Assembly (NCBI GenBank): GCA_937993755.1
Contig: CALKMA010000006.1
Coordinates: 14,130 to 78,129 of the forward strand
Reading direction: 5' to 3'
Source: an uncultured Faecalibacterium sp.
Lineage (GTDB): Bacteria > Bacillota > Clostridia > Oscillospirales > Ruminococcaceae
Length of the DNA stretch: 64,000 nt
Below, in pieces: positions 1-64,000 of the stretch. The position numbers and the translations under genes are program-made. The notes beneath the pieces are model-generated. The model was given only the letters and a program-made list of their open reading frames with translations, did no database searches and was not told the DNA's origin. The stretch's first letter is position 1. Each line of letters starts with the position of its first letter.

Positions 1-91
1 CTACATCCGCATCCTGGTCGGCGACAGGGTAACGGTCGAGATGTCCCCCTACGATCTAACCAAAGGCAGAATTACTTGGCGCTCGAAATAG
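1..91 (+). CDS. infA: translation initiation factor IF-1, C-terminal fragment (window starts inside gene)
   Basis: Frame-2 translation ...YIRILVGDRVTVEMSPYDLTKGRITWRSK* matches the IF-1 C-terminus; it sits directly upstream of rpmJ as in the conserved operon. Confidence 0.8.
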   Translation, partial: YIRILVGDRVTVEMSPYDLTKGRITWRSK

Positions 92-112
92 CGCCCACTT
101 AGGAGGTACAAC

Positions 113-226
113 ATGAAGGTCAGGCCTTCCGTAAAACCGATGTGTGAGAAGTGCAAGGTCATCAAGCGCCATGGCCGCGTGATGGTCATCTGCACCAATC
201 CGAGACACAAACAGCGTCAGGGCTGA
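113..226 (+). CDS. rpmJ: 50S ribosomal protein L36
   Basis: 37-aa [37 protein letters not shown] with a GGAGG RBS 7 nt upstream; canonical L36 sequence with zinc-ribbon Cys. Confidence 0.9.
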
Positions 227-250
227 GCTCTGAAATTTTGGAGGTATACT

Positions 251-619
251 ATGGCACGAATTGCCGGCATCGACCTGCCGAAGGATAAGCGGGTCGAAGC
301 GGGACTTACCTATATCTACGGTATCGGTCCCAGCACTGCAAAGGTCATTCTTCGGGAGACCGGCGTCAACGCCGACACCCGCGTGAAGGATCTGAGCGAT
401 GACGACGTAGCAAAGCTGCGTGAATACATCGATCATCATCTGGTGGTCGAGGGCGACCTTAGGCGCAACGTATCCCTTGATATCAAGCGTCTTGTTGAGA
501 TCCAGTGCTACCGTGGCGTGCGCCATCGCAAGGGTCTTCCCGTTCGCGGCCAGCGCACCAAGACGAATGCCCGTACCCGCAAGGGCCCGGCCCGCACGAT
601 AGCCAACAAGAAGAAGTAG
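251..619 (+). CDS. rpsM: 30S ribosomal protein S13
   Basis: [18 protein letters not shown]... is the S13 signature; operon position fits. Confidence 0.95.
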
Positions 620-632
620 AAAGGATAACAAA

Positions 633-1040
633 ATGGCGGGAAAAAACACCAAAAAGACTGCCGTTGTCACGCGCAAACGCCGTGAGCGCAAGAATATCGA
701 GCGCGGCGCTGCGCACATCCAGGCATCGTTCAACAACACCATTGTTACCATCACCGATATCGACGGTAACGCTCTTTCGTGGGCCAGCGCCGGCGGACTG
801 GGTTTCCGCGGCTCCCGCAAATCCACGCCGTATGCCGCTCAGCAGGCCGCCGAGGTCGCTGCCAAGGCTGCGATGGAGCACGGTCTCAAGACCGTTGAAG
901 TTTACGTTAAGGGACCCGGTTCAGGCCGTGAAGCCGCCATCCGCTCGCTTCATGCCGCCGGCTTAGAGGTCAATATGATCAAGGACGTGACCCCTATCCC
1001 GCATAACGGCTGCCGCCCGCCCAAAAGGCGCCGCGTCTAA
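633..1040 (+). CDS. rpsK: 30S ribosomal protein S11
   Basis: ORF ...[16 protein letters not shown]... is an S11 motif. Confidence 0.95.
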
Positions 1041-1058
1041 GATTGGAGGATACACGAT

Positions 1059-1679
1059 ATGGCAAGAGAAACCGGAGCTGTGTGCAGATTCTGCCGCAGA
1101 GAAGGTCAGAAGCTTTTCCTGAAGGGCGATAAATGCTATTCCGGCAAGTGCCCCTACGAGCATCGTTCCTTTGCGCCCGGCCAGCACGGCAACGCGCGCA
1201 AGAAGAACTCGGAGTACGGCATCCAGCTGCGTGAAAAGCAGAAAGCCCGCCGCTACTACGGTGTGCTGGAGAGCCAGTTCAGAAAATATTATGAAATGGC
1301 TAACCGCAAGCAGGGCATCACCGGCGAAAACCTGCTTAGGATCCTTGAAAGCAGGATGGACAATGTCGTCTATCGCGCTGGCTTTGCTAATTCCCGTGCC
1401 GAGGCCCGTCAGCTGGTCAACCACTGCCACTACCTCGTCAACGGCCAGAAGGTCAACATCCCGTCCTATCTCGTGAAGGCCGGCGATGTGATCTCGGTGA
1501 AATCGACCGACTGCGAAAAGATCAAGCAGGCCGTAGAGGCCAATTCGGCCCGTCCCAAGCCCCAGTGGCTGGATGTTGACACCAAGAATCTGACTGCCAC
1601 GGTCAGCCATCTGCCCGAACGCTCTGAGATTGATTTCGAGGTTGCCGAGCACTTCATCGTTGAGCTCTACTCCAAATAA
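1059..1679 (+). CDS. rpsD: 30S ribosomal protein S4
   Basis: ORF with an N-terminal Cys cluster ([23 protein letters not shown]) and an S4 domain. Confidence 0.95.
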
Positions 1680-1761
1680 CCCCCATCTGCCGCCAAGGCA
1701 AATAGGTTATTGAGAATGCATATTTTGCGGCGTTTGCCGCCATTCAAATAGGAGGGTTCAA

Positions 1762-2715
1762 ATGTTTGAAATTGAAAAGCCGAGAATCGAAACAGTCCAG
1801 ATGACTCCCGACGGTGAATACGGCGTTTTTCAGATCGAGCCGCTCGCACGCGGCTTCGGCACCACCCTGGGCAACAGCCTGCGCCGTGTTCTGCTATCCT
1901 CCCTTCGCGGTTCCGCTGTGACCGCCATCAAGATCGACGGTGTTCTCCACGAATTTTCAACGGTCGAGGGCGTCAAGGAAGACGTTACCGAGATCGTGCT
2001 GAATATCAAGGGAATCATAGCCAAGCTGCACAGCACCGGCGCCAAGACCTACTATCTTGATATGGAAGGGCCCTGCGAAGTGACCGCCGCTGATATCAAG
2101 GCCGATGCCGAGCTTGAGATCCTCAATCCTGAGCTGCACATCGCCACCATCAGCAAGGGCGGAAGGCTTTCGATGGAGCTGATCTTTGACCACGGCTGTG
2201 GTTATGTCAGAAGCGAGCTCAACAAACAGAATCCTGCGCTTGCCGGGATCGGCATGATCCCTGTGGACAGCATCTATACGCCGGTGCTTCGCGCCAACTA
2301 CAAGGTTGAGCCGACCCGCGTGGGACAGTCCATTGATTACGACAGGCTCACCCTTGAGGTAAAGACCGACAGGTCGATCAACGCCAAGGAGGCTGTGTCG
2401 CAGGGCGCAAAGCTGCTGAGCGAGTATCTTAAACTGTTCGTGACCCTCAGCGAGGAAAGCGGCGAGACCGAGATCCTGGTTGAGAAAGATGAAAAATCCA
2501 AGGAGCGTATGCTCGAAATGTCTATCGAGGAGCTCGATCTCTCGGTGCGCAGCTTCAACTGCCTCAAGAGAGCCGGCATCAACACGGTGGACGACATCAC
2601 AAACAAGTCAGAAGAAGAAATGATGAAGGTCAGAAACCTTGGCCGCAAGTCGCTTGAGGAGGTCATCCACAAGATCAACTCGCTGGGTCTGAGCCTTCGC
2701 TCTGACGAAGAATAA
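1762..2715 (+). CDS. rpoA: DNA-directed RNA polymerase subunit alpha
   Basis: 317-aa [13 protein letters not shown]... with the alpha NTD and CTD; sits between rpsD and rplQ. Confidence 0.95.
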
Positions 2716-2730
2716 AAGGAGTAAACTGCT

Positions 2731-3072
2731 ATGCCGGGATCAAGAAAATTAGGCAGAGCCACTGATTGCCGCACCGCCATGCTGCGCGGCCTGGTCACCT
2801 ACCTGCTCGACAAGGGCCGGATCGAGACCACCGTCGCCCGTGCCAAAGACGTGCGCTCGATGACTGAAAAAATGATCACGCTCGGAAAAGAAGACAACCT
2901 CGCCAACAAGCGCCAGGTCATGTCCTATGTCACCGACGAAACGGTCGCCAAGAAGGTCTTTGATGAGATCGCCCCGAAATACGCCGATCGCAATGGCGGC
3001 TACACGAGGATCATCAGGACCGGCCCGCGCCGCGGCGACGCCGCCGAGATGGCCATCATCGAACTGGTGTAA
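2731..3072 (+). CDS. rplQ: 50S ribosomal protein L17
   Basis: 113-aa ORF of the L17 family; last gene of the alpha operon. Confidence 0.95.
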
Positions 3073-3093
3073 GATCATTTTCAACTGCTGTTT

Positions 3094-3124
3094 AAGAGGG
3101 GACGTTCGTCCCCTCTTATTTTAG
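3094..3124 (+). terminator. rho-independent terminator of the rpoA-rplQ operon
   Basis: Perfect hairpin aagaggggacg/cgtcccctctt followed by TTATTTTA. Confidence 0.75.
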
Positions 3125-3229
3125 AAATCAGGAGCCGCCGTCTGCGACGGCGCGCAGGCAGCCCTTTCGGCGCGGCGCGGATAAACCCCGCAAGAGAAGG
3201 GGCAGGCAAGGCAAGCAGCCGAAGGAGCG

Positions 3230-3925
3230 CTTGGCCGTTATCGCACGGAGCATGGGTGGAAAAGGCTTGATAGGCGCCGCCCCACGCCGAGCGCGCGGCT
3301 GTGCCTGTAAAAACCGGAAGCCCCTGTTCTGACTTGGGAAAGACAAAAGCATGAAGAAAGCGCGCGGCGGAAATAGCCGCTGCCGCTTTTTGCGGGGGCT
3401 GTTCCCGCTGCTCCATGGGCCGCTTGGCCGGTCATCGCGCGGAGCATGGGCGGAAAAGGCTTGATAGGCGCTGCCCTGCGCCGAGCGCGCGGCCTTGAAT
3501 ATAGAAGCCGAAAGCTCCTGCTCTGACTTGGGAAAGACAAAAGCATGAAGAAAGCGCGCGGCGGAAATAGCCGCTGCCGCTTTTTGCGGGGGCTGATCCC
3601 GCTGCTCCATGGGCCGCTTGGCCGTTATCGCACGGAGCATGGGCGAAAAAGGCTTGATAGGCGCTGCCCCGCGCCGAGCGCGCGGCCTTGCATATAAAAG
3701 CCGGAAGCGCCTGTTCTGACTTGGGAAAGACAAAAGCATGAAGAAAGCGCGCGGCGGAAATAGCCGCTGCCGCTTTTTGCGGGGGCTGTTCCCGCTGCTC
3801 CATGGGCCGCTTGGCCGGTCATCGCGCGGGAGCATGGGCGGAAAAGGCTTGATAGGCGCCGCCCTGCGTTGAACAGACAGGCTTGACTATAAAAAGCTGG
3901 GAGCTTCCATTCTGGCTTGGGAAGG
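3230..3925. repeat. tandem direct repeat, ~194-bp unit, ~3.6 copies (last copy degenerate)
   Basis: Units begin ttggccg(g/t)t(c/t)atcgc(a/g)cggagcatgggcggaaaaggcttgatagg at 3230, 3424, 3618 and 3813; each carries a cttga(a/c)tata(g/a)aag segment and a GC-stem plus TTTTT element. Confidence 0.85.
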
Positions 3926-4083
3926 CTTGAAGGACAATGCCCCAGCATATACTGTGCAGGGCGGCGCTCCGATTCGGCAAGCCTGCCGGCCTGCGCCGGC
4001 CGCCGCTTTCGCTGCCGCGCGGCAAAAGCGGCGGGGAAGATGGCGCCGCGCCAAGCCCCGAAAAATCATTTTGAGAGGAAAAT

Positions 4084-5250
4084 ATGGTCACTTTACTTGC
4101 CAAATGGATCATCGGTGCGCCGCCCGACAAGACGAGCGAGGAGAGCCGCGCCCGTTACGGCGCGCTGTGCGGCGGTGTCGGCATCGGTCTGAATATCGTT
4201 CTGTTCCTCATCAAGCTGCTGGCCGGCATTTTCAGCGGCTCGCTCGCCATCACGGCCGACGCCCTCAACAACCTGTCGGACGCCGGCTCCTCCCTGATCA
4301 CCGTTATCGGCTTTCGGCTGGCGGCTGCCAAGCCCGATCTGCGGCACCCCTTTGGGCATGGTCGCGTCGAGTATCTCACGGGCCTGTTGGTATCGGCTGT
4401 CATCATTGTTATGGGCGCCGAGCTGGGCATCAGCTCGTTCAAGCGCATCCTCCGACCCGAAGGGCTGGAATTTTCGTGGCTGCTGCTGGGCGTGCTGCTC
4501 TGTTCGGTCGCCGTCAAGCTGTATATGGCGCTCTATAACCGCCGCTACGCGCGGGCGCTCGATTCGCCGGCGCTCTCCGCCGTCGTCTATGACAGCCTCA
4601 GCGACTGCGTTTCCACCGCGGCGGTCGCGCTGAGCCTGCTGGCTTTCCGGCTGCTCGACTGGAACATCGACGCGTACTGCGGCCTGCTGGTGGCGCTGTT
4701 CATCATTTACGGCGGTGTCAAGTCGGCCAAGGACACCGTTGATCCGCTGCTCGGCAGCCCGCCCGACCCCGATTTCTGCCGGAAGGTCGAGCGGCTTGTG
4801 CTGTCGCACCCCGATATCGTCGGCGTCCATGACCTGCTGGTCCACGACTACGGCCCCGGCCGGCGCATGATCTCGCTGCACGCCGAGGTGCCGGCCGACG
4901 GCGATTTCCGCGCCCTGCACGACCTCATCGACAACATTGAGGGCGACCTGCGCCGCGAGCTGCGCTGCAACGCCGTCATACACATGGACCCCGTCGAGAC
5001 GGAAAATGAAGCGGTCATCACCGTGCGCCGCGCCGTAGCCGAGGCCGTCAGGGAGATCGACGCGGGCTGCACCATCCACGACTTCCGCATGGTGACCGGC
5101 CCGACGCACACCAACCTGATTTTTGACCTTGTGCTGCCCTTTGAGGCCGTGATGAGCGATGAGGAGGCGCGCACCCGCGCCGTCGGGCTGGTCGCCCGGC
5201 TCGACCCCACCTATACCGCTGTTGTGACGGTTGACCGGCCCTATGTGTGA
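4084..5250 (+). CDS. cation diffusion facilitator family transporter (CzcD/FieF-like)
   Basis: 388-aa ORF with an N-terminal 6-TM region (…ITADALNNLSDAGSS…HPFGHGRVE…) and a C-terminal cytoplasmic CDF domain; RBS gagagga. Confidence 0.85.
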   Translation: MVTLLAKWIIGAPPDKTSEESRARYGALCGGVGIGLNIVLFLIKLLAGIFSGSLAITADALNNLSDAGSSLITVIGFRLAAAKPDLRHPFGHGRVEYLTGLLVSAVIIVMGAELGISSFKRILRPEGLEFSWLLLGVLLCSVAVKLYMALYNRRYARALDSPALSAVVYDSLSDCVSTAAVALSLLAFRLLDWNIDAYCGLLVALFIIYGGVKSAKDTVDPLLGSPPDPDFCRKVERLVLSHPDIVGVHDLLVHDYGPGRRMISLHAEVPADGDFRALHDLIDNIEGDLRRELRCNAVIHMDPVETENEAVITVRRAVAEAVREIDAGCTIHDFRMVTGPTHTNLIFDLVLPFEAVMSDEEARTRAVGLVARLDPTYTAVVTVDRPYV

Positions 5251-5812
5251 GCGCCGGCCGTATGGCCGCTCCGGCTGCTTGCCGCTTCCGTTCCCGGCCG
5301 GCGGTCTGAACGGAGGCGCGGCGGCCCGCTCCGGTCTGCTGCCGCTCTTTTTGTCCGTAAGGGTCTTTCGCGGCTTCGGTGAAGCTCCGGCCGAAAAGCT
5401 CCATCAGGCGGTCTGTGGGGCTGCCCCCGCTCCGGCTGCGGCGATGCCGTTTGTTTCCCGCTGACCGTCAGGCTGCCGCGCCGTTTCCGGCGGTGTTCAT
5501 TTCCAGCGCCCTGCCGCCCTTATGCCGCGCTCATAAAGTGAACAGGGGCGGCTTCCGCGCGCCGGCGCGCTTCCCTGCGGCAGGGGAAAAATCGCGCTGC
5601 TGCCCGCTGAAGGCTGCCCCGACGCGGGGCGTTCGCAGGGGCTTCTGTATCCCTGGCCGGCGGGCTGCCGCCGGTCAAAATTTTTTTCAAAAAACCGCAA
5701 ACGGTACGTTATGTACGTTCCCGCCGTGCTATCATAACAGTGTCGCAAAGGGCTTTGGAGCTGAGGCTCCGGGGCCTTTTTGTGTGCAGAAAAATGAAAG
5801 GGAGATTATTGA

Positions 5813-6003
5813 TGGCACGAAGAAACCTCAAAAAACGGGTCGGGCGCCGCTCCGACCCCGAAGCGCTGCAAAAACAGCGGTGCCGGCGCTGCGTCTACAA
5901 TGAATACCGGCGCTGCGGCGTGCTGTTCTGCGTTCTGCCGGCCTGCGTGCGGGCGGACATCAGGGAGGCGGACAATGGCGCCGAAAAAGCCGCGGGCCTT
6001 TAA
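5813..6003 (+). CDS. hypothetical small Cys-rich protein upstream of and overlapping terS
   Basis: ATG preceded by a GGGAG RBS; 63 aa, MARRNLKKRVGRRSDP...CRRCVYNEYRRCGVLFC...; no recognisable family. Confidence 0.25.
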
Positions 6004-6247
6004 GGAGGCGTTTGTCCGCCTGCTTGAAGCGCCCATCGACCCGGAGACCGCCGGCAGGCTGGACGAGCAGCTCCGTGAGCTGCCGCCCGGCTTCAAGACG
6101 AGCGAGGCCATCGCCATGGCGCAGATCGGCAAGGCGCTGCGCGGCGATACGGCGGCCGCCAAATATATCGGCGAGCTGATGAGCGAGGAGACGTCCGCCC
6201 CGCCCGAAGTCAGGGTGACGGTGCGGGTGATAGACGATGGAGCTTGA
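5975..6247 (+). CDS. phage terminase small subunit
   Basis: 90-aa MAPKKPRAFKEAFVRLLEAPIDPETAGRLDEQLRELPPGFKTSEAIAMAQIGKAL... has P27-type TerS character; RBS GGGAGG; ends overlapping the terL start. Confidence 0.55.
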   Translation: MAPKKPRAFKEAFVRLLEAPIDPETAGRLDEQLRELPPGFKTSEAIAMAQIGKALRGDTAAAKYIGELMSEETSAPPEVRVTVRVIDDGA

Positions 6248-7529
6248 GCTGTGCGTCACCCCCAAGCAGCGCAGCTTTATCGAGGCCGCCGAGGACGAGG
6301 TGCTGTTCGGCGGCGCGGCCGGCGGGGGCAAGAGCATGGGGCAGATGCTCGACGCGCTGCTCTATGCCCTGCGTTACAGCGGCAGCCGGCAGCTTATCCT
6401 GCGGCGTACGCTGCCCGAACTCGATAAAACGCTGGTGCGCGTGGCGCTGCAGCTCTATCCGAAAAGCCTGTACAGCTACACCGCCTCAAGCCACACCGGC
6501 CTGTTTGCCAACGGCTCGGCGCTGGAATTCGGCTACTGCGATTCGGAGGAGGACGTCCACCGCTATCAGTCGGCGGAATACGACGTGATCCGCTTTGATG
6601 AGCTGACGCATTTCACGGGCTATATGTACCTCTATCTGCTGTCGCGGCTGCGCGGCAGCAACGGTTACCCCAAGCAGGTCAAAAGCACGACCAACCCCGG
6701 CGGACCGGGGCACAGCTTTGTCAGAGAGCGGTTCATCGACCTCGGTGCGCCCATGCAGACGCACCGCACGCCCACCGGCACCCGCCGCTTTATCCCGGCG
6801 CGCGTGACCGACAACAGCTTTCTGATGAAAAAGGACCCCGGCTACGCCACAAGACTGCTCAATCTGCCGGAAAACGAGCGCCGCGCGCTGCTCGACGGCG
6901 CATGGGAGCTGGAGGACGGCCGCTTTTTCCCCGAATTCCGGCGCGAGACGCACGTCCTGCCGAGCGGATGCCCGCCGGCCGGCTGGACGCGGTATGTCAG
7001 CATCGATTACGGCCTTGATATGTTCGCGGCCTGTCTGTTCGCCGTTGACGGCAGCCGCGCGGTGCAGTACCGGGAGGTGTATCAGAGCAGCCTTATCATT
7101 TCAGATGCCGCCCGCCTGCTGCTTTCGGCGCTCGACCGGCCGCCGGCGGCCGTTTTTGCGCCGCCCGATCTGTGGAACCGGCGGCAGGAAACGGGCGTCA
7201 GCGCCGCCGAGATATTCCAGCGCTGCGGCGTGACGCTGACCAGAGCGCCGGCGGCACGCGCTTCGGGCTGGCTGGCGCTCAAGGAGCTGCTCAAGCCGCC
7301 CGGCGACGGCAGCCGGCCGGCACTCTGCTTCACCGAGGACTGCCCCAATACCATCCGCAGTCTGCTTGCCCTGCGGTGCGACTGCCATGACCCCGGCGAC
7401 GCAGCCGGCCGCCCGCACGAGGTCACCCACGCGCCCGACGCGCTGCGCTATTTTGCGGCCTCCCGCCGCGGAGAGCCGCTCATCACACATGACAGCGAGC
7501 TGGACAGCCTGCTGTCCTACGGTATCTGA
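6237..7529 (+). CDS. phage terminase large subunit
   Basis: 430-aa ORF with Walker A (FGGAAGGGKS), ATPase and nuclease regions; directly follows terS. Confidence 0.85.
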   Translation: MELELCVTPKQRSFIEAAEDEVLFGGAAGGGKSMGQMLDALLYALRYSGSRQLILRRTLPELDKTLVRVALQLYPKSLYSYTASSHTGLFANGSALEFGYCDSEEDVHRYQSAEYDVIRFDELTHFTGYMYLYLLSRLRGSNGYPKQVKSTTNPGGPGHSFVRERFIDLGAPMQTHRTPTGTRRFIPARVTDNSFLMKKDPGYATRLLNLPENERRALLDGAWELEDGRFFPEFRRETHVLPSGCPPAGWTRYVSIDYGLDMFAACLFAVDGSRAVQYREVYQSSLIISDAARLLLSALDRPPAAVFAPPDLWNRRQETGVSAAEIFQRCGVTLTRAPAARASGWLALKELLKPPGDGSRPALCFTEDCPNTIRSLLALRCDCHDPGDAAGRPHEVTHAPDALRYFAASRRGEPLITHDSELDSLLSYGI

Positions 7530-7535
7530 AAGGAG

Positions 7536-7730
7536 ATGCATGATATGGAGATCCTGTTTGCTCTTGCCGGCTTCGCCCTTGGCGGATCGGCGGTATTCTG
7601 CTGTATGCTGTACTGGCGGCGGCTGCGCCGTCAGCCGCCGCCCGCCCGTCCCGACCCGGCGGAAAGGCAGCTTCTCAATTTTTTGAATTACAGCGGCAGC
7701 GAGAGGGGGCAGATGCGCCTTGACGACTGA
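7536..7730 (+). CDS. hypothetical small membrane protein (phage)
   Basis: 64-aa ORF with one hydrophobic helix (ILFALAGFALGGSAVFCCMLYW) between terL and portal. Confidence 0.3.
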   Translation: MHDMEILFALAGFALGGSAVFCCMLYWRRLRRQPPPARPDPAERQLLNFLNYSGSERGQMRLDD

Positions 7731-9258
7731 CCGGGCCGAAAGAATATGGCGCGAATATGAGCGCGGCGTGCGCTACAACAGCGCCATCGGGCTCTATGAG
7801 ACGGTGCGCCGGAACGAGGAATTCTATATCGGCGACCAGTGGAACGGGCTGCAGGCCCCCGATCTCGACAAGCCGGTGCTCAACTTTCTCAAGCGCGTCT
7901 GCAGCTATCTTGTCGCCATGCTGGTGAGCGACGATATCGGCGTCAAGCTGACGCCCTTCGACGCGGCACAGCAAAACAGCGCCGTCTGCGCCGCTTTGGA
8001 GCGTGAGGTGCTGCGCGTCATCGAGCGCACCAAAATGCGGGCGCGCGGCCGCGAGATACTGCGCAACTGTGTCGTTGACGGCGACGGCTGCTTTTTCTGG
8101 TATTTCGACCCCGATGCCATCGGCAGCCGCGCGGCGCAGGGCGAGATCGGGCTTGACGTGGTGGAAAACACCCGCATCCTGTTCGGCGACCCCTATGAGG
8201 CGGAGGTGCAGCGGCAGCCCTACCTGCTGATCGTCAAGCGTGAGAGCGTGGCGTCGCTGCGGCGGCGGGCGGCGCTCTACGGTGTGCCGCCGGCGCTTTT
8301 CTGCCCCGACAGCGGCGAGGCCGGCGCGCCGGGCGGCGGGGAGGAGGGCGGCAGCGCCACCGTGCTGCTGCGGATGTACAAGCGGGACGGACGGGTCTTT
8401 TTCTCGGAATCGACCCGTACCGCCATGCTGCGCGAGGAGATCGACAGCCGCTGCACCCTTTATCCCGTGGCCTATATGAGCTATGAGCGGGTGCGCAGCA
8501 GCTATCACGGCCGCGCCGCGGTCACGGGGCTTATCCCGAACCAGATCGCCGTCAACAAGCTGTGGGCCATGGCCATCCGCCACCAGCACATGATGGCCTT
8601 TCCCAAGGTGTTTTACGACCGGCAGAAGATCGGCGAGTGGAGCAACCGCGTGGGCGAGGCCATCGGCGTTGTCGGCAACCCGTCCGAGGCGGTGGCGACC
8701 AGCTTCCGCGCCGGCGATATGTCCGGCCAGCTGCTGACGCTGGTTGACCGCACCATCCAGTACACCAAGGAATTCATGGGGGCCTCCGACGCGGCGCTCG
8801 GCAATATCCGGCCCGACAACGCCAGCGCCATCATTGCCGTCCAGCAGGCGGCGGCCGCGCCGCTGGAGCTTCAGAAGCTGGCCTACTTCCAGTTCGTCGA
8901 GGATTCGGTGCGCGTCATCATCGACCTTATCCGCGCCAGCTACGGCCGCCGTGAGGTGGTGCTGGACGGCCGCCGGCAGACGGTCGATTTTTCGTCGCTC
9001 GGCATTGACGCCATGTCGGTGCAGGTCGATGTCGGCGTGTCGCCCTACTGGTCGGAGCTGATGCAGGTGCAGACGCTCGACAATATGTTCGCCAAGGGCA
9101 TTGTGACCGACGCCATCGCCTATCTGGAGAGCGTGCCCGACCATCTCATCCCCGGCAAGAGCCGGCTGCTCGAAAGCCTGCGCCGGAGAAAGGAGGAGCA
9201 GGATGAAATGCAGCGTATGCCGGCTGGAGATGCGGATACGGGCCGTGACCCGGCGTGA
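7720..9258 (+). CDS. phage portal protein
   Basis: 512-aa ORF immediately after terminase, of typical portal size and acidic C-terminus; the start is probably TTG at 7720 after a GAGGGGG RBS. Confidence 0.65.
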   Translation: MTTDRAERIWREYERGVRYNSAIGLYETVRRNEEFYIGDQWNGLQAPDLDKPVLNFLKRVCSYLVAMLVSDDIGVKLTPFDAAQQNSAVCAALEREVLRVIERTKMRARGREILRNCVVDGDGCFFWYFDPDAIGSRAAQGEIGLDVVENTRILFGDPYEAEVQRQPYLLIVKRESVASLRRRAALYGVPPALFCPDSGEAGAPGGGEEGGSATVLLRMYKRDGRVFFSESTRTAMLREEIDSRCTLYPVAYMSYERVRSSYHGRAAVTGLIPNQIAVNKLWAMAIRHQHMMAFPKVFYDRQKIGEWSNRVGEAIGVVGNPSEAVATSFRAGDMSGQLLTLVDRTIQYTKEFMGASDAALGNIRPDNASAIIAVQQAAAAPLELQKLAYFQFVEDSVRVIIDLIRASYGRREVVLDGRRQTVDFSSLGIDAMSVQVDVGVSPYWSELMQVQTLDNMFAKGIVTDAIAYLESVPDHLIPGKSRLLESLRRRKEEQDEMQRMPAGDADTGRDPA

Positions 9259-9555
9259 CGGCGCCCGCATAGAGCAGCACAGCTGCTGCAACCCGCAGTG
9301 CCCGCAGCGCGGCAAACCGGTGACGGTCAGCCGGCCGGACGGGCAGAGCGATGGCCGGCAGGCCGCAGCGCCGCGGACGTGAGGAACCGGCGCCGCCGGA
9401 GCGGTCCGGCGGGAATGTCCCGCGGGTTTCGCCCGCCGCGCATCTGAGCCGCCGCCCGGCCCGCGGGTGCCTTTGACAGCCTCCCGACGGGAGGAAGAAG
9501 CCGATCGGCAGCCGGAAACGGCATGACGATAGAATTTTACAACAGGAGGATATCT

Positions 9556-9858
9556 ATGGAAAACAATCAGATGCCGGCCGAGCGCTTTGCGCTTGAGATC
9601 GGCGGAAAACAGCTGGAGCTGACGCGGGAGCAGCTTCTCTGCGCCGCAAGGCTGGGCCTTCTCGCCTATCAGCGCGAGAAGGAAAGCAGGGGGCCTGAGC
9701 AGAGCCTTGCGCGCCTGACCGAGCTGGAAAAGCGCATCGACGCGCTTGAAACCAACTATGCCAACCGCGGCAGCAGCATGGGCAGCGCCCGCACCGGCGC
9801 CGCCGACAGCGAGATGGCCGAGCTTGAGGCCATTTACGATGCCGTATTCCGCCGCTGA
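9556..9858 (+). CDS. putative scaffolding-like protein (phage)
   Basis: ATG after an AGGAGG RBS; ~100 aa, predicted helical or coiled-coil (…LARLTELEKRIDALETNY…); canonical position between portal and capsid. Confidence 0.35.
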   Translation: MENNQMPAERFALEIGGKQLELTREQLLCAARLGLLAYQREKESRGPEQSLARLTELEKRIDALETNYANRGSSMGSARTGAADSEMAELEAIYDAVFRR

Positions 9859-9873
9859 GAAAAGGGAGGAGCC

Positions 9874-10926
9874 ATGGTCAACACATTCACAGGATTTCAG
9901 AAGAAGGTCGAGGAAAGCTTTCACCGCGAGAGCCTCATCGCCGGCCGCTTCTCGCCCGACTACACCTTTTCGGGTGTAAAGACCGTCAAGGTCATCACGC
10001 CGACCACCGTCGCCATGACCGACTATACCCGAAGCGGCGCCAACCGCTACGGAACGCCCACCGAGCTGCAGGACACCGTGCAGGAGCTGACGCTGACGCA
10101 GGACAAGGGCTTTTCGCTCACCATCGATAAGGGCAACAACCTGGATCAGGGCGGCGTCAAGAGCGCCGTCAGTATGCTGGGGCTTCAGATCAACGAGCGC
10201 GCCATCCCCGAATACGACACCTATTGCTTTGCCAGACTGGCCGAAAAGGCAGGCACGATCGTCGGCAACGCCGCGGCGCTCAGCAAAGCCAGCATCTGCG
10301 AGCGCATTTCGGCGGGCACCGAGGCCATGGACGACGCCGAGGTGCCGCAGACGGGGCGCACGCTTTTTATATCGGCCAAGGCCTATAAGCTGCTGAGGCT
10401 TTCGAACGAATTTCTCGGCTGCGAGGCGCTGGCGCACCGTGCCCTTGCCAGGGGACAGGTCGGCGAGTATGACAATATGCCGGTCGTCAAGGTGCCGGGC
10501 GGCCGCTGGCCCGCCCATGTCAACTTTATCATCGCCTACAAGTACGCGGCCGCCGCGCCCGTCAAGATCAGCGAGACGCGCTTTCACATCGACCCGCCGG
10601 GCATTTCCGGCAACCTGCTGGAGGGCCGCCAGTATTACGATCTGTTCGTTTTCGGCGCCAAGTGCAGCGGCGTCTATGTCGAGGTCGATACCGGCACCGG
10701 CGGCGGCACCGTCGCGGCCGCGCCGGCCATTTCCGACGCGGGCGCTCTCACCTGCGCCACGGCGGGCGCCAGCATCCGCTTCACGACTGACGGCAGCGAT
10801 CCGCGCTACAGCTCCACCGCCCGCGTCGGCACGGCAAGCGACGTCACGGCCGCCAACACCGTCGTGCGGGCTTACGCTTACAAGGACGGCTGCTATCCCT
10901 CCGGCGTCACGCAGAAGACGCTGTAA
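9874..10926 (+). CDS. phage major capsid protein with C-terminal Ig/FN3-like extension
   Basis: 350-aa ORF after a GGGAGG RBS; of MCP size and position; C-terminus TCATAGASIRFTTDGSDPRYS resembles a chitobiase/Ig-like decoration domain. Confidence 0.6.
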   Translation: MVNTFTGFQKKVEESFHRESLIAGRFSPDYTFSGVKTVKVITPTTVAMTDYTRSGANRYGTPTELQDTVQELTLTQDKGFSLTIDKGNNLDQGGVKSAVSMLGLQINERAIPEYDTYCFARLAEKAGTIVGNAAALSKASICERISAGTEAMDDAEVPQTGRTLFISAKAYKLLRLSNEFLGCEALAHRALARGQVGEYDNMPVVKVPGGRWPAHVNFIIAYKYAAAAPVKISETRFHIDPPGISGNLLEGRQYYDLFVFGAKCSGVYVEVDTGTGGGTVAAAPAISDAGALTCATAGASIRFTTDGSDPRYSSTARVGTASDVTAANTVVRAYAYKDGCYPSGVTQKTL

Positions 10927-10986
10927 CACCAGAAATACAGCCGCTTTCCCGCCGGCCGGCGGGAAAGCGGCGCAGGGAGGACATGT

Positions 10987-11367
10987 ATGACAGGACAAAA
11001 GCTTTATGAAAATGCTCTGGCGGTGCTGGCCGTTCCGCCGCTTGACGCCGGCGATTACAGCCGGTCGGCCGTGACCGATATCAATATCGTGACAGCCGAG
11101 CTGTTCGAGGCCAACAACACCGTCCGCATGGCGCGCGGCCGTCAGCCGCTGGCCGAGCCGCCGGTCATCGCCCATCTGGAGGATGAGGTCGGTCTGGAGC
11201 CTTATGTTATTTTTAAGGCCGGACTGTACGGCGTCGCCTCGCGCATGGTGGCCGACGATGACCTTCAGCGCGCCGTCTATTACCACAATCTCTATGTCGC
11301 CGGCATCGCCGACTGCTGCCGAGCTGTGGCCGGCGGCGTGATCGACGTCTATCGGAGCGGCTTTTGA
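10987..11367 (+). CDS. hypothetical phage protein (possible head-tail adaptor)
   Basis: 126-aa ORF inferred from position only. Confidence 0.35.
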   Translation: MTGQKLYENALAVLAVPPLDAGDYSRSAVTDINIVTAELFEANNTVRMARGRQPLAEPPVIAHLEDEVGLEPYVIFKAGLYGVASRMVADDDLQRAVYYHNLYVAGIADCCRAVAGGVIDVYRSGF

Positions 11368-13211
11368 GGCGCGTGGCGGCCGCGCCGGCCGGTCATGCAC
11401 ACAAAATGGCCGTCGTCGAGTGCTTCAAGGGGGTCGATCTGACCTCGGCGCCCTCCGGCGTGTCGCTTGACCGCTCGCCCGACGCGCCCAATATGGTGCG
11501 CGACGTGCCGGGGCGCGTGCGCAAGCGCATGGGTTATCATCTGGTGCGGCAGTATCCCGCCCGCGTCAACGGCATCCATCGGTTCAACGGCCGGGCCGGC
11601 GTCAAGGAGCTGATCCATGCCGGCATGGCGCTCTATGACGGCGCGGCGCAGCTGGCGGCCGGTCTGGCCGACTGCCGCTCGCAGGCCTTTCAGCTGGAGG
11701 GCCGGCTGTTCATCGCGGACGGCAAACGGCTGCTGGCCTATGACGGCAGCAGCGTCAGGCCGGCGGCACAGGGGGCCTACTGCCCATTGCTGACTGTCTC
11801 CCGTGCGCCCGATGGCGGCGGCACCGACTACCAGCCCCTCAATCTGCTGACCGGCCGCTTCCGCGAGCGCTTTCTGGCCGACGGCGTCAGCAGGGTCTAT
11901 CAGCTGTCACTGTCGGAGCTGACCTCGGCGGGTGCTGTCGTCCGCATCCGGTCGGGCGAGGTGTGGGCCGAGCTTGCCGGCGGCTTCACGGTCAACGCGG
12001 CCGACGGCACGGTCACCTTTGACACGGCGCCGGCTGAGAGCGACTGCGAGGGGGCAGACGATGTCGAAATAGAGGCCGAAAAAACCGTGGCCGGCTATGC
12101 CGACCGCATCGACCGCTGCACGGTGGGCACCGTGTTCGGCGTTGACGGCAGTCAGGACCGCCTGTTTCTGTCAGGCAATCCCGACTGCCCCAATCTCGAT
12201 TTCCATTCCGAGCTGGGACAGCCCGATTACTTTCCCGACACCGGCTACGGCCGGCTGGGGCAGGACAGCTGCGCCGTGGCCGGCTATCTGACGTTGGGCA
12301 GCCGCCTGCTGGCCTTCAAGAGCCGCGACGACGACGGGCGCACCATCATTATCAGAAGCGGCCGGCTGATCGACGGCCGGGCCGAGTTCCCCATCGAGAA
12401 CCTGCTGCTGGCGCCGGGCGCCGTTTCGCCCCATGCCTTCGCGCCGGCCGGCGAGCCGCTGTTCCTGACAGCGGGCGGGGTCTATGCCGTCACGTCGGAG
12501 GATGTGACGGGCGACCGCGTCACCCGGAACCGCAGCTATTATATCAATGCCGCATTGCAGCGGGAGGAGCTGTCGGAGGCGGCTGCGGCGGTGTATAAGG
12601 ACTTCTATATCATCGCGGCCGGCGGCAGGCTGTATCTGCTCGACCTGCTGGCCAAGGATTACCGCCGCGACCAGCCCTATTCGGCGCACCAGTACGAGTG
12701 CTATCACTTCGACCATATCGGTGCGCGTGTGCTGACAGCCGGTGATACGCTGCGCTTTGGTACGGCGGACGGCCGTCTGTGTGAATTTTATACCGACCCG
12801 TCCGACCCGGCCAGCTACAACGACTGCGGCGCACCCATCGCCTGCCGCTGGACGACGCCCGAATTTTCCGGCAGCTCCTTTTTCAAAAACAAGGATCTGC
12901 TGCGCTATTATCTGCGCGTCATGCCGCAGCCGACCACATCGGTCAGCGTATCGGCCAAGCGCCGCGGCGCTTGGTATCTTCTCAAAAAGGACATCAGCGT
13001 CTGCCGCTATCTTTGCTTCAGCGCGCTGCGCTTTTCGGCGTTCACCTTCTGCTGCGACAGCGACCCGCAGGTGGTGGGCGGCCGGATGCGCATCAAAAAG
13101 GTGCCCTGCGGCGCGCTGCGGTTTGAAAACAGCGGCGGAAATGAGCCGTTCGCCCTGCTGGGCTTCGGCTTTGAATTCAGAGAAACAGGAGGGATCAAGC
13201 AATGGCACTGA
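11364..13211 (+). CDS. phage structural protein (putative tail/nozzle protein)
   Basis: 615-aa ORF overlapping the previous stop (TTG start after GGAGC; alternative ATG at 11406); there is no tape-measure-like gene in the cluster. Confidence 0.45.
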   Translation: MRRVAAAPAGHAHKMAVVECFKGVDLTSAPSGVSLDRSPDAPNMVRDVPGRVRKRMGYHLVRQYPARVNGIHRFNGRAGVKELIHAGMALYDGAAQLAAGLADCRSQAFQLEGRLFIADGKRLLAYDGSSVRPAAQGAYCPLLTVSRAPDGGGTDYQPLNLLTGRFRERFLADGVSRVYQLSLSELTSAGAVVRIRSGEVWAELAGGFTVNAADGTVTFDTAPAESDCEGADDVEIEAEKTVAGYADRIDRCTVGTVFGVDGSQDRLFLSGNPDCPNLDFHSELGQPDYFPDTGYGRLGQDSCAVAGYLTLGSRLLAFKSRDDDGRTIIIRSGRLIDGRAEFPIENLLLAPGAVSPHAFAPAGEPLFLTAGGVYAVTSEDVTGDRVTRNRSYYINAALQREELSEAAAAVYKDFYIIAAGGRLYLLDLLAKDYRRDQPYSAHQYECYHFDHIGARVLTAGDTLRFGTADGRLCEFYTDPSDPASYNDCGAPIACRWTTPEFSGSSFFKNKDLLRYYLRVMPQPTTSVSVSAKRRGAWYLLKKDISVCRYLCFSALRFSAFTFCCDSDPQVVGGRMRIKKVPCGALRFENSGGNEPFALLGFGFEFRETGGIKQWH

Positions 13212-13783
13212 GCACCATCACTACGGCCGCGCTGGCCGATAAGGGCGTGCGCGGCCTGCCCGATGTGCCGGGGCTGGCCAGCGGCGTCATGCAGCGGAGA
13301 TTCGACGAGCTGACGCTCGACGTTGTTGTGCCGGCCTTCAACGGCCTTGTGAGCGAGCTGGCCGCGGCCGACGGCGCACAGGCCGTCGGCTGCGGCGGGA
13401 CGACGGTGGCCGGGGCGCTGGCAGACCTGAACGCCGGCCTTGCCGCCAAGGCCGACGCCGGCGCCGTGCTGCTGACCGACGGCAGCACCGCCTTTACGCC
13501 GCGCAATGACAACGACCCCGTCAACAAGAAATATGTTGACGATGCCATGCTCGCCGCCGGTGCCGGCGATATGTGCCGGTCTGTCTATGATGCCGACAAT
13601 GACGGCGTTGTTGACAAGGCCGCGGCGCTGACCGGCACGCTGCCCATAGCGGGCGGCGGCACCGGAGCTGACACCGCCGCGGCGGCGCGCGGCAATCTCG
13701 GCGTGCTGGCAATGGCGGTTGTTGAGAGCCTGCCGGAAACGCCGGCGGCCGGCACTGTTTATTTCGTTTACGGGGGAGCCTGA
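13202..13783 (+). CDS. phage tail fibre protein
   Basis: 193-aa ORF with the tail-fibre signature LPIAGGGTGADTAAAARGNLG; Gly/Ala-rich. Confidence 0.6.
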   Translation: MALSTITTAALADKGVRGLPDVPGLASGVMQRRFDELTLDVVVPAFNGLVSELAAADGAQAVGCGGTTVAGALADLNAGLAAKADAGAVLLTDGSTAFTPRNDNDPVNKKYVDDAMLAAGAGDMCRSVYDADNDGVVDKAAALTGTLPIAGGGTGADTAAAARGNLGVLAMAVVESLPETPAAGTVYFVYGGA

Positions 13784-14599
13784 ATGAAACTGGCCAATAT
13801 CTATGCCGCCGATACCGCCGGCACACTGCACGGACAGGCGGCCGCGGGCACGAGCGACGGCAGCGCCCTCAATGTGCGCGTCTGTGATGCCGGCGGCGTG
13901 ATGCACGACATCCGGCGCATCATCGTGACCGATCGGGCGGGCGCGGCCGCCGCCCTTTCCAGCCGGCTGCTTGCCGCCGAGCAGGAGGATTACCGCTATG
14001 TCCGCGGGCCGCTGAGCTGCCCGGCCGGCAACTGTTTCAACAACTACTCGGAATCGGACGCGGTCGAATGGCGCGTGTCGCTCGAATGCATGATCGAGAC
14101 GGCCGCCCAGACGCTGCTGGCCAGCAGCCGCCCCGGCAGCGGCTACGGGTGGGATGTCACGGCCGATGCAAAGGGACGGGTTGTGCTGAAAAGCTCCTAT
14201 AACAGCAAGACGACGGTCACGACGTGGGAAACGGCGCTCACGCCCGGCGTCTGGCACACCGTCGCGCTCTACGGCTTTATCAACAAGGCAAGCGATGTCT
14301 GGCTTTCGGTCGATGGCGGAGCGGCCGTCAAAAAGGCGGCCGGCTATAAAAGCTATACCGGCACCGCGCGGGCACTGATCATCGGTGACAGCCACCTGCT
14401 GCTGCGCGGATCGGTCATCGTCAAGGGCATCGACTGGTCGAGCCTGACGGCCCAGCGCACCCTTTCGGTGAACATTGAAAGCGCCCCGGCGGGGCAGGCG
14501 CTTTCCCTTTCGGGCGGGGGCTACACGCTGACGGGCGGGACGGTCGAGCAGCACCGCAGGACGGTATACAGCTGGGAGCCGACCGGCCCGGTGTCATAG
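13784..14599 (+). CDS. phage tail-associated protein (possible receptor-binding / lectin-like)
   Basis: 271-aa ORF whose start abuts the tail fibre stop; beta-rich with a LamG-like flavour. Confidence 0.4.
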   Translation: MKLANIYAADTAGTLHGQAAAGTSDGSALNVRVCDAGGVMHDIRRIIVTDRAGAAAALSSRLLAAEQEDYRYVRGPLSCPAGNCFNNYSESDAVEWRVSLECMIETAAQTLLASSRPGSGYGWDVTADAKGRVVLKSSYNSKTTVTTWETALTPGVWHTVALYGFINKASDVWLSVDGGAAVKKAAGYKSYTGTARALIIGDSHLLLRGSVIVKGIDWSSLTAQRTLSVNIESAPAGQALSLSGGGYTLTGGTVEQHRRTVYSWEPTGPVS

Positions 14600-14870
14600 G
14601 GCGGCGGGGATTGGAAGAACACGGGCTCTGCCGCCGCAAGGCAGGGGCGGGGGACGGAGGAAAGGCTTTTTTCTGCCGCCGCACGGTATGGCTCCGCCTG
14701 CCCTCGCCGGTCTTGACGGGGCGCGCCGGGGCAAAGCGTGTATGCGGCCCTGCGCCTGTCGGCCCGCCGTGCCCCTGCGGACAGCCGGACAAGGGGGCGC
14801 CTATCTTGAAAAATGCCCGCCGGACGGCGGGCAGGAAGGGACAAATGTATTGAAACGGGGAGGTGAAAAT

Positions 14871-15176
14871 TTGACGATCCTTGAAAAGCTGGCGGCGGTG
14901 TCCGGCAGCCTTTCGGCTGTGCTGACGCTGCTGTTGCTGCTGATTCGGCCGCTGCGTGAAAAGCTGCTCGGCTTCAAATGCATCCGCGACGGGCAGAAAT
15001 GTCTGCTGCGCGCCGATATGCTGGCAACCTACTACCGCCGCTGCGACGCGCGGGCCATCCGGCAGCACGAGCTGGAAAACTTTATTTACGAATACAGCGC
15101 CTATAAGGCGCTGGGCGGCAATTCCTTTATCGACAAGATCAATCAGGAGGTCAGGAGCTGGAGGGTTTTATCCTGA
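14871..15176 (+). CDS. putative holin-like / lysis-associated membrane protein
   Basis: TTG start 5 nt after a GGGGAGGTG RBS; N-terminal TM helix (AAVSGSLSAVLTLLLLLIRPL) followed by a charged tail; upstream of holin and lysin. Confidence 0.3.
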   Translation: MTILEKLAAVSGSLSAVLTLLLLLIRPLREKLLGFKCIRDGQKCLLRADMLATYYRRCDARAIRQHELENFIYEYSAYKALGGNSFIDKINQEVRSWRVLS

Positions 15177-15372
15177 AGGCCCGCGGCTGACGCCCGGCTC
15201 AGGGGAACCGATCTTCTTTGAAGCGCCTTGCGGCTCAAAGAGAGCGATCGGAGATTGCTCCTGCTGTCCGGCGGCTATCGCGTCACGGACCTCCCAAGGC
15301 CCGCCGAACAACAAGTGAAAGAAGCAGACACACTTAAAACCGTCTGCAAAGCTTAGTATACGAGGAGAGCTT

Positions 15373-15774
15373 ATGCTGCAAAAAATCATCTGTTATCTGC
15401 CCTGTCTGGGGCTGGCGGCCGGCACCAATATCCTGCTCGGCACCTATCAAAGCGTCGGTAAGCTGCGCGAGGCCTTCAGCTGGCGGCTGCTGCTGACGGG
15501 CATCCTCAAGGCAGCCATCGTGTCGGAGGGCTTTGTTGCCCTTGCCCTCATTCTTGACAAGCTGAACGGCGCCTGCGATCTCGGCGCCTTCGCCGTCATG
15601 CCCGACGCGCTGCTGCTCGGCGTTATCGCCGTTTACTTCGGCAAATGCGCCGGCCATCTGAAGGATATCTTCGCCGTGACCGACCGGCAGCTGTCCGACG
15701 CCGGCCTGCCCGCCTATCAACCGCAGGCCGAGCCGGCCGCCCACGAGCTGCCGGAGGAGGGAGGCGAGGGCTGA
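15373..15774 (+). CDS. phage holin
   Basis: 133-aa ORF with a GAGGAGAG RBS, several hydrophobic helices and an acidic C-terminus; its stop overlaps the lysin ATG (TGATG). Confidence 0.5.
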   Translation: MLQKIICYLPCLGLAAGTNILLGTYQSVGKLREAFSWRLLLTGILKAAIVSEGFVALALILDKLNGACDLGAFAVMPDALLLGVIAVYFGKCAGHLKDIFAVTDRQLSDAGLPAYQPQAEPAAHELPEEGGEG

Positions 15775-16562
15775 TGCCGGTGCTGACCTTTCCCAAGGCA
15801 TTTGTCTATATCAGCCGCCCCTACAGCGCCGCTCACCCGGCCATCGACCTCGGCTGGGGCGCGACGGTGGGCGGCGCAACGGCACCGCTGCTGTCGCCCG
15901 GTGACGGCAGGGTCGCCGCCGTTGCCGACGGCTGCGGCTGGGACCGCGCCAGGGGCTGGGGCAACTATATCCGCATCGACCACGGAGACGGCTTTGAAAC
16001 GCTGCTGGCGCACTGTCTGCGCGGCTCGTTCACCGTGAAAAAGGGCGACAGCGTCAGCCGCGGACAGGCCGTTTGCCGCATGGGCAATTCCGGCAACTGC
16101 TTCACGGCAAACGACTATCACTGCCACTATGTGGTGCTGCGCGGCGGCCGCCAGGTCGATCCGCTGCTCTATACCCGTCTCGACGAGTCGTTCCAGACGG
16201 TCTATGACAAAACCGACAGCGCCTACACCATTGCGCGGCTGGCCGCGAACGATGCCGCCCGCTGCCGTGTCGAGCGCGACGCCGCCCGGCAGCAGCTGGA
16301 GGTCTATGCCGACCGGCTGCGCCTGCGGGCCGCGCCGGGGCTGGCGGGCGAGATCCTCGGCTATGTCCCAACCGGCTTTTACGATGTTGACAGCGTTTTT
16401 GAACAGGATGGCTACCGCTGGTGCCGCATCGGCGGCGAGCTGTACGCGGCTGTCTGCGAGGGCTACAGCCGCCTTCATGCCCCCGCCAGCCGTGAGCGGC
16501 AGCTGGAGGATATCCTGTCCCGCATCGCGGCGCTGGCCGCCGCGGCAAAGGAGGCAAAATGA
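15774..16562 (+). CDS. peptidase M23 (LytM) family endolysin with C-terminal SH3-like domain
   Basis: 263-aa protein with M23 motifs (HPAIDLG…GWGNYIRIDHGDGFETLLAHC) and a C-terminal region (…DGYRWCRIGG…) resembling SH3b. Confidence 0.8.
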   Translation: MPVLTFPKAFVYISRPYSAAHPAIDLGWGATVGGATAPLLSPGDGRVAAVADGCGWDRARGWGNYIRIDHGDGFETLLAHCLRGSFTVKKGDSVSRGQAVCRMGNSGNCFTANDYHCHYVVLRGGRQVDPLLYTRLDESFQTVYDKTDSAYTIARLAANDAARCRVERDAARQQLEVYADRLRLRAAPGLAGEILGYVPTGFYDVDSVFEQDGYRWCRIGGELYAAVCEGYSRLHAPASRERQLEDILSRIAALAAAAKEAK

Positions 16563-17116
16563 GCTATACAGACGTACTTTCGGCCCGTCTGCGCCGCCAG
16601 CAGCGCCAGCAGCTCGATACAAAGTATCAGGCTGACCTCGATAAACAGGCGCGTGAACGGGCCGAGGCCGAGGAGGACTTCCGCGGCGGCACCCGTTCGC
16701 TCTATGTGGAGGCAATGGAAAAGCTCCGCGACCTGCCGCAGCAGCTGGCGGCGGCGGGGCTGTGGGGCGGATCCGGCGAGGAGCGCGGGCAGGCCATCCG
16801 CCGCGACTATATCAGCGCTCTGCGCGAGCTGGAAAAGGCGTGGGATCGCAAAAGACAGAGCCTTGACGACACGGAGCTGCGCACGCGCACCCGCTGGCGC
16901 GAGGAGGTCGAGGAATGGAGGCTGAAGGACGCCATCGCCGCGAAGCGGGCGGCAGCGGGCGGGCGCACCGCGCGCAGCGGCGGCAAAGCAGGCGGGCAAG
17001 GGACCGCGGCCGGCCGGTCCGACGGGCAGCCGGCTGACCCGTCGGACCTGTTCACCGACCCGGAGGAGATTTACGCTTATCTCACGATGACGCAGAACAG
17101 GCAGTTCATCCGCTGA
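16559..17116 (+). CDS. hypothetical phage protein, charged / coiled-coil
   Basis: 185-aa ORF overlapping the lysin stop; Arg/Glu/Gln-rich. Confidence 0.35.
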   Translation: MSYTDVLSARLRRQQRQQLDTKYQADLDKQARERAEAEEDFRGGTRSLYVEAMEKLRDLPQQLAAAGLWGGSGEERGQAIRRDYISALRELEKAWDRKRQSLDDTELRTRTRWREEVEEWRLKDAIAAKRAAAGGRTARSGGKAGGQGTAAGRSDGQPADPSDLFTDPEEIYAYLTMTQNRQFIR

Positions 17117-17377
17117 CGGCGGCGGAGCAAAGAAAACACGCGGCGTGCGGCGAAAGCAAAGCGGATGGCTTTTGCCGCCGGACGCGGCAGGGAAAACACC
17201 CTCGCGCCGGAGAGGCATTTCCTCGGCTGAAGGCGCGGGAGACGGGGCGCCGATGCGGAAAATGCCGCTGCCGCCTGTGCGGTCCCGCTCCGGCAGCCCG
17301 CTCTATCCTGCCCCCGGCGAACGCAGAGAGGCTTACGTTACGGTTTTGCGCCGAGCGGGGCAGGGGAGAGCAGGAAG

Positions 17378-17415
17378 CAGCGCCCCGACAGGCATGCCTG
17401 TCGGGGCGCTTTTTT
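17378..17415 (+). terminator. rho-independent terminator at right end of phage-like cluster
   Basis: Hairpin gccccgacagg-catgc-ctgtcggggc followed by TTTTTTGTGTG. Confidence 0.75.
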
Positions 17416-17471
17416 GTGTGTGCTGTGCGGCGGCGCGCTTTTTCGGGCGGCGCGCTCCTGACGCCGCGCGT

Positions 17472-18263
17472 CTATCTACCCTTCCCCTCGCGGCCGTTGA
17501 AATCGCCCAGAAAGGCGCTGTCGAGCGGGGCGTTGCACCGAACCGACAGGAAATAGCTGTCGATCAGGAACACGGCGGTGGGCACGGCATCCTCCAGCAT
17601 TTGCGCATAGCGCTCGACGGCGGCGCGGCAGGCCGGGTCGGCTTTCTTTTTCAGGATGATGCCGCGTGTCGGCCGGACGATGTTGACAACACCGGCCAGC
17701 GGGCTGCCGCCCAGCGAGCCGAGCAGCTGATGTGTCTGACGGATGCCGCGCCAGCCGGCGCGAAGCTGCTGACGGGTGCAGGGATAGATGCAGCGCATCA
17801 GTGTAAAGAGCCTGTCGTTCGGCTCGATGTCGGCCAGCGGACGCAGGGTCAGAGGGTCAAGGCCGTTCTGCTCGGCCAGATAGCGGTCAAGCTCCGTCTC
17901 CAGACCCAGATGGGAGATGCGGGCCTTGGCCGCCTCGCTGTCAACGGTGGGATGCAGCGCGTGGTCGCTCACATAATGGCAGATAAGCCCGGCGGCGTAG
18001 GCGGCGGCGTAGGGCGTCCCGTTATAGACCAGCGGGCGCAGCGGCTCCAGCAGGCCGCTGACGGGACTGGCATGAAGGCGGCTACCGACCTTGGCCACCG
18101 ACCCGACGAATACGGGCGGGTGGAAGAAAAGCAGGTCGGGCCCCAGCGAGCCGACGAGATATTCATCCAGCTGCTCGGTAAAGAGGCGGCGGTTGGGACA
18201 GTCCAACCGATCAAGCACCTTTTTGGCAAACAGGATATGTGCATATACGGATGGCATAGACAA
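17472..18263 (-). CDS. zinc-dependent phospholipase C family protein
   Basis: 263-aa ORF MSMPSVYAHILFAKKV… with His-rich segments (ICHYVSDHALHP) typical of the short bacterial Zn-PLC-like family. Confidence 0.45.
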   Translation of the reverse strand: MSMPSVYAHILFAKKVLDRLDCPNRRLFTEQLDEYLVGSLGPDLLFFHPPVFVGSVAKVGSRLHASPVSGLLEPLRPLVYNGTPYAAAYAAGLICHYVSDHALHPTVDSEAAKARISHLGLETELDRYLAEQNGLDPLTLRPLADIEPNDRLFTLMRCIYPCTRQQLRAGWRGIRQTHQLLGSLGGSPLAGVVNIVRPTRGIILKKKADPACRAAVERYAQMLEDAVPTAVFLIDSYFLSVRCNAPLDSAFLGDFNGREGKGR

Positions 18264-18312
18264 CCCTCCTTAGGGGATCGATTACCATTCTAAAGCATAA
18301 ATGTGAACAAAT

Positions 18313-19539
18313 CTACCTGTTTTTTGCGGCTTCCAGCTTTTCCGCCGCCAAAAGAAAGGCGCGGCGGGCGTAATCGAGGTGGATGCCGCCCTGCAGATAG
18401 AGCACATACGGCTCGCGCAGCGGGGCGTCGCACGAAAGCTCGATGGAGGAGCCGTTGGTGAACGAGCCGCTGGCCATGATGACGTCGCAGCCGTAGCCCG
18501 GCATGGGGTAGCCCTCCGGCACGGCAAAGCTGTCGATGGGCGAGAGCGATTGGATGGCGCGGCAGAACAGCGTGACGGCCTCCTCGCTGCCCAGCGATAT
18601 GGCGTCAACGATGTCGCCGCGGCGGGCGTTGTAGGCGGGCACGACGGGGTAGCCGAGCAGCTCGCACATGCGCGAGCAGTAGACGGCCGATTTGAGCGCC
18701 TGCTCAACGACCGAGGGGGCAAAATACAGCCCCAGAAACATCTCGCGGTGGCCCTGCGGCACCGAGCCGAGCTCGCGTCCGGTGCCGGGGGCGGTCAGGC
18801 GGTGTTCGCAAAGCGCGACATATTCTTTCCGGCCGGCGATATAGCCGCCCGTCTGGGCAATGGCCCCGCCGATGTTCTTGAGAAAGGAGCCGACGATGAG
18901 ATCGGCGCCGGCCGAGAGCGGCTCGTCGGCCTCGACGAATTCGCCGTAGCAGTTGTCGCACAGGATAACGGCGTTCGGGTTGCCGGCGCGGATGGCGCGG
19001 CAGACGACGGCGATATCGGGCAGCGTCAGTGTGTCGCGCAGGCTGTAGCCGCGGGAGCGCTGCACCAGCACCACATCGGCGCCTTTGGCTTCGCGGGCGA
19101 TGGCTTCAAGGTCGGGCCGCGTGCCGGCTGTCGGCACAAAGCGGTACTCGACGCCGAACTCGGTCAGCGAGCCGACGCCCGGCTTGCTGATAACGGTCTG
19201 CAGGGTATCATACGGCTCGCCGACCGCCGAGAGCAGCCGCATGCTGGGGCGCAGCAGGCCAAACAGCGCTACCGTCAGCGCGTGGGTGCCGCTCATAAAG
19301 GCCGCGCGGCAGAGGGCGTCCTCCGCGCCGACGATATCGGCCAGCAGGCCGTCGAGCGCGTCGCGCCCGATGTCGCCGTAGCCGTAGCCGGTGGAGGGCG
19401 CGAACATGGCGCTGGAAACACGGTTTTTGACAAAAGCGTCCTGTACGCGGGCGCGGTTGATGGCGGCCGTTTCCTCGATCGAGGCAAATACCGGTGCGCA
19501 GTCGGCCATGATGCGGCGGTCAAATTCTTTCAGATCCAT
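18313..19539 (-). CDS. YnbB/aluminium-resistance family PLP-dependent protein (Met gamma-lyase-like)
   Basis: True start MDLKEFDRR after the RBS AAGGAGC; carries the conserved STGYGYGDIGRD motif of the YnbB family; ~408 aa. Confidence 0.8.
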   Translation of the reverse strand: MDLKEFDRRIMADCAPVFASIEETAAINRARVQDAFVKNRVSSAMFAPSTGYGYGDIGRDALDGLLADIVGAEDALCRAAFMSGTHALTVALFGLLRPSMRLLSAVGEPYDTLQTVISKPGVGSLTEFGVEYRFVPTAGTRPDLEAIAREAKGADVVLVQRSRGYSLRDTLTLPDIAVVCRAIRAGNPNAVILCDNCYGEFVEADEPLSAGADLIVGSFLKNIGGAIAQTGGYIAGRKEYVALCEHRLTAPGTGRELGSVPQGHREMFLGLYFAPSVVEQALKSAVYCSRMCELLGYPVVPAYNARRGDIVDAISLGSEEAVTLFCRAIQSLSPIDSFAVPEGYPMPGYGCDVIMASGSFTNGSSIELSCDAPLREPYVLYLQGGIHLDYARRAFLLAAEKLEAAKNR

Positions 19540-19691
19540 GGATGCTCCTTGATGGTATGCCGGCAGGCAGAAATGCGGTGGGGGGAAGGGCGGGATGCGC
19601 CGAGCGCGGGTCGGATGAACGCACAGCAGGCTCGGCTCACGCGCCCCGCAAGGGAAGACACGGGCCGGACAGGCACACAGCCAACTCAGAC

Positions 19692-20263
19692 GGCCGAACC
19701 ATGCTTTTTGCGGGAATGGTGCGCGCCTTTTGCGGGATGGGTGAGCTTGAGGCGCCGCTCGCTGTTCGGCCGCTTGCGGAAAAAGGGTGTGCTTTGGCGG
19801 ACCTGCGCCCGCTGGCGGCCGCTTTGCGGAAAGCGGGCGCCGGCTGATGCCGGCCATCGAATGCTTTCGGGAAAGGGCATTTCGGCCGGTTTTTCAGGAA
19901 AAATGCGGCGGCACATGGGCAGCCCCGAAGGCACGCCGCTGTTTTTGGAGGATATGGGCGGTCGGGTTGACTCAGGCGGCCGAACCATGCTTTTTGCGGG
20001 AATGGTGCGCGCCTTTTGCGGGATGGGTGAGCTTGAGGCGCCGCTCGCTGTTCGGCCGCTTGCGGAAAAAGGGTGTGCTTTGGCGGACCTGCGCCCGCTG
20101 GCGGCCGCTTTGCGGAAAGCGGCCGCGGCTGATGCCGGCCGCCGAATACTTTCGGAAAAGGGCATTTCGGCCGGTCTTTCAAGAAAAATGCGGCGCGGCG
20201 GCACATGGGCAGCCCCGAAGGCACGCCGTTGTTTTTGGGGGATATGGGCGGTCAGCCGGCCTC
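19692..20263. repeat. tandem direct repeat, 286-bp unit x2, near-identical
   Basis: ggccgaaccatgctttttgcgggaatggtgcgcgcc… recurs at 19692 and 19978; the copies differ by a few SNPs and a 5-nt indel; internal sub-repeats ttgcggaaa(a)g(g)g. Confidence 0.85.
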
Positions 20264-20385
20264 GGAAGACGATCGGCCGCTTTTCAGGACAGATGCCCGG
20301 ATATTTTGGAGGCTTTGGCCGCCCGCCTGCCGCCCTGTCCCGCTGCTTGCCTGACGGTCAGAACCGGCGTCTCGCGATGCCGGCC

Positions 20386-21087
20386 CTATCGGCTGTCTTT
20401 ATAAGAGATGGTAAGCACGGCCGACGGCACGAAGCCCTCGGCGGCATAGGCATGCACCAGCTGCTTCTCGCAGATAAGATAGGCGTTCCGATAGCCGGCG
20501 GCGGCCGCGGCGGCCAGACGCAGCCCCAGTCGGTTGCCGCGATGGAGTGGCGGCACCGAGACCGACCCGATCACGGCGTAGCCGGGGCAGATGAAATCGG
20601 CGGCGGCCGCAGCGGCGGGACGGCCGTCCTGCTCGGCGAGGAACAGTGCCGCCACGCCGGCTGACGTGCGCCGCAGATACTCCACCAGCAGGCGGTCGGC
20701 CGCAACGCCTGAAACGCTGTGGATGATGCGGACGGCAGTAACAAGGTCAGCGGTGGGGCGGGCGGCCTCGGCATCTCCCGCATAGCGCATTTCCTGCACC
20801 GTGCGCGCGGTGCAGCCGTCCAAAGTGAGCGGCGAGGCCGAAAAGACGGCGGCGGCATCGCAGGCCCGCGCTATTGCTTCGATGCGGCGGCGCGCAAGGG
20901 GAGAGGGCTGGCCGCAGACATAGACGGTGCGGCTGAGCCAAGCGATCATACAGCTGCGGCGCTGCTCAAAGCCGGCGTCCTGCGCCCCCTGCCGGCAATA
21001 GGAGGCGATGGCCAGACAGATGGCGGCCAGCGAGCGCGGCCCGCGGTAGCCCTTGATAAAACGGGCGGTCAGCTCCTGCTGCTTCAT
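20386..21087 (-). CDS. hypothetical protein, possible GNAT-fold acetyltransferase
   Basis: 233-aa ORF overlapping the murD stop by 4 nt; its C-terminus (…ICEKQLVHAYAAEGFV) resembles a GNAT tail. Confidence 0.3.
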   Translation of the reverse strand: MKQQELTARFIKGYRGPRSLAAICLAIASYCRQGAQDAGFEQRRSCMIAWLSRTVYVCGQPSPLARRRIEAIARACDAAAVFSASPLTLDGCTARTVQEMRYAGDAEAARPTADLVTAVRIIHSVSGVAADRLLVEYLRRTSAGVAALFLAEQDGRPAAAAAADFICPGYAVIGSVSVPPLHRGNRLGLRLAAAAAAGYRNAYLICEKQLVHAYAAEGFVPSAVLTISYKDSR

Positions 21088-22463
21088 AGGGCGTTTACCA
21101 GCGCGGCAAAGCGGTCGCCGCGCTCACCGTAATTCCTGAACTGGTCGAAGCTCGCCGAGGCGGGGGAGAGAGCCACGCTTTCTCCCGGCCTTGCCTGTTC
21201 GCGGGCGAGCAGCACCGCCTCCTCCAGACTGCCGGCGTGCAGGATGACCGGTGAACCGTTGTAGCCCTCATAGCCGCGGACGGCGGCTTCTATCTTGCCG
21301 GCTGTCGCGCCGATGAGGATGAGCACGCGGACGCTGCGGCACATATCGGCCGACAGCTCGGTGAAATCCATGCCCTTGTCCGAGCCGCCGGCGATGACGA
21401 TCTGCTTTTTGGCGGGAAAGGCGCGCAGGCACATAACGGTGCGGCTGGGCGTGGTGCCGATGCTGTCGTTGTAGTAGCGCACACCGTCCAGCTCGCGCAC
21501 GAGCTGGATGCGGTGCTTGACGCCGCCGAAGCCGGCCAGCACGCGGCGCATATCATCGGGCGCGGCCAGCCCGCGCACGGCGGCAATGGCCGTCGCCGCG
21601 TTCATGATATTGTGAAAGCCGGGGAGCTTGATATCGGCCGTGTCGATGATTTTTTCGGTTCGGCCGCCATCGGCCAGCCAGAGGGCGCCGTCGCGCAGGA
21701 AAGCGCCGTTTTCAACGGTATGGGTCATGCAGAACAGGCGCTTTTCGCCGGCAAAGGCGCTGCCCATCTCCATGACGGTCGGATCGTCGGCGTTGAGCAC
21801 GCAGACGGTGGCGCCGCAGTCCAGGATACGCTTTTTGGCGGCGATATATTCGGCCATGTCGCGGTGATAATCGAGGTGGTTGCGGTGGATGTTGGTGATG
21901 ACCGCGACGGTGGGCGAGGTTTTGAAGGTCATGAGCTGGAACGACGACAGCTCGGCCACAACGATGTCCGAGGCCGTCATCTCTGGCAGGCGGGGCAGCA
22001 GCGGATCGCCGATGTTGCCGCCGAGGTGAACAGTGCGGCCGGCCTGCCGCAGCATCTCGCTGATGAGCGTGGAGGTGGTGGTTTTGCCGTCGCTGCCGGT
22101 GATGCCGATGGAGCGGCAGGGGCAGAGATCGAAGAACAGCTCGATCTCGCCGGTGAGCCTGACGCCGGCCTGCTCCGCGGCCCGGATGCCCGGCTCAAGC
22201 GGCGTGATGCCCGGCGAGCGGAAGATGAGATCAAAATCGGTCAGACGGTCGAGATAACCGTCGCCCATGCGGTATTCGATGGGCAGCCCGTTCAGCGCGG
22301 CGGCCGCCTTGGGCGAGAGCTGCGCGGCGCGGTCGCAGACCGTTACCTGCGCGCCGGCCTCGATAAAGGCCGGGATGATGCCGATATGGCTGACGCCGAC
22401 GCCCAGGAAAGCGACCCGCCGGCCGGCATAGCTTTGACAGAAGTCCTGAAAAATGTGGTTCAT
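21084..22463 (-). CDS. murD: UDP-N-acetylmuramoyl-L-alanine--D-glutamate ligase
   Basis: Starts MNHIFQDF… after a GGAGAA RBS; Mur ligase motifs GITGSDGKTTT and NADDP; ~460 aa. Confidence 0.9.
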   Translation of the reverse strand: MNHIFQDFCQSYAGRRVAFLGVGVSHIGIIPAFIEAGAQVTVCDRAAQLSPKAAAALNGLPIEYRMGDGYLDRLTDFDLIFRSPGITPLEPGIRAAEQAGVRLTGEIELFFDLCPCRSIGITGSDGKTTTSTLISEMLRQAGRTVHLGGNIGDPLLPRLPEMTASDIVVAELSSFQLMTFKTSPTVAVITNIHRNHLDYHRDMAEYIAAKKRILDCGATVCVLNADDPTVMEMGSAFAGEKRLFCMTHTVENGAFLRDGALWLADGGRTEKIIDTADIKLPGFHNIMNAATAIAAVRGLAAPDDMRRVLAGFGGVKHRIQLVRELDGVRYYNDSIGTTPSRTVMCLRAFPAKKQIVIAGGSDKGMDFTELSADMCRSVRVLILIGATAGKIEAAVRGYEGYNGSPVILHAGSLEEAVLLAREQARPGESVALSPASASFDQFRNYGERGDRFAALVNAL

Positions 22464-22557
22464 AGAGTTCTCCGAGGGCGCCGCCCTGACAGGGGCGCGC
22501 ACCGCTTGCGCCGGATACGGCGCGCAGTAAATATGACGGTACAGATTTTTACATTAT

Positions 22558-22592
22558 TTATATTATACCGCACCCGCCGGTAAATGCAACCG
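22558..22592 (-). promoter_or_regulatory. candidate sigma70 promoter for murD
   Basis: On the minus strand, TTGCAT, a 16-nt spacer and TATAAT lie ~90 nt upstream of the murD ATG; the -35 sits in the loop of a GC hairpin. Confidence 0.35.
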
Positions 22593-22992
22593 GGCGGGGA
22601 AGAAAAGGGGGGACGCGACAGGCTTTCAAAGCTAAACTGCCCAATTATCAAATGGCCTTGTGTCTGGTCTTGAGCAAAACCGAGCGACTTTTCCTATGGA
22701 AAGCCGCTCAAGCCTGCTATTCAATGCAAGAGCACAGGAGTTATGGCGTGTTCGGATGGTACGCAGTCTTATCCGATGTCCTATTTTATGTGGGGCACGG
22801 TTCGAAACGTGTACCTTATATAGCAGACCATGTTTACATATTTAAAAGAATTTTGCATCGGCTACGGCTGTTTATATTGTGCTTGAATGTCATAGCTTTG
22901 CAGCCAAACAAAACAGAAAGCACTTATGTTTTTGCTTTATTATGATTTTTTGCAAAATCACCAAGAAATTTTTGAAAAAGTACAGAAAAAGA

Positions 22993-23021
22993 TTGACAAC
23001 AAACAACTTTGATGCTATTAT
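22993..23021 (+). promoter_or_regulatory. candidate sigma70 promoter of the PTS island operon
   Basis: TTGACA-17 nt-TATTAT in an AT-rich gene-free stretch ~215 nt upstream of the IIC gene. Confidence 0.4.
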
Positions 23022-23238
23022 AAGAACACAAACAATCATAAACGAACATTATCAAACATAGAAAACGAATAACAGTGTTTTCCCATTGTGTTTGAGACCG
23101 TATTGCTGCCGGATACCAGCTCATCACTCCCAGGGCTGTTTTCTCAGTTATCCGGCAGCGAAAAGCGGTTGGCATTGCGGCTTTAACAGTTTCCCGGGGA
23201 ACTGTCAAAGAATATATAAAACGAAAGGGTATCACAAA

Positions 23239-24627
23239 ATGCTAAATTCCATCATTAATGGCATCCGCATTACTTTTGGTCAGTTTGAGCTGGTCATGGC
23301 AATCATCGTCTTGATTGGTCTGTTGCTCCAAAAGAAAAAAGCAGTTGATGTCATCAAGGGCGTATCCAAGGCAATGGTTGGCGTTATGATTCTGAAGCAG
23401 GGTTCCTCTCTGCTGCAGGAGGCTTATAAACCGGTTATGGAGATTCTGAAGAAAGCCTTCGGGGTCACCGGCATTGTAACGGAAAACTATACCGGTATGG
23501 CCAGCATCAACACCGCACTTCCGGAGGATATCATCAGCCTCGTACCGATGGTTCTGGTCTGTGCTTTTATCATCAACGTACTGTTGGCCCGTTTTACCCC
23601 GCTCAAGTACGTTTTCTTGACGGCCCACACTCTTCTCGCCATGTCAACACTCGTCACTTGGATTATGGTCTATTTCTTCCATGTTGACGGCGTTGTGCTT
23701 GTGCTCTGTGCAGCGCTGTTCGTTGGAATGTACAACACCATTATGCCGGCATGGGTACATAAGTACGCAAAGCCTTTCGTGGGCGACAGCTTTACGCTGG
23801 GTCATTTTAGCGGTATGTCGGCTATTATCAGTGCCAATATTGGCAAGCTTCTGGGCGGCTGGAAGAAGAATCACAAGCTGCATGAGGAGGAAGAGGCTAA
23901 CGATTCCAAGGGCTTTACCAAGATTTTCGCTGACAGCACCGTTGTTACTTTTTTGCTGATGACCGTTGTGCTCGGCGGCATCTGCCTTATTGCCGGCAAG
24001 GATTATATTCTTGAACAGTGCGGTTCGACTAACTGGGTCGTTTGGACGCTCGAACTCGGTGGTAGCTTCACTGTTGGCATCGTCGTGCTTCTTACCGGTG
24101 TGCGCATGATGATTGCTGAGTTGGTTCCCGCTTTCAAGGGCATTTCCGAAAAGCTTATCCCGAACGCTGTCCCGGCGCTTGATATGCCGGTTTTCTACCC
24201 GTTGGCTCCTTTTGCCTCGGTCCTCGGTTTCATCGGTGCTTTCATCGGTGAGTTTGTCGCATTCTTCATCCTGCTTGGCTGTGGCTCTCCCATTCTGATG
24301 ATTCCCGGCATCATTGCTACCTTCTTTGACGGCGGTATCGCCGGTGTCTTTGGCTACAAGTACGGCGACCGCAAGGGCGCTTTTGTTGGCGGCTTGGTCT
24401 GTGGTCTTGTTCAGATCCTTGGCGGTTTGGTATTCACCACGTGGTCAGGCTTAGCTGAGCTTGGTGCCACTTACGGCAACACGGACTTTGGTACAATTTG
24501 GATTGCCATTTCCGGCATAGCCAAGGTGCTCAGCAACGTATGGGTGTTTATGGCTGTTATCGTGGCGGTCTTTGTTGTGGCCTGCCTGCTGCTCAAGCCC
24601 AAGAAGAACGCTGAGCAGAATAAATAA
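23239..24627 (+). CDS. PTS ascorbate-family (UlaA/SgaT-type) transporter subunit IIC
   Basis: 462-aa polytopic membrane ORF MLNSIINGIRITFGQFELVMAIIVLIG… typical of the SgaT/UlaA family. Confidence 0.8.
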   Translation: MLNSIINGIRITFGQFELVMAIIVLIGLLLQKKKAVDVIKGVSKAMVGVMILKQGSSLLQEAYKPVMEILKKAFGVTGIVTENYTGMASINTALPEDIISLVPMVLVCAFIINVLLARFTPLKYVFLTAHTLLAMSTLVTWIMVYFFHVDGVVLVLCAALFVGMYNTIMPAWVHKYAKPFVGDSFTLGHFSGMSAIISANIGKLLGGWKKNHKLHEEEEANDSKGFTKIFADSTVVTFLLMTVVLGGICLIAGKDYILEQCGSTNWVVWTLELGGSFTVGIVVLLTGVRMMIAELVPAFKGISEKLIPNAVPALDMPVFYPLAPFASVLGFIGAFIGEFVAFFILLGCGSPILMIPGIIATFFDGGIAGVFGYKYGDRKGAFVGGLVCGLVQILGGLVFTTWSGLAELGATYGNTDFGTIWIAISGIAKVLSNVWVFMAVIVAVFVVACLLLKPKKNAEQNK

Positions 24628-24770
24628 CCGACTCTCTTTTCTGCCCGGCGCATGAGTTCGCCGTGCGTCGGGCAGAAGGCATATGGTTTTTTGAAGGAAT
24701 TTATGATACAATAAAAATAGAAACAAAAATCCTCAAAAACCACTTTGCAAAGAAAAGGAGCCGAACATAA

Positions 24771-25541
24771 ATGATTGCCGCTGAAAGACAGGACCTCATC
24801 CTGCGCAAGATCCGTGCAAACCGTATCGTCTCGGTTGTTGAACTGGCCCGGGAACTGAACACGACCGAGATTACCATTCGCCGTGACCTCGATTTTCTCG
24901 AGAAGCAGGGGTGGCTGATACGGTCGCACGGCGGCGCCATGCTCAACGAAAAGGTCGCCTTTGAATCGGATTTTTCCATCCGCAAGGCTGAGCGACCTGA
25001 GATTAAGACGCTGATTGCCAAAAAGGCGGCAGCAATGATCACGGAGGGCGAATGCATCGGCCTTGATATCGGCACAACTGCCTTTGAAATGACGCGGTTT
25101 GTGCGTGATATTCCCAATCTGAAAGTCATTACAGCGTCTGTGCCGGTGGTGGCCGAGTTGGCCTTGGCGCCCATGGCCCGCGTTATCTGTGTTGGCGGCG
25201 AATTGTCCCGAAAGGATATGTCGCTGGTCGGGCAGAACGCCATTCGCACACTTCAGGAATATATTCTTGATCGAGTATTTCTCGGTGTGGCGGGCATCTC
25301 ATTCAAGTATGGCTATACGCTTTACAATTATGAGGACGCTCTTGTCAAGCGGGTGTTAGTCGAACGGGCGCGTGAGGTCGTGATTGTTTCAGATTCCAGT
25401 AAGATTGGCCTTGAGCGGCACGCCTTTATGGCGCCTATCGAGGCGGCACAGAAGCTGGTGACCGATTCGGGCATCAGCAGGGAGGACATCAAGCGGTTCG
25501 AGAGCTATGGCGTCGAGGTCATTATTGCCGACGCCGAATAG
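24771..25541 (+). CDS. DeoR/GlpR family transcriptional regulator
   Basis: N-terminal HTH (ILRKIRANRIVSVVELARELNTTEITIRRDLDFLE) plus a C-terminal sugar-phosphate sensor domain. Confidence 0.85.
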   Translation: MIAAERQDLILRKIRANRIVSVVELARELNTTEITIRRDLDFLEKQGWLIRSHGGAMLNEKVAFESDFSIRKAERPEIKTLIAKKAAAMITEGECIGLDIGTTAFEMTRFVRDIPNLKVITASVPVVAELALAPMARVICVGGELSRKDMSLVGQNAIRTLQEYILDRVFLGVAGISFKYGYTLYNYEDALVKRVLVERAREVVIVSDSSKIGLERHAFMAPIEAAQKLVTDSGISREDIKRFESYGVEVIIADAE

Positions 25542-25576
25542 CCCTTCGCCGCATAACTGAAAGTGAGGATAAAACC

Positions 25577-25858
25577 ATGTTGAGAGTTTATACAGTTTGT
25601 GTCAACGGAATGGGGTCAAGCCTGATCCTTCGTATGACCGTTGAGCGCGCTTTGAAGCAGCTTGGCCTCGATGCTGAAGTTGAAGCTATTGACCTCGGCA
25701 GCTTTAACGGCCGCAGAAGGCCGGATCTTGTCGTTACCACAGCGGCCATTGCCCGCAACATGGAGCCGCAGGAGGGAATGGCAATCGCTACGATCGTCAA
25801 TTTCACCGATATTGATACCGCACGCGAGAATATTCGCAAGGCGCTGAATCTGGAATAA
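25577..25858 (+). CDS. PTS sugar transporter subunit IIB (ascorbate/galactitol type)
   Basis: 93-aa MLRVYTVCVNGMGSS… with the active-site Cys in a CxNGxGSS context. Confidence 0.8.
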   Translation: MLRVYTVCVNGMGSSLILRMTVERALKQLGLDAEVEAIDLGSFNGRRRPDLVVTTAAIARNMEPQEGMAIATIVNFTDIDTARENIRKALNLE

Positions 25859-25940
25859 AAGATATAAAAATAAAGACTTGAGTTTCGGAATTTCCCGTGG
25901 CTCAGGCTTCGTGTACCCTAATTTGTGATTGGAGATAATT

Positions 25941-26744
25941 ATGTGGACTGAAGAGGTGTTTGCCCGGACTCGCCCGGCAATCGCAATGGTCCATTTGGAC
26001 GCGCTGCCGGGTGCCGTTACGTTCGATACGACGGGTGGCCTTCAGCGCATATGCGAGCATGCAGCCTATGATTACAACGCGCTTGCCGATAACGGCATCG
26101 ATGCTGTCATCTTCTGCAATGAGAATGATAAGCCCTATACACGGAGGGCAGGCCCTGAAACAACCGCAGCCATGACAGCTGTTGTCAGTTATGTTATGAA
26201 ACAGGCGGACACCGTTGTGCCGTTCGGCATTGATATCCAGTGGGATCCAATGGCGGCCATCTCCGTAGCAGCCGTTACCGGCGCTGTCTTTGCGCGTGGC
26301 ATTATGTGCGGCACCTTCTGCGGTGACCTTGGCTTTTATACGCCTGATCCGCTTGAGATTGTGCAGTACCGCAAGCGCATTGGCGCTGAAGGAGTCAAGC
26401 TGATTACCAACCTTGTGCCGGAGTTTTCCTATGCCCTTGACAGGCGCGACATCTGCCTGCGCGCGCAGACGGTAGCCAAAAGCTCTATGATGGACGGCAT
26501 CTGTGTTTCTGGCACTATGGCAGGCGGCGAAGCGCCATTGACGCAGCTTATCAGCGTCAAACAGGCACTGACTTCAACGGATATGCCGGTGTTTGCCAAC
26601 ACAGGAGTGACACCGGAGAATGTCAGGGACATTCTGTCGATTGCTGATGGCTGTATTACAGCTACCTGCTTGAAGGTCGGTCGCAACGGCCACAATCGCA
26701 TTGACCCGGCCAATGTCAGAAATTTTGTCAGCCAACTTGACTGA
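25941..26744 (+). CDS. BtpA/SgcQ family TIM-barrel protein (copy 1)
   Basis: Starts MWTEEVFARTRPAIAMVHL… after a GGAGA RBS; BtpA/SgcQ-like. Confidence 0.7.
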   Translation: MWTEEVFARTRPAIAMVHLDALPGAVTFDTTGGLQRICEHAAYDYNALADNGIDAVIFCNENDKPYTRRAGPETTAAMTAVVSYVMKQADTVVPFGIDIQWDPMAAISVAAVTGAVFARGIMCGTFCGDLGFYTPDPLEIVQYRKRIGAEGVKLITNLVPEFSYALDRRDICLRAQTVAKSSMMDGICVSGTMAGGEAPLTQLISVKQALTSTDMPVFANTGVTPENVRDILSIADGCITATCLKVGRNGHNRIDPANVRNFVSQLD

Positions 26745-26768
26745 GCAGTTCAAGAAAGGATAAATACA

Positions 26769-27725
26769 ATGAAACGCATTGAAACTGTTTTGGGGCCTGT
26801 TGCCCCTGAGAAGATCGGCTTTACCGACTATCACGATCATTTGATCACCATCGGCGGCGGCGAGGAAAAGGCCGACCGCGATCTGCGTCTGGACCGTGTT
26901 GATTATGCCATTGACGCCATGAAGGAGTTCAAGGCGGCCGGCGGTGACTGCTTGGTCGATATGAACCCCATCGACTGTGGCCGTCAGATCGAAATGCTGC
27001 GCGAGATTGCCGAAAAGTCCGGCGTCAATATTATCTCCTGCACCGGGTTCCAGCGCTCTATTTACTATGATGCTGAGCACTGGGTCAACAAGTATTCAGT
27101 CGATGAAATTGCCGAGCTTATTGCACAGGAAATCACAGAGGGCATTGAGATTAATAACTACAACGGTCCCATTGTGCGCCGCAGCAAAGCCAAGGCCGGT
27201 GTTATTAAGTTTGCAACCCATTACAATATGATCAAGCCGATGGAGCGTCGTGTTATTGAAGCCGTTTGCAAGGCGTCGCTCAAGACGGGTGCCCCCATAT
27301 CGACGCACACCGAGCGCGGCACCATGGGACTGGAATGCATCGACCTTGTTGAAAAGTTCGGCGTCGATCCGCGCCGCGTCACTCTTGGCCATGTCGATCG
27401 CAACCCCGATCTCAGCTACCATAAAAAGATGGCTGCCCGCGGCGTGACGTTGGGATACGATGGTCCTTCCCGTGCTAAGTACTGGCCCGACAGCGTACTG
27501 GTCGAGCTCATCAAGGGCATGTGCGACGCAGGCTATGCCGACAACATCATGCTGGGCGGTGACAACGGCCGCGCAACCATGTGGAAGCAGTATTTCGGCG
27601 CCTATGGCCACAACTACATCATCGAGCATTTTGTGCCGCGCCTACTTGATGAGGGCATCTCGCAGGAAGACATCTACAAAATGACTGTTCTTAACCCGCG
27701 CCGCCAGTTCACCATCGAGGGCTGA
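26769..27725 (+). CDS. phosphotriesterase-family (Php-like) amidohydrolase
   Basis: 318 aa with GFTDYHDHL HxH metal ligands and further His/Asp ligands; phosphotriesterase homology protein family. Confidence 0.85.
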   Translation: MKRIETVLGPVAPEKIGFTDYHDHLITIGGGEEKADRDLRLDRVDYAIDAMKEFKAAGGDCLVDMNPIDCGRQIEMLREIAEKSGVNIISCTGFQRSIYYDAEHWVNKYSVDEIAELIAQEITEGIEINNYNGPIVRRSKAKAGVIKFATHYNMIKPMERRVIEAVCKASLKTGAPISTHTERGTMGLECIDLVEKFGVDPRRVTLGHVDRNPDLSYHKKMAARGVTLGYDGPSRAKYWPDSVLVELIKGMCDAGYADNIMLGGDNGRATMWKQYFGAYGHNYIIEHFVPRLLDEGISQEDIYKMTVLNPRRQFTIEG

Positions 27726-27728
27726 GCA

Positions 27729-28190
27729 ATGCCGAGTGAGATCTTTGGCGAGCGCGTCTATGCCAAACGCCACGCCGCCGATTGGGAGGACGCTGTTGAG
27801 TTGGCCGGAAAGATTTGGCTGGCCGAGGGAAGCTGCGACCGCAGCTACATCAACCTCGTTAAGCAGCAGATGCAGGAAAACAACGCCTATGCTGTCATCT
27901 TGCCCGGTTTGGTGCTGCTGCATGCCGAAGCCGGTCACGGCGTTTTCAAAAATACCCTCATGCTCATCACACTCGATCAGCCGGTCGAGTTCGGTCATCC
28001 CGACAATGATCCGGTCGATACCATGATCTGCTTTACCTCCGTTGGCAAGAATGACCATATCGACAGCATGAAGCGCATTGCCAATATGCTGCTCGACGAT
28101 GATTTTGCCGATCGCGTCAGAGGGGCGGATACCGATGAGCAGTTGATGAAAATCGTCAAGGCGCTGGAAAATGGCGCAAAGGAGAAATAA
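27729..28190 (+). CDS. PTS sugar transporter subunit IIA (EIIA-2 / ascorbate-mannitol type)
   Basis: 153-aa ORF with conserved His in the LLHAEAGHG region; of IIA-2 size. Confidence 0.65.
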   Translation: MPSEIFGERVYAKRHAADWEDAVELAGKIWLAEGSCDRSYINLVKQQMQENNAYAVILPGLVLLHAEAGHGVFKNTLMLITLDQPVEFGHPDNDPVDTMICFTSVGKNDHIDSMKRIANMLLDDDFADRVRGADTDEQLMKIVKALENGAKEK

Positions 28191-28939
28191 TGACAAGAAA
28201 AATCTCTGAAATGACTTGGCAGGACGCTCAGAAGTGCATCCCGGGGGCCCCGTTTGTTTTCGTGCCGGTCGGCTCAGTTGAACAGCACGGCCCGCATATG
28301 CCGCTTGGAACCGACAACTATACCGCCGAGGATGAGAGTTTGCGCTGCGCCGAAATGGTTAACGGCTTGGTGCTTCCCTGCATCAACTACGGCCAAATCT
28401 GGTCCCACAATGATTTCTACGGTGATGTGTGGCTGTCCCCCAATACTCTCAAGCAGGTACTCAAGGAGATTGCCATCCGCCTTAAGGGCTTTGGTGCGCA
28501 GAACATCGTATTTCTGTCGGGTCACGGCGGCAACATGAGTGTTATCAAGGAGGTTGCCCGCGAGCTGTATGATGAGCAGGATATGCACAATATCTACTAT
28601 TTCTGCCAGTACAAGATTATGGAGCTGACTGATGACCTACGCAAGTCGCCGGTGTTCAGCCGTGCATCCTGTATTCATGCGGAGGAGACGGAGACCTCGA
28701 TGATGCTGGCTATCCGCCCAGACCTTGTCAAGATGGACCGTGCTGTTGCCAACTACCCTAAGGTGCCGGTCTACAACTCCTGCAGTGCCGTCAAATGGAG
28801 TGAGTACAATCATATCGGCAGCTTCGGCGACCCGACGCAGGCCACGGCTGAGGCCGGCGAGATTATGCTTGACCGGATGTGCCGTGCCATCGCCGACACG
28901 CTGCTTGCCTGTGTCGAAGCCAAAAATAAGGAGAACTGA
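28190..28939 (+). CDS. creatininase (creatinine amidohydrolase) family protein
   Basis: 249 aa with the family motifs GSVEQHGPHMPLGTD and LSGHGGN. Confidence 0.8.
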   Translation: MTRKISEMTWQDAQKCIPGAPFVFVPVGSVEQHGPHMPLGTDNYTAEDESLRCAEMVNGLVLPCINYGQIWSHNDFYGDVWLSPNTLKQVLKEIAIRLKGFGAQNIVFLSGHGGNMSVIKEVARELYDEQDMHNIYYFCQYKIMELTDDLRKSPVFSRASCIHAEETETSMMLAIRPDLVKMDRAVANYPKVPVYNSCSAVKWSEYNHIGSFGDPTQATAEAGEIMLDRMCRAIADTLLACVEAKNKEN

Positions 28940-28943
28940 TCCC

Positions 28944-29747
28944 ATGGAATGGATTAAAGAAGTATTTGGTACCTGCAAGCCTATCATTGCCATGTGCCAT
29001 ATGCCCGCTATGCCGGGTGACCCCTATTATGACAAGCTGGCCGGTATGACCAAGGTGCTCGACAGTGCTCGCCGTGACCTGCACGCGTTACAAAACGGCG
29101 GCGTCGATGCCGTTATGTTTTCCAACGAATACAGTCTGCCCTACCTGACTGAGGTGCGCCCTGAGACGGTCGCCGCTATGGCACGCGTCATCGGTGAGCT
29201 GCAGAGCGAGATTTCTATTCCCTACGGCGTCAATTGTCTGTGGGATCCCATCGCGTCGCTCGATCTGGCTGTCGCCGTTGATGCCAAATTTGTACGCGAG
29301 ATATTTACCGGTGTCTATGCCAGTGATTTCGGTCTTTGGAATACCAACTGCGGCAAGGTTGTGCGACATCTGCGCGAGATCGGAGCTGAAAACGTCAAGC
29401 TGCTGTTCAACATTGTGCCCGAGGCGGCTGCCTATCTGGCACCGCGCGGCATCGAGTCGATTGCCAAAACCACTGTTTTCAACTGTCGCCCCGATGCGCT
29501 GTGCGTCTCCGGCCTGACTGCCGGTTCGGCCACCGACATGTCAACGTTGGAAAAGGCTAAAAGTGCTGTCGGCGATACGCCCGTGCTTGCCAACACCGGT
29601 TGCCGCAAGGAAACCATCGAGAGCATCCTCAAGTTGGCAGACGGCGCTGTTGTCGGCACCACATTCAAGTTTGACGGCAAGTTTGAGAACAACACCGATG
29701 TGAGCCGTGTAAAGGCTTTCATGGAGGTTGTCCGCAGCTGCCGCTGA
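28944..29747 (+). CDS. BtpA/SgcQ family TIM-barrel protein (copy 2)
   Basis: Starts MEWIKEVFGTCKPIIAMCHM… after an AAGGAGAA RBS; paralogous to 25941-26744. Confidence 0.7.
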   Translation: MEWIKEVFGTCKPIIAMCHMPAMPGDPYYDKLAGMTKVLDSARRDLHALQNGGVDAVMFSNEYSLPYLTEVRPETVAAMARVIGELQSEISIPYGVNCLWDPIASLDLAVAVDAKFVREIFTGVYASDFGLWNTNCGKVVRHLREIGAENVKLLFNIVPEAAAYLAPRGIESIAKTTVFNCRPDALCVSGLTAGSATDMSTLEKAKSAVGDTPVLANTGCRKETIESILKLADGAVVGTTFKFDGKFENNTDVSRVKAFMEVVRSCR

Positions 29748-30458
29748 GCGGAATATATCGGAAAGGGATTTCACCGACCCTGCGTGTGGGGAGTTGTCTG
29801 CTTGCAAGCTGCCGTTCGCCCCGTTTTCTGCGGTTCATCAGCCGGTTATGCGCTGGTGTGTCGGTGGAATCCGAAATTTTCAAACTGACGCAGCATACGA
29901 TGCAGCGTTTTTGCCTTTCTGACGGCAGAAATATATTTGGTGGCTTTGGCGTGGCCAGGTTCGTTGCGTATGTCTGGCTGGCGCCGCCCGACAAGCTCAT
30001 ACATAATAAAATCCAAGACTCAGTGCTATGGCACCGGGTCTTGGATTATTTCATTCCACATGGGTCGAGGCTGTTATTTACGCCGGACCGATTTCCGATC
30101 TATCCGAGTTTGTTCCTTGAATTCCACCAGTTGTTTCGCACAACGTTCTGGCAGATGTCGGCGATGAGGTAGCTCATCGCGGTAGGATGTTCGCCGACCG
30201 GCTCATAAGGACATTAAGCTGACCGCACAGCTCGGCCGGCGCCGCATTTCTCCGCGCATCTCATCGGGGCTTGCCCGCGGGCCACGGCTTGCGTCATGCG
30301 CCTGCTCATGAGGGGCACAGGGGCATGGTTCGCTTCCAAGCCGGTGTGCGGCAGCCCGGTGCTGACACATGAGGGCATATTCCCCGTTCTTTTTTGTTCA
30401 AGTGTCCGGGATATGCTTCATTTTTACATCAGCTGTTTATTTATATGTAGATACAGCA

Positions 30459-30487
30459 TTGATTTTACGCGGATAAAAACGTATAAT
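30459..30487 (+). promoter_or_regulatory. candidate sigma70 promoter for tdh-kbl
   Basis: TTGATT-17 nt-TATAAT ~70 nt upstream of tdh. Confidence 0.4.
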
Positions 30488-30556
30488 GAATATGTCGGTA
30501 CAGCATAGACGGCACGGCAACGGCTCTGCGAAATAATTTATGGCGAGGTTTATGGT

Positions 30557-31597
30557 ATGCAGAAAATGATGGATGCGCTTGTCAAACCGGAGCGAGCGAA
30601 AGGTCTTATTCTTACTCAGGTGCCCGTCCCCGAACCGGGGATAGGCGAGGTTCTTATCAAGATCCACAAAACAGCCATATGCGGCACGGATGTGCATATT
30701 TACAACTGGGATGCGTGGAGCCAGCAGCATATCAAGCCGCCTATGGTCATAGGCCACGAATACGTTGGCGAAATTGCCGCGCTCGGCCTGGGCGTGACCA
30801 GATACAAGGTCGGCGATCTGGTGTCGGGCGAAGGGCATATCGTATGCGGCCATTGCCGCAACTGCCGCGCGGGCAACGGCCAATGGTGCAGGGAAACCAA
30901 GGGCGTTGGTGTGGACAGGCAGGGCGCGTTTGCCGAATATATCTGCATCCCTGAGACCAACGTTATACTGATGCAGGGCGATATCCCGGAAGACATCATC
31001 TCCTTCTTTGACGCATACGGCAATGCCACCCACACGGCCACCATGTTCGACGTAGTAGGCGAGGATGTGCTTATCACCGGCGCCGGCCCCATAGGGATGA
31101 TGGCCGCGGGCATCTGCCGCCAAAACGGTGCGCGCAACATAATCGTTACCGATATGAACGATTACAGGCTTGATATTGCAAAGAGGATGGGCGCGACCGC
31201 CACCGTAAATCTGACCCGCGAAAGGCTTGAGGACATAATGGCCGCGCACGGGATGGTGGAGGGCTTTGACGTGGGCCTTGAGATGAGCGGCAGCGGCAGG
31301 GCGCTCAATCAGCTGCTCAAAGCCATGCGCAACGGCGGCAAGGTGGCGCTGCTCGGCATTGCCGGCCCCGGAACGGTCATAGACTGGAACGATGTTATAT
31401 TCAAGGGGCTGAACATACAGGGCATTTACGGCAGAAAAATGTTCGAGACCTGGTACAAGATGACAGCCATGATACAGGCCGGTCTTGACTTGACCCCGAT
31501 CATCACGCACAGTTATCATTATACGGACTTTGAAAAGGGTTTTGAAGCAATGAACAGCGGTCTTTCCGGAAAGGTTATCCTTTCCTGGGAAAAATAA
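30557..31597 (+). CDS. tdh: L-threonine 3-dehydrogenase
   Basis: 346 aa, collinear with E. coli Tdh (…[17 protein letters not shown]…GHEYVGE…[16 protein letters not shown]…VILSWEK). Confidence 0.9.
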
Positions 31598-31615
31598 CAG
31601 GAGGAGCAGCGCAGC

Positions 31616-32797
31616 ATGAAGAACGCATACGAGATCTACACAAGGGAGCTTGCCGGCATCCGCGAGGCGGGAACGTACAAGGACGAGCGCATCATAACCA
31701 CCGAGCAGCGCGCCCGTATAGACACCACCACCGCGCGCGGCGTGCTGAACATGTGCGCCAACAACTACCTTGGCCTTTCCAATAATAAGGAGATCATTGA
31801 AGCGGCCAAGGAAAGCTATGACAGATGGGGCTTCGGCCTGTCCAGCGTCCGCTTCATATGCGGCACGCAGGATATACACAAGCAGCTTGAAAAGAAGCTG
31901 GCTGAATTCGTGGGCACCGAGGACTGCATCCTTTATTCCTCCTGCTTTGACGCAAACGGCGGCCTGTTTGAAACGCTGCTCGGCGCGGAGGACGCCATAC
32001 TGTCAGACGAGCTGAACCACGCCAGCATAATAGACGGCGTCCGCCTTTGCAAGGCCAGGCGCTTCCGCTATAAGAACAACGACATGGCGGATCTCAAGGC
32101 GCAGCTTGAGGCTGCCGGGGATTGCCGTATAAAGCTTATAGCTACCGACGGCGTATTCAGCATGGACGGCTATATCGCCAACCTTCCCGCCATCTGTGAT
32201 CTGGCCGATGAATACGGCGCGCTTGTAATGGTGGACGATTCCCACGCCGTGGGCTTTATGGGCGAGCACGGCTATGGAACGGCGGAAGCGTGCGGCGTTA
32301 TGGGCCGCGTGGACATCGTTACCGGCACACTCGGCAAGGCTCTTGGCGGAGCAAGCGGCGGCTATACCTGCGCCAAGAAGGAAATAATCGATCTTCTCAG
32401 GCAGCGCAGCAGGCCGTACCTTTTCAGCAACGCGCTTGCTCCGGCGATCTGCGCCGCGAGTCTGAAGGTGCTGGAAATGCTGACCGCGTCCACCGCGCTG
32501 CGCGACAAGGTACACGAAAATACCGCCTTCTTCCGCAGCGAGCTTGGAAAGCTGGGCTTCGATGTGCTGCCCGGCACACACCCGATCGTGCCCGTTATGC
32601 TTTACGATGCCCGCACCGCGCAGGAATTCGCCGAGCGTATGCTTGAAAAGGGCGTATACGTCATAGGCTTCAGCTACCCCGTTGTGCCCATGGGCAAGGC
32701 GCGCATCCGCACGCAGGTTTCCGCCGGGCACACAAAGGAGGATCTCGAATTCGCGGTCAGGTGCTTCAAGGAAGTCAAAGAGGAAATGGGGCTTTGA
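31616..32797 (+). CDS. kbl: glycine C-acetyltransferase (2-amino-3-ketobutyrate CoA ligase)
   Basis: 393-aa alpha-oxoamine synthase with PLP-Lys context GTLGKALGG; directly downstream of tdh. Confidence 0.9.
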
Positions 32798-32821
32798 TTT
32801 AATAAAAGAGCGGCATTTTGA

Positions 32822-32880
32822 ACGGCGCCCCGCCTGCCAGACTGTTATCACGCGGTCTGGCGGGCGGGGCGCGTTTTATT
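32822..32880 (+). terminator. rho-independent terminator after kbl
   Basis: 17-bp inverted repeat cgccccgcctgccagac/gtctggcgggcggggcg followed by TTTTATT. Confidence 0.6.
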
Positions 32881-32930
32881 CGGGCGCTTGTTGGCTCCTG
32901 CTTCTGTATGAGCGCTTCTGCCGCGCGTTC

Positions 32931-33025
32931 CGGCTTCACGGGGGGAGAGGCGCTTGGCCGAGCCGGCTTCGCGGGGAGAGGTGCTTGATCGAACCGGCTT
33001 CGCGGGGGGAGGTGCTTGGCCGAAT
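32931..33025. repeat. short tandem repeat, ~32-bp unit x3
   Basis: cggcttc(a/g)cgggg(gg)agaggcgcttggccgagc units in the kbl/TetR intergenic region. Confidence 0.6.
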
Positions 33026-33095
33026 TCTTTGGAAATAAACATTTGAAATGCCAAAAGAGGGTGTTCTGTTTTTTCGGAAATTTCCCCAAAAGGTC

Positions 33096-33145
33096 TTGAC
33101 AAGTAACCTATCGGTAACTATAATGATGGTTACCGATAGGTTACT
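33096..33145 (+). promoter_or_regulatory. sigma70 promoter with embedded 17-bp perfect palindromic operator (TetR autoregulatory site)
   Basis: TTGACA (33096-33101), 17-nt spacer, TATAAT (33119-33124); inverted repeat agtaacctatcggtaac (33102-33118) / gttaccgataggttact (33129-33145) flanks the -10 box. Confidence 0.6.
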
Positions 33146-33167
33146 AATGCTGAAAGGGGGAAAAAGC

Positions 33168-33791
33168 ATGACCGGAGATACAAAAGAACGCATTCGGGAA
33201 ACGGCGCTGGAGCTGTTTTCAGAGAAGGGCTATCCGGGAACGTCGATGAGTGACATTGCCGGGCGGATGGGTCTTACCAAGGCCGCTCTGTATAAGCATT
33301 ACGCCGGCAAGCAGGAAATTTTTGACGCCATCGTGGAAGCCACAGCTGCCCGATATCAGCGGTACACGGATCAGATTGACATCCATGTGCAGGATGCCGG
33401 GCAGGATTTTCCGGTATTTACGGAAATATCGGCAGACGCGTTGGCGGAAAAGGTGCGCCAGATTTTCCTGTATTCTCTCCACGACGAAGCCATCAGCCGC
33501 TTCCGGCGCATGATGACCATCGAGCAGTTCCGTTCTCAGGAGCTGTCAGGGCTGTACACCCGGCGCTATGTGGAACGCATGGTGGACTATCACGCGGCGA
33601 TTTTCCGAAGCCTGATCTCTGCCGGCGAGCTTCGGGAGGAGGACCCGGAAACGCTGGCCATGATGTATGTGGCGCCGGTGATCACGCTGCTGGGCGTTTG
33701 CGACCGGGAGCCGGAAAAGGAAGCGGAATGCCTTGTAAAGCTGGACGCCCATGTCCGGCTGTTTTATCGGACATTTCACACGGCGCCCTGA
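33168..33791 (+). CDS. TetR/AcrR family transcriptional regulator
   Basis: 207 aa; N-terminal HTH RIRETALELFSEKGYPGTSMSDIAGRMGLTKAALYKHY. Confidence 0.8.
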   Translation: MTGDTKERIRETALELFSEKGYPGTSMSDIAGRMGLTKAALYKHYAGKQEIFDAIVEATAARYQRYTDQIDIHVQDAGQDFPVFTEISADALAEKVRQIFLYSLHDEAISRFRRMMTIEQFRSQELSGLYTRRYVERMVDYHAAIFRSLISAGELREEDPETLAMMYVAPVITLLGVCDREPEKEAECLVKLDAHVRLFYRTFHTAP

Positions 33792-33799
33792 AAAAGGGG

Positions 33800-33827
33800 T
33801 TGACAGCTTTCCCAAAAGCGTTATAAT
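33800..33827 (+). promoter_or_regulatory. candidate sigma70 promoter of second TetR gene
   Basis: TTGACA-16 nt-TATAAT ~50 nt upstream of 33876. Confidence 0.4.
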
Positions 33828-33875
33828 ATAAACGCATTTACAATAAATCTGTTTTTAGTGTAAGGGGTGTCTTTT

Positions 33876-34490
33876 ATGCCAAGCAGTCCCAAAATCAGGA
33901 AAGCGGCTATGCTGCAAGCCGCCTTGGAGATCGTCATAGAGCGGGGATATCCCGCGCTGAATATCAAGGCCGTTGCGGCAAAACTGGGCTGCTCTACCGC
34001 GCCGATCTCATGGCAGTTCAAGGGGATGGAGGGCCTCCGGGCGGAGCTGCTCCGGTACGCCGAGCAGTACGCGCAGGAGAAATATCCCGTTGCCGACGAA
34101 AACGAAGCGCTGATATTTGAAAAGCACGGAAGACGGGTCGTTGATATGGCCTTTGATGAGCCGAATCTGTTTCGCTTTTTATATGCGGGGGAGAGCGGGC
34201 GGCCCCTGAGCATGGGCTTCCAATACATCCCGTCAAACAACGAAAGCGGAGGTCACTGCCGGGGGCTTGCGGAGCTGCTGAAAATCACGGAGGCGCAGGC
34301 CGCGGATTTTGTTTCCGCCATGGTGCTGTATACGCAGGGGGTCGGAACGGCGATCGTATTTGGGATCGTTAAGGACACAAAGGAAAACGCGTACCGGCTG
34401 CTTCGCCGCACCGGGATTACCTATCTGCGGGGGCTGGGCGCCGATGAAGAGAGCATCCGCCGTGTCTGGAAAACGGCGACTGACACCTGA
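33876..34490 (+). CDS. TetR/AcrR family transcriptional regulator (second)
   Basis: ATG 8 nt after an AAGGGG RBS; HTH RKAAMLQAALEIVIERGYPALNIKAVAAKLGCSTAPISWQF. Confidence 0.7.
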   Translation: MPSSPKIRKAAMLQAALEIVIERGYPALNIKAVAAKLGCSTAPISWQFKGMEGLRAELLRYAEQYAQEKYPVADENEALIFEKHGRRVVDMAFDEPNLFRFLYAGESGRPLSMGFQYIPSNNESGGHCRGLAELLKITEAQAADFVSAMVLYTQGVGTAIVFGIVKDTKENAYRLLRRTGITYLRGLGADEESIRRVWKTATDT

Positions 34491-34560
34491 AAAGCGCCGG
34501 GACGCGGGGCCGGCCGTAGCGCGGTCAAATCCTGCGTCTTATTTTTGAAAAGAGTATACT

Positions 34561-35067
34561 ATGAACGCAATCATTTATACCACCAATACCGGCAGCACAG
34601 AGCGCTATGCCGGGCTGTTGGCGCACGAGACAGGGCTGCCCGTCTGCTCCCTCGCTGAGGCCGGACGGAAGGTTTCCCCCGGCGCGGAGGTCATCTATTT
34701 CGGCTGGATCATGGCGGGCACCGTCAAGGGCTATGCCGAGGCGGCCAGGCGCTTCAGGGTGTGCGCCGTCTGCGCCGTCGGCATGGGGCAGAGCGGGACG
34801 CAGACAGAGGAGGTGCGGAAAAAGAACAGGCTCCCCGCGGATATTCCGCTGTTCACGCTTCAGGGCGGCTTTGATGTGAAAAAGCTCACCGGCCTTTACC
34901 GCATGATGATGGAGGTCATGATCAGAACGGCGGGCAAGGGCCTTGCGGCCAAGCAGGACCGCACGCCGGAGGAGGACGATATGCTGGACATGATGCTCCA
35001 CGGCGGCGAACGGGTGCGCATGGAGAATTTGCGTTCTGTGCTGGATTGGTACAGAACACGGAAATAA
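34561..35067 (+). CDS. flavodoxin-like domain protein
   Basis: 168 aa beginning MNAIIYTTNTGSTERYAGLLA…, a flavodoxin fold signature (T/SxTGxT). Confidence 0.55.
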   Translation: MNAIIYTTNTGSTERYAGLLAHETGLPVCSLAEAGRKVSPGAEVIYFGWIMAGTVKGYAEAARRFRVCAVCAVGMGQSGTQTEEVRKKNRLPADIPLFTLQGGFDVKKLTGLYRMMMEVMIRTAGKGLAAKQDRTPEEDDMLDMMLHGGERVRMENLRSVLDWYRTRK

Positions 35068-35077
35068 CATCAAGGGA

Positions 35078-35497
35078 GTGGTCATTATGAAACTTTACTT
35101 TGGAAACACGACTACAACCGTCACGACGGTAATGATTCTTGCGCTGCTTAGCTATATTGGCTATTCGTTCTTTAACCGCACCAACATTCAGTATTGGGGG
35201 CGCAGAAGCCTTGTCCTACTGGTGTTCGGTCTTGTGGTCTGCTGCTTTGCGGCGGCGCGGGACGGACTGGATAAAACCATTCAGTGCGCCATTGACGGAA
35301 GCTGTGCGCCGGGGATTTTTCCGCTTGTCAGCGTACCTGCCATCATCGGCTGCATCGGTGCGCTGATTATTATCGTTGCCGCCATTGCCACGCCCATCAC
35401 CAAAACGCAGCGGGCACGGGAGATATGGTTCTTTCTGATGTCCGGCGGCGCTGTGCTGAAAATCGTGACGATGGAGATCGCACGAATCATTCTCTAA
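35078..35497 (+). CDS. hypothetical integral membrane protein
   Basis: 139 aa with three or four predicted TM helices. Confidence 0.4.
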   Translation: MVIMKLYFGNTTTTVTTVMILALLSYIGYSFFNRTNIQYWGRRSLVLLVFGLVVCCFAAARDGLDKTIQCAIDGSCAPGIFPLVSVPAIIGCIGALIIIVAAIATPITKTQRAREIWFFLMSGGAVLKIVTMEIARIIL

Positions 35498-35512
35498 AGG
35501 AGATGAAAATCT

Positions 35513-35980
35513 ATGCCGCAGATGAACAGGGGCGGAAAATTTATTTATGGAATCTCTGTTGTTCGCTCGGATGGAGGCGTGCAGTTCCCCACACAGGCCG
35601 TTCAGGAGTACCGAATTGCCGATGAAGGGAAAATATACCTGTTTACCGGGAGCAAGTCTACAGGCGGTTTCTGCGTGACAAGGCAGGGATTGCTGCTGTC
35701 CTCCAAGCTCGGCCACATTCTGACCGAAACTCCGGAACTTTTGCATTATGAAGCACCGATGGGGACATTTCTTCCTTATAAGGGGCGCTTCTACTGTTGG
35801 ACTGTAATTTCAGAATCTGGTGAAATCAGACTGACAGAGGAAATGATGAAATTTCTTCATCTGAAGCCGCAAATGCAGCTTCTCTCCATCCGCAGCAGCG
35901 ATATTGCCTTTACCATGGGCGCAAAAGGCCCGCTTTGGGAAAGGACAAAGCATTTTGATGGTGAGATTCCGTTGTTTTGA
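35513..35980 (+). CDS. hypothetical protein with two tandem SpoVT/AbrB- or MraZ-like half-domains
   Basis: 155 aa; segments GISVVRSDGGVQFPTQAVQEY and WTVISESGEIRLTEEMMKFL recall swapped-hairpin beta-barrel repeats. Confidence 0.3.
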   Translation: MPQMNRGGKFIYGISVVRSDGGVQFPTQAVQEYRIADEGKIYLFTGSKSTGGFCVTRQGLLLSSKLGHILTETPELLHYEAPMGTFLPYKGRFYCWTVISESGEIRLTEEMMKFLHLKPQMQLLSIRSSDIAFTMGAKGPLWERTKHFDGEIPLF

Positions 35981-35998
35981 GGAAAAGAAAATAAGAAT

Positions 35999-36456
35999 TA
36001 TGGGCGATCCGACAAAATTTCATTCCCTGTGGGAATACTATGCCTTTCATGTTGTCTTTGCCTGTCTGCTGCTTTCTGAGCTATTCATTTTCTTTTACAC
36101 AAGACAACGCGATGCGCCTGACGCTGACGTGATCGTGGCGTGGGCGGAGGATGAACTCTGCGGATTTGCCATCGTGCAGTATATCGACAGGCCGGAATCA
36201 GCCTATATGTGCGCAGCACTTTTGCCGCATCGAGGAGTTCGGAGTGGATGCGCGGTATCGCAGATGCGGGATCGGAACAGCGCTGCTTGCCCTCTGCAGG
36301 GTGGAAGCCAGCCGTCGCGGGTTTCACCGGTTGACACTGGATGTCTGGACATTCAACGAAACGGCGCAGGAGTTTTACGAAACAGCGGGTTTTCATCTCT
36401 ACCGGTGTCACTTGGAAAGTACCGTTTGTGCGACAGCGATGTGCGGCAATGCCTGA
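35999..36456 (+). pseudogene. GNAT family N-acetyltransferase interrupted by a frameshift
   Basis: The N-terminal part (MGDPTKF…AIVQYIDRPESAYMCAAL) lies in one frame; GNAT motif A and the C-terminus (…CRIEEFGVDARYRRCGIGTALL…) continue in another frame (ORF 36151-36456); the shift is near 36200-36230. Confidence 0.6.
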
Positions 36457-36567
36457 TTTCTTACAAAAATGTTAGTTTCCCGCTTAAAATGCAAGAAGAA
36501 GCGATGGCCCGAAACAGCGCGCAGCGGTATGATATTTCGGATTTCAGAAAACAAGGAAGCAACGGAA

Positions 36568-37200
36568 ATGAAAAAATCCTTAACACAAAGGCTGGGGCTG
36601 CTCGGCATTGTCAGCCTGCTTTCCTATACGGCGGCGGTCGTATTTTCTCCGCTTGCCTATCCGGGCTACGATTGGATGGCGCAGGCGGTCAGTGACCTGA
36701 GCGCGGCCAACGCCCCGTCTCTGGCGCTGTGGAATCAGCTCAGCGCGCTTTACAATGTCTGCGAGGTCGTCTGCGTGACGGCGGTCTGCGTTGGCCTGCA
36801 GGGGCAGAAAACAAAACTGCTGCGCACGGGTGTTTATCTGTTTGCCGTCATGGAGTGGAGCTCGGCGGTCGGGTATCGGATGTTCCCGCTCGGCGACAGC
36901 GGTTACGCCGGCGCCTTTCAGGACGTGATGCATATGGTGATCACCGCTCTGGTGGTGCTCCTTTCCATCGCTTCACTCATGCTCATCATTATCGCCGGCG
37001 CGCGGGATAAAGGCTGCCGCTCCTATGGCGTCTGCGCGGCTACGGCGCTCGGCATGATGCTCATCGGCGCGGTGGGCATGAAGCTCGTGCCCGCCGGTTA
37101 TTTCGGGGTCGTCGAGCGGTTCAGCGTGTTTGCGGCGACCGGCTTCAACGCGGCGCTCGGCATCCACCTGTTTTGCATGGGCGCAAAAGAGAAAAACTGA
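36568..37200 (+). CDS. DUF998 family membrane protein
   Basis: 210-aa polytopic membrane protein beginning MKKSLTQRLGLLGIVSLLSYTAAVVFSPLAYPGYDW…. Confidence 0.55.
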   Translation: MKKSLTQRLGLLGIVSLLSYTAAVVFSPLAYPGYDWMAQAVSDLSAANAPSLALWNQLSALYNVCEVVCVTAVCVGLQGQKTKLLRTGVYLFAVMEWSSAVGYRMFPLGDSGYAGAFQDVMHMVITALVVLLSIASLMLIIIAGARDKGCRSYGVCAATALGMMLIGAVGMKLVPAGYFGVVERFSVFAATGFNAALGIHLFCMGAKEKN

Positions 37201-37221
37201 TCTTTGATAAGGAGTAAGAGT

Positions 37222-37812
37222 ATGGGCACGATCCCTTATGTTGTTGAACAGACAGGCCGCGGTGAGAGAAGCTATGACATTTTTTCGCGGCTTTTATCAG
37301 ACCGGATCATTTTTCTCGGCGAGGAGGTGACCGACGCCTCTGCAAGCTCTGTTATCGCGCAGCTGCTGTTTCTGGAGGCGCAGGATCCGGGCAGGGACAT
37401 TCAGCTTTACATCAACAGTCCGGGCGGCTCGGTCACGGCGGGCTTCGCGGTTTACGATACCATGCAGTATATCAGGTGTGATGTGTCCACCATCTGTATC
37501 GGGCTCGCGGCGAGCTTCGGCGCGTTTCTGCTGGCGGGCGGCGCAAAAGGCAAGCGGCTCGCGCTCCCCAACGCCGAGATTATGATCCATCAGCCGCTCA
37601 TCGGCGGAAAGGGCCTGAGCGGCCCCGCCGCGGATATTCAGATCGCGTCCGAGCAGATGCAGAAAACAAAGCAGCGGCTCACGCGGCTCCTTTCCGAAAA
37701 TACCGGCAGGACTGTGGATGAGGTCGCCGCCGCCACAGAGCGGGACAACTTCATGTCCGCAAGGGAAGCGCTGGCCTTCGGGCTGATCGACCGGATCATC
37801 GACAAGAGATAG
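37222..37812 (+). CDS. clpP: ATP-dependent Clp protease proteolytic subunit
   Basis: 196 aa with catalytic Ser (GLAASFGAF) and His (MIHQP); no adjacent clpX or tig. Confidence 0.9.
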
Positions 37813-37840
37813 ATAAGAGACAGGAAGAGGAGGACCTTCC

Positions 37841-38467
37841 ATGCGGAAAAGCAACGTTATCATTCGCCCTGAGGCAGAGGCGGATTACCGAAAAACAGAA
37901 GCCCTTATCAGAGAGGCGTTCTGGAACGTATACGGCCCCGGCTGTAAGGAGCACTATGTGCTGCACTGCTGCCGGAAGGATCCCGCTTTTGTTCCGGAAT
38001 TGGATCTTGTCATGGAGCTGGACGGCGAGCTGATCGGACAGGTGATCTATGTGCGCTCGGAGATCCGGTGCGACGACGGACGAAAAATACCGATCATGAC
38101 CTTCGGACCGATCAGCATTGCGCCGGCGCTCCAGCGGAGGGGCTACGGAAAGCTGCTGCTTGATCATTCCATGGAAAAGGCTGAAAAAATGGGGGCCGGC
38201 GCGCTGGCCATCACCGGAAATATGGATTTTTACGGCTGCTCCGGCTTTGTGCCCGCCAGGACAAGGGGCATTCGCTATGCCGACGATCCGAACGCGGACT
38301 ATTTCCTCATCAGGGAGCTGACGCCCGGCTTTCTGGACGGCGTTTCCGGCACATATCATGACCCGGAAATATATTTCGTGTGCGAGCGCGATCCGCGGGG
38401 CTTTGAAGAATTTGAAGCAGCCTTTCCGCCGAAGACCAAACGGAAGCTGCCGGGGCAGCTGCTCTGA
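37841..38467 (+). CDS. GNAT family N-acetyltransferase
   Basis: 208 aa with the acetyl-CoA binding motif QRRGYGKLLLDHSMEKAEKMGA. Confidence 0.7.
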   Translation: MRKSNVIIRPEAEADYRKTEALIREAFWNVYGPGCKEHYVLHCCRKDPAFVPELDLVMELDGELIGQVIYVRSEIRCDDGRKIPIMTFGPISIAPALQRRGYGKLLLDHSMEKAEKMGAGALAITGNMDFYGCSGFVPARTRGIRYADDPNADYFLIRELTPGFLDGVSGTYHDPEIYFVCERDPRGFEEFEAAFPPKTKRKLPGQLL

Positions 38468-38494
38468 GCGGCAGCACGACAAAAGGAGAAAAGC

Positions 38495-39130
38495 ATGATC
38501 CCGAATTGGAAAATATATCCCCGCAGTCAGGGGCACAGTACGGTTTATTTGAAAAATGTCGTTACCGACCCCTTTATTGAGGTCGGAGAATATACGACCT
38601 ATGACGACTTTGTCCGCGATCCGCGCGATTTTCAGCGGAACAATGTGCTTTACCATTACCCGGAATGCAATCACGACAGGCTGAGGATCGGCCGCTTCTG
38701 CTCCATCGCCTGCGGTGCAAAATTTATCTTTAACGCCGCCAATCACGCGCTCGGAAGCCTGTCCACCTATCCGTTCCCCATTTTCTTTGAAGAATGGGGG
38801 CTGCCCACGGATACCGACTCGATCGCCGGCGCGTGGGATAACAAGGGCGATATCATCATCGGAAACGATGTCTGGATCGGCTATGAGGCGGTGATCCTCT
38901 CCGGCGTGACTGTCGGCGACGGCGCTGTTATCGGTACGCGGGCGGTGGTGACAAAGGATGTGCCGCCCTATACGATCGTCGGCGGCGTGCCGGCCAGACC
39001 CATCCGCAAACGGTTTGACGAGGCTGCGGCCGCCCGTCTGGAGCAGCTGCGCTGGTGGGACTGGGACGAGGAGCGTATCAGGCAGAATATGGCGGCGATA
39101 CAGTCAGGGAACCTTGACGCGCTGCGGTAA
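38495..39130 (+). CDS. Vat family streptogramin A O-acetyltransferase (hexapeptide-repeat xenobiotic acetyltransferase)
   Basis: 211 aa collinear with Vat(D)-type enzymes: VGEYTTYDD…[21 protein letters not shown]…GNDVWIG…WWDWDEERI. Confidence 0.75.
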
Positions 39131-39143
39131 GAGGGAGAAGAGC

Positions 39144-40052
39144 ATGGACAATAAAAGCAGCGTTACCGCCCTGATGAGTGCGTTCGGGCGGGCGTATCAC
39201 GCGGAAAATGAAGAGCGGCCGGTGTTCCGGGATCACCTGGCAAGGGAGCTGATGAGCGAGGAGGAATACCGTGCGGTCCGGGACTATGTGCTCGGCGGCG
39301 CGCAGTTTTTTGAGCCGGATGCCGACCCGAAATGCTGCTGGCCGAAGGAGCTGCTCCGAAGGCTTGTGAACGTGCATATTGCGCCGTCGCCGCTCTGCCG
39401 CGCGGCCTATACGGAGGCGGCCTTGAAAACCGCCGTGCTGACCGGAGCCGAGCAGTATGTCATCCTCGGCGCGGGGCTTGATACCTTCGCGTTCCGTGAG
39501 ACCGGCCTTATGAGCCGGCTTCGCGTGTTTGAGGTGGATCATCCGCTGACGCAGGCCGACAAAAAGGAGCGGATCGCCCGTGTCGGCTGGACAGTGCCCG
39601 AAAATCTCGCCTTTGTCCCGGTCGATTTCACAAAGGACAGCCTTACGGAAAAGCTGCTCTCCCGCGGCTTCCGGCAAACGGCAAAGGCCTTCTTCTCATG
39701 GCTGGGGGTGACCTATTACCTCGCGCCGGAAACGATCGACAAAACGCTGGGTGAGCTTGCCGCTCTGGGCTCGGACGGCAGCACGCTGGTATTCGATTAC
39801 CCCGACGACGGCTTTTTCACCGCGCCCGAAAGGCGGGTGCAGAACACCCTCCTGATGGCGCAGGCGGGCGGCGAGGCGATGCAGTCGTCCTTTTCGTATT
39901 CCGAGCTGGAAAAGCTGCTGGAAAAGCATGGCTTCCTGATCTATGAGCTTCTGACGCCGGAGGACATTCAAAGGGAGCTCATCGACAGGAGCGGCGCGGA
40001 TATGAAGGCCCTTGAGCATGTCAACTACTGCCTTGCCGTGAAAAAGAAATAA
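39144..40052 (+). CDS. class I SAM-dependent methyltransferase, Ppm1/LCM-like (TIGR00027 family)
   Basis: Starts MDNKSSVTALMSAFGRAYH… with VILGAGLDTFAFR and EVDHP motifs. Confidence 0.7.
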   Translation: MDNKSSVTALMSAFGRAYHAENEERPVFRDHLARELMSEEEYRAVRDYVLGGAQFFEPDADPKCCWPKELLRRLVNVHIAPSPLCRAAYTEAALKTAVLTGAEQYVILGAGLDTFAFRETGLMSRLRVFEVDHPLTQADKKERIARVGWTVPENLAFVPVDFTKDSLTEKLLSRGFRQTAKAFFSWLGVTYYLAPETIDKTLGELAALGSDGSTLVFDYPDDGFFTAPERRVQNTLLMAQAGGEAMQSSFSYSELEKLLEKHGFLIYELLTPEDIQRELIDRSGADMKALEHVNYCLAVKKK

Positions 40053-40076
40053 GACGTTTTCAAAAAGGAGAAGCAA

Positions 40077-40565
40077 ATGAATAACAGGGCGTTGGTCGTG
40101 ATCGATCTTCAGAATGATATCACGAAGAATTACAGGGATATCATAGACAATGTAAACCGGGCCGTTGACTGGGCCGCCGGCGAGGCGATGGCGGTGCTCT
40201 ATATCCGCCACAACAACCTCTCCGCCGGCACAAGGACCTTCAAGCCCGATACGCACGGCGCCGCCTTTGTCCCGGAGCTGAAGCTCTCGTCGGAGCATAT
40301 TTTCACCAAAACGAAAAGCAATACCCTGACCAGCGAGGACTTTGCGGCTTTTATCCGGCAGAACGGCATCACCGGATTTTATGTTGCCGGGGCGGACGCC
40401 ACGGCCTGCATCAAATCCACCTGCTACAATATAGCGAAATCGGGCTATACCGTCCATGTGCTTTCGGACTGCATTACCAGCTACGACAAGAGCAGGCTCG
40501 GCGAGATGCTTGCCTATTACGCGGACAAGGGCTGCTCGGTCACAACGCTGGGAGAGCTGCTGTGA
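40077..40565 (+). CDS. isochorismatase family cysteine hydrolase
   Basis: 162 aa beginning MNNRALVVIDLQNDI…, with the catalytic Cys in GADATACIKSTC. Confidence 0.8.
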   Translation: MNNRALVVIDLQNDITKNYRDIIDNVNRAVDWAAGEAMAVLYIRHNNLSAGTRTFKPDTHGAAFVPELKLSSEHIFTKTKSNTLTSEDFAAFIRQNGITGFYVAGADATACIKSTCYNIAKSGYTVHVLSDCITSYDKSRLGEMLAYYADKGCSVTTLGELL

Positions 40566-41191
40566 AGCCGGCTGTTATCGACCCGAAGGCCACCGAACGG
40601 GCGGCGGCCTATGCCCTTTGGATGGACGCGCCGAATCCCATGGTGACCTTCTTCAAAACACTGGATGTCACCCCGCTGGTGAGGCTCAGCCGCAGGCGCG
40701 GCCTGAGGTTCAATATGCTGCTGTGCTGGTGCATCGGCAGGGCGGCCGGCGAGGTGAAGGAGTTCTATCTGCTTCCCGTCGGGCGCGAGCTGCTGCTCTA
40801 TGACACGCTGGCCGTGAACACCATCGTGAGGAACAAGCGCGGCGGGATCAGCTCCTGCGATGTGCCGTTCAGCCGGGAGCTTGCGCGGTTCAACGCCGAC
40901 TATCTGCGCCTGACGCGCGCGGCGGCCGAGCACTGTGAGGACCATGGCCTGACGGAGAGCATGGTCATCGGCACCTCGGCCATTATCGACACCGAGCTCG
41001 ACGGCGCGGTGGGCATGAACAGCGGCATTTTCAACAATCCCTTCCTCATCTGGGGCAGGTACCGCCGCGGCCTTATCAGAACCGCGCTGACGGTCTCCTT
41101 CCAGTTTCATCACACACAGATGGACGGCGCGCACGCGGGGCGTTTTCTGGCTCTCCTGCAGAAGCATATCGACGCGTGTAAAAAGGCATGA
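40562..41191 (+). CDS. type A chloramphenicol O-acetyltransferase family protein
   Basis: 209-aa ORF whose C-terminal FQFHHTQMDGAHAGRFL matches the CAT catalytic HHxxxDGxH motif. Confidence 0.75.
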   Translation: MKPAVIDPKATERAAAYALWMDAPNPMVTFFKTLDVTPLVRLSRRRGLRFNMLLCWCIGRAAGEVKEFYLLPVGRELLLYDTLAVNTIVRNKRGGISSCDVPFSRELARFNADYLRLTRAAAEHCEDHGLTESMVIGTSAIIDTELDGAVGMNSGIFNNPFLIWGRYRRGLIRTALTVSFQFHHTQMDGAHAGRFLALLQKHIDACKKA

Positions 41192-41526
41192 AGAAAGGAA
41201 CGGCTATGGCAACACGAAAAGAATATCTGAATTATGTCCTTGACCAGCTTTCCGGCGTGGAGGGCATTTCGCACCGCGCCATGATGGGCGAATATATCAT
41301 ATATCTGCGCGGCCGGGTTGCCGCTTATATCTGCGACGGCCGTCTGCTTGTAAAGCCGGTGGCCGCCGCGCGGGCGCTGCTGCCGGACGCGCCGCTGGAG
41401 CCGCCCTATCCGGGCGCGCGGGAAATGCTGCTTGTTGAGGATACCGATGACAGCGGATTTCTCCAGCGGCTGTTTGAGACGATCTATCCCGAACTGCCGG
41501 CGCCGGGGGAGAAGAAAAAGAAGTGA
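41188..41526 (+). CDS. TfoX/Sxy N-terminal domain protein
   Basis: 112 aa (…MGEYIIYLRGRVAAYICDGRLLVK…) of TfoX_N-like size and pattern. Confidence 0.5.
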   Translation: MKKGTAMATRKEYLNYVLDQLSGVEGISHRAMMGEYIIYLRGRVAAYICDGRLLVKPVAAARALLPDAPLEPPYPGAREMLLVEDTDDSGFLQRLFETIYPELPAPGEKKKK

Positions 41527-42140
41527 GCGCCAAGATACGGATCATTGACGACGACGCGGATATAGGCAATCTGGAGCAGGAGGTTCTGGAGCGGGCGGGC
41601 TACGCGGTGCTCCGCGCCTATTCCGGCACCGAGGCGCTGCTTCTGCTGAAGGATACCCCCCCCGATCTGATCCTGCTTGATCTGATGCTGCCGGGGCTGT
41701 CCGGCGAGGAGGTCCTGCCGCGGCTTCGCGGCATTCCCGTGATCGTGGTCAGCGCCAGGGCGGCCAAGGGGATCGAGTGGGAGCTGGAGCTGCCCCGCCA
41801 GACCTACTACGGCAGCGAGGCCCTGCTGGAGCAGGTCTGGGTCAATGTTCTTGACAACGCCGTCAAGCATTCTCCCGCGGGCGGCGGCATCGCGGTGGAG
41901 CTTTCCCGGTCGGACGGAGGTCTTGCGGTCTGCATCACCGATCACGGCGACGGAATGACCGAGGAGGTTCAGAAGCATATGTTTGAAAAGCTCTATCAGG
42001 GGGACAGCTCCCGCAAGGCAGAGGGCAGCGGACTGGGGCTGGCGCTGGTCAAGCGCATCATCGAGCTCTGCCGCGGCTCCATTGCGGTCGAGAGCACCCC
42101 CGGCCGCGGGACGGCTTTTACGGTGCGGCTTCCGCTGTAG
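41523..42140 (+). CDS. two-component system remnant: receiver (REC) N-terminal part fused in frame to histidine-kinase HATPase_c domain
   Basis: Residues 1-83 form REC beta1-beta4 (IIDDD…LLDLMLPGLSGEEVL…VIVVSA), followed directly by an N-box (NVLDNAVKHSP), G1 (DHGDGM) and G2 (GSGLGLALV); no DNA-binding or HisKA/DHp region is present. Confidence 0.7.
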   Translation: MSAKIRIIDDDADIGNLEQEVLERAGYAVLRAYSGTEALLLLKDTPPDLILLDLMLPGLSGEEVLPRLRGIPVIVVSARAAKGIEWELELPRQTYYGSEALLEQVWVNVLDNAVKHSPAGGGIAVELSRSDGGLAVCITDHGDGMTEEVQKHMFEKLYQGDSSRKAEGSGLGLALVKRIIELCRGSIAVESTPGRGTAFTVRLPL

Positions 42141-42203
42141 TTTACCGTGCGTTGTCCTTGCTGTGTTAGAATGGCATCAACTGAATTTGGGAGGAATGAT
42201 TTT

Positions 42204-42854
42204 ATGGATATTTTGGAAGTCATGAGGCAGCGCCACAGCGTCCGCCAGTATACCGACAGGCCGATCGGGCCGGAGGAGCGCCGCGCGCTTGATATGCTGG
42301 CGGCGGAGATCAACGACAGTCAGGGGCTGCACATCCAGATCTTCTACGATGAACCGGGCTGCTTCGATTCGGCCATGGCGCGCTACGGCAAGTTTTCCGG
42401 CGTGAGGAATTATATCTCGCTCGTCGGCCCTAAGACAAAAGAGCTGGAGGAAACGCTTGGCTACTACGGCGAGCAGCTCGTCCTGCGGGCGCAGGAGCCG
42501 GGCCTTCATACCTGCTGGGTGGCGCTGACCCACGGAAAGAGCCGCGCCGAGGTGGGCCGCGGAGAAAAGGAGGTCTGCCTGATCGCCCTCGGCTATGGCA
42601 GCACGGCCGGCGTCCCGCACGAAAGCAAGCCGCTCAGCCAGCTTTGCCGTTACAGCGACGACCTGCCGGAATGGTTCCTGAAGGGCATGGAGGCCGCAAG
42701 CCTTGCGCCGACGGCCATGAACCAGCAGAAATTCTTCTTTGAGCTGCTGCCGACCGGCCGTGTCGGGGCGACCCCCGGCAAGGGCTTTTATACAAAGCTC
42801 GATCCCGGCATTGCGGTGTATCATTTTGAGGCGGCCGCAGGCCGGGCGCTTTAA
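42204..42854 (+). CDS. nitroreductase family protein
   Basis: Starts MDILEVMRQRHSVRQYTDRPI… after a GGGAGG RBS. Confidence 0.8.
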   Translation: MDILEVMRQRHSVRQYTDRPIGPEERRALDMLAAEINDSQGLHIQIFYDEPGCFDSAMARYGKFSGVRNYISLVGPKTKELEETLGYYGEQLVLRAQEPGLHTCWVALTHGKSRAEVGRGEKEVCLIALGYGSTAGVPHESKPLSQLCRYSDDLPEWFLKGMEAASLAPTAMNQQKFFFELLPTGRVGATPGKGFYTKLDPGIAVYHFEAAAGRAL

Positions 42855-43430
42855 CGCCGCGGAGCAGGGAGCATCTTCAGGCAGCGGTTTTCTCTCTTTC
42901 GCCGCCGGAAAGCCGACCGCTCTTTATACAGGCCCGCCGCAGCGCCGTTCGGCGCCGCGGCGGGTCTGCTGTATGGAAAAAAGCGTTTATCTGCCGCCCG
43001 AAAACGCCTGCGTCGGCTTGCTTTGCGGCCGATCGCTCCGGCGCTCATGCCGCAAATGGAGGGAAAGAAGGATATCATATCGGCTTGGAGCGCACGCGGA
43101 TTTACGGGCACTCAGGGCATGGCGGCAGGGGAGGGGGGAACGGCTCGCCGCCTGCCGGACGCCGCGGATGGGAAGAAGGCCGGCCTGCCTGCTCAGGCAA
43201 TGCGGCGCTGCGCCGGCGGCCGCGAGAGACGCCGGGGAGATCGGGGGCAAGCCGGCTCTGCGCCACGCCCGTCGTGAGAGACGGCAGGCAGCAGCGGAAA
43301 ATTACGCGCGGCCCTGCCCTCTTACCGCGTGAGACGAGGGGCGGGCGCTCCGGCTCTGCCGGTCAAGTCTCCTGCCGCGCGTACATCGGGCCGCGGCACG
43401 GCCAAATATAAAGCTTTATCCACGGCGGGC

Positions 43431-43459
43431 TTGCATTCTCAACAGAGGCGGCCTAGAAT
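43431..43459 (+). promoter_or_regulatory. candidate sigma70 promoter of EamA transporter gene
   Basis: TTGCAT-17 nt-TAGAAT; this argues for the downstream ATG at 43566 (RBS AAGGTGG) rather than the extended ORF start. Confidence 0.35.
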
Positions 43460-43565
43460 GAAAGAAACAAGAGGCACTCAAAGACTCAAGGAGCAGCTGC
43501 TCCGCCGCCCGGAAAGCGACCTCCTGCATGACGCTTCAGATAAGACAGAGAGCAAGGTGGAACAT

Positions 43566-44438
43566 ATGTGGGTATTATTTGCGTTCGGGTCGGCATTATT
43601 TGCCGGACTCACGGCCGTTCTTGCCAAATGCGGCATACGAAAGACCAATTCTGATGTGGCCACGGCCATCCGCACCATCATTGTGCTGATTTTTTCGTGG
43701 CTCATGGTGTGGATCGTCGGCTCGGCACCGACGATAACGGAGCTGTCGGCCAGAACATGGCTGTTTCTCATCCTTTCGGGATTGGTCACCGGCGCCTCGT
43801 GGCTCTGCTATTTCAAGGCCCTGCAGCTGGGGGATGTCAACAAGGTCGTGCCCATCGACAAATCCAGCACGGTGCTGACCATTCTGCTGGCTCTCATCGT
43901 TCTGAACGAAAAGGTCACATGGCTCAAGGGCTGCGCCGTCGTTCTCATCGGCGTCGGCACGGTGCTGATGATCGAAAAGAAGCCGTCGGCAGGGGAGAAG
44001 CCCAGGGGGCGGGGCTGGATGATCTACGCGCTGCTTTCCGCCGTCTTTGCCAGCCTGACCTCCATTCTCGGCAAGCTCGGCATCGAAGGCGTCGAGTCCA
44101 ACCTCGGCACGGCCATCCGCACCGGCGTGGTGCTGCTTATGGCCTGGCTCATCGTCTTTATCAAGGGGGAGCAGCATACGCTGCGGCAGATCCCGCGCCG
44201 CGAGCTGTGCTTCATCTGCCTGTCCGGTCTGGCCACCGGCGGCTCGTGGCTGTGCTATTATAAGGCGCTTCAGGACGGCCTTGCCAGCGTTGTGGTGCCC
44301 ATCGACAAGCTGAGTATTCTGGTTTCGATCGGCTTCTCGGCGCTTGTTTTCAAGGAGCGCCTGTCGGCCAAAGCGGCGATCGGGCTTGTGCTTATCGTCG
44401 CGGGGACGCTGCTGATGCTGGTAAAGCTGCCGGCCTGA
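43566..44438 (+). CDS. EamA family (DMT superfamily) transporter
   Basis: 290 aa with ten TM helices in two EamA repeats. Confidence 0.8.
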   Translation: MWVLFAFGSALFAGLTAVLAKCGIRKTNSDVATAIRTIIVLIFSWLMVWIVGSAPTITELSARTWLFLILSGLVTGASWLCYFKALQLGDVNKVVPIDKSSTVLTILLALIVLNEKVTWLKGCAVVLIGVGTVLMIEKKPSAGEKPRGRGWMIYALLSAVFASLTSILGKLGIEGVESNLGTAIRTGVVLLMAWLIVFIKGEQHTLRQIPRRELCFICLSGLATGGSWLCYYKALQDGLASVVVPIDKLSILVSIGFSALVFKERLSAKAAIGLVLIVAGTLLMLVKLPA

Positions 44439-44580
44439 GCGTCCTTCTCCTTCCGGCCTGAGGAAACAGGGCGGGCGGCGCGGCTCATGGCCGCGCCTGC
44501 CCGGTCTGCTGAAAGCAGGATACCGCAGGGTGCGGCCGGCAGCGGCGCGGCCCTGCCCCCGTTTGTTGGGGCGGATAAGG

Positions 44581-44622
44581 AAAAAGCCGGACAGGGAAGC
44601 GTTGCTTCCCTGTCCGGTTTCG
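44581..44622. terminator. bidirectional rho-independent terminator between convergent eamA-like gene and pckA
   Basis: A 14-bp stem (gccggacagggaag/cttccctgtccggt) flanked by AAAAA and TTT. Confidence 0.65.
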
Positions 44623-44686
44623 TATGTCTGTCAGCGGGCCGCCGTGAGGCGGCGGGCTTTTCGGGCGGGCGCTTGGGCAGCTGTGC

Positions 44687-46297
44687 TTACAGCTGCGGGC
44701 CGGCGGCCACCAGCGCCTTGCCGGCTTCATTGCCCTCATACTTGGCAAAGTTCTTGATAAAGCGGGAGGCGAGATCCTTGGCCTTCTCTTCCCAGACAGA
44801 GGCGTCGGCATAGGTGTCGCGCGGATCGAGGATCTCGGTGGCGACGCCGTTGAGCTCGGTGGGTACTTCAAAGTTGAAGTAGGAGATGGTCTTGGTCGGG
44901 GCCTTGTTGATATCGCCCGACAGGATGGCGTCAATGATGCCGCGGGTATCCTTGATGGAGATGCGCTTGCCGGTGCCGTTCCAGCCGGTGTTGACCAGAT
45001 AGGCCTTCGCGCCGCTCTTTTCCATTTTCTTGACCAGCTCCTCGGCGTACTTCGTCGGATGCAGCTCGAGGAACGCCTGACCGAAGCAGGCGGAGAAGGT
45101 CGGGGTCGGCTCGGTGATGCCGCGCTCGGTGCCGGCCAGCTTGGCGGTGAAGCCCGACAGGAAGTAATACTTGGTCTGCTCCGGGGTCAGGATGGAAACA
45201 GGGGGCAGCACGCCGAAGGCGTCGGCCGACAGGAAGATGACCTGCTTGGCATCGGGGGCCGAGGAAACGGGCCGCACGATATTTTCGATGTGATAGATGG
45301 GGTAGGAAACGCGGGTGTTCTCGGTAACGCTCTTGTCGGCGAAATCGATCTTGCCGTCGGCGTCAAGCGTGACGTTTTCGAGCAGGGCGTTGCGCTTGAT
45401 GGCGTTGTAGATGTCAGGCTCGGAATCCTTGTCAAGATTGATGACCTTGGCATAGCAGCCGCCCTCGAAATTGAAGACGCCGTTGTCGTCCCAGCCGTGC
45501 TCATCGTCGCCGACCAGCAGGCGCTTGGGATCAGTCGAAAGGGTGGTCTTGCCGGTGCCGGAAAGGCCGAAGAAAATGGCGGTATTCTTGCCGTCGAGGT
45601 CGGTGTTGGCCGAGCAGTGCATCGAAGCCATGCCCTTGAGCGGCAGATAGTAGTTCATCATCGAGAACATGCCCTTCTTCATCTCGCCGCCGTACCAGGT
45701 GTTGAGGATGACCTGCTCGCGCGAGGTGATGTTGAAGGCCACGCAGGTCTCGGAATTGAGGCCGAGCTCCTTGTAATGATCGACCTTCGCCTTGGAGGCG
45801 GTGTAAACCACGAAGTCCGGTTCAAAGGTCTTGAGCTCCTCCTCGGTCGGGCGGATGAACATATTCTTGACGAAGTGAGCCTGCCAGGCGACCTCCATCA
45901 CAAAGCGGATGGCCATGCGGGTGTCATGGTTGGCGCCGCAGTAGGCGTCCATCACGAACAGACGCTTGCCGGAAAGCTCCTTCTGCGCCAGCGCCTTGAC
46001 GGCCTTCCAGGTATCCTCCGACATGGGATGGTTGTCGTTCTTGTACTCGTCAGAGGTCCACCAAACGGTGTCCTTGGAGTTCTCGTCCATGACGATATAC
46101 TTATCTTTGGGGGAACGGCCGGTGAAGATGCCGGTCATTACGTTGACGGCGCCAAGCTCGCTGACCTGACCCTTTTCATAACCCTCAAGACCGGGCTTGG
46201 TCTCTTCTTCGAACAGCAGTTCGTAAGAGGGATTGTGGATGATCTCGGTGGCACCGGTGATGCCGTACTTGCTCAGATCCAATTCTGCCATTTTCAT
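44687..46297 (-). CDS. pckA: phosphoenolpyruvate carboxykinase (ATP)
   Basis: Starts [15 protein letters not shown]… after an AAGGGAG RBS; kinase motifs GLSGTGKTT and HCSAN; ~536 aa. Confidence 0.9.
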
Positions 46298-46956
46298 AGC
46301 TCCCTTACATATTACTATTTTTAGCTGTACGGGGCCGCTTCTTCGGTAAGGCTCTGCCTCACGAGAGCGCCTGCGCACCACCGAAAAGGGCGGGGACAGC
46401 GCCTCGTGCATGACGGGCTTTGCCGAAGAAACAGAGCTTTCCGGGTGGAAACCCCTTGTTCCCCACACTAACTGTTACCATGATAAAACCCCGGCGGCGC
46501 AAAGTCAAGAGTGCAAATAAAATTTCCGCAAAATCACTTATGAAGGGAGGCTTTTCACGGCAAAATTTGTTTATTTTTTGTCAATTGCCGCGCGGCGGCC
46601 GGCAAAGACAGAAGACCGCCCCCCGATTTGCGGGAGTTGTCTTGGCGATCGGAGCAGCCTGCCCCGGCGCCGCCTCATCCCGGCGGGCGGCAGGGCATGA
46701 AGACGGCATATCACTGCATAAGCCGCCGGCGGAGTACGGGACGGCCTCTGTTCAAGGCGGCCCCCGTTTTTATCTGCTTTCTCCGGCGTTTATGGGCGGC
46801 TTTTTCCGGCCGGCGCCTGTTCCTTCAGGTAGCGGCGGATGATATCATTCGGGCCTGCCCGCGCTGTTGCACCGCGCGGCCGCGTATGTTATACTGTTGA
46901 AAAAGAGAACAGCGGCGGCGCGGTACCGATGCCGGCCGCCTTTGGGAGGAAATGAC

Positions 46957-47253
46957 ATGAGCCTGACGGTCAATCTGTATTACACGGGGCGCGACGGCAG
47001 CGCCCGCGAATTCGTGCGGGAGATGGTCGCATCCGGCCTGCTCGACCGCGTCCGCGCCGAGGAGGGCAACGAGAGGTACGAATACTTCTTTCCAATGGAC
47101 GACCCGGAAACGGTGCTGCTCATCGACCGCTGGCACGACCAGGCGGCGCTCGATGCCCATCACCGCTCGCCCATGATGGCCGAGATTGCGGCGCTGCGCG
47201 ACAAGCACCGGCTGCGCCTGCGCGTTGAGCGATACGGGGATTATAAGGAATAG
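46957..47253 (+). CDS. antibiotic biosynthesis monooxygenase (ABM) family protein
   Basis: 98-aa MSLTVNLYYTGRDGSAREFVREMV… ferredoxin-like ABM fold; RBS GGGAGG. Confidence 0.6.
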   Translation: MSLTVNLYYTGRDGSAREFVREMVASGLLDRVRAEEGNERYEYFFPMDDPETVLLIDRWHDQAALDAHHRSPMMAEIAALRDKHRLRLRVERYGDYKE

Positions 47254-47293
47254 CGCGGGCCGCCGCTCCTGACGGGTATGACAGCAGCCCGTC

Positions 47294-47700
47294 CTGCGCG
47301 GCCGGCGGCGCTGACAGCCGCCGAAAATCAGGACAATCGCGTTGTGCCGGTCGGGCGCGGCCCGCGCCGGGCCTGGCCGCCGCACGATATGCGGCAGGCA
47401 GCCGGACGGGTCTTTTTCCGGCGAAAAGGAAGATGATATGGACGTTATAGTGATCGGCGGCGGGACCGCCGGCATGATGGCGGCGCTGACAGCCGCCGAA
47501 AATCAGGACAATCGCGTTGCGCCGGTCGGGCGCGGCCCGCGCCGGGCCTGGCCGCCGCACGATATGCGGCAGGCAGCCGGACGGGTCTTTTTCCGGCGAA
47601 AAGGAAGATGATATGGACGTTATAGTGATCGGCGGCGGGGCCGCCGGCATGATGGCGGCGCTGACAGCCGCCGAAAATCAGGACAATCGCGTTGTGCTGG
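47294..47700. repeat. tandem duplication (175-bp unit, ~2.3 copies) of the RBS + 5' coding end of the downstream flavoprotein gene
   Basis: aaaaggaagatgatATGgacgttatagtgatcggcggcggg… occurs at 47424-47470 and 47599-47645; a partial copy starts ~47294; the copies differ by 2-3 SNPs. Confidence 0.85.
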
Positions 47701-48836
47701 TCGAGCGCGGCCCGCGCCTGGGGCGCAAGCTCGCCGTGACCGGCAACGGGCGCTGCAACCTTGCCAACCGCGAGCTCTCGCCGGCGCGCTATCACGGCCG
47801 GCAGCCCGCGTTTGTCCGCCCGGCGCTGGGCGCCTTCGGCGTGGAGGCGACGCTGGCCTTTTTCCGCGGGCTGGGACTGGTGACGGTGACCGAGCCGTCG
47901 GGGCGTGTCTATCCGCATTCCGATCAGGCGGGGAGCGTCGTCGATGTGCTGCGGCTGGCGCTGGCCGGCAGGGGTGTGACGGTGCTGACCGACAGCCCTG
48001 TGACGGAGGCCGTCCGCCGGGACGGCTGCTTTTCTGTGACGGCAGCCGGCCGCACGCTGAAGGCCGACCGCCTTATCATCGCCTGCGGCGGCGCGGCAGG
48101 CACGCGCGCCGGCGGCTGCATGGACGGCTACCGTCTGCTTGCCGCCTTTGGACACAGCTGTACGCCGCTGCTGCCCTCGCTGGTGCAGCTCAAAACCGAC
48201 AACGCCTTTACCCGCCCGCTCAAGGGGGTGCGCGCCGTCGCCGCCGTGGCCGTTGAGCAGGGCGGGCGGGTGCTTGCGCGGTCGCGGGGCGAGGTGCAGT
48301 TCACCGATTACGGCGTCAGCGGGCCGGCAGTCTTTGATATCGCGCGCGCCGCCGTGTCGGCGGGCACCGGGGCCGCCGTCGCTCTTGATCTGCTGCCGCA
48401 GCTGGACGAGGCCGAGCTGCTGGCGCTGCTGGCGGCGCGAAAGCAGGCCGGCCTGACGGCGGAAAACCTGCTGACGGGCATTCTGCACAACAAGCTGGGG
48501 CGCACCGTTGTGACCTCGCTTGGCATTTCACTGGCCGCGCCTGTTTCAGAGCTGGCCGAGGGGCAGCTCGCAGCCGTCGCCCGGCACGTCAAGCGCACGG
48601 TCCTGCCGGTGACCGGCAGCCTCGGCATGGAGGGCGCACAGGTGACGGCGGGCGGCGTTTCGACCGCTGAATTTGATGAAAACACCATGCGGAGCCGCCT
48701 GGTTCCTGGGCTTTATGCCGCCGGCGAGGTGCTGGATATCGACGGTGACTGCGGCGGCTACAACCTGCAGTGGGCGTGGTCGAGCGGCCGTCTGGCCGGC
48801 CGGCTGCTGGAGCGGGGGACGGCGGCGGAGCAGTGA
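47613..48836 (+). CDS. HI0933/BaiN-like NAD(P)/FAD-dependent oxidoreductase
   Basis: 407 aa beginning MDVIVIGGGAAGMMAALTAAE… with Rossmann GxGxxG; HI0933-like family. Confidence 0.8.
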   Translation: MDVIVIGGGAAGMMAALTAAENQDNRVVLVERGPRLGRKLAVTGNGRCNLANRELSPARYHGRQPAFVRPALGAFGVEATLAFFRGLGLVTVTEPSGRVYPHSDQAGSVVDVLRLALAGRGVTVLTDSPVTEAVRRDGCFSVTAAGRTLKADRLIIACGGAAGTRAGGCMDGYRLLAAFGHSCTPLLPSLVQLKTDNAFTRPLKGVRAVAAVAVEQGGRVLARSRGEVQFTDYGVSGPAVFDIARAAVSAGTGAAVALDLLPQLDEAELLALLAARKQAGLTAENLLTGILHNKLGRTVVTSLGISLAAPVSELAEGQLAAVARHVKRTVLPVTGSLGMEGAQVTAGGVSTAEFDENTMRSRLVPGLYAAGEVLDIDGDCGGYNLQWAWSSGRLAGRLLERGTAAEQ

Positions 48837-48877
48837 GGCGGCCCCATCGCCCGCCATTTCTTATTCAGGAGATTAAA

Positions 48878-50485
48878 ATGATCAAGATTAGCGGCATATC
48901 CTTTCCGGCTGACCGGGATCACGAAAAAGAGCTGGCGGCGGTCTGCGCCGCCCGCCTTTCGGTCAGCCCGCGTGATATCACCTCGCTCAGGCTGTTGCGC
49001 CGCTCAGTCGATGCCCGGAAAAAGGAGGACGTGCGCGTCGTCTGCACGGTTGGCGTGACGGTGCGGGGCCATGAGCGGCAGCTGGTGCGGCGGGCGCGCG
49101 ACAAAAGGATCGTGCTGGAGGAGGCGCGGCCCTATCTTCCGCCGACGCCTGCCGCCCTGCCGCCGACGCGGCCGGTCGTTGTCGGCTTCGGGCCGGCGGG
49201 GATGTTCGCGGCGCTGCTGCTGGCACGTGCCGGTCTGCGCCCCATCGTGCTGGAGCGCGGGCAGGACGTTGACACCCGCCATGAGGCGGTCGAACGCTTC
49301 TGGCAGACCGGCCGGCTCGACACAGAGAGCAACGTGCAGTTCGGTGAGGGCGGGGCCGGCACCTTTTCGGACGGCAAGCTTAATACCGGCACCGGCGACA
49401 GCCGCATCCCCTATGTGCTGGAGCAGATGGTGCGCTTCGGCGCGCCGCCGCGCATCTGTTATGACGCCAAGCCGCATATCGGGACCGACATCCTCCGCCG
49501 TGTCGTCAAAAATCTGCGGCAGGAGGTGCTGTGCCTCGGCGGCGAGGTGCGCTTCGGCGCGCGTCTGACCGGCCTGGAGACACAGCATGGCCGCGTTGCC
49601 GCCGTTTGCTACGAGCAGCAGGGGAACCGGGTGCGCCTGCCGGCCGGGGCCGTCGTTCTGGCCATCGGCCACAGCGCGCGGGACACCTTTGTCATGCTGC
49701 ACGATATGGGCCTGCCCATGGAGCCCAAGCCCTTTGCCATGGGGGTGCGCATCGAGCACCGGCAGTGCGATATCGACCGTGTGCAGTACGGCCGGTTTGC
49801 CGGAAGCCCTGCGCTCGGCCCGGCCGACTACAAGCTGAGCTGCCATACGGCGCTCGGCTCGGCCTACACCTTCTGTATGTGCCCCGGCGGCTATGTTGTG
49901 GCGGCAGCCTCCGAGGAGGGCGGCGTCGCCACCAACGGCATGAGCTATTCCGGCCGCGCCGGCAGCCATGCCAACGCCGCGCTGCTGGTGGGGCTCGACC
50001 CCGCCGACTTTCCGTATGAGGGGCCGCTTGGCGGCATGTACTGGCAGCGCGATATCGAACGGGCGGCCTTCTGCGCCGCCGGCGGCCGTTACTTCGCGCC
50101 GTGCGAGACGGTCGGCAGCTTTCTGGACCGGCCGGCCGACGACCCCGTTGAGCCGACCTACCGGCCGGGAACGGTGCCCTGCCGCCTGACCGACGTGCTG
50201 CCGGCCCGCATCACAGACGTGCTGCGGGAGGTCCTGCCTGTGCTCGGCCGGCAGCTGCCCGGCTTTGACGACCCCAACGCCGTCATGACGGCGCCTGAGA
50301 CGCGAAGCTCGTCGCCTGTGCGCATCCTGCGCGGGGCTGACGGACAGTCGGCGCTGCGCGGCCTTTTCCCGTGCGGGGAGGGGGCCGGCTATGCCGGAGG
50401 CATCACCTCGGCCGCCGTTGACGGTCTGCGCACGGCCGAGGCGGTTATAACGAGCCTGGGGGAGGACCCGGCCGCGCCCCGGTGA
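48878..50485 (+). CDS. FAD-dependent protein (COG2509-type NAD(FAD)-utilising dehydrogenase)
   Basis: 535 aa beginning MIKISGISFPADRDHE…; FAD-binding VVVGFGPAGMFAALLLARAG. Confidence 0.7.
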   Translation: MIKISGISFPADRDHEKELAAVCAARLSVSPRDITSLRLLRRSVDARKKEDVRVVCTVGVTVRGHERQLVRRARDKRIVLEEARPYLPPTPAALPPTRPVVVGFGPAGMFAALLLARAGLRPIVLERGQDVDTRHEAVERFWQTGRLDTESNVQFGEGGAGTFSDGKLNTGTGDSRIPYVLEQMVRFGAPPRICYDAKPHIGTDILRRVVKNLRQEVLCLGGEVRFGARLTGLETQHGRVAAVCYEQQGNRVRLPAGAVVLAIGHSARDTFVMLHDMGLPMEPKPFAMGVRIEHRQCDIDRVQYGRFAGSPALGPADYKLSCHTALGSAYTFCMCPGGYVVAAASEEGGVATNGMSYSGRAGSHANAALLVGLDPADFPYEGPLGGMYWQRDIERAAFCAAGGRYFAPCETVGSFLDRPADDPVEPTYRPGTVPCRLTDVLPARITDVLREVLPVLGRQLPGFDDPNAVMTAPETRSSSPVRILRGADGQSALRGLFPCGEGAGYAGGITSAAVDGLRTAEAVITSLGEDPAAPR

Positions 50486-50546
50486 GCAAATATGCCTGCC
50501 CGGCCGCCCTTTCCGACCGGCTCCCGTGCAGCCTGCTATGAAGAAC

Positions 50547-50575
50547 CTTTTCAGACAGCGCCGCTCCGATCCTTG
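50547..50575. terminator. terminator hairpin (convergent intergenic region)
   Basis: agcgccgctcc-gatccttg-gagcggcgct followed by TTTGCT. Confidence 0.5.
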
Positions 50576-50628
50576 GAGCGGCGCTTTGCTGTACGCAGGT
50601 GCGGCGGCCCTTTGGCTGAAAGAGCGGC

Positions 50629-50661
50629 AATTGCAGCAGACCGCTGCCTGTGCCAAGCACA
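50629..50661. terminator. second terminator hairpin (convergent intergenic region)
   Basis: gaccgctgcctgtg-ccaag-cacaggcagcggtc followed by TTTCATCAT. Confidence 0.5.
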
Positions 50662-50712
50662 GGCAGCGGTCTTTCATCATACGGAAGCAGAGGCCGGCGG
50701 CCTCTGGCGGCC

Positions 50713-51504
50713 CTATCCCGCGTACATTTTTCCGACGACCCAATTAGACAGGCGGCGGGGAAGCAGCTTGGACAGCAGCGCAAAGCTTTTATAGGAAAGC
50801 CCTATCGCAAGCAGCGGCCGGCTGCGCCGCTTCAGCGCGCAGCGCGCCACGAAGCGTCCGGCGGTCTCGGCCGACATGCCGCTCTTTTCATCGCGCTCCA
50901 TGGTGGCGACCGAACGGGTGATGCGGCCGGTATAGGCGTCGTCGCCGGCGTCGGATTTGAGACGGGCGTCGGTAAAGCCGGTCGCGATGTCGCCGGGCAT
51001 GACGGCGCAGACGGTGATGCCGAAGGGGCGCACCTCGTTCTGGAGCGCAAGGCTGTAGGAAAGAAGGGCCGATTTGCTCACCGAGTACCAGAGCTGAAAG
51101 GGGATGGGCAGGATACCGGCGATCGAGCTGAGAAAGACGATGCGGCCGCTGCCCTGCGCGCGCATATGCGGCAGGACGGCGCGCACCAGCCGGTCGGCTC
51201 CGAAAAGGTTGACCTCAAGCTGCCGGCGGGAGGCCTCAGGCAGGGTCGTTTCGGCAGCGCCGGAGATGCCCATGCCGGCGTTGTTGACAAGGATGTCGAT
51301 GCGGCCGGCCTCTTCCATGACGCACGCCACGGCCTGCCGCACCTGCTCTTCGCTGGTGATGTCGCAGGTGACGTGCCGAACGCCCGGCTGCGGCTGCTCG
51401 CGGCGTGAGAATTCATAGACCAGACAACCGGCGCGGGCAAGGGCGGCCGCCGTGCAGCGCCCGATGCCGCTGCTGCCGCCCGTAACGATGGCGACCTTAT
51501 TCAT
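50713..51504 (-). CDS. SDR family oxidoreductase (classical short-chain dehydrogenase)
   Basis: 263 aa with TGGSSGIG, NNAG and YSVSKSAL (YxxxK); overlaps the upstream alpha-oxoamine synthase gene by 8 nt. Confidence 0.85.
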   Translation of the reverse strand: MNKVAIVTGGSSGIGRCTAAALARAGCLVYEFSRREQPQPGVRHVTCDITSEEQVRQAVACVMEEAGRIDILVNNAGMGISGAAETTLPEASRRQLEVNLFGADRLVRAVLPHMRAQGSGRIVFLSSIAGILPIPFQLWYSVSKSALLSYSLALQNEVRPFGITVCAVMPGDIATGFTDARLKSDAGDDAYTGRITRSVATMERDEKSGMSAETAGRFVARCALKRRSRPLLAIGLSYKSFALLSKLLPRRLSNWVVGKMYAG

Positions 51505-52678
51505 GGCTGTCTCCCAGCACGCGCCCGATGATCCCGACGGCCTCGTCGATGAGCGGCCTGGTCAGTGAAGCCATATAGCTGGTGCGCAGCAGGCAGGCGT
51601 TTGGCTCAGTGGCCGGCGGCAGCACCGGGTTGACATAGACGCCGGCGTCGTACAGCTCCTTGGCCCGGCGCAGCGTGTTTTCCATATCATAGGTGTAGAT
51701 GGGGATGATGGGTGTGATGGAGTCGATGATGGGGATCTGCCGCGCCACCAGACCGGCGCGGGCGTAGGCGGCAAGGCTGAGCAGATGGTCGGGCAGCTCA
51801 GGGTGCGCCCTGAGATAGCGCAGCGAGGCCAGCGCCACGGCGCAGGCCGACGGCGGGATGGAGGCCGAGAAGATAAAGGGGCGGGACTTGTGCCGGACAT
51901 ATTCGCAGACGGCCTTTGAAGCCGCCATGTAGCCGCCGAGGCTGGCCAGCGATTTGGAAAAGGTGCCCATGATGATATCGACCCTGTCCTCAAGCCCGAA
52001 ATAGCTGGCTGTGCCGCGGCCGCCCTCGCCGATGACGCCGAGGCCGTGGGCGTCATCCACCATGACGCGCGCGCCGTATTTTTCGGCCAGCGCCACGATC
52101 TCCGGCAGCTTGGCGATATCGCCGCCCATTGAAAATACGCCGTCGGTGACGATCAGGATGCCGCCGCTGCCGCCGCTGATCTTTTGCAGCGTGTGCTCCA
52201 GATCCGCCATGTCGGCGTGGCGGTAGCGCAGCATCCTGCCGTAGCTCAGCCGGCAGCCGTCGTAGATGCTGGCGTGGTTCTCGCGGTCGCAGACGACATA
52301 ATCGCTGCGGCCGACCAGCGCGCTGATGATGCCGAGATTGGACTGAAAGCCGGTCGAAAAGGTGACGGCGTCCTCCTTCCGAACAAAATCAGCCAGCTCC
52401 TTTTCAAGCTCCAGATGCATCTCAAGGGTGCCGTTGAGGAAGCGGGAGCCGGAGCAGCCGGTGCCGTAGCGCTCAAAGGCCCGGATGCCGGCCTCGACCA
52501 CCGACGGCTCGGTCGTCAGGCCGAGATAGTTGTTGGAGCCAAGCATGATGCGGCGCTTGCCTTCCATGATGACCTCGGTGTCCTGCCGCGACTCAAGGGC
52601 GTGAAAATAGGGATAGATGCCCTTGGCGCGGTATTCGTCTGCCAGTGTGAAATCCGTACATTTTTTGAAAAGATCCAT
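51497..52678 (-). CDS. alpha-oxoamine synthase family PLP enzyme, serine-palmitoyltransferase-like
   Basis: 393 aa; collinear similarity with Sphingomonas SPT as recalled (FSTGFQSNLGIISALVG…DRENHASIYDGC, GTFSKSLASLGGY, RPFIFSASIPPS). Confidence 0.75.
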   Translation of the reverse strand: MDLFKKCTDFTLADEYRAKGIYPYFHALESRQDTEVIMEGKRRIMLGSNNYLGLTTEPSVVEAGIRAFERYGTGCSGSRFLNGTLEMHLELEKELADFVRKEDAVTFSTGFQSNLGIISALVGRSDYVVCDRENHASIYDGCRLSYGRMLRYRHADMADLEHTLQKISGGSGGILIVTDGVFSMGGDIAKLPEIVALAEKYGARVMVDDAHGLGVIGEGGRGTASYFGLEDRVDIIMGTFSKSLASLGGYMAASKAVCEYVRHKSRPFIFSASIPPSACAVALASLRYLRAHPELPDHLLSLAAYARAGLVARQIPIIDSITPIIPIYTYDMENTLRRAKELYDAGVYVNPVLPPATEPNACLLRTSYMASLTRPLIDEAVGIIGRVLGDSHE

Positions 52679-52850
52679 ATAAACCTCCTGCGCCGGACGG
52701 CGCTGTTATTCCGGGTCTGCGAAAGGCTTCTGCCGGTCGGTCCGGCCCACAGCCGCGCGGATATGAGCGGATAGCTGTTGTTTATCTAATCCTATGGATC
52801 ATCATATCACGTCAAATGGATTATGTCAATAAAATTCATCCGACCGGAGC

Positions 52851-52879
52851 TTGAATGCCGGACAAAGTGATAGTATAAT
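52851..52879 (+). promoter_or_regulatory. candidate sigma70 promoter of DUF1836 gene
   Basis: TTGAAT-17 nt-TATAAT in the AT-rich divergent intergenic region. Confidence 0.4.
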
Positions 52880-52966
52880 ATAGGTAATGGCAAGCGGGCC
52901 GCCTTTGGCCGGCGCCGATGCGGGAAAGGAACGGCGGGCGCCGCTGCGCCGGAATGGGGGACACAC

Positions 52967-53566
52967 ATGAAATTCGACAAAGAGCTGATCGCCGGCAAGC
53001 TGCGCCGGTGGGAGAAATATCTCGGCAGCTACCGGCTGCCCGACTGGGAGGAGCTGCCGGATATCGGCCTGTATATGGAGCAGGTCGTGACGCTGCTCAA
53101 GGGCTATCTCAATTATCTGCCGCCTGAGCTGGAGGAGGAGCAGTTCATCACGCCGGCCGCCATCAACAACTATGTGCGCAAAAAGATCATGCCGGAGCCG
53201 GTCAGGAAAAAGTATTACCGCGTTCAGATCGCCTATCTCATCATGATCTGCACCCTCAAGCACTGCCTGAGCATCCCGACCCTGCAGACGATGCTTCCGC
53301 GGGGGATGACAGAGGCCGAGGTCGAGCATACCTATACGGCCTATGTCAACCGCCATCGGATCGCTTCGGATTTCTATGTCCGTCAGGTGCGCGAGGCGGC
53401 CGCCGGTATCCTCGACCAGCAGTCGTATTCGGAGCTGGCTACCGACGATACCACCGATCTGATCGTTTCGGCGGCTGTCATCAGCGGCTTTTCGCGGCTG
53501 CTGGCCGAAAAGCTGCTGCTGCTCGACGGCAAGACGCTGGAGACCGGCGGCAGCATCGAGTTTTGA
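52967..53566 (+). CDS. DUF1836 domain protein
   Basis: 199-aa MKFDKELIAGKLRRWEKYLGSYRLPDWEELPDIGLYMEQVV… recalled as DUF1836-like. Confidence 0.5.
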   Translation: MKFDKELIAGKLRRWEKYLGSYRLPDWEELPDIGLYMEQVVTLLKGYLNYLPPELEEEQFITPAAINNYVRKKIMPEPVRKKYYRVQIAYLIMICTLKHCLSIPTLQTMLPRGMTEAEVEHTYTAYVNRHRIASDFYVRQVREAAAGILDQQSYSELATDDTTDLIVSAAVISGFSRLLAEKLLLLDGKTLETGGSIEF

Positions 53567-53793
53567 GTGCCCCGCTTGGCCGGAAACGGCTGCCGGCGCC
53601 CCGATCGGGCTTGCCCGTGCCGGAGCGGTCCGGCGCCCGACAATGATTTTCAACGGCAAACACCCCCGCCGCCATGCTTTCCGTATGGCTTCGGGGGTGT
53701 CCTTTGATTTTGGAGCGGGCAGGGCACTCCCGCGGCGGGCGGGGCGCTTTGCCGCCGGACTGTAGGATGCTTTATCGCGCCGCAGACGGGCCT

Positions 53794-54148
53794 GCGGCGG
53801 CCTCATGAAATACGGCTTTATATCGGAATGTCCGCCGCCCGGCCAAAGCAGCGTAAGCCCGGAACGCTTTCGGTACGCCGGAGCCGCGAGCCTTCAGGCG
53901 GCTTGCCCGCCGGCTCAGCTTTCTCAGCAAAGCACCGGCTCCGAATGGCAAAGCGGGGGAGCGCCGTTCCGGCCCGCGGCGGCCTCATGAAATACGGCTT
54001 TATATCGGAATGTCCGCCGCCCGGCCAAAGCAGCGTAAGCCCGGAACGCTTTCGGTACGCCGGAGCCGCGAGCCTTCAGGCGGCTTGCCCGCCGGCTCAG
54101 CTTTCTCTGCAAAGCACCGGCTCCGAATGGCAAAGCGGGGGAGCGCCG
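53794..54148. repeat. tandem duplication, 182-bp unit x2 (1 SNP)
   Basis: gcggcggcctcatgaaatacggctttatatcggaatgtccgcc… repeated at 53794 and 53976, in a convergent intergenic region. Confidence 0.85.
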
Positions 54149-54168
54149 CAAACGGGCTTACACGCCGG

Positions 54169-55689
54169 CTATCCGCGCTCCCAGTATTTGCTGTCAAGCG
54201 CCCGGAACTGCACGGCCGACGCGATATGCCGCTTTTCGATGGTTTCGCAGCCCTCCAGATCGGCAATGGTGCGCGCCGTTTTGAGCAGCTTGCTGTGGGC
54301 GCGGGCCGACATCGACAGCCGCTCAAAGGCACTTTGCATGAACCGCTCGGCTTCGGGCGTCAGCCGGCAGAACCTTTTGATCAGCGCCGGCGGGATGTGG
54401 GCGTTCAGCTCAAAGCCCAGCCCCGCGTAGCGGGCCTTCTGCCGCGCGCGGGCGGCCACCACCCGCTTCAGGATATCGGCGCTGCTTTCGCCCGCGCTGC
54501 CGGTCAGTGTGGCGTAATCGACGGCGGGCACCTCGACGTGCATATCGATGCGGTCGAGCAGCGGGCCGGAGACGCGGCCGAGATAGCGCTCAATCTGGTA
54601 GGGGGCGCAGGTGCATTTTTTCTTGGGGTTGCCGAAGTTGCCGCAGGGACAGGGGTTCATGGCGGCGACCAGCATGACCGAGCAGGGGTAGGTGTAGGCG
54701 CCATAGGCGCGCGACAGCGTGACGCAGCCGTTTTCCAGCGGCTGGCGCAGCGAATCGAGCGTGCTGCGCGGGAATTCGGGCAGCTCGTCCAGAAACAGAA
54801 CGCCGCAGTTGGCCTTTGATATTTCGCCCGGCAGCGGCACCGTGCCGCCGCCGATCAGCCCCACGGTAGAGGCCGTGTGGTGCGGCGCGCGGTAGGGGCG
54901 TGTGGTGATGAGCGACCGCCCGGAAAGCTCGCCTGCGGCCGAATAGATCTTGGTGACCTCAATGGCCTCGTCATAGTCGAGCGGCGGCAGGATGGTGGGC
55001 ATACGCTCGGCCAGCATGCTCTTGCCGCTGCCGGCCGGGCCGATCAGCAGGACATTGTGGCCGCCGGCTGCGGCGATCTCCATGGCGAGGCGGGCGCGGT
55101 ACTGCCCCTTGACATCGGAAAAATCGACGCCGTAGCTGACCGGCATGGCTGAAAAATCGGGGCGCGGCTGTCGGGCCAGCGGCTGCTCGCCGCGCAGATG
55201 GTGCAGCACGTCGGCGGCGTGGGCGGCGCCGTAGACCTCGACGTCGGCAAAGGCGGCCTCGCCGGCGTTTTCAAGCGGCACAAAGAGCCGCCTGACACCC
55301 GCCGCGGCCGCAGCCTGTGCAATGGAAATAGCTCCGCTGACGGGACGCAGCTCGCCGTTCAGCCCCAGCTCGCCGACAAAGGCACAGTCGGCCGTATCGC
55401 AGCACAGCTCGCCCGATGCCTTGGCGACGGCCAGCAGGATGGGAAGGTCGAAGGCGGGGCCGGACTTGCGCACGTCGGCCGGGGCAAGATTGACCGTGAC
55501 CTTGGCGGTCGGGAAATTGAGACCGCAGTTTTTGGCCGCGAAGCGGACGCGGTCCTTGGATTCCGACACCGAGGCGTCGGGCAGGCCGACGATGTCGAAC
55601 GACGGAAAGCCTCGCGCCGTGTCGGCCTCTGCCTTCACCTCATAGCCGTTGAGCCCGAAAACGCCGAATGTCCTGATATCAGCATACAT
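54169..55689 (-). CDS. comM: YifB family Mg-chelatase-like AAA+ ATPase
   Basis: Starts MYADIRTFGV…; Lon-like N-domain, Walker A GPAGSGKS and a ChlI-type C-domain; ~506 aa. Confidence 0.85.
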   Translation of the reverse strand: MYADIRTFGVFGLNGYEVKAEADTARGFPSFDIVGLPDASVSESKDRVRFAAKNCGLNFPTAKVTVNLAPADVRKSGPAFDLPILLAVAKASGELCCDTADCAFVGELGLNGELRPVSGAISIAQAAAAAGVRRLFVPLENAGEAAFADVEVYGAAHAADVLHHLRGEQPLARQPRPDFSAMPVSYGVDFSDVKGQYRARLAMEIAAAGGHNVLLIGPAGSGKSMLAERMPTILPPLDYDEAIEVTKIYSAAGELSGRSLITTRPYRAPHHTASTVGLIGGGTVPLPGEISKANCGVLFLDELPEFPRSTLDSLRQPLENGCVTLSRAYGAYTYPCSVMLVAAMNPCPCGNFGNPKKKCTCAPYQIERYLGRVSGPLLDRIDMHVEVPAVDYATLTGSAGESSADILKRVVAARARQKARYAGLGFELNAHIPPALIKRFCRLTPEAERFMQSAFERLSMSARAHSKLLKTARTIADLEGCETIEKRHIASAVQFRALDSKYWERG

Positions 55690-55820
55690 ATCTGTCACCG
55701 CCAAAATATTTCTTCTCTTTAATGATAGCAAAAAATCACAAAAATACAAGTTGTTGTGGCGCAAAAGATACTTCTATGGTAAAATAGAGCCAAGAACAAC
55801 GATAACAGGAGGGTTTCACG

Positions 55821-57530
55821 TTGGATTATAAAGAACGCGCACAGGAATGGATAGCCAAAGCGGCCGATCCGGCCCTGAAGGCTGAGCTGGCGGCGATAGC
55901 CGGCGATGACAACGAGCTGAAGGAGCGCTTTGTCAATGAAATGAGCTTTGGTACAGCCGGTATCCGCGGCAAGATGGGTGTCGGCGTCTCCCGCATGAAC
56001 ATCTATACCGTCCGCCGCGTCACACAGGGGCTGGCCGATCATATCAACGGCGTGTATGGGGGCGGCAGTGTCGCCGTTTCCTATGACACCCGCCACAACA
56101 GCGAGCTGTTTGCCCATGAGACGGCCGAGGTGCTGGCCGCCAATGGCATCGGCGTCGCCATTTACCCCACGGCCGAGCCGACGCCCATGCTTTCCTTCGC
56201 TGTGCGGCAGCTTGGTTGCACGATGGGCGTTATGATAACGGCCTCACACAATCCGGCGGCCTACAACGGCTACAAGGTCTTTGACGGCAACGGCTGTCAG
56301 ATCACCGAGAGCGACGCCGATCTCATCCTGCACTGCATCGAGCGCCTCGATTATTTCGACGGCATCCGCCATCAGCCCATTGACTGGCAGAACGTGCCGG
56401 CTGAGGTGCTGGTGATCGGCCGGCGCGTGGTGGAGGAATACCACCGCGCCGTGCTGGCCGCCTGTGTTGAGACAAAGCCGGCGCTGCTTGAAAAGCTGAA
56501 GGTGGCCTATACGCCGCTTCACGGCACCGGTTACCGCCATGTGACGGCGCTGCTGGAGCAGATCGGCGTCAGGCAGCTGCATATCGTCGAGGAGCAGCGC
56601 GAGCCGGACGGTGATTTTACGACCTGCGAATATCCCAATCCCGAAACGGCGGCGGCGCTTGAGCGCGGCATTGCGCTGATGCTGGAGCAGCAGTGTGATA
56701 TCCTGCTGGCCACCGACCCCGACGCCGACCGCATCGGCGTGGCCGTGCGGCAGGGGAACGAGGCAAGGATCTTGACGGGGAACGACATCGGCGCGCTGCT
56801 GCTGGATTACATCATCCGCGCCCGCCAGGCCGACGGTACGCTGCCGGCCCGGCCCGTCGCCGTGCGAAGCATGGTTTCGACGGCGCTGGCAGACCGCATC
56901 GCCGAAAAGGCAGGCGTTGAGCTGCGCTGCGTGCTGACCGGCTTCAAATACATCGGTGAGCAGATCCACCTGCTGGAGCAGGCGGGCGAGCAGGAGCGCT
57001 TCATCTTCGGCTTTGAGGAGAGCTGCGGTTATCTTTCGGGCGAATATGTGCGCGATAAGGACGCCCAGAACGCCGCCGTGCTCATCGCCGGCATGGCGGC
57101 GGCCTGCAAGAAGCAGGGGCGGACGCTGGCCGACGCGCTGGAGGAGCTTTACCGCACGTTCGGTTACTATAAAACGCGGACCATCAGCTTTTCCTTCGAG
57201 GGCCTGAGCGGGGCCAGGGTCATGGCCGATAAGATGGCCGCCTTCCGCAGACAGGCACCGGCGCAGCTGGCCGGCCGTGCCATCGTCGGCACTGCCGACT
57301 ATCAGACAGGCATCCGCCGCAGCGCGGCGCTCGGCACCGAGACCCCCATCGGCCTGCCGAAGTCCGATATCATTGAGTGGGATCTTGCGGGCGGCGGGCG
57401 CGTTATCGTGCGGCCGTCGGGCACCGAGCCGAAGATCAAGGTTTATCTGATGGCGGCCGAGCCGAGCGAGGAGCAGTCAAAGGCTCTGATCGATGCGCTC
57501 GAAAAGGAGCTGACAGGAGAAATGGCATAG
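55821..57530 (+). CDS. phospho-sugar mutase (phosphoglucomutase/phosphomannomutase family)
   Basis: 569 aa with the active-site loop TASHNP and the FGTAGIRG motif; apparent TTG start after GGAGGG. Confidence 0.85.
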   Translation: MDYKERAQEWIAKAADPALKAELAAIAGDDNELKERFVNEMSFGTAGIRGKMGVGVSRMNIYTVRRVTQGLADHINGVYGGGSVAVSYDTRHNSELFAHETAEVLAANGIGVAIYPTAEPTPMLSFAVRQLGCTMGVMITASHNPAAYNGYKVFDGNGCQITESDADLILHCIERLDYFDGIRHQPIDWQNVPAEVLVIGRRVVEEYHRAVLAACVETKPALLEKLKVAYTPLHGTGYRHVTALLEQIGVRQLHIVEEQREPDGDFTTCEYPNPETAAALERGIALMLEQQCDILLATDPDADRIGVAVRQGNEARILTGNDIGALLLDYIIRARQADGTLPARPVAVRSMVSTALADRIAEKAGVELRCVLTGFKYIGEQIHLLEQAGEQERFIFGFEESCGYLSGEYVRDKDAQNAAVLIAGMAAACKKQGRTLADALEELYRTFGYYKTRTISFSFEGLSGARVMADKMAAFRRQAPAQLAGRAIVGTADYQTGIRRSAALGTETPIGLPKSDIIEWDLAGGGRVIVRPSGTEPKIKVYLMAAEPSEEQSKALIDALEKELTGEMA

Positions 57531-57918
57531 CCGCCGCGCCCCGCGCGCCGCGCGCTTGTCCGAGCGTGCGCGGCGGAGGCAAAGGAGCATATGTTTTCAG
57601 ACCGCGCTTTGTGGCGTGTGCCCGGCCGGGCATGGAGAGCGGGCGGAGGCCGCGTGACGCGGGCCGCGCCCCGTGAGGCAGGCGCTTGCCTGAGCCGCCG
57701 GAAACAGCGCCCGGCCCGGCGCCGGCTTATAACTTTGGCTCTTTATGAGCCGGCCGCGCCGCCGGGCCTTTGCTGCCGGCGGCAGCCCTGTCAGCGCCAC
57801 TGCCGCGCCGCCGGAGCCGTCACGAAAAGTTTCCGCCCGCCGCGCAAAACGGTTGAAACCGGTCGGGAATGTGATATAATAATGTTATAACAAATTCTTC
57901 GGGGAGGATCTTTACCAT

Positions 57919-59031
57919 ATGATCATCAAAAATGCGAACGTGTTTCTGCTCGACCGTTTTGAAAAGGCCGACATCAAGCTCGAAGGCGACCGTATTGTCG
58001 GCGTCGGTCATTTTGAGGGCGATGGGATCGACGCCGAGGGTCTTTACGCCGTGCCAGGCTTTGTTGATATCCATATCCATGGAGCCGATGACTATGATTT
58101 CTGCGATGCGACGGTCGAGGGCCTCGGCCGGATGGCCCGTTACCTCGGCAAAAAGGGCGTGACGTCCTTCCTTGCCACCTCGCTGACCGTCGGGGAGGAC
58201 ACGCTGATGGCCGGCTGCCGCGCCGTCCGCGCGTTCCGTGAGCTTGAGCCTGAGCCGGGCGCCGCTGTCCTTCGCGGCATCAACATGGAGGGCCCTTACA
58301 TCAACCCAGCCAAAAAGGGCGCGCAGCCGCTCGAATTCGTCGTGCGCCCCGATTATGAGCAGTTCCGCCGCCTCAACGAGGCCAGCGGCGGCGTCATCAA
58401 GCTGTGCGACATTGCCCCGGAGGTCGAAGGATCCAAAGAATTCATGGAAAAGGCCAGGGGGGAGACGGTCATCAGCATCGCCCACACCGCGGCCAACTAT
58501 GATCAGGCCGTTGAGGCGCTGCACAACGGCGCCACGCACATCACGCATCTTTACAATGCCATGAACGGCCTTGGCCATCGCGAGCCGGGCGTCGTCGGGG
58601 CGGCGGCCGATTATGCCGAATATGCCGAGCTGATCACCGACGGTCTGCACGTCCATCCCGCTGCCGTCCGCGCCGCTTTCAAGCTGCTGGGCTACAAGCG
58701 CATCTGCATCATCAGCGACGCGCTGCGCGCCATGGGCATGGCCGACGGTGCGTATGAGCTGGGCGGCCACACCATCATCGTGAAGGACGGTCTGGCCCGC
58801 CTGACTGACGGCACCATCGCCGGCGGCTGCAACCCTGTTTCCGAAAATGTCCGCCGCGCCATCAGCTTTGGCATCGACCCTGTCGAGGCCATTTACAGCG
58901 GCACCGTCAGTCCGGCCAAGTCGGTCGGTCTGTTCGACGAGGTCGGCAGCATCGAGCCGGGCAAGCGCGCCGATATCGTGCTGATGAATCCCGACTTCAC
59001 CGTTGAGCGTGTCATCATCGGCGGGAAATAA
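57919..59031 (+). CDS. nagA: N-acetylglucosamine-6-phosphate deacetylase
   Basis: 370-aa amidohydrolase with GFVDIHIHG and a NagA-like C-terminus; promoter-like TATAAT and a GGGGAGG RBS upstream. Confidence 0.85.
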   Translation: MIIKNANVFLLDRFEKADIKLEGDRIVGVGHFEGDGIDAEGLYAVPGFVDIHIHGADDYDFCDATVEGLGRMARYLGKKGVTSFLATSLTVGEDTLMAGCRAVRAFRELEPEPGAAVLRGINMEGPYINPAKKGAQPLEFVVRPDYEQFRRLNEASGGVIKLCDIAPEVEGSKEFMEKARGETVISIAHTAANYDQAVEALHNGATHITHLYNAMNGLGHREPGVVGAAADYAEYAELITDGLHVHPAAVRAAFKLLGYKRICIISDALRAMGMADGAYELGGHTIIVKDGLARLTDGTIAGGCNPVSENVRRAISFGIDPVEAIYSGTVSPAKSVGLFDEVGSIEPGKRADIVLMNPDFTVERVIIGGK

Positions 59032-59050
59032 ACAATACCGGCGATATATC

Positions 59051-59093
59051 AGCTGAAAGAGCGGCTCCCCTGCCCGGCAGGGGAGCCGCTCTT
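59051..59093 (+). terminator. terminator-like perfect hairpin after nagA
   Basis: agagcggctcccctgc-ccgg-caggggagccgctct (16-bp stem); weak U-tract. Confidence 0.45.
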
Positions 59094-59212
59094 GGCGTTG
59101 GAGGGATAGAGACGCGCGGCCGCCTTGCGCGTTGGCGGTCAGGCGAGACGCGGATCCGGGGGACAGTTGCCCCGCGCCGCCAGAGCCCGTTGTCTAAGGA
59201 GAGGATAGCCAT

Positions 59213-59400
59213 ATCAGCGCTTTTTGACGATCATCCCGCGCCGGTACAGCCCACTGTCTAATAAGTAAGGAGAGAACAGCCATATTGACGCTTTTTGACG
59301 GTCATCCCGCGCCGGCGCAGCCCGCCGCCTAATAGGAGAAAAGAGTTATGTCGGCGCTTTTTGACGATCATCCCGCGCCGGTACGGTTCGCCGCGGCGAG
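59213..59400. repeat. tandem repeat ~68-bp unit x3: decayed copies of RBS + 5' end of a small ORF
   Basis: Units …aggaga(g/a)…(atatcagc/atattgac/ttatgtcg)gcgctttttgacg(a/g)tcatcccgcgccgg(t/c)(a/g)c…; only the third retains the ATG (59348). Confidence 0.6.
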
Positions 59401-59479
59401 CCGGCGAAGAGAGGCCGAGAAGGAGCTTCCGTTTTCAGAAGCGCCTGACGCCGGCAAGAAGGAAAATCAGCCGCCGTAA
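59348..59479 (+). CDS. hypothetical 43-aa ORF with strong RBS
   Basis: taGGAGaaaagagttATG; MSALFDDHPAPVRFAAASRREAEKELPFSEAPDAGKKENQPP. Confidence 0.2.
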   Translation: MSALFDDHPAPVRFAAASRRREAEKELPFSEAPDAGKKENQPP

Positions 59480-59601
59480 AAACAGGCTTCCGGTTCGGCC
59501 GGCGGGCCGATCGGACTCACTGCGACGGGAAGAAGGCTCCGACGCAGGCCGGTGTTATACGCTTGGCCGATGACCGGCGCCGTGCGCCCCGGAGGGTCTT
59601 G

Positions 59602-61986
59602 TCAGCTCCTGAGCACGGCGCCCAGCTGCGCCAGCGCCGCGAGCGCCTTCTTGACGGCGCTGTCGGCCTCCTCGTCGGTCAGCGTGCGTTCGGGGGAGCG
59701 CAGCGTCAGCCCGAAGGCGATGCTCTTTTTGCCGGCCGGCACCTGCTCGCCCTCATAGACGTCAAAGACGCGGATGCCGGCGAGGATGGCGCCGCACTGC
59801 CTGCGGATGACCGCTTCGATATCGGAGCACAGCACCTGCTTGTCGCAGACGATGGCAAGATCGCGCGTCAGCGCCGGGAAGCGCGGCATACCGCGGTACT
59901 GCGGCAGCGAGCCGCGGCCGTCAAACAGCTTTTTGAGGTCAAGGTCCGCCACATAGGCGCGCTTTTTGAGGCCGTAATTCTTCAGCACGACGGGATGGAG
60001 CTCACCGAGGCAGCCGATGCGTTCACCGCCGAGCAGCACGTCGGCGCAGCGGCCGGGGTGGTAGGAGGCATTGTCGGTGCAGGGTACAAAGTCAAAGGAT
60101 ACATGGGCCATGGAGGCCAGCGCCTCCAGCAGACCCTTGATGGAATAGAAGCTCTCGCCCTCGCCGTAGGCGCCGATGATGAGCTTTTTGCGCTCGTCGG
60201 GCAGCTCGGCGGGATCGGGGTCGGCGATGTATTCGGTGGCCTGCTCGAACAGACGGGCGGCCGGGTGGCGGGAGCTGGCATTGAGCGCCAGCGTGTCGAG
60301 CATCGAGCAGACAGCCGTGGTGCGCAGCAGGGAGGTCTCCTCGCCGAACGGGTTGATGATGCGCACGGCACGGCGCAGGAGGCTGTCCTCCGGCACGCGC
60401 AGCTGGCTGAGCGCCTTGGGATTCATAAAGGAGGTGGTCGATATCTCATCGGCCCCGCCGGCCAGGCAGAGCTCGGTCACGGCGCGAAGGAACTTCTGCC
60501 ATTCGGTGCGGCCGGCCGTGGCCACGCCGGTCATGACCGTAGTCGGGATGTTGTCATAGCCGTAGAGGCGGGCGATCTCCTCGCTGACGTCGGCAAAGGC
60601 CTCCACATCGCGCCGCCAGCCCGGCGGAACGACAGTAAGCTCCTCATCGGGGCCGGAGACGCCGATGTCAAGACGTGTCAGATAGTCGCGCATGGCGGCG
60701 ACGGGAATATCGGTGCCGAGGAAAGCGTTGACGCGCGCCGGCGATACCTTGATGACATTGACGGGCAGGCGGTCGCCGCGCACATCGACGCAGCCGTCTA
60801 CTACGTCGCCGGCGTCAAGCTCGCGGACCAGCTCCAGCGCGCGGGCGAGGGCCGGCATGGTGTTTTCGGGGTCGAGCCCCTTTTCATAGCGGGTCGAGGC
60901 GTCGGTGCGCATACCCAGCGCCTTGGCGGTGGCGCGGTTGTTGATGCCCTCAAAGCAGGCCGATTCGAAAATAACGGTGTTGGTATCGTCATAGATGCCG
61001 CTGTATTCGCCGCCCATGACGCCGGCCACGGCAATGGGCTTCTCGCTGTCGGCAATGATGAGCATCCTGTCGGTCAGCTCGCGCTCAACGCCGTCGAGCG
61101 TCGTGATGGTCTCGCCCGGCCGGGCAAGGCGCACAACGATGTGATCGTCCTTGACGTTGCGCTCGTCAAAGGCGTGCATCGGCTGGTTGTATTCCAGCAT
61201 GACATAGTTGGTGATGTCCACGATGTTGTTGATGGGGCGCACGCCGCACTCGCGCAGGCGGGTGCGCATCCACAGCGGCGACGGCTTGATGCGCACGTTG
61301 CGCACGAATGCGCCGGTGTAGCGGTAGCACAGCGACGGCTCGGCGATATCGACCGTCAGCATCGTAGCTGCCTCGCCGCCCGGCGTAAGGTCGGCGGCGC
61401 GCCTGAATTTGAAGGGAACGTTGAAGGTGGCGGCGGCCTCGCGGGCGATGCCGACCGCGCACAGACAGTCGGGCCGGTTGGAGGTGATCTCGAACTCAAA
61501 AACATCGTCGTCGAGCGCCAGCGCCTTTTCGATAGGGGTGCCGGCCTTGAGCGACGGGTCGAGGATCATGATGCCGTTCTCGATGCACTCAGGAAAGTCG
61601 CCGGTTGTCAGCCCCAGCTCGCCGAGCGAGCAGAGCATTCCGTTGGAATCGACGCCGCGCAGCTTGCCGCGCTTGATGTGAGCGCCGTTCGGCAGCAGGC
61701 TGCCGTGCAGCGCCGCCGGAACGGTGTCGCCCGCTTTGACGTTCTGCGCGCCCGTCACGATCTGCACGGTCTCTCCGCCGATGTCAATCCGGCAGATCCA
61801 GAGGTGATCGGAATCGGGGTGGCGCTCGATCGAGACGACCTTGCCGACAACGACATTGCGGATCTTGTCGGCGGGATTTTCAAAGCCCTCGCATTTGGTG
61901 CCGGTCATGGTGATGCGGTGGGCAAAGGTGAGCGGGGAAGCATCGATATCGCAGTATTCTTTAATCCATCTGTAAGGTACTCTCAT
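59602..61986 (-). CDS. pheT: phenylalanine--tRNA ligase beta subunit
   Basis: 794 aa, MRVPYRWIKEYCDIDASP… with tRNA-binding, B3/B4 and B5 domains. Confidence 0.95.
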   Translation of the reverse strand: MRVPYRWIKEYCDIDASPLTFAHRITMTGTKCEGFENPADKIRNVVVGKVVSIERHPDSDHLWICRIDIGGETVQIVTGAQNVKAGDTVPAALHGSLLPNGAHIKRGKLRGVDSNGMLCSLGELGLTTGDFPECIENGIMILDPSLKAGTPIEKALALDDDVFEFEITSNRPDCLCAVGIAREAAATFNVPFKFRRAADLTPGGEAATMLTVDIAEPSLCYRYTGAFVRNVRIKPSPLWMRTRLRECGVRPINNIVDITNYVMLEYNQPMHAFDERNVKDDHIVVRLARPGETITTLDGVERELTDRMLIIADSEKPIAVAGVMGGEYSGIYDDTNTVIFESACFEGINNRATAKALGMRTDASTRYEKGLDPENTMPALARALELVRELDAGDVVDGCVDVRGDRLPVNVIKVSPARVNAFLGTDIPVAAMRDYLTRLDIGVSGPDEELTVVPPGWRRDVEAFADVSEEIARLYGYDNIPTTVMTGVATAGRTEWQKFLRAVTELCLAGGADEISTTSFMNPKALSQLRVPEDSLLRRAVRIINPFGEETSLLRTTAVCSMLDTLALNASSRHPAARLFEQATEYIADPDPAELPDERKKLIIGAYGEGESFYSIKGLLEALASMAHVSFDFVPCTDNASYHPGRCADVLLGGERIGCLGELHPVVLKNYGLKKRAYVADLDLKKLFDGRGSLPQYRGMPRFPALTRDLAIVCDKQVLCSDIEAVIRRQCGAILAGIRVFDVYEGEQVPAGKKSIAFGLTLRSPERTLTDEEADSAVKKALAALAQLGAVLRS

Positions 61987-62001
61987 AAGTCAAACCCTCC
62001 C

Positions 62002-63021
62002 TTAAAACTGTTCGAGGAAGCTGATATCGTCCTCCAGCAGCAGCCGCAGATCGTCGATGGCATAGCGCATGGTGGTGATGCGCTCCAGCCCGATGCCGAA
62101 GGCAAAGCCGCTGTAGACACTCGAATCAATGCCGCAGCCCTCCAGCACCTTGGGATGGACCATGCCGCAGCCGAGAATCTCAATAAAGCCCTCGCCCTTG
62201 CACAGCGAGCAGCCCTTGCCGCCGCATTTGAAGCAGGTGCAGTCCATCTCGGCCGAAGGCTCGGTGAACGGGAAATGATGGGGGCGGAAGCGGAGCCTGG
62301 TATTTTCGCCGTACAGCTTCTTGGCAAATTCGCCGAGCGTGCCGCGCAGGTCGGACATGGTGATGCCCTTATCGACGACCAGCCCCTCGATCTGTGTAAA
62401 GACGGGGGAGTGGGTGGCGTCAGCCGTGTCGGAGCGGAAGACGCGGCCGGGGGCGATGACGCGGATGGGCGGCTTCTGCCTGAGCATGGTGCGCACCTGC
62501 ACGGGGGAGGTCTGGGTGCGCAGCAGGATATTGTCGGTGACATAGAAGGTGTCCTGCGTGTCGCGCGCCGGGTGGCCCTGCGGGATGTTGAGCATTTCGA
62601 AATTGTATTTGTCGTATTCGACCTCAGGCCCCTCCACAATGTTGAAGCCCATGCCGAGGAAGATATCCTCCAGCTCGCTGAGTACGCGCAGCATGGGGTG
62701 GCGGTGGCCGAGTTTCAGCTGCTCGCCCGGCAGCGTTACGTCGAGCGCCTCGGACTTGAGCTTGGCCTCCAGCGCGCGCTCCGACATGACCCTGAGCAGG
62801 CCCGACAGCCTTTCCTCGACCTCGGTGCGGACTTCATTGGCCTCCTTGCCGAAGGCAGGGCGTTCCTCGGCCGAAAGCGAGCCCATCTGCTTGAGTACAG
62901 CGGTGATCTCGCCTTTTTTGCCGAGCAGTTTCACGCGAAGCGCCTCCAGCTCGGAGATGTCGCGTGCGGCGTTCAGCTTTTCAAGGGCGTCGCGCCTGAT
63001 GCTTTGCAGTAGTTCGTTCAT
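62002..63021 (-). CDS. pheS: phenylalanine--tRNA ligase alpha subunit
   Basis: 339 aa with class II aaRS motifs (FRPHHFPFTEPSAEMD; GFAFGIGLERI). Confidence 0.95.
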   Translation of the reverse strand: MNELLQSIRRDALEKLNAARDISELEALRVKLLGKKGEITAVLKQMGSLSAEERPAFGKEANEVRTEVEERLSGLLRVMSERALEAKLKSEALDVTLPGEQLKLGHRHPMLRVLSELEDIFLGMGFNIVEGPEVEYDKYNFEMLNIPQGHPARDTQDTFYVTDNILLRTQTSPVQVRTMLRQKPPIRVIAPGRVFRSDTADATHSPVFTQIEGLVVDKGITMSDLRGTLGEFAKKLYGENTRLRFRPHHFPFTEPSAEMDCTCFKCGGKGCSLCKGEGFIEILGCGMVHPKVLEGCGIDSSVYSGFAFGIGLERITTMRYAIDDLRLLLEDDISFLEQF

Positions 63022-63034
63022 ATTCTCTCCTTTA

Positions 63035-63340
63035 TTTTTGGGTCAAGACAATAAAAAAGCCCCGCCCCTGACCGGGACGAAGCGAAGGCTCCGCGGTACC
63101 ACCCGTCTTTTTGCCTGAAAGCAAACACTCAACGGCCCTTTACGCGGGCGGACGTCCCGGCCTACTGCGCTTTTCAGCCGGGCCGCTCCGGGGCGAACTT
63201 CACAGCATGGTCCCGCCTGCGCCCGCTTACAGCCTGCGGCGGGTGCTCTCTGCCTGGGGAGCCGATGCTGCTACTTTTCCCTTTCACAGCGTTTCGATCG
63301 TGTCCAGTATACCACGCCCGATTGGGACTTGCAAGTATTT
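63035..63340 (-). promoter_or_regulatory. T-box riboswitch leader of pheST with its promoter
   Basis: The minus strand reads GGGTGGTACCGCGG (reverse complement of 63091-63104), the T-box consensus, followed by a GC stem and a U-run (reverse complement of 63040-63075) before pheS; minus-strand promoter TTGCAA (63334-63329), 17 nt, TATACT (63311-63306). Confidence 0.7.
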
Positions 63341-63390
63341 CTTGTACGGGTATAATAAATAATAGAAGGAAGAAAGCGGAGGAGCTGCCT

Positions 63391-63750
63391 ATGATTGCCG
63401 GGATCGGCTGCGATATGATAGAAATTGGCCGCATAGAGAGGAGCTGCCGGAGCGATCGCTTTATGGCGCGCGTTTTTTCGCCGGCCGAGCGGACCGCCTA
63501 TGCCGGCTGCGCTTCCAGACTGGCCGGCTGCTTTGCCGTCAAGGAGGCGCTCTCCAAGGCGCTCGGAACGGGCGTGCGCGGCTTTTCGTTGGCCGAGATC
63601 TCGGTGCTGCGCGATGCGCTCGGCAAGCCCTATGTTATTGCGGAGGGCCGTGCGGCCGCGCTGGTGGGAGAGCGGCGGATCCATGCCTCGATCACCAACA
63701 CCGCTTGCGAGGCGCTGGCCTTTGTAATACTGGAGGAGGATACGTTATGA
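63391..63750 (+). CDS. acpS: holo-[acyl-carrier-protein] synthase
   Basis: 119 aa beginning MIAGIGCDMIEIGRIE… with the …FAVKEALSKALGTG… motifs; RBS GGAGGAG. Confidence 0.85.
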   Translation: MIAGIGCDMIEIGRIERSCRSDRFMARVFSPAERTAYAGCASRLAGCFAVKEALSKALGTGVRGFSLAEISVLRDALGKPYVIAEGRAAALVGERRIHASITNTACEALAFVILEEDTL

Positions 63751-64000
63751 CGGCAGAGATGCTTTCGGACAGGCGCGCCGAGAAAGCTGCGGCCGCCGCG
63801 GCGCTTGGGAGGCGGATCGTGACGGCCGGGCAGCAGCGCGCCATTGAGCGAGAGGCTGTTTTGCGCGGCCTTTCGGAGGATAAAATGATGGAGGAGGCCG
63901 GCTTTGGCTCGGCCGAGCTTCTTTTCCGGCGGTATGCCCTGCGCGGGCGGCGGGTCCTGGTGCTGTGCGGCAGCGGCGGCAACGGGGGCGACGGCTATGC
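63747..64000 (+). CDS. NAD(P)H-hydrate epimerase/dehydratase (YjeF N-terminal domain), 5' fragment continuing beyond window
   Basis: MTAEMLSDRRAEKAA… ending LVLCGSGGNGGDGY at the window edge (YjeF_N signature). Confidence 0.65.
   Translation, partial: MTAEMLSDRRAEKAAAAAALGRRIVTAGQQRAIEREAVLRGLSEDKMMEEAGFGSAELLFRRYALRGRRVLVLCGSGGNGGDGY

Follow-up and report, generated by a model that had tools for sequence, protein, structure and literature searches.

A run of phage-like packaging, capsid and lysis genes that stands in a bacterial chromosome apart from any integrase, repressor or replication gene raises the question of whether it is a dying prophage or a particle-producing element that now belongs to its host. 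Such a cluster is fixed in the chromosome of an uncultured human-gut Oscillospiraceae bacterium, within the 64 kb of contiguous DNA analysed here (the window, to which all coordinates refer). The 11.3 kb cluster (5812–17116, plus strand) is one intact operon that encodes a complete short-tailed phage particle together with lysis functions (Table 1). Its gene set was defined from the list of open reading frames and their translations and from genes called independently on strain contigs of identical sequence, and family matches bear out an earlier note on this DNA, which had described a packaging, capsid and lysis cluster on one strand. Family and profile searches of the cluster and its syntenic flanks found no integrase, repressor or replication gene, as that note had also held; with no genes for integration, replication or immunity, the cluster supports the note's rejection of a functional temperate phage. 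On the strength of its sequence features, we think it probable, if well short of certain, that the cluster descends from a podovirus and has been domesticated by its host as an operon for particle production, a 'viriform' resembling a gene transfer agent (GTA) that is inherited vertically in an Oscillospiraceae lineage. It would thus act as a host-owned GTA-type element rather than a dying prophage, with particle production and DNA transfer as its predicted activities.

Table 1. Features of the cluster and its surroundings, and disruptive changes found in strain contigs (window coordinates).
Feature	Position	Strand	Evidence or description
Left flank	upstream of cluster		rplQ, then 194-bp tandem repeats, then CDF transporter
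Conserved promoter-like element	5685–5745	+	upstream of first gene; alignments across clade
Leader hairpin + U-run, intrinsic-terminator-like	5749–5785	+	between promoter-like element and first gene
g63, 63 aa, basic, Cys-rich, first operon gene	5812–6003	+	called on all strain contigs
Putative small terminase (TerS), 90 aa	5975–6247	+	directly 5′ of TerL, overlapping TerL
Large terminase (TerL), 430 aa	6237–7529	+	PF03237 E 4e-10; phrog_979 E 5e-47
g61, 61 aa, one TM segment	7545–7730	+	conserved: 50% in L021, 35% in L018
Portal, 512 aa	7720–9258	+	PF16510 P22_portal; phrog_156 E 3e-21
Scaffold-like protein, 100 aa (111 aa from start 9523)	9556–9858	+	between portal and MCP
Major capsid protein (MCP), 350 aa, C-terminal Ig-like domain	9874–10926	+	phrog_422 E 3e-44
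GC-rich palindromic hairpin	10940–10971		directly 3′ of MCP gene; 14-bp stem, 11 GC pairs
Head-to-tail adaptor candidate, 126 aa	10987–11367	+	position between MCP and nozzle, kept in all relatives
Tail nozzle/hub, 615 aa	11364–13211	+	phrog_3287 E 4e-23; AF2/Foldseek fold
Tail fibre, proximal part, 193 aa	13202–13783	+	tail-fibre PHROGs at residues 128–173, GGTGADTAAAARGNLG region
Distal protein, 271 aa	13784–14599	+	position, next to fibre gene
Membrane protein, 101 aa, single N-terminal TM	14871–15176	+	phrog_4105 E 4e-9 (family without assigned function)
Holin-like protein, 133 aa, 3 TM segments	15373–15774	+	hydropathy; stop abuts lysin start
Endolysin, 262 aa, M23 peptidase + SH3-like domain	15774–16562	+	PF01551 E 3e-15
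g185, 185 aa, conserved last gene	16559–17116	+	family core and position
Strong intrinsic terminator closing operon	17379–17410	+	14-bp stem, 11 GC pairs, T-run
Right flank	downstream of cluster		Zn-PLC, Met gamma-lyase, GNAT-like gene, MurD
Disruptive change, portal gene	8190		+C insertion; strain contig
Disruptive change, MCP gene	G10453T		stop; strain contig
Disruptive change, nozzle gene	12606		+TA insertion; strain contig

Pfam and PHROG matches uphold the identities previously given to TerL, the portal, the MCP with its Ig-like extension, the fibre with its GGTGADTAAAARGNLG motif and the M23 lysin (the SH3_3 match of the lysin is weak, E 7e-4, and endolysin and peptidase PHROGs also match). 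The TerL translation contains Walker A (GGAAGGGKS) and Walker B (IRFDE) motifs, and the MCP, whose residues 291–349 match PF13290 and PF13287 (CHB_HEX_C/Fn3_assoc Ig-like), has more than 1,000 homologues, mostly of 59–66% identity and 348–355 aa. For the 90-aa protein, position and homology to short proteins 5′ of TerL in relatives (88–106 aa in the clade) suggest that it may be the small terminase, as had been claimed; its family match is to phrog_2412 (E 3e-5), which has no assigned function. TerS of full phages, including the GP3_package type, is 119–172 aa long. The scaffold-like protein gave 28–50% tblastn matches to 102–222-aa proteins in the same position in relatives, and full phages have a protein of 240–339 aa there, versus 100 aa here. 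The g63 product, which matched nothing in Pfam or PHROG, is 47–48% identical to the first gene product of the related loci L018 and L026. The 126-aa protein may, by its position, be the adaptor; its C-terminal motif match to an SU10_adaptor protein is weak (hhalign probability 32%), and its AF2 single-sequence model (pLDDT 54) is unreliable. The palindromic hairpin behind the MCP gene is a putative internal terminator or attenuator.

The 615-aa protein, described before as a tail protein, can be named more precisely. Its AF2 model (pLDDT 87.9, pTM 0.84) has P22 gp10, T7 gp12, Pa223 and SU10 as top Foldseek matches (E 1e-19 to 1e-13), with the Sf6 nozzle protein also among the matches, and its sequence is 26% identical to Bacillus podophage Page gp15 across 97% of the length, so that by its modelled fold it is the podovirus nozzle/hub. 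This fold, the P22-type portal and the Page gp15 homology establish the podovirus origin of the cluster. The fibre is about 50% conserved in its N-terminal half and variable at its C-terminus among relatives. The 271-aa protein, 29–44% identical to the fibre-gene neighbour in L020 and L021, is by its position probably a distal fibre or receptor-binding protein; for its earlier label of lectin-like, the family match is a sub-threshold one to Laminin_G (E 0.014). Where one or two holins had been proposed, the 133-aa protein with three TM segments that abuts the lysin holds good (46% identity to the L020 gene in the same position), and the 101-aa protein has just one TM, at its N-terminus. The last gene, g185, belongs to a family with the invariant core AY..(L)PQ.LAA.GL.GG, whose members are last in every integrase-less cluster and directly 5′ of a giant MuF_C protein in full phages; together with a weak, sub-threshold T7_gp14 match (E 0.011), this marks its product as a candidate virion protein with an internal or ejection role. 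The strong terminator that was said to close the operon is present.

The chromosomal setting bears on the age of the cluster. To call it inserted after the rplQ operon was loose, as rplQ and the cluster are separated by a CDF transporter gene; the acquisition of the cluster is ancient, not recent. In the diverged species L020, the M23 lysin and g185 homologue lie directly beside PLC, MetGL, GNAT and MurD genes, a same-site comparison that covers the right junction, the contigs of L020, L021, L022 and L106 ending before the left flank. Between the two species, amino-acid identity is 36–78% for cluster genes and 43–70% for flank genes, dN is 0.16–0.77 and 0.24–0.57, respectively, and dN/dS is 0.11–0.40 versus 0.19–0.38, values that are only rough because dS is saturated; the divergence of the cluster genes matches that of the flank genes. 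Among strains of the species, cluster and flank have the same pN/pS, 0.22 (41 synonymous and 27 non-synonymous changes in the cluster), and purifying selection on the cluster equals that on the host flank. The GC3 of the cluster (0.73–0.86) equals that of the flanks. The occupied site in L020, the purifying selection and the host-level GC3 support the reading of the earlier note as a domesticated producer of particles, GTA-like or derived from a podovirus, which it had set beside a heavily reduced defective prophage, and the first two answer the comparison across related genomes that it had advised.

These same data weigh on the possibility that the cluster is a functionless podovirus prophage remnant, which has lost its early region, integrase and giant-protein end by deletion and is slowly decaying in the rest. 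Such a remnant would lack integrase, repressor and replication genes, as the cluster does, and would fit with the related full prophages and podophages that occur in the same bacterial family and with the frameshift or nonsense mutations that 3 of the 20 strain contigs carry in their portal, nozzle or MCP gene; these may stem from faulty assembly, mark non-producer variants or signal the onset of decay. However, all of the approximately 15 ORFs are intact in lineages with saturated synonymous sites, L020 included, the pN/pS ratio is that of a housekeeping flank, the same site is occupied in a diverged host, and GC3 has been fully ameliorated to the host level, and we therefore consider decay a rather improbable account.

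Strain contigs tell equally of a fixed element. The cluster was present on 23 of 23 contigs reached through the MCP and on 23 of 23 reached through the neighbouring CDF gene, wherever the contig extends far enough; every strain contig read carries it, with no empty site of the kind that the earlier note had linked to an ordinary decaying prophage. Copies are 99.7–100% identical, and a search for att-like direct repeats flanking the cluster, another check that had been suggested, found none. The textbook late-operon gene order, and a size of 10–12 kb like that of capsid-forming satellites (cf-PICIs), might suggest a small phage that is still active, temperate or virulent, or such a satellite, with its remaining genes placed elsewhere through misassembly. 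This explanation is largely refuted, and we give it almost no weight: the same junctions recur in more than 40 contigs of up to 509 kb, which were assembled independently and come from different studies, the cluster has no int, alpA or pri-rep genes, no further phage homologues were found elsewhere in the window, and the cluster has tail and lysis genes, unlike cf-PICIs.

In sister lineages, too, the cluster has housekeeping genes on both sides or is interrupted by host genes: in L026 its neighbours are a PASTA-domain protein and TraX at one end and DUF6530 and RuvCAB at the other, in L025 it is flanked by a xanthine-dehydrogenase-type gene and a histidine kinase, in L069 it adjoins YhfC and an amidohydrolase, and in L030, L043 and L028 it is split by a host block of PepF and a 2-oxoacid_dh-like gene. 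Each block in the integrase-less clade, split loci included, is headed by the promoter-like element and then a leader terminator, and the clade-wide maintenance of this non-coding pair argues further against a decaying remnant. The element consists of an A/T-rich stretch, the direct repeat GTACG-N4-GTACG (5704–5717), a 12-nt spacer and TATCAT + AACAGTGTCG; it can be aligned with the region 5′ of the first gene in L106, L026 and L018 and with that 5′ of the scaffold-MCP block in L032, L030, L025 and L028. A sequence model of the element (R1) had 9 matches in 1.77 Mb, all in the clade, and none in the full phages or IMG/VR loci examined; the element was also absent from about 110 other loci. The predicted RNA fold of 5738–5800 (−27.1 kcal/mol, z = −3.8) was equalled in stability by 0 of 200 shuffles, and hairpin-plus-U-run leaders of differing sequence occupy the equivalent place in L106, L026, L025 and L043.

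A dedicated promoter and leader terminator with no regulator in cis, in a bacterial family infected by related full podophages, could also belong to a helper-dependent element, whose late operon is triggered when a related phage infects and supplies its late activator or antiterminator, and which serves either as a phage parasite or as an abortive-infection or decoy defence. We find this quite unlikely. The promoter-like element is missing from every full-phage and IMG/VR locus examined, and the late genes of full phages are preceded by ordinary sigma-70-type promoters (TTGACA-N17-TATAAT), so that their regulators are not expected to recognise it; moreover, the cluster could not spread as a satellite, because it cannot excise or replicate.

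For the domesticated operon that we favour, we envisage that a factor working in trans, with its gene elsewhere in the genome, would act at the direct-repeat promoter and would allow RNA polymerase to pass the leader terminator and internal hairpins. A single 11.3 kb transcript would then supply the TerS-like protein, TerL, portal, shortened scaffold and MCP, which would build a capsid filled by headful packaging, while the adaptor, hexameric nozzle and fibres, whose genes are identified above, would form the short tail and the g185 protein would be incorporated. Finally, the holin and M23 lysin would lyse the producer cell and release the particles. Because the cluster cannot excise or replicate and has lost the giant MuF-domain protein, these would be expected to carry host DNA and not a phage genome. 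The loss of that giant protein, an internal or ejection protein, could also make DNA delivery impossible; with the lysis cassette still in place, the particle might instead be kept for killing or lysis, as a PBSX-like or tailocin-like weapon or for programmed lysis that releases public goods, and a PBSX-like role was left open by the authors who described the FpGTA of Faecalibacterium. This use is unlikely, if the least so of the alternatives, as the TerS-like, TerL and portal genes, packaging machinery that is needless for killing or lysis alone, are under purifying selection and the sister locus L025 has kept head and tail genes with no adjacent lysis genes.

Trees of MCP, portal and TerL group the integrase-less elements together and place the full phages, which carry early or replication genes and the giant protein, outside. 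That internal MuF-domain protein, 1,500–2,200 aa long in the related full phages, is absent from the cluster; the short scaffold (100 aa), the short TerS-like protein (90 aa) and the loss of the MuF_C protein are reductions of the kind typical of GTAs. The closest known system is FpGTA (2026), which has podovirus-like genes and makes 40-nm capsids with 8.4–8.9 kb of host DNA (PMC12946183); packaging of the GTA type has likewise been observed in Oscillospiraceae, for which no cluster was identified (PMC12946183). The likeness lies in the podovirus-like gene set and in the source-given family name of the MCP, which FpGTA shares with MCPs that are 63–64% identical to the MCP of the cluster. The host DNA cargo that we predict from the genes agrees with the cargo shown for FpGTA.

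The cluster consists of about 16 plus-strand ORFs (5812-17116) running from a CDF transporter gene to a Zn-phospholipase C (PLC) gene (see the table of features), and at many of its junctions stop and start codons abut or overlap. The same ORF set was obtained by independent gene calls on identical strain contigs, which, together with the profile searches, upholds the earlier note's description of a compact packaging, capsid and lysis cluster, coordinates included. The reported lack of integrase, repressor, replication and tape-measure genes was likewise borne out: Pfam and PHROG scans of every cluster ORF matched no integrase, repressor, replication protein, tape measure or tail tube, and tblastn searches with all ORFs of 12 related loci revealed no other phage genes in the window outside 5.7-17.3 kb. 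The ORFs sampled in the rest of the window are metabolic, and the cluster is flanked by housekeeping genes. When the att direct-repeat search that had been suggested for the borders was carried out, covering direct and inverted repeats from 2500 to 23000, no repeat linking the two borders was found; a BLAST comparison of intergenic segments with the whole window disclosed no common repeats. The possibility that this is a functional temperate prophage fails, because neither in nor beside a cluster with this full set of head and lysis genes is there an integrase, att site, repressor or replication module. NCBIfam gave no match for any cluster protein, nor for the homologues that NCBI names 'N4-gp56 family MCP', and no Rfam RNA element was matched in window positions 1-24000.

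Features of the cluster and its borders, with the disruptive changes seen in individual strain contigs
Feature	Position	Match or structure	Remark
CDF transporter gene	4084-5250		left neighbour of the cluster
TerL		PF03237; phrog_979, E 5e-47 (profile search)	
Portal, P22-type		phrog_156, E 3e-21 (profile search)	
Portal gene, contig L005	8190	+C inserted in a C-run	frameshift
Major capsid protein (MCP)		phrog_422, E 3e-44	C-terminal CHB_HEX_C/Fn3_assoc Ig-like domain
MCP gene, contig L112	10453	G-to-T	nonsense
126-aa protein	10987-11367		adaptor candidate
615-aa protein (nozzle)	11364-13211	phrog_3287, 'virion structural protein' (profile search)	
Nozzle gene, contig L110	12606	+TA inserted in a TATATA context	frameshift
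Tail fibre		profile matches	
133-aa protein		three hydrophobic segments	upstream of lysin
Lysin		M23 peptidase and weak SH3 domain (profile search)	
101-aa protein		one hydrophobic segment	
Terminator	17379-17410	14-bp GC-rich hairpin and T-run	closes the unit
Zn-phospholipase C gene	17472-18263		minus strand, convergent with the cluster

The tail components are those of a T7/P22-like podovirus, the nozzle being recognized by its fold and the portal and fibre by profile matches. The AlphaFold model of the nozzle, computed from a 20-sequence alignment, is all-beta and confident (pLDDT 87.9, pTM 0.84), and its top Foldseek matches in the PDB were solely podovirus nozzle or tail-hub proteins (Pa223, P22 gp10, Sf6, T7 gp12, SU10 and cyanopodophages; E 1e-19 to 1e-12). 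In addition, the nozzle aligns over 97% of its length with gp15 of the Bacillus megaterium podophage Page, at 26% identity. This homology, the nozzle fold and the gene order establish that the succession of portal, small protein, nozzle and fibre is the short-tail design of T7 and P22. The small protein is an adaptor candidate by position only: hhalign paired it with an SU10_adaptor protein at a probability of 32%, through a weak motif, and a profile search against PDB sequences returned nothing. Its single-sequence AF2 model (pLDDT 54) was unusable and was set aside. The last gene of the cluster encodes g185, a 185-aa protein of an A/E/Q-rich family, for which a Pfam match to T7 gp14 lies below the cut-off (E 0.011) and offers a hint, and only that, of such an identity; the g185 family profile retrieved nothing relevant from PDB sequences.

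The cluster is a fixed part of the chromosome of its species. An exact match to its MCP is found in 88 blocks of public assemblies, most of them from human gut metagenomes, and all 23 of the contigs that were read via the MCP have the same neighbourhood; a look-up via the neighbouring CDF protein gave the same picture, with no empty site. Strain copies are 99.7-100% identical across the cluster. The earlier note had proposed comparing the locus among related genomes for conservation at the same site and for purifying selection, and both were found. Cluster alleles differ by 41 synonymous and 27 non-synonymous changes, and those of the flanking host genes by 20 and 13, respectively, such that pN/pS is 0.22 in each case, indicating that the structural genes are under purifying selection at the level of host genes. 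Disruptive changes are present in 3 of the 20 strain contigs (table), and may represent assembly errors or real non-producer variants. In a diverged relative, contig L020, homologues from the portal to g185 are found in the same order, the nozzle being 53% identical to that of the window, and are followed by PLC, Met gamma-lyase, a GNAT-like gene and MurD in the same orientation, although synteny is visible at the right junction only, as the contigs of diverged relatives stop short at the cluster or within it. The same sub-clade includes three more short contigs (L021, L022 and L106). Between the window and L020, protein identity is 36-78% for the cluster and 43-70% for the four host proteins, dN is 0.16-0.77 and 0.24-0.57, and dN/dS is 0.11-0.40 and 0.19-0.38, the last being rough values owing to saturated dS; no ORF has been broken despite this saturation. 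Base composition gives no sign of recent acquisition, GC and GC3 being those of the flanks (GC3 of cluster genes, 0.73-0.86). Thus, fixation among strains, synteny with L020, matching divergence and GC3 show that the cluster has co-diverged with the chromosome for a long time and was not recently inserted. Its residence at one site in all strain contigs, with the right flank retained in L020, is that of a vertically inherited chromosomal locus.

Four copies of a 194-bp GC-rich tandem unit lie between rplQ and the CDF gene (3228-3923), and two copies of a 286-bp GC-rich unit lie between the Met gamma-lyase and GNAT-like genes (19684-20253). Both give rise to long spurious ORFs on both strands, and neither repeat family is related to the other or to the borders of the cluster. 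Repeat copy number evidently varies, as the distances between flanking genes are not the same in all strains. Intergenic DNA 3′ of g185 (17176-17367) is duplicated in several strains, so that the distance from g185 to PLC ranges from 356 to ~630 bp, and strain L009 carries ~200 extra bp between the genes for a 271-aa and the 101-aa protein (about 14680-14763). Just past murD, GC content drops abruptly to 43-55% over 22600-30000, where a sugar-utilisation set is found (PTS EIIC-GAT, a DeoR regulator, a phosphotriesterase-family protein and BtpA). This may be a separately acquired metabolic island; none of the ORFs tested there encodes an integrase.

The nozzle belongs to a very large family: a search starting from one member gave at least 1,844 clusters at 90% identity, and a scan of GTDB species representatives gave 164 loci, the window's own species not being among those returned and the best match being 46% identical. 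Family members are paired with several different head modules. Two unannotated 'Bacteriophage sp.' scaffolds from human faeces in Mexico, L001 (MT836833.1, 10.8 kb) and L002 (MT836592.1, 9.6 kb), have nozzles 43% and 30% identical, respectively, and a different head module; they could be either fragments of full phages or compact clusters. The head module of the window is shared with full phages (L104, L105, L031, L117-L119, L121 and L122), in which early or replication genes precede the late genes, the scaffold is 240-339 aa and TerS 119-172 aa. Their lysis genes are followed by a g185-like protein and then by a protein of 1,500-2,200 aa (L121 6827-13423, L122 10835-17380, L104 from 18221 onward, L105 from 19187 onward, and L014-L016), which has a MuF_C domain (E 2e-13, residues 687-768), is otherwise unannotated and found no PHROG match. 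MuF_C domains mark capsid-internal proteins that are ejected, and this giant protein is probably a polymorphic representative of that class.

Neighbour-joining trees of MCP, portal and TerL place the integrase-less elements in one group, with the full phages outside it. All integrase-less members with sufficient flanking sequence are embedded in host DNA, and each has the g185-like gene in last position and lacks the giant gene. A compact copy of 11.7 kb (L026) is bordered by a PASTA-domain protein and TraX at one end and by DUF6530 and RuvC/A/B at the other. In L030, L043 and L028 an opposite-strand host block of PepF (M3) and a 2-oxoacid_dh-like gene lies directly upstream of the scaffold-MCP block, the portal of L030 and L043 being found on the far side of it; L025 holds a scaffold-to-g185 block, without lysis genes, between a xanthine-dehydrogenase-type gene and a histidine kinase, and L069 ends at YhfC and an amidohydrolase. 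Loci that are split and interrupted by host genes in this way cannot correspond to a packaged phage genome, and the pattern is that of GTAs. Taken with the co-divergence with the flanks and the purifying selection, these host-embedded sister loci support, of the interpretations offered in the earlier note, that of a domesticated, GTA-like or podovirus-derived particle producer.

A distinctive element precedes the first gene of the cluster, g63, which encodes a clade-specific 63-aa Cys-rich protein. It consists of an A/T-rich stretch, GTACGTTATGTACG at 5704-5717, a 12-nt spacer, TATCAT and AACAGTGTCG. Next comes a strong hairpin (-27.1 kcal/mol, z -3.8) with its U-run, and then a ribosome-binding site before the ATG at 5812. 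The element could be aligned, gap-free, with the sequence that precedes the first packaging gene of L106, L026 and L018 and, in three split or partial loci (L032, L030 and L025), with that preceding the scaffold-MCP block. Together with the window these make seven copies, and a sequence-only model derived from them (R1) found two more in the expected places, before the scaffold gene of L028 (E 0.0025) and before the packaging block of L043, and nothing in ~110 other loci, all full phages and the IMG/VR contigs included. A pattern scan of IMG/VR gave 0 matches, and a scan of JGI metagenomes recovered only the window's species. The full phages have TTGACA-N17-TATAAT promoters instead. In L043 (930-1050) the repeat is altered from GTACG-N4-GTACG to TGTCG-N4-TGTCG and occurs twice in tandem, with the downstream TAAAATGATAGTGTGG box and the leader terminator retained, suggestive of co-evolution with a cognate DNA-binding regulator. 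Terminator-like hairpins lie 3′ of the element in the window, L106, L026, L025 and L043, although their stem sequences are unrelated. The presence of a clade-specific element and leader terminator ahead of every block, even in split loci, may reflect regulatory control by the host; no regulator gene is present within the window. A dedicated trans-acting activator may bind the direct repeats, and productive expression would then require read-through past the leader terminator. Lambdoid late operons depend upon such read-through by anti-termination. Our proposal draws on the same logic in those operons and in the Caulobacter GTA (CcGTA) cluster, which is controlled by transcriptional activation and anti-termination (PMC11150451).

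The best-supported reading of the locus is a domesticated, GTA-type operon for particle production. Gene identities, the lack of mobility genes, vertical inheritance, purifying selection, host-embedded sisters and a shared cis element are all evident in sequence. By the structural features of a GTA that can be sought in this way, each of which was found, the cluster appears to work like one. In the mechanism that we envisage, its products would assemble into particles that package host DNA by a headful process, in a capsid whose size might be reduced by the short scaffold and TerS; the holin and M23 lysin would release the particles, which would deliver the DNA to recipients. The shortening of scaffold and TerS provides indirect hints that random host DNA might be packaged in pieces smaller than the cluster. 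Delivery is the weakest and most uncertain step of the proposal, because the giant MuF_C internal protein has been lost. Our most inclusive hypothesis is that the locus is the intact form, in a single operon, of an ancient GTA lineage derived from podoviruses, transmitted vertically across several Oscillospiraceae genera, with its own cis code of GTACG-N4-GTACG direct-repeat promoter and leader terminator, read by a chromosomal activator/antiterminator that coordinates even split loci, and that this lineage is the missing genetic basis of 4-9 kb GTA-type packaging in gut Oscillospiraceae. We advance it tentatively, with the chances somewhat against its being right in its entirety.

GTA-type packaging of bacterial DNA was recently reported to be the commonest form of capsid-mediated DNA mobilisation in the human gut, and is concentrated in Ruminococcaceae and Oscillospiraceae (PMC12946183). 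The only gene cluster pinned down for it so far is FpGTA of Faecalibacterium prausnitzii (Borodovich et al., Nat Commun 2026, PMC12946183), the closest described system. Its operon I (10.5 kb, proteins RCH50844-50853) encodes a short TerS, TerL, portal, a scaffold-position protein, an 'N4-gp56 family' MCP, several unknown proteins and a 'TolA'-annotated protein, and operon II (5.5 kb, proteins RCH48793-48801), ~125 kb away, encodes a 'baseplate' protein, fibre, RBP, holin and endolysin; 40-nm capsids with 8.4-8.9 kb of host DNA were observed, along with proteomics (PMC12946183). Its authors found no FpGTA homologue outside Faecalibacterium, and saw GTA-type packaging also in Oscillospiraceae (Onthomonas, main read-length peak ~5.9 kb) and in Gemmiger, where no cluster was found (PMC12946183). 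In a 2026 preprint, similar candidate clusters of 12-13 kb were described from mouse-gut Clostridia, and the choice between GTA and satellite was left unsettled. The window locus is a concrete, complete candidate in an Oscillospiraceae species that occurs in many human gut metagenomes, and its sister loci, being host-embedded, split and integrase-less, bear the signs expected of long domestication. The promoter and leader-terminator element is both a signature by which more loci might be found and a handle on the regulator. If confirmed, these findings would take podovirus-type GTAs beyond a single genus, into a broad clade of gut Clostridia, and offer a means of quantifying their share of gene flow.

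A Faecalibacterium locus (L075, Faecalibacterium sp. UBA7177) holds a block that resembles FpGTA operon II by description. In Logan, its contigs are 6640-6678 bp long and contain nozzle, fibre, GH25 lysin and the g185-like gene, and those of the window's species, containing TerL, portal and MCP, have a near-constant length of 7135-7181 bp across independent samples; such constancy implies that assemblies break at the same flanking sequences. A search seeded from the L075 nozzle homologue had no named F. prausnitzii proteins among the matches listed, and looking up L075 proteins by exact cluster yielded neither names nor accessions.

Several other systems share features with this locus. Capsid-forming PICIs (cf-PICIs) are also compact clusters (10-15 kb) with TerS, TerL, portal, scaffold and MCP. 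However, they possess int, alpA, pri-rep and att sites but no tail or lysis genes, and rely on a helper phage for tails. The window presents the reverse, with no int or rep gene and with nozzle, fibre, holin and lysin all present, and this candidate was rejected. PBSX of Bacillus subtilis is likewise a defective-phage particle producer of a Gram-positive host, which packages 13 kb of host DNA and lyses the producer, but it is myovirus-like, ~28 kb in size, yields killer particles and keeps an Xre repressor and the late sigma-like Xpf in cis. The full podophages and prophages of gut Clostridia (L103-L105, L117-L122) and Page (Pagevirus) have homologous TerL, portal, MCP (58-63% identical), adaptor-position protein, nozzle and g185-like protein in the same order. 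They differ in having early or replication genes, a longer TerS and scaffold, the MuF_C giant protein after the g185-like gene and ordinary sigma-70 promoters, on contigs of 36-38 kb. RcGTA and CcGTA embody the concept proposed here, a phage-derived structural cluster without replication or integration genes that is vertically inherited, under purifying selection, controlled by the host and released by lysis, and the promoter and leader terminator of the window suggest the activation and anti-termination logic of CcGTA (PMC11150451). Nevertheless, those GTAs are of unrelated, siphovirus-like ancestry, with a tape measure and long tail, reside in Proteobacteria (Alphaproteobacteria) and answer to CtrA, GafA and GafYZ, regulators not expected in the window's organism.

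Compared by description, FpGTA is also chromosomal and integrase-less, in a host of the same order of gut Clostridia, and has a podovirus-like set that includes short TerS, scaffold-position protein, short-tail proteins, fibre/RBP, holin and endolysin; the window matches it in podovirus-type content, with its nozzle fold, P22-type portal and absence of a tape measure or tail tube. MCPs 63-64% identical to that of the window share the source-given name 'N4-gp56 family' with the FpGTA MCP, which is a link at the level of name only, and the abundant 'TolA'-annotated protein that ends operon I may parallel the A/E/Q-rich g185. On the other hand, FpGTA is divided between two distant operons, whereas the window has one of 11.3 kb, and FpGTA particles, their ~9 kb DNA and their proteomics have been observed, whereas the window's element is known from genes alone. 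The locus is not a new kind of system; among the podovirus-type GTA-like elements of gut Clostridia, a group recognised only very recently, it appears to be an unusually complete member with a single operon, and our analysis adds evidence of deep vertical inheritance and a clade-specific promoter and leader-terminator signature.
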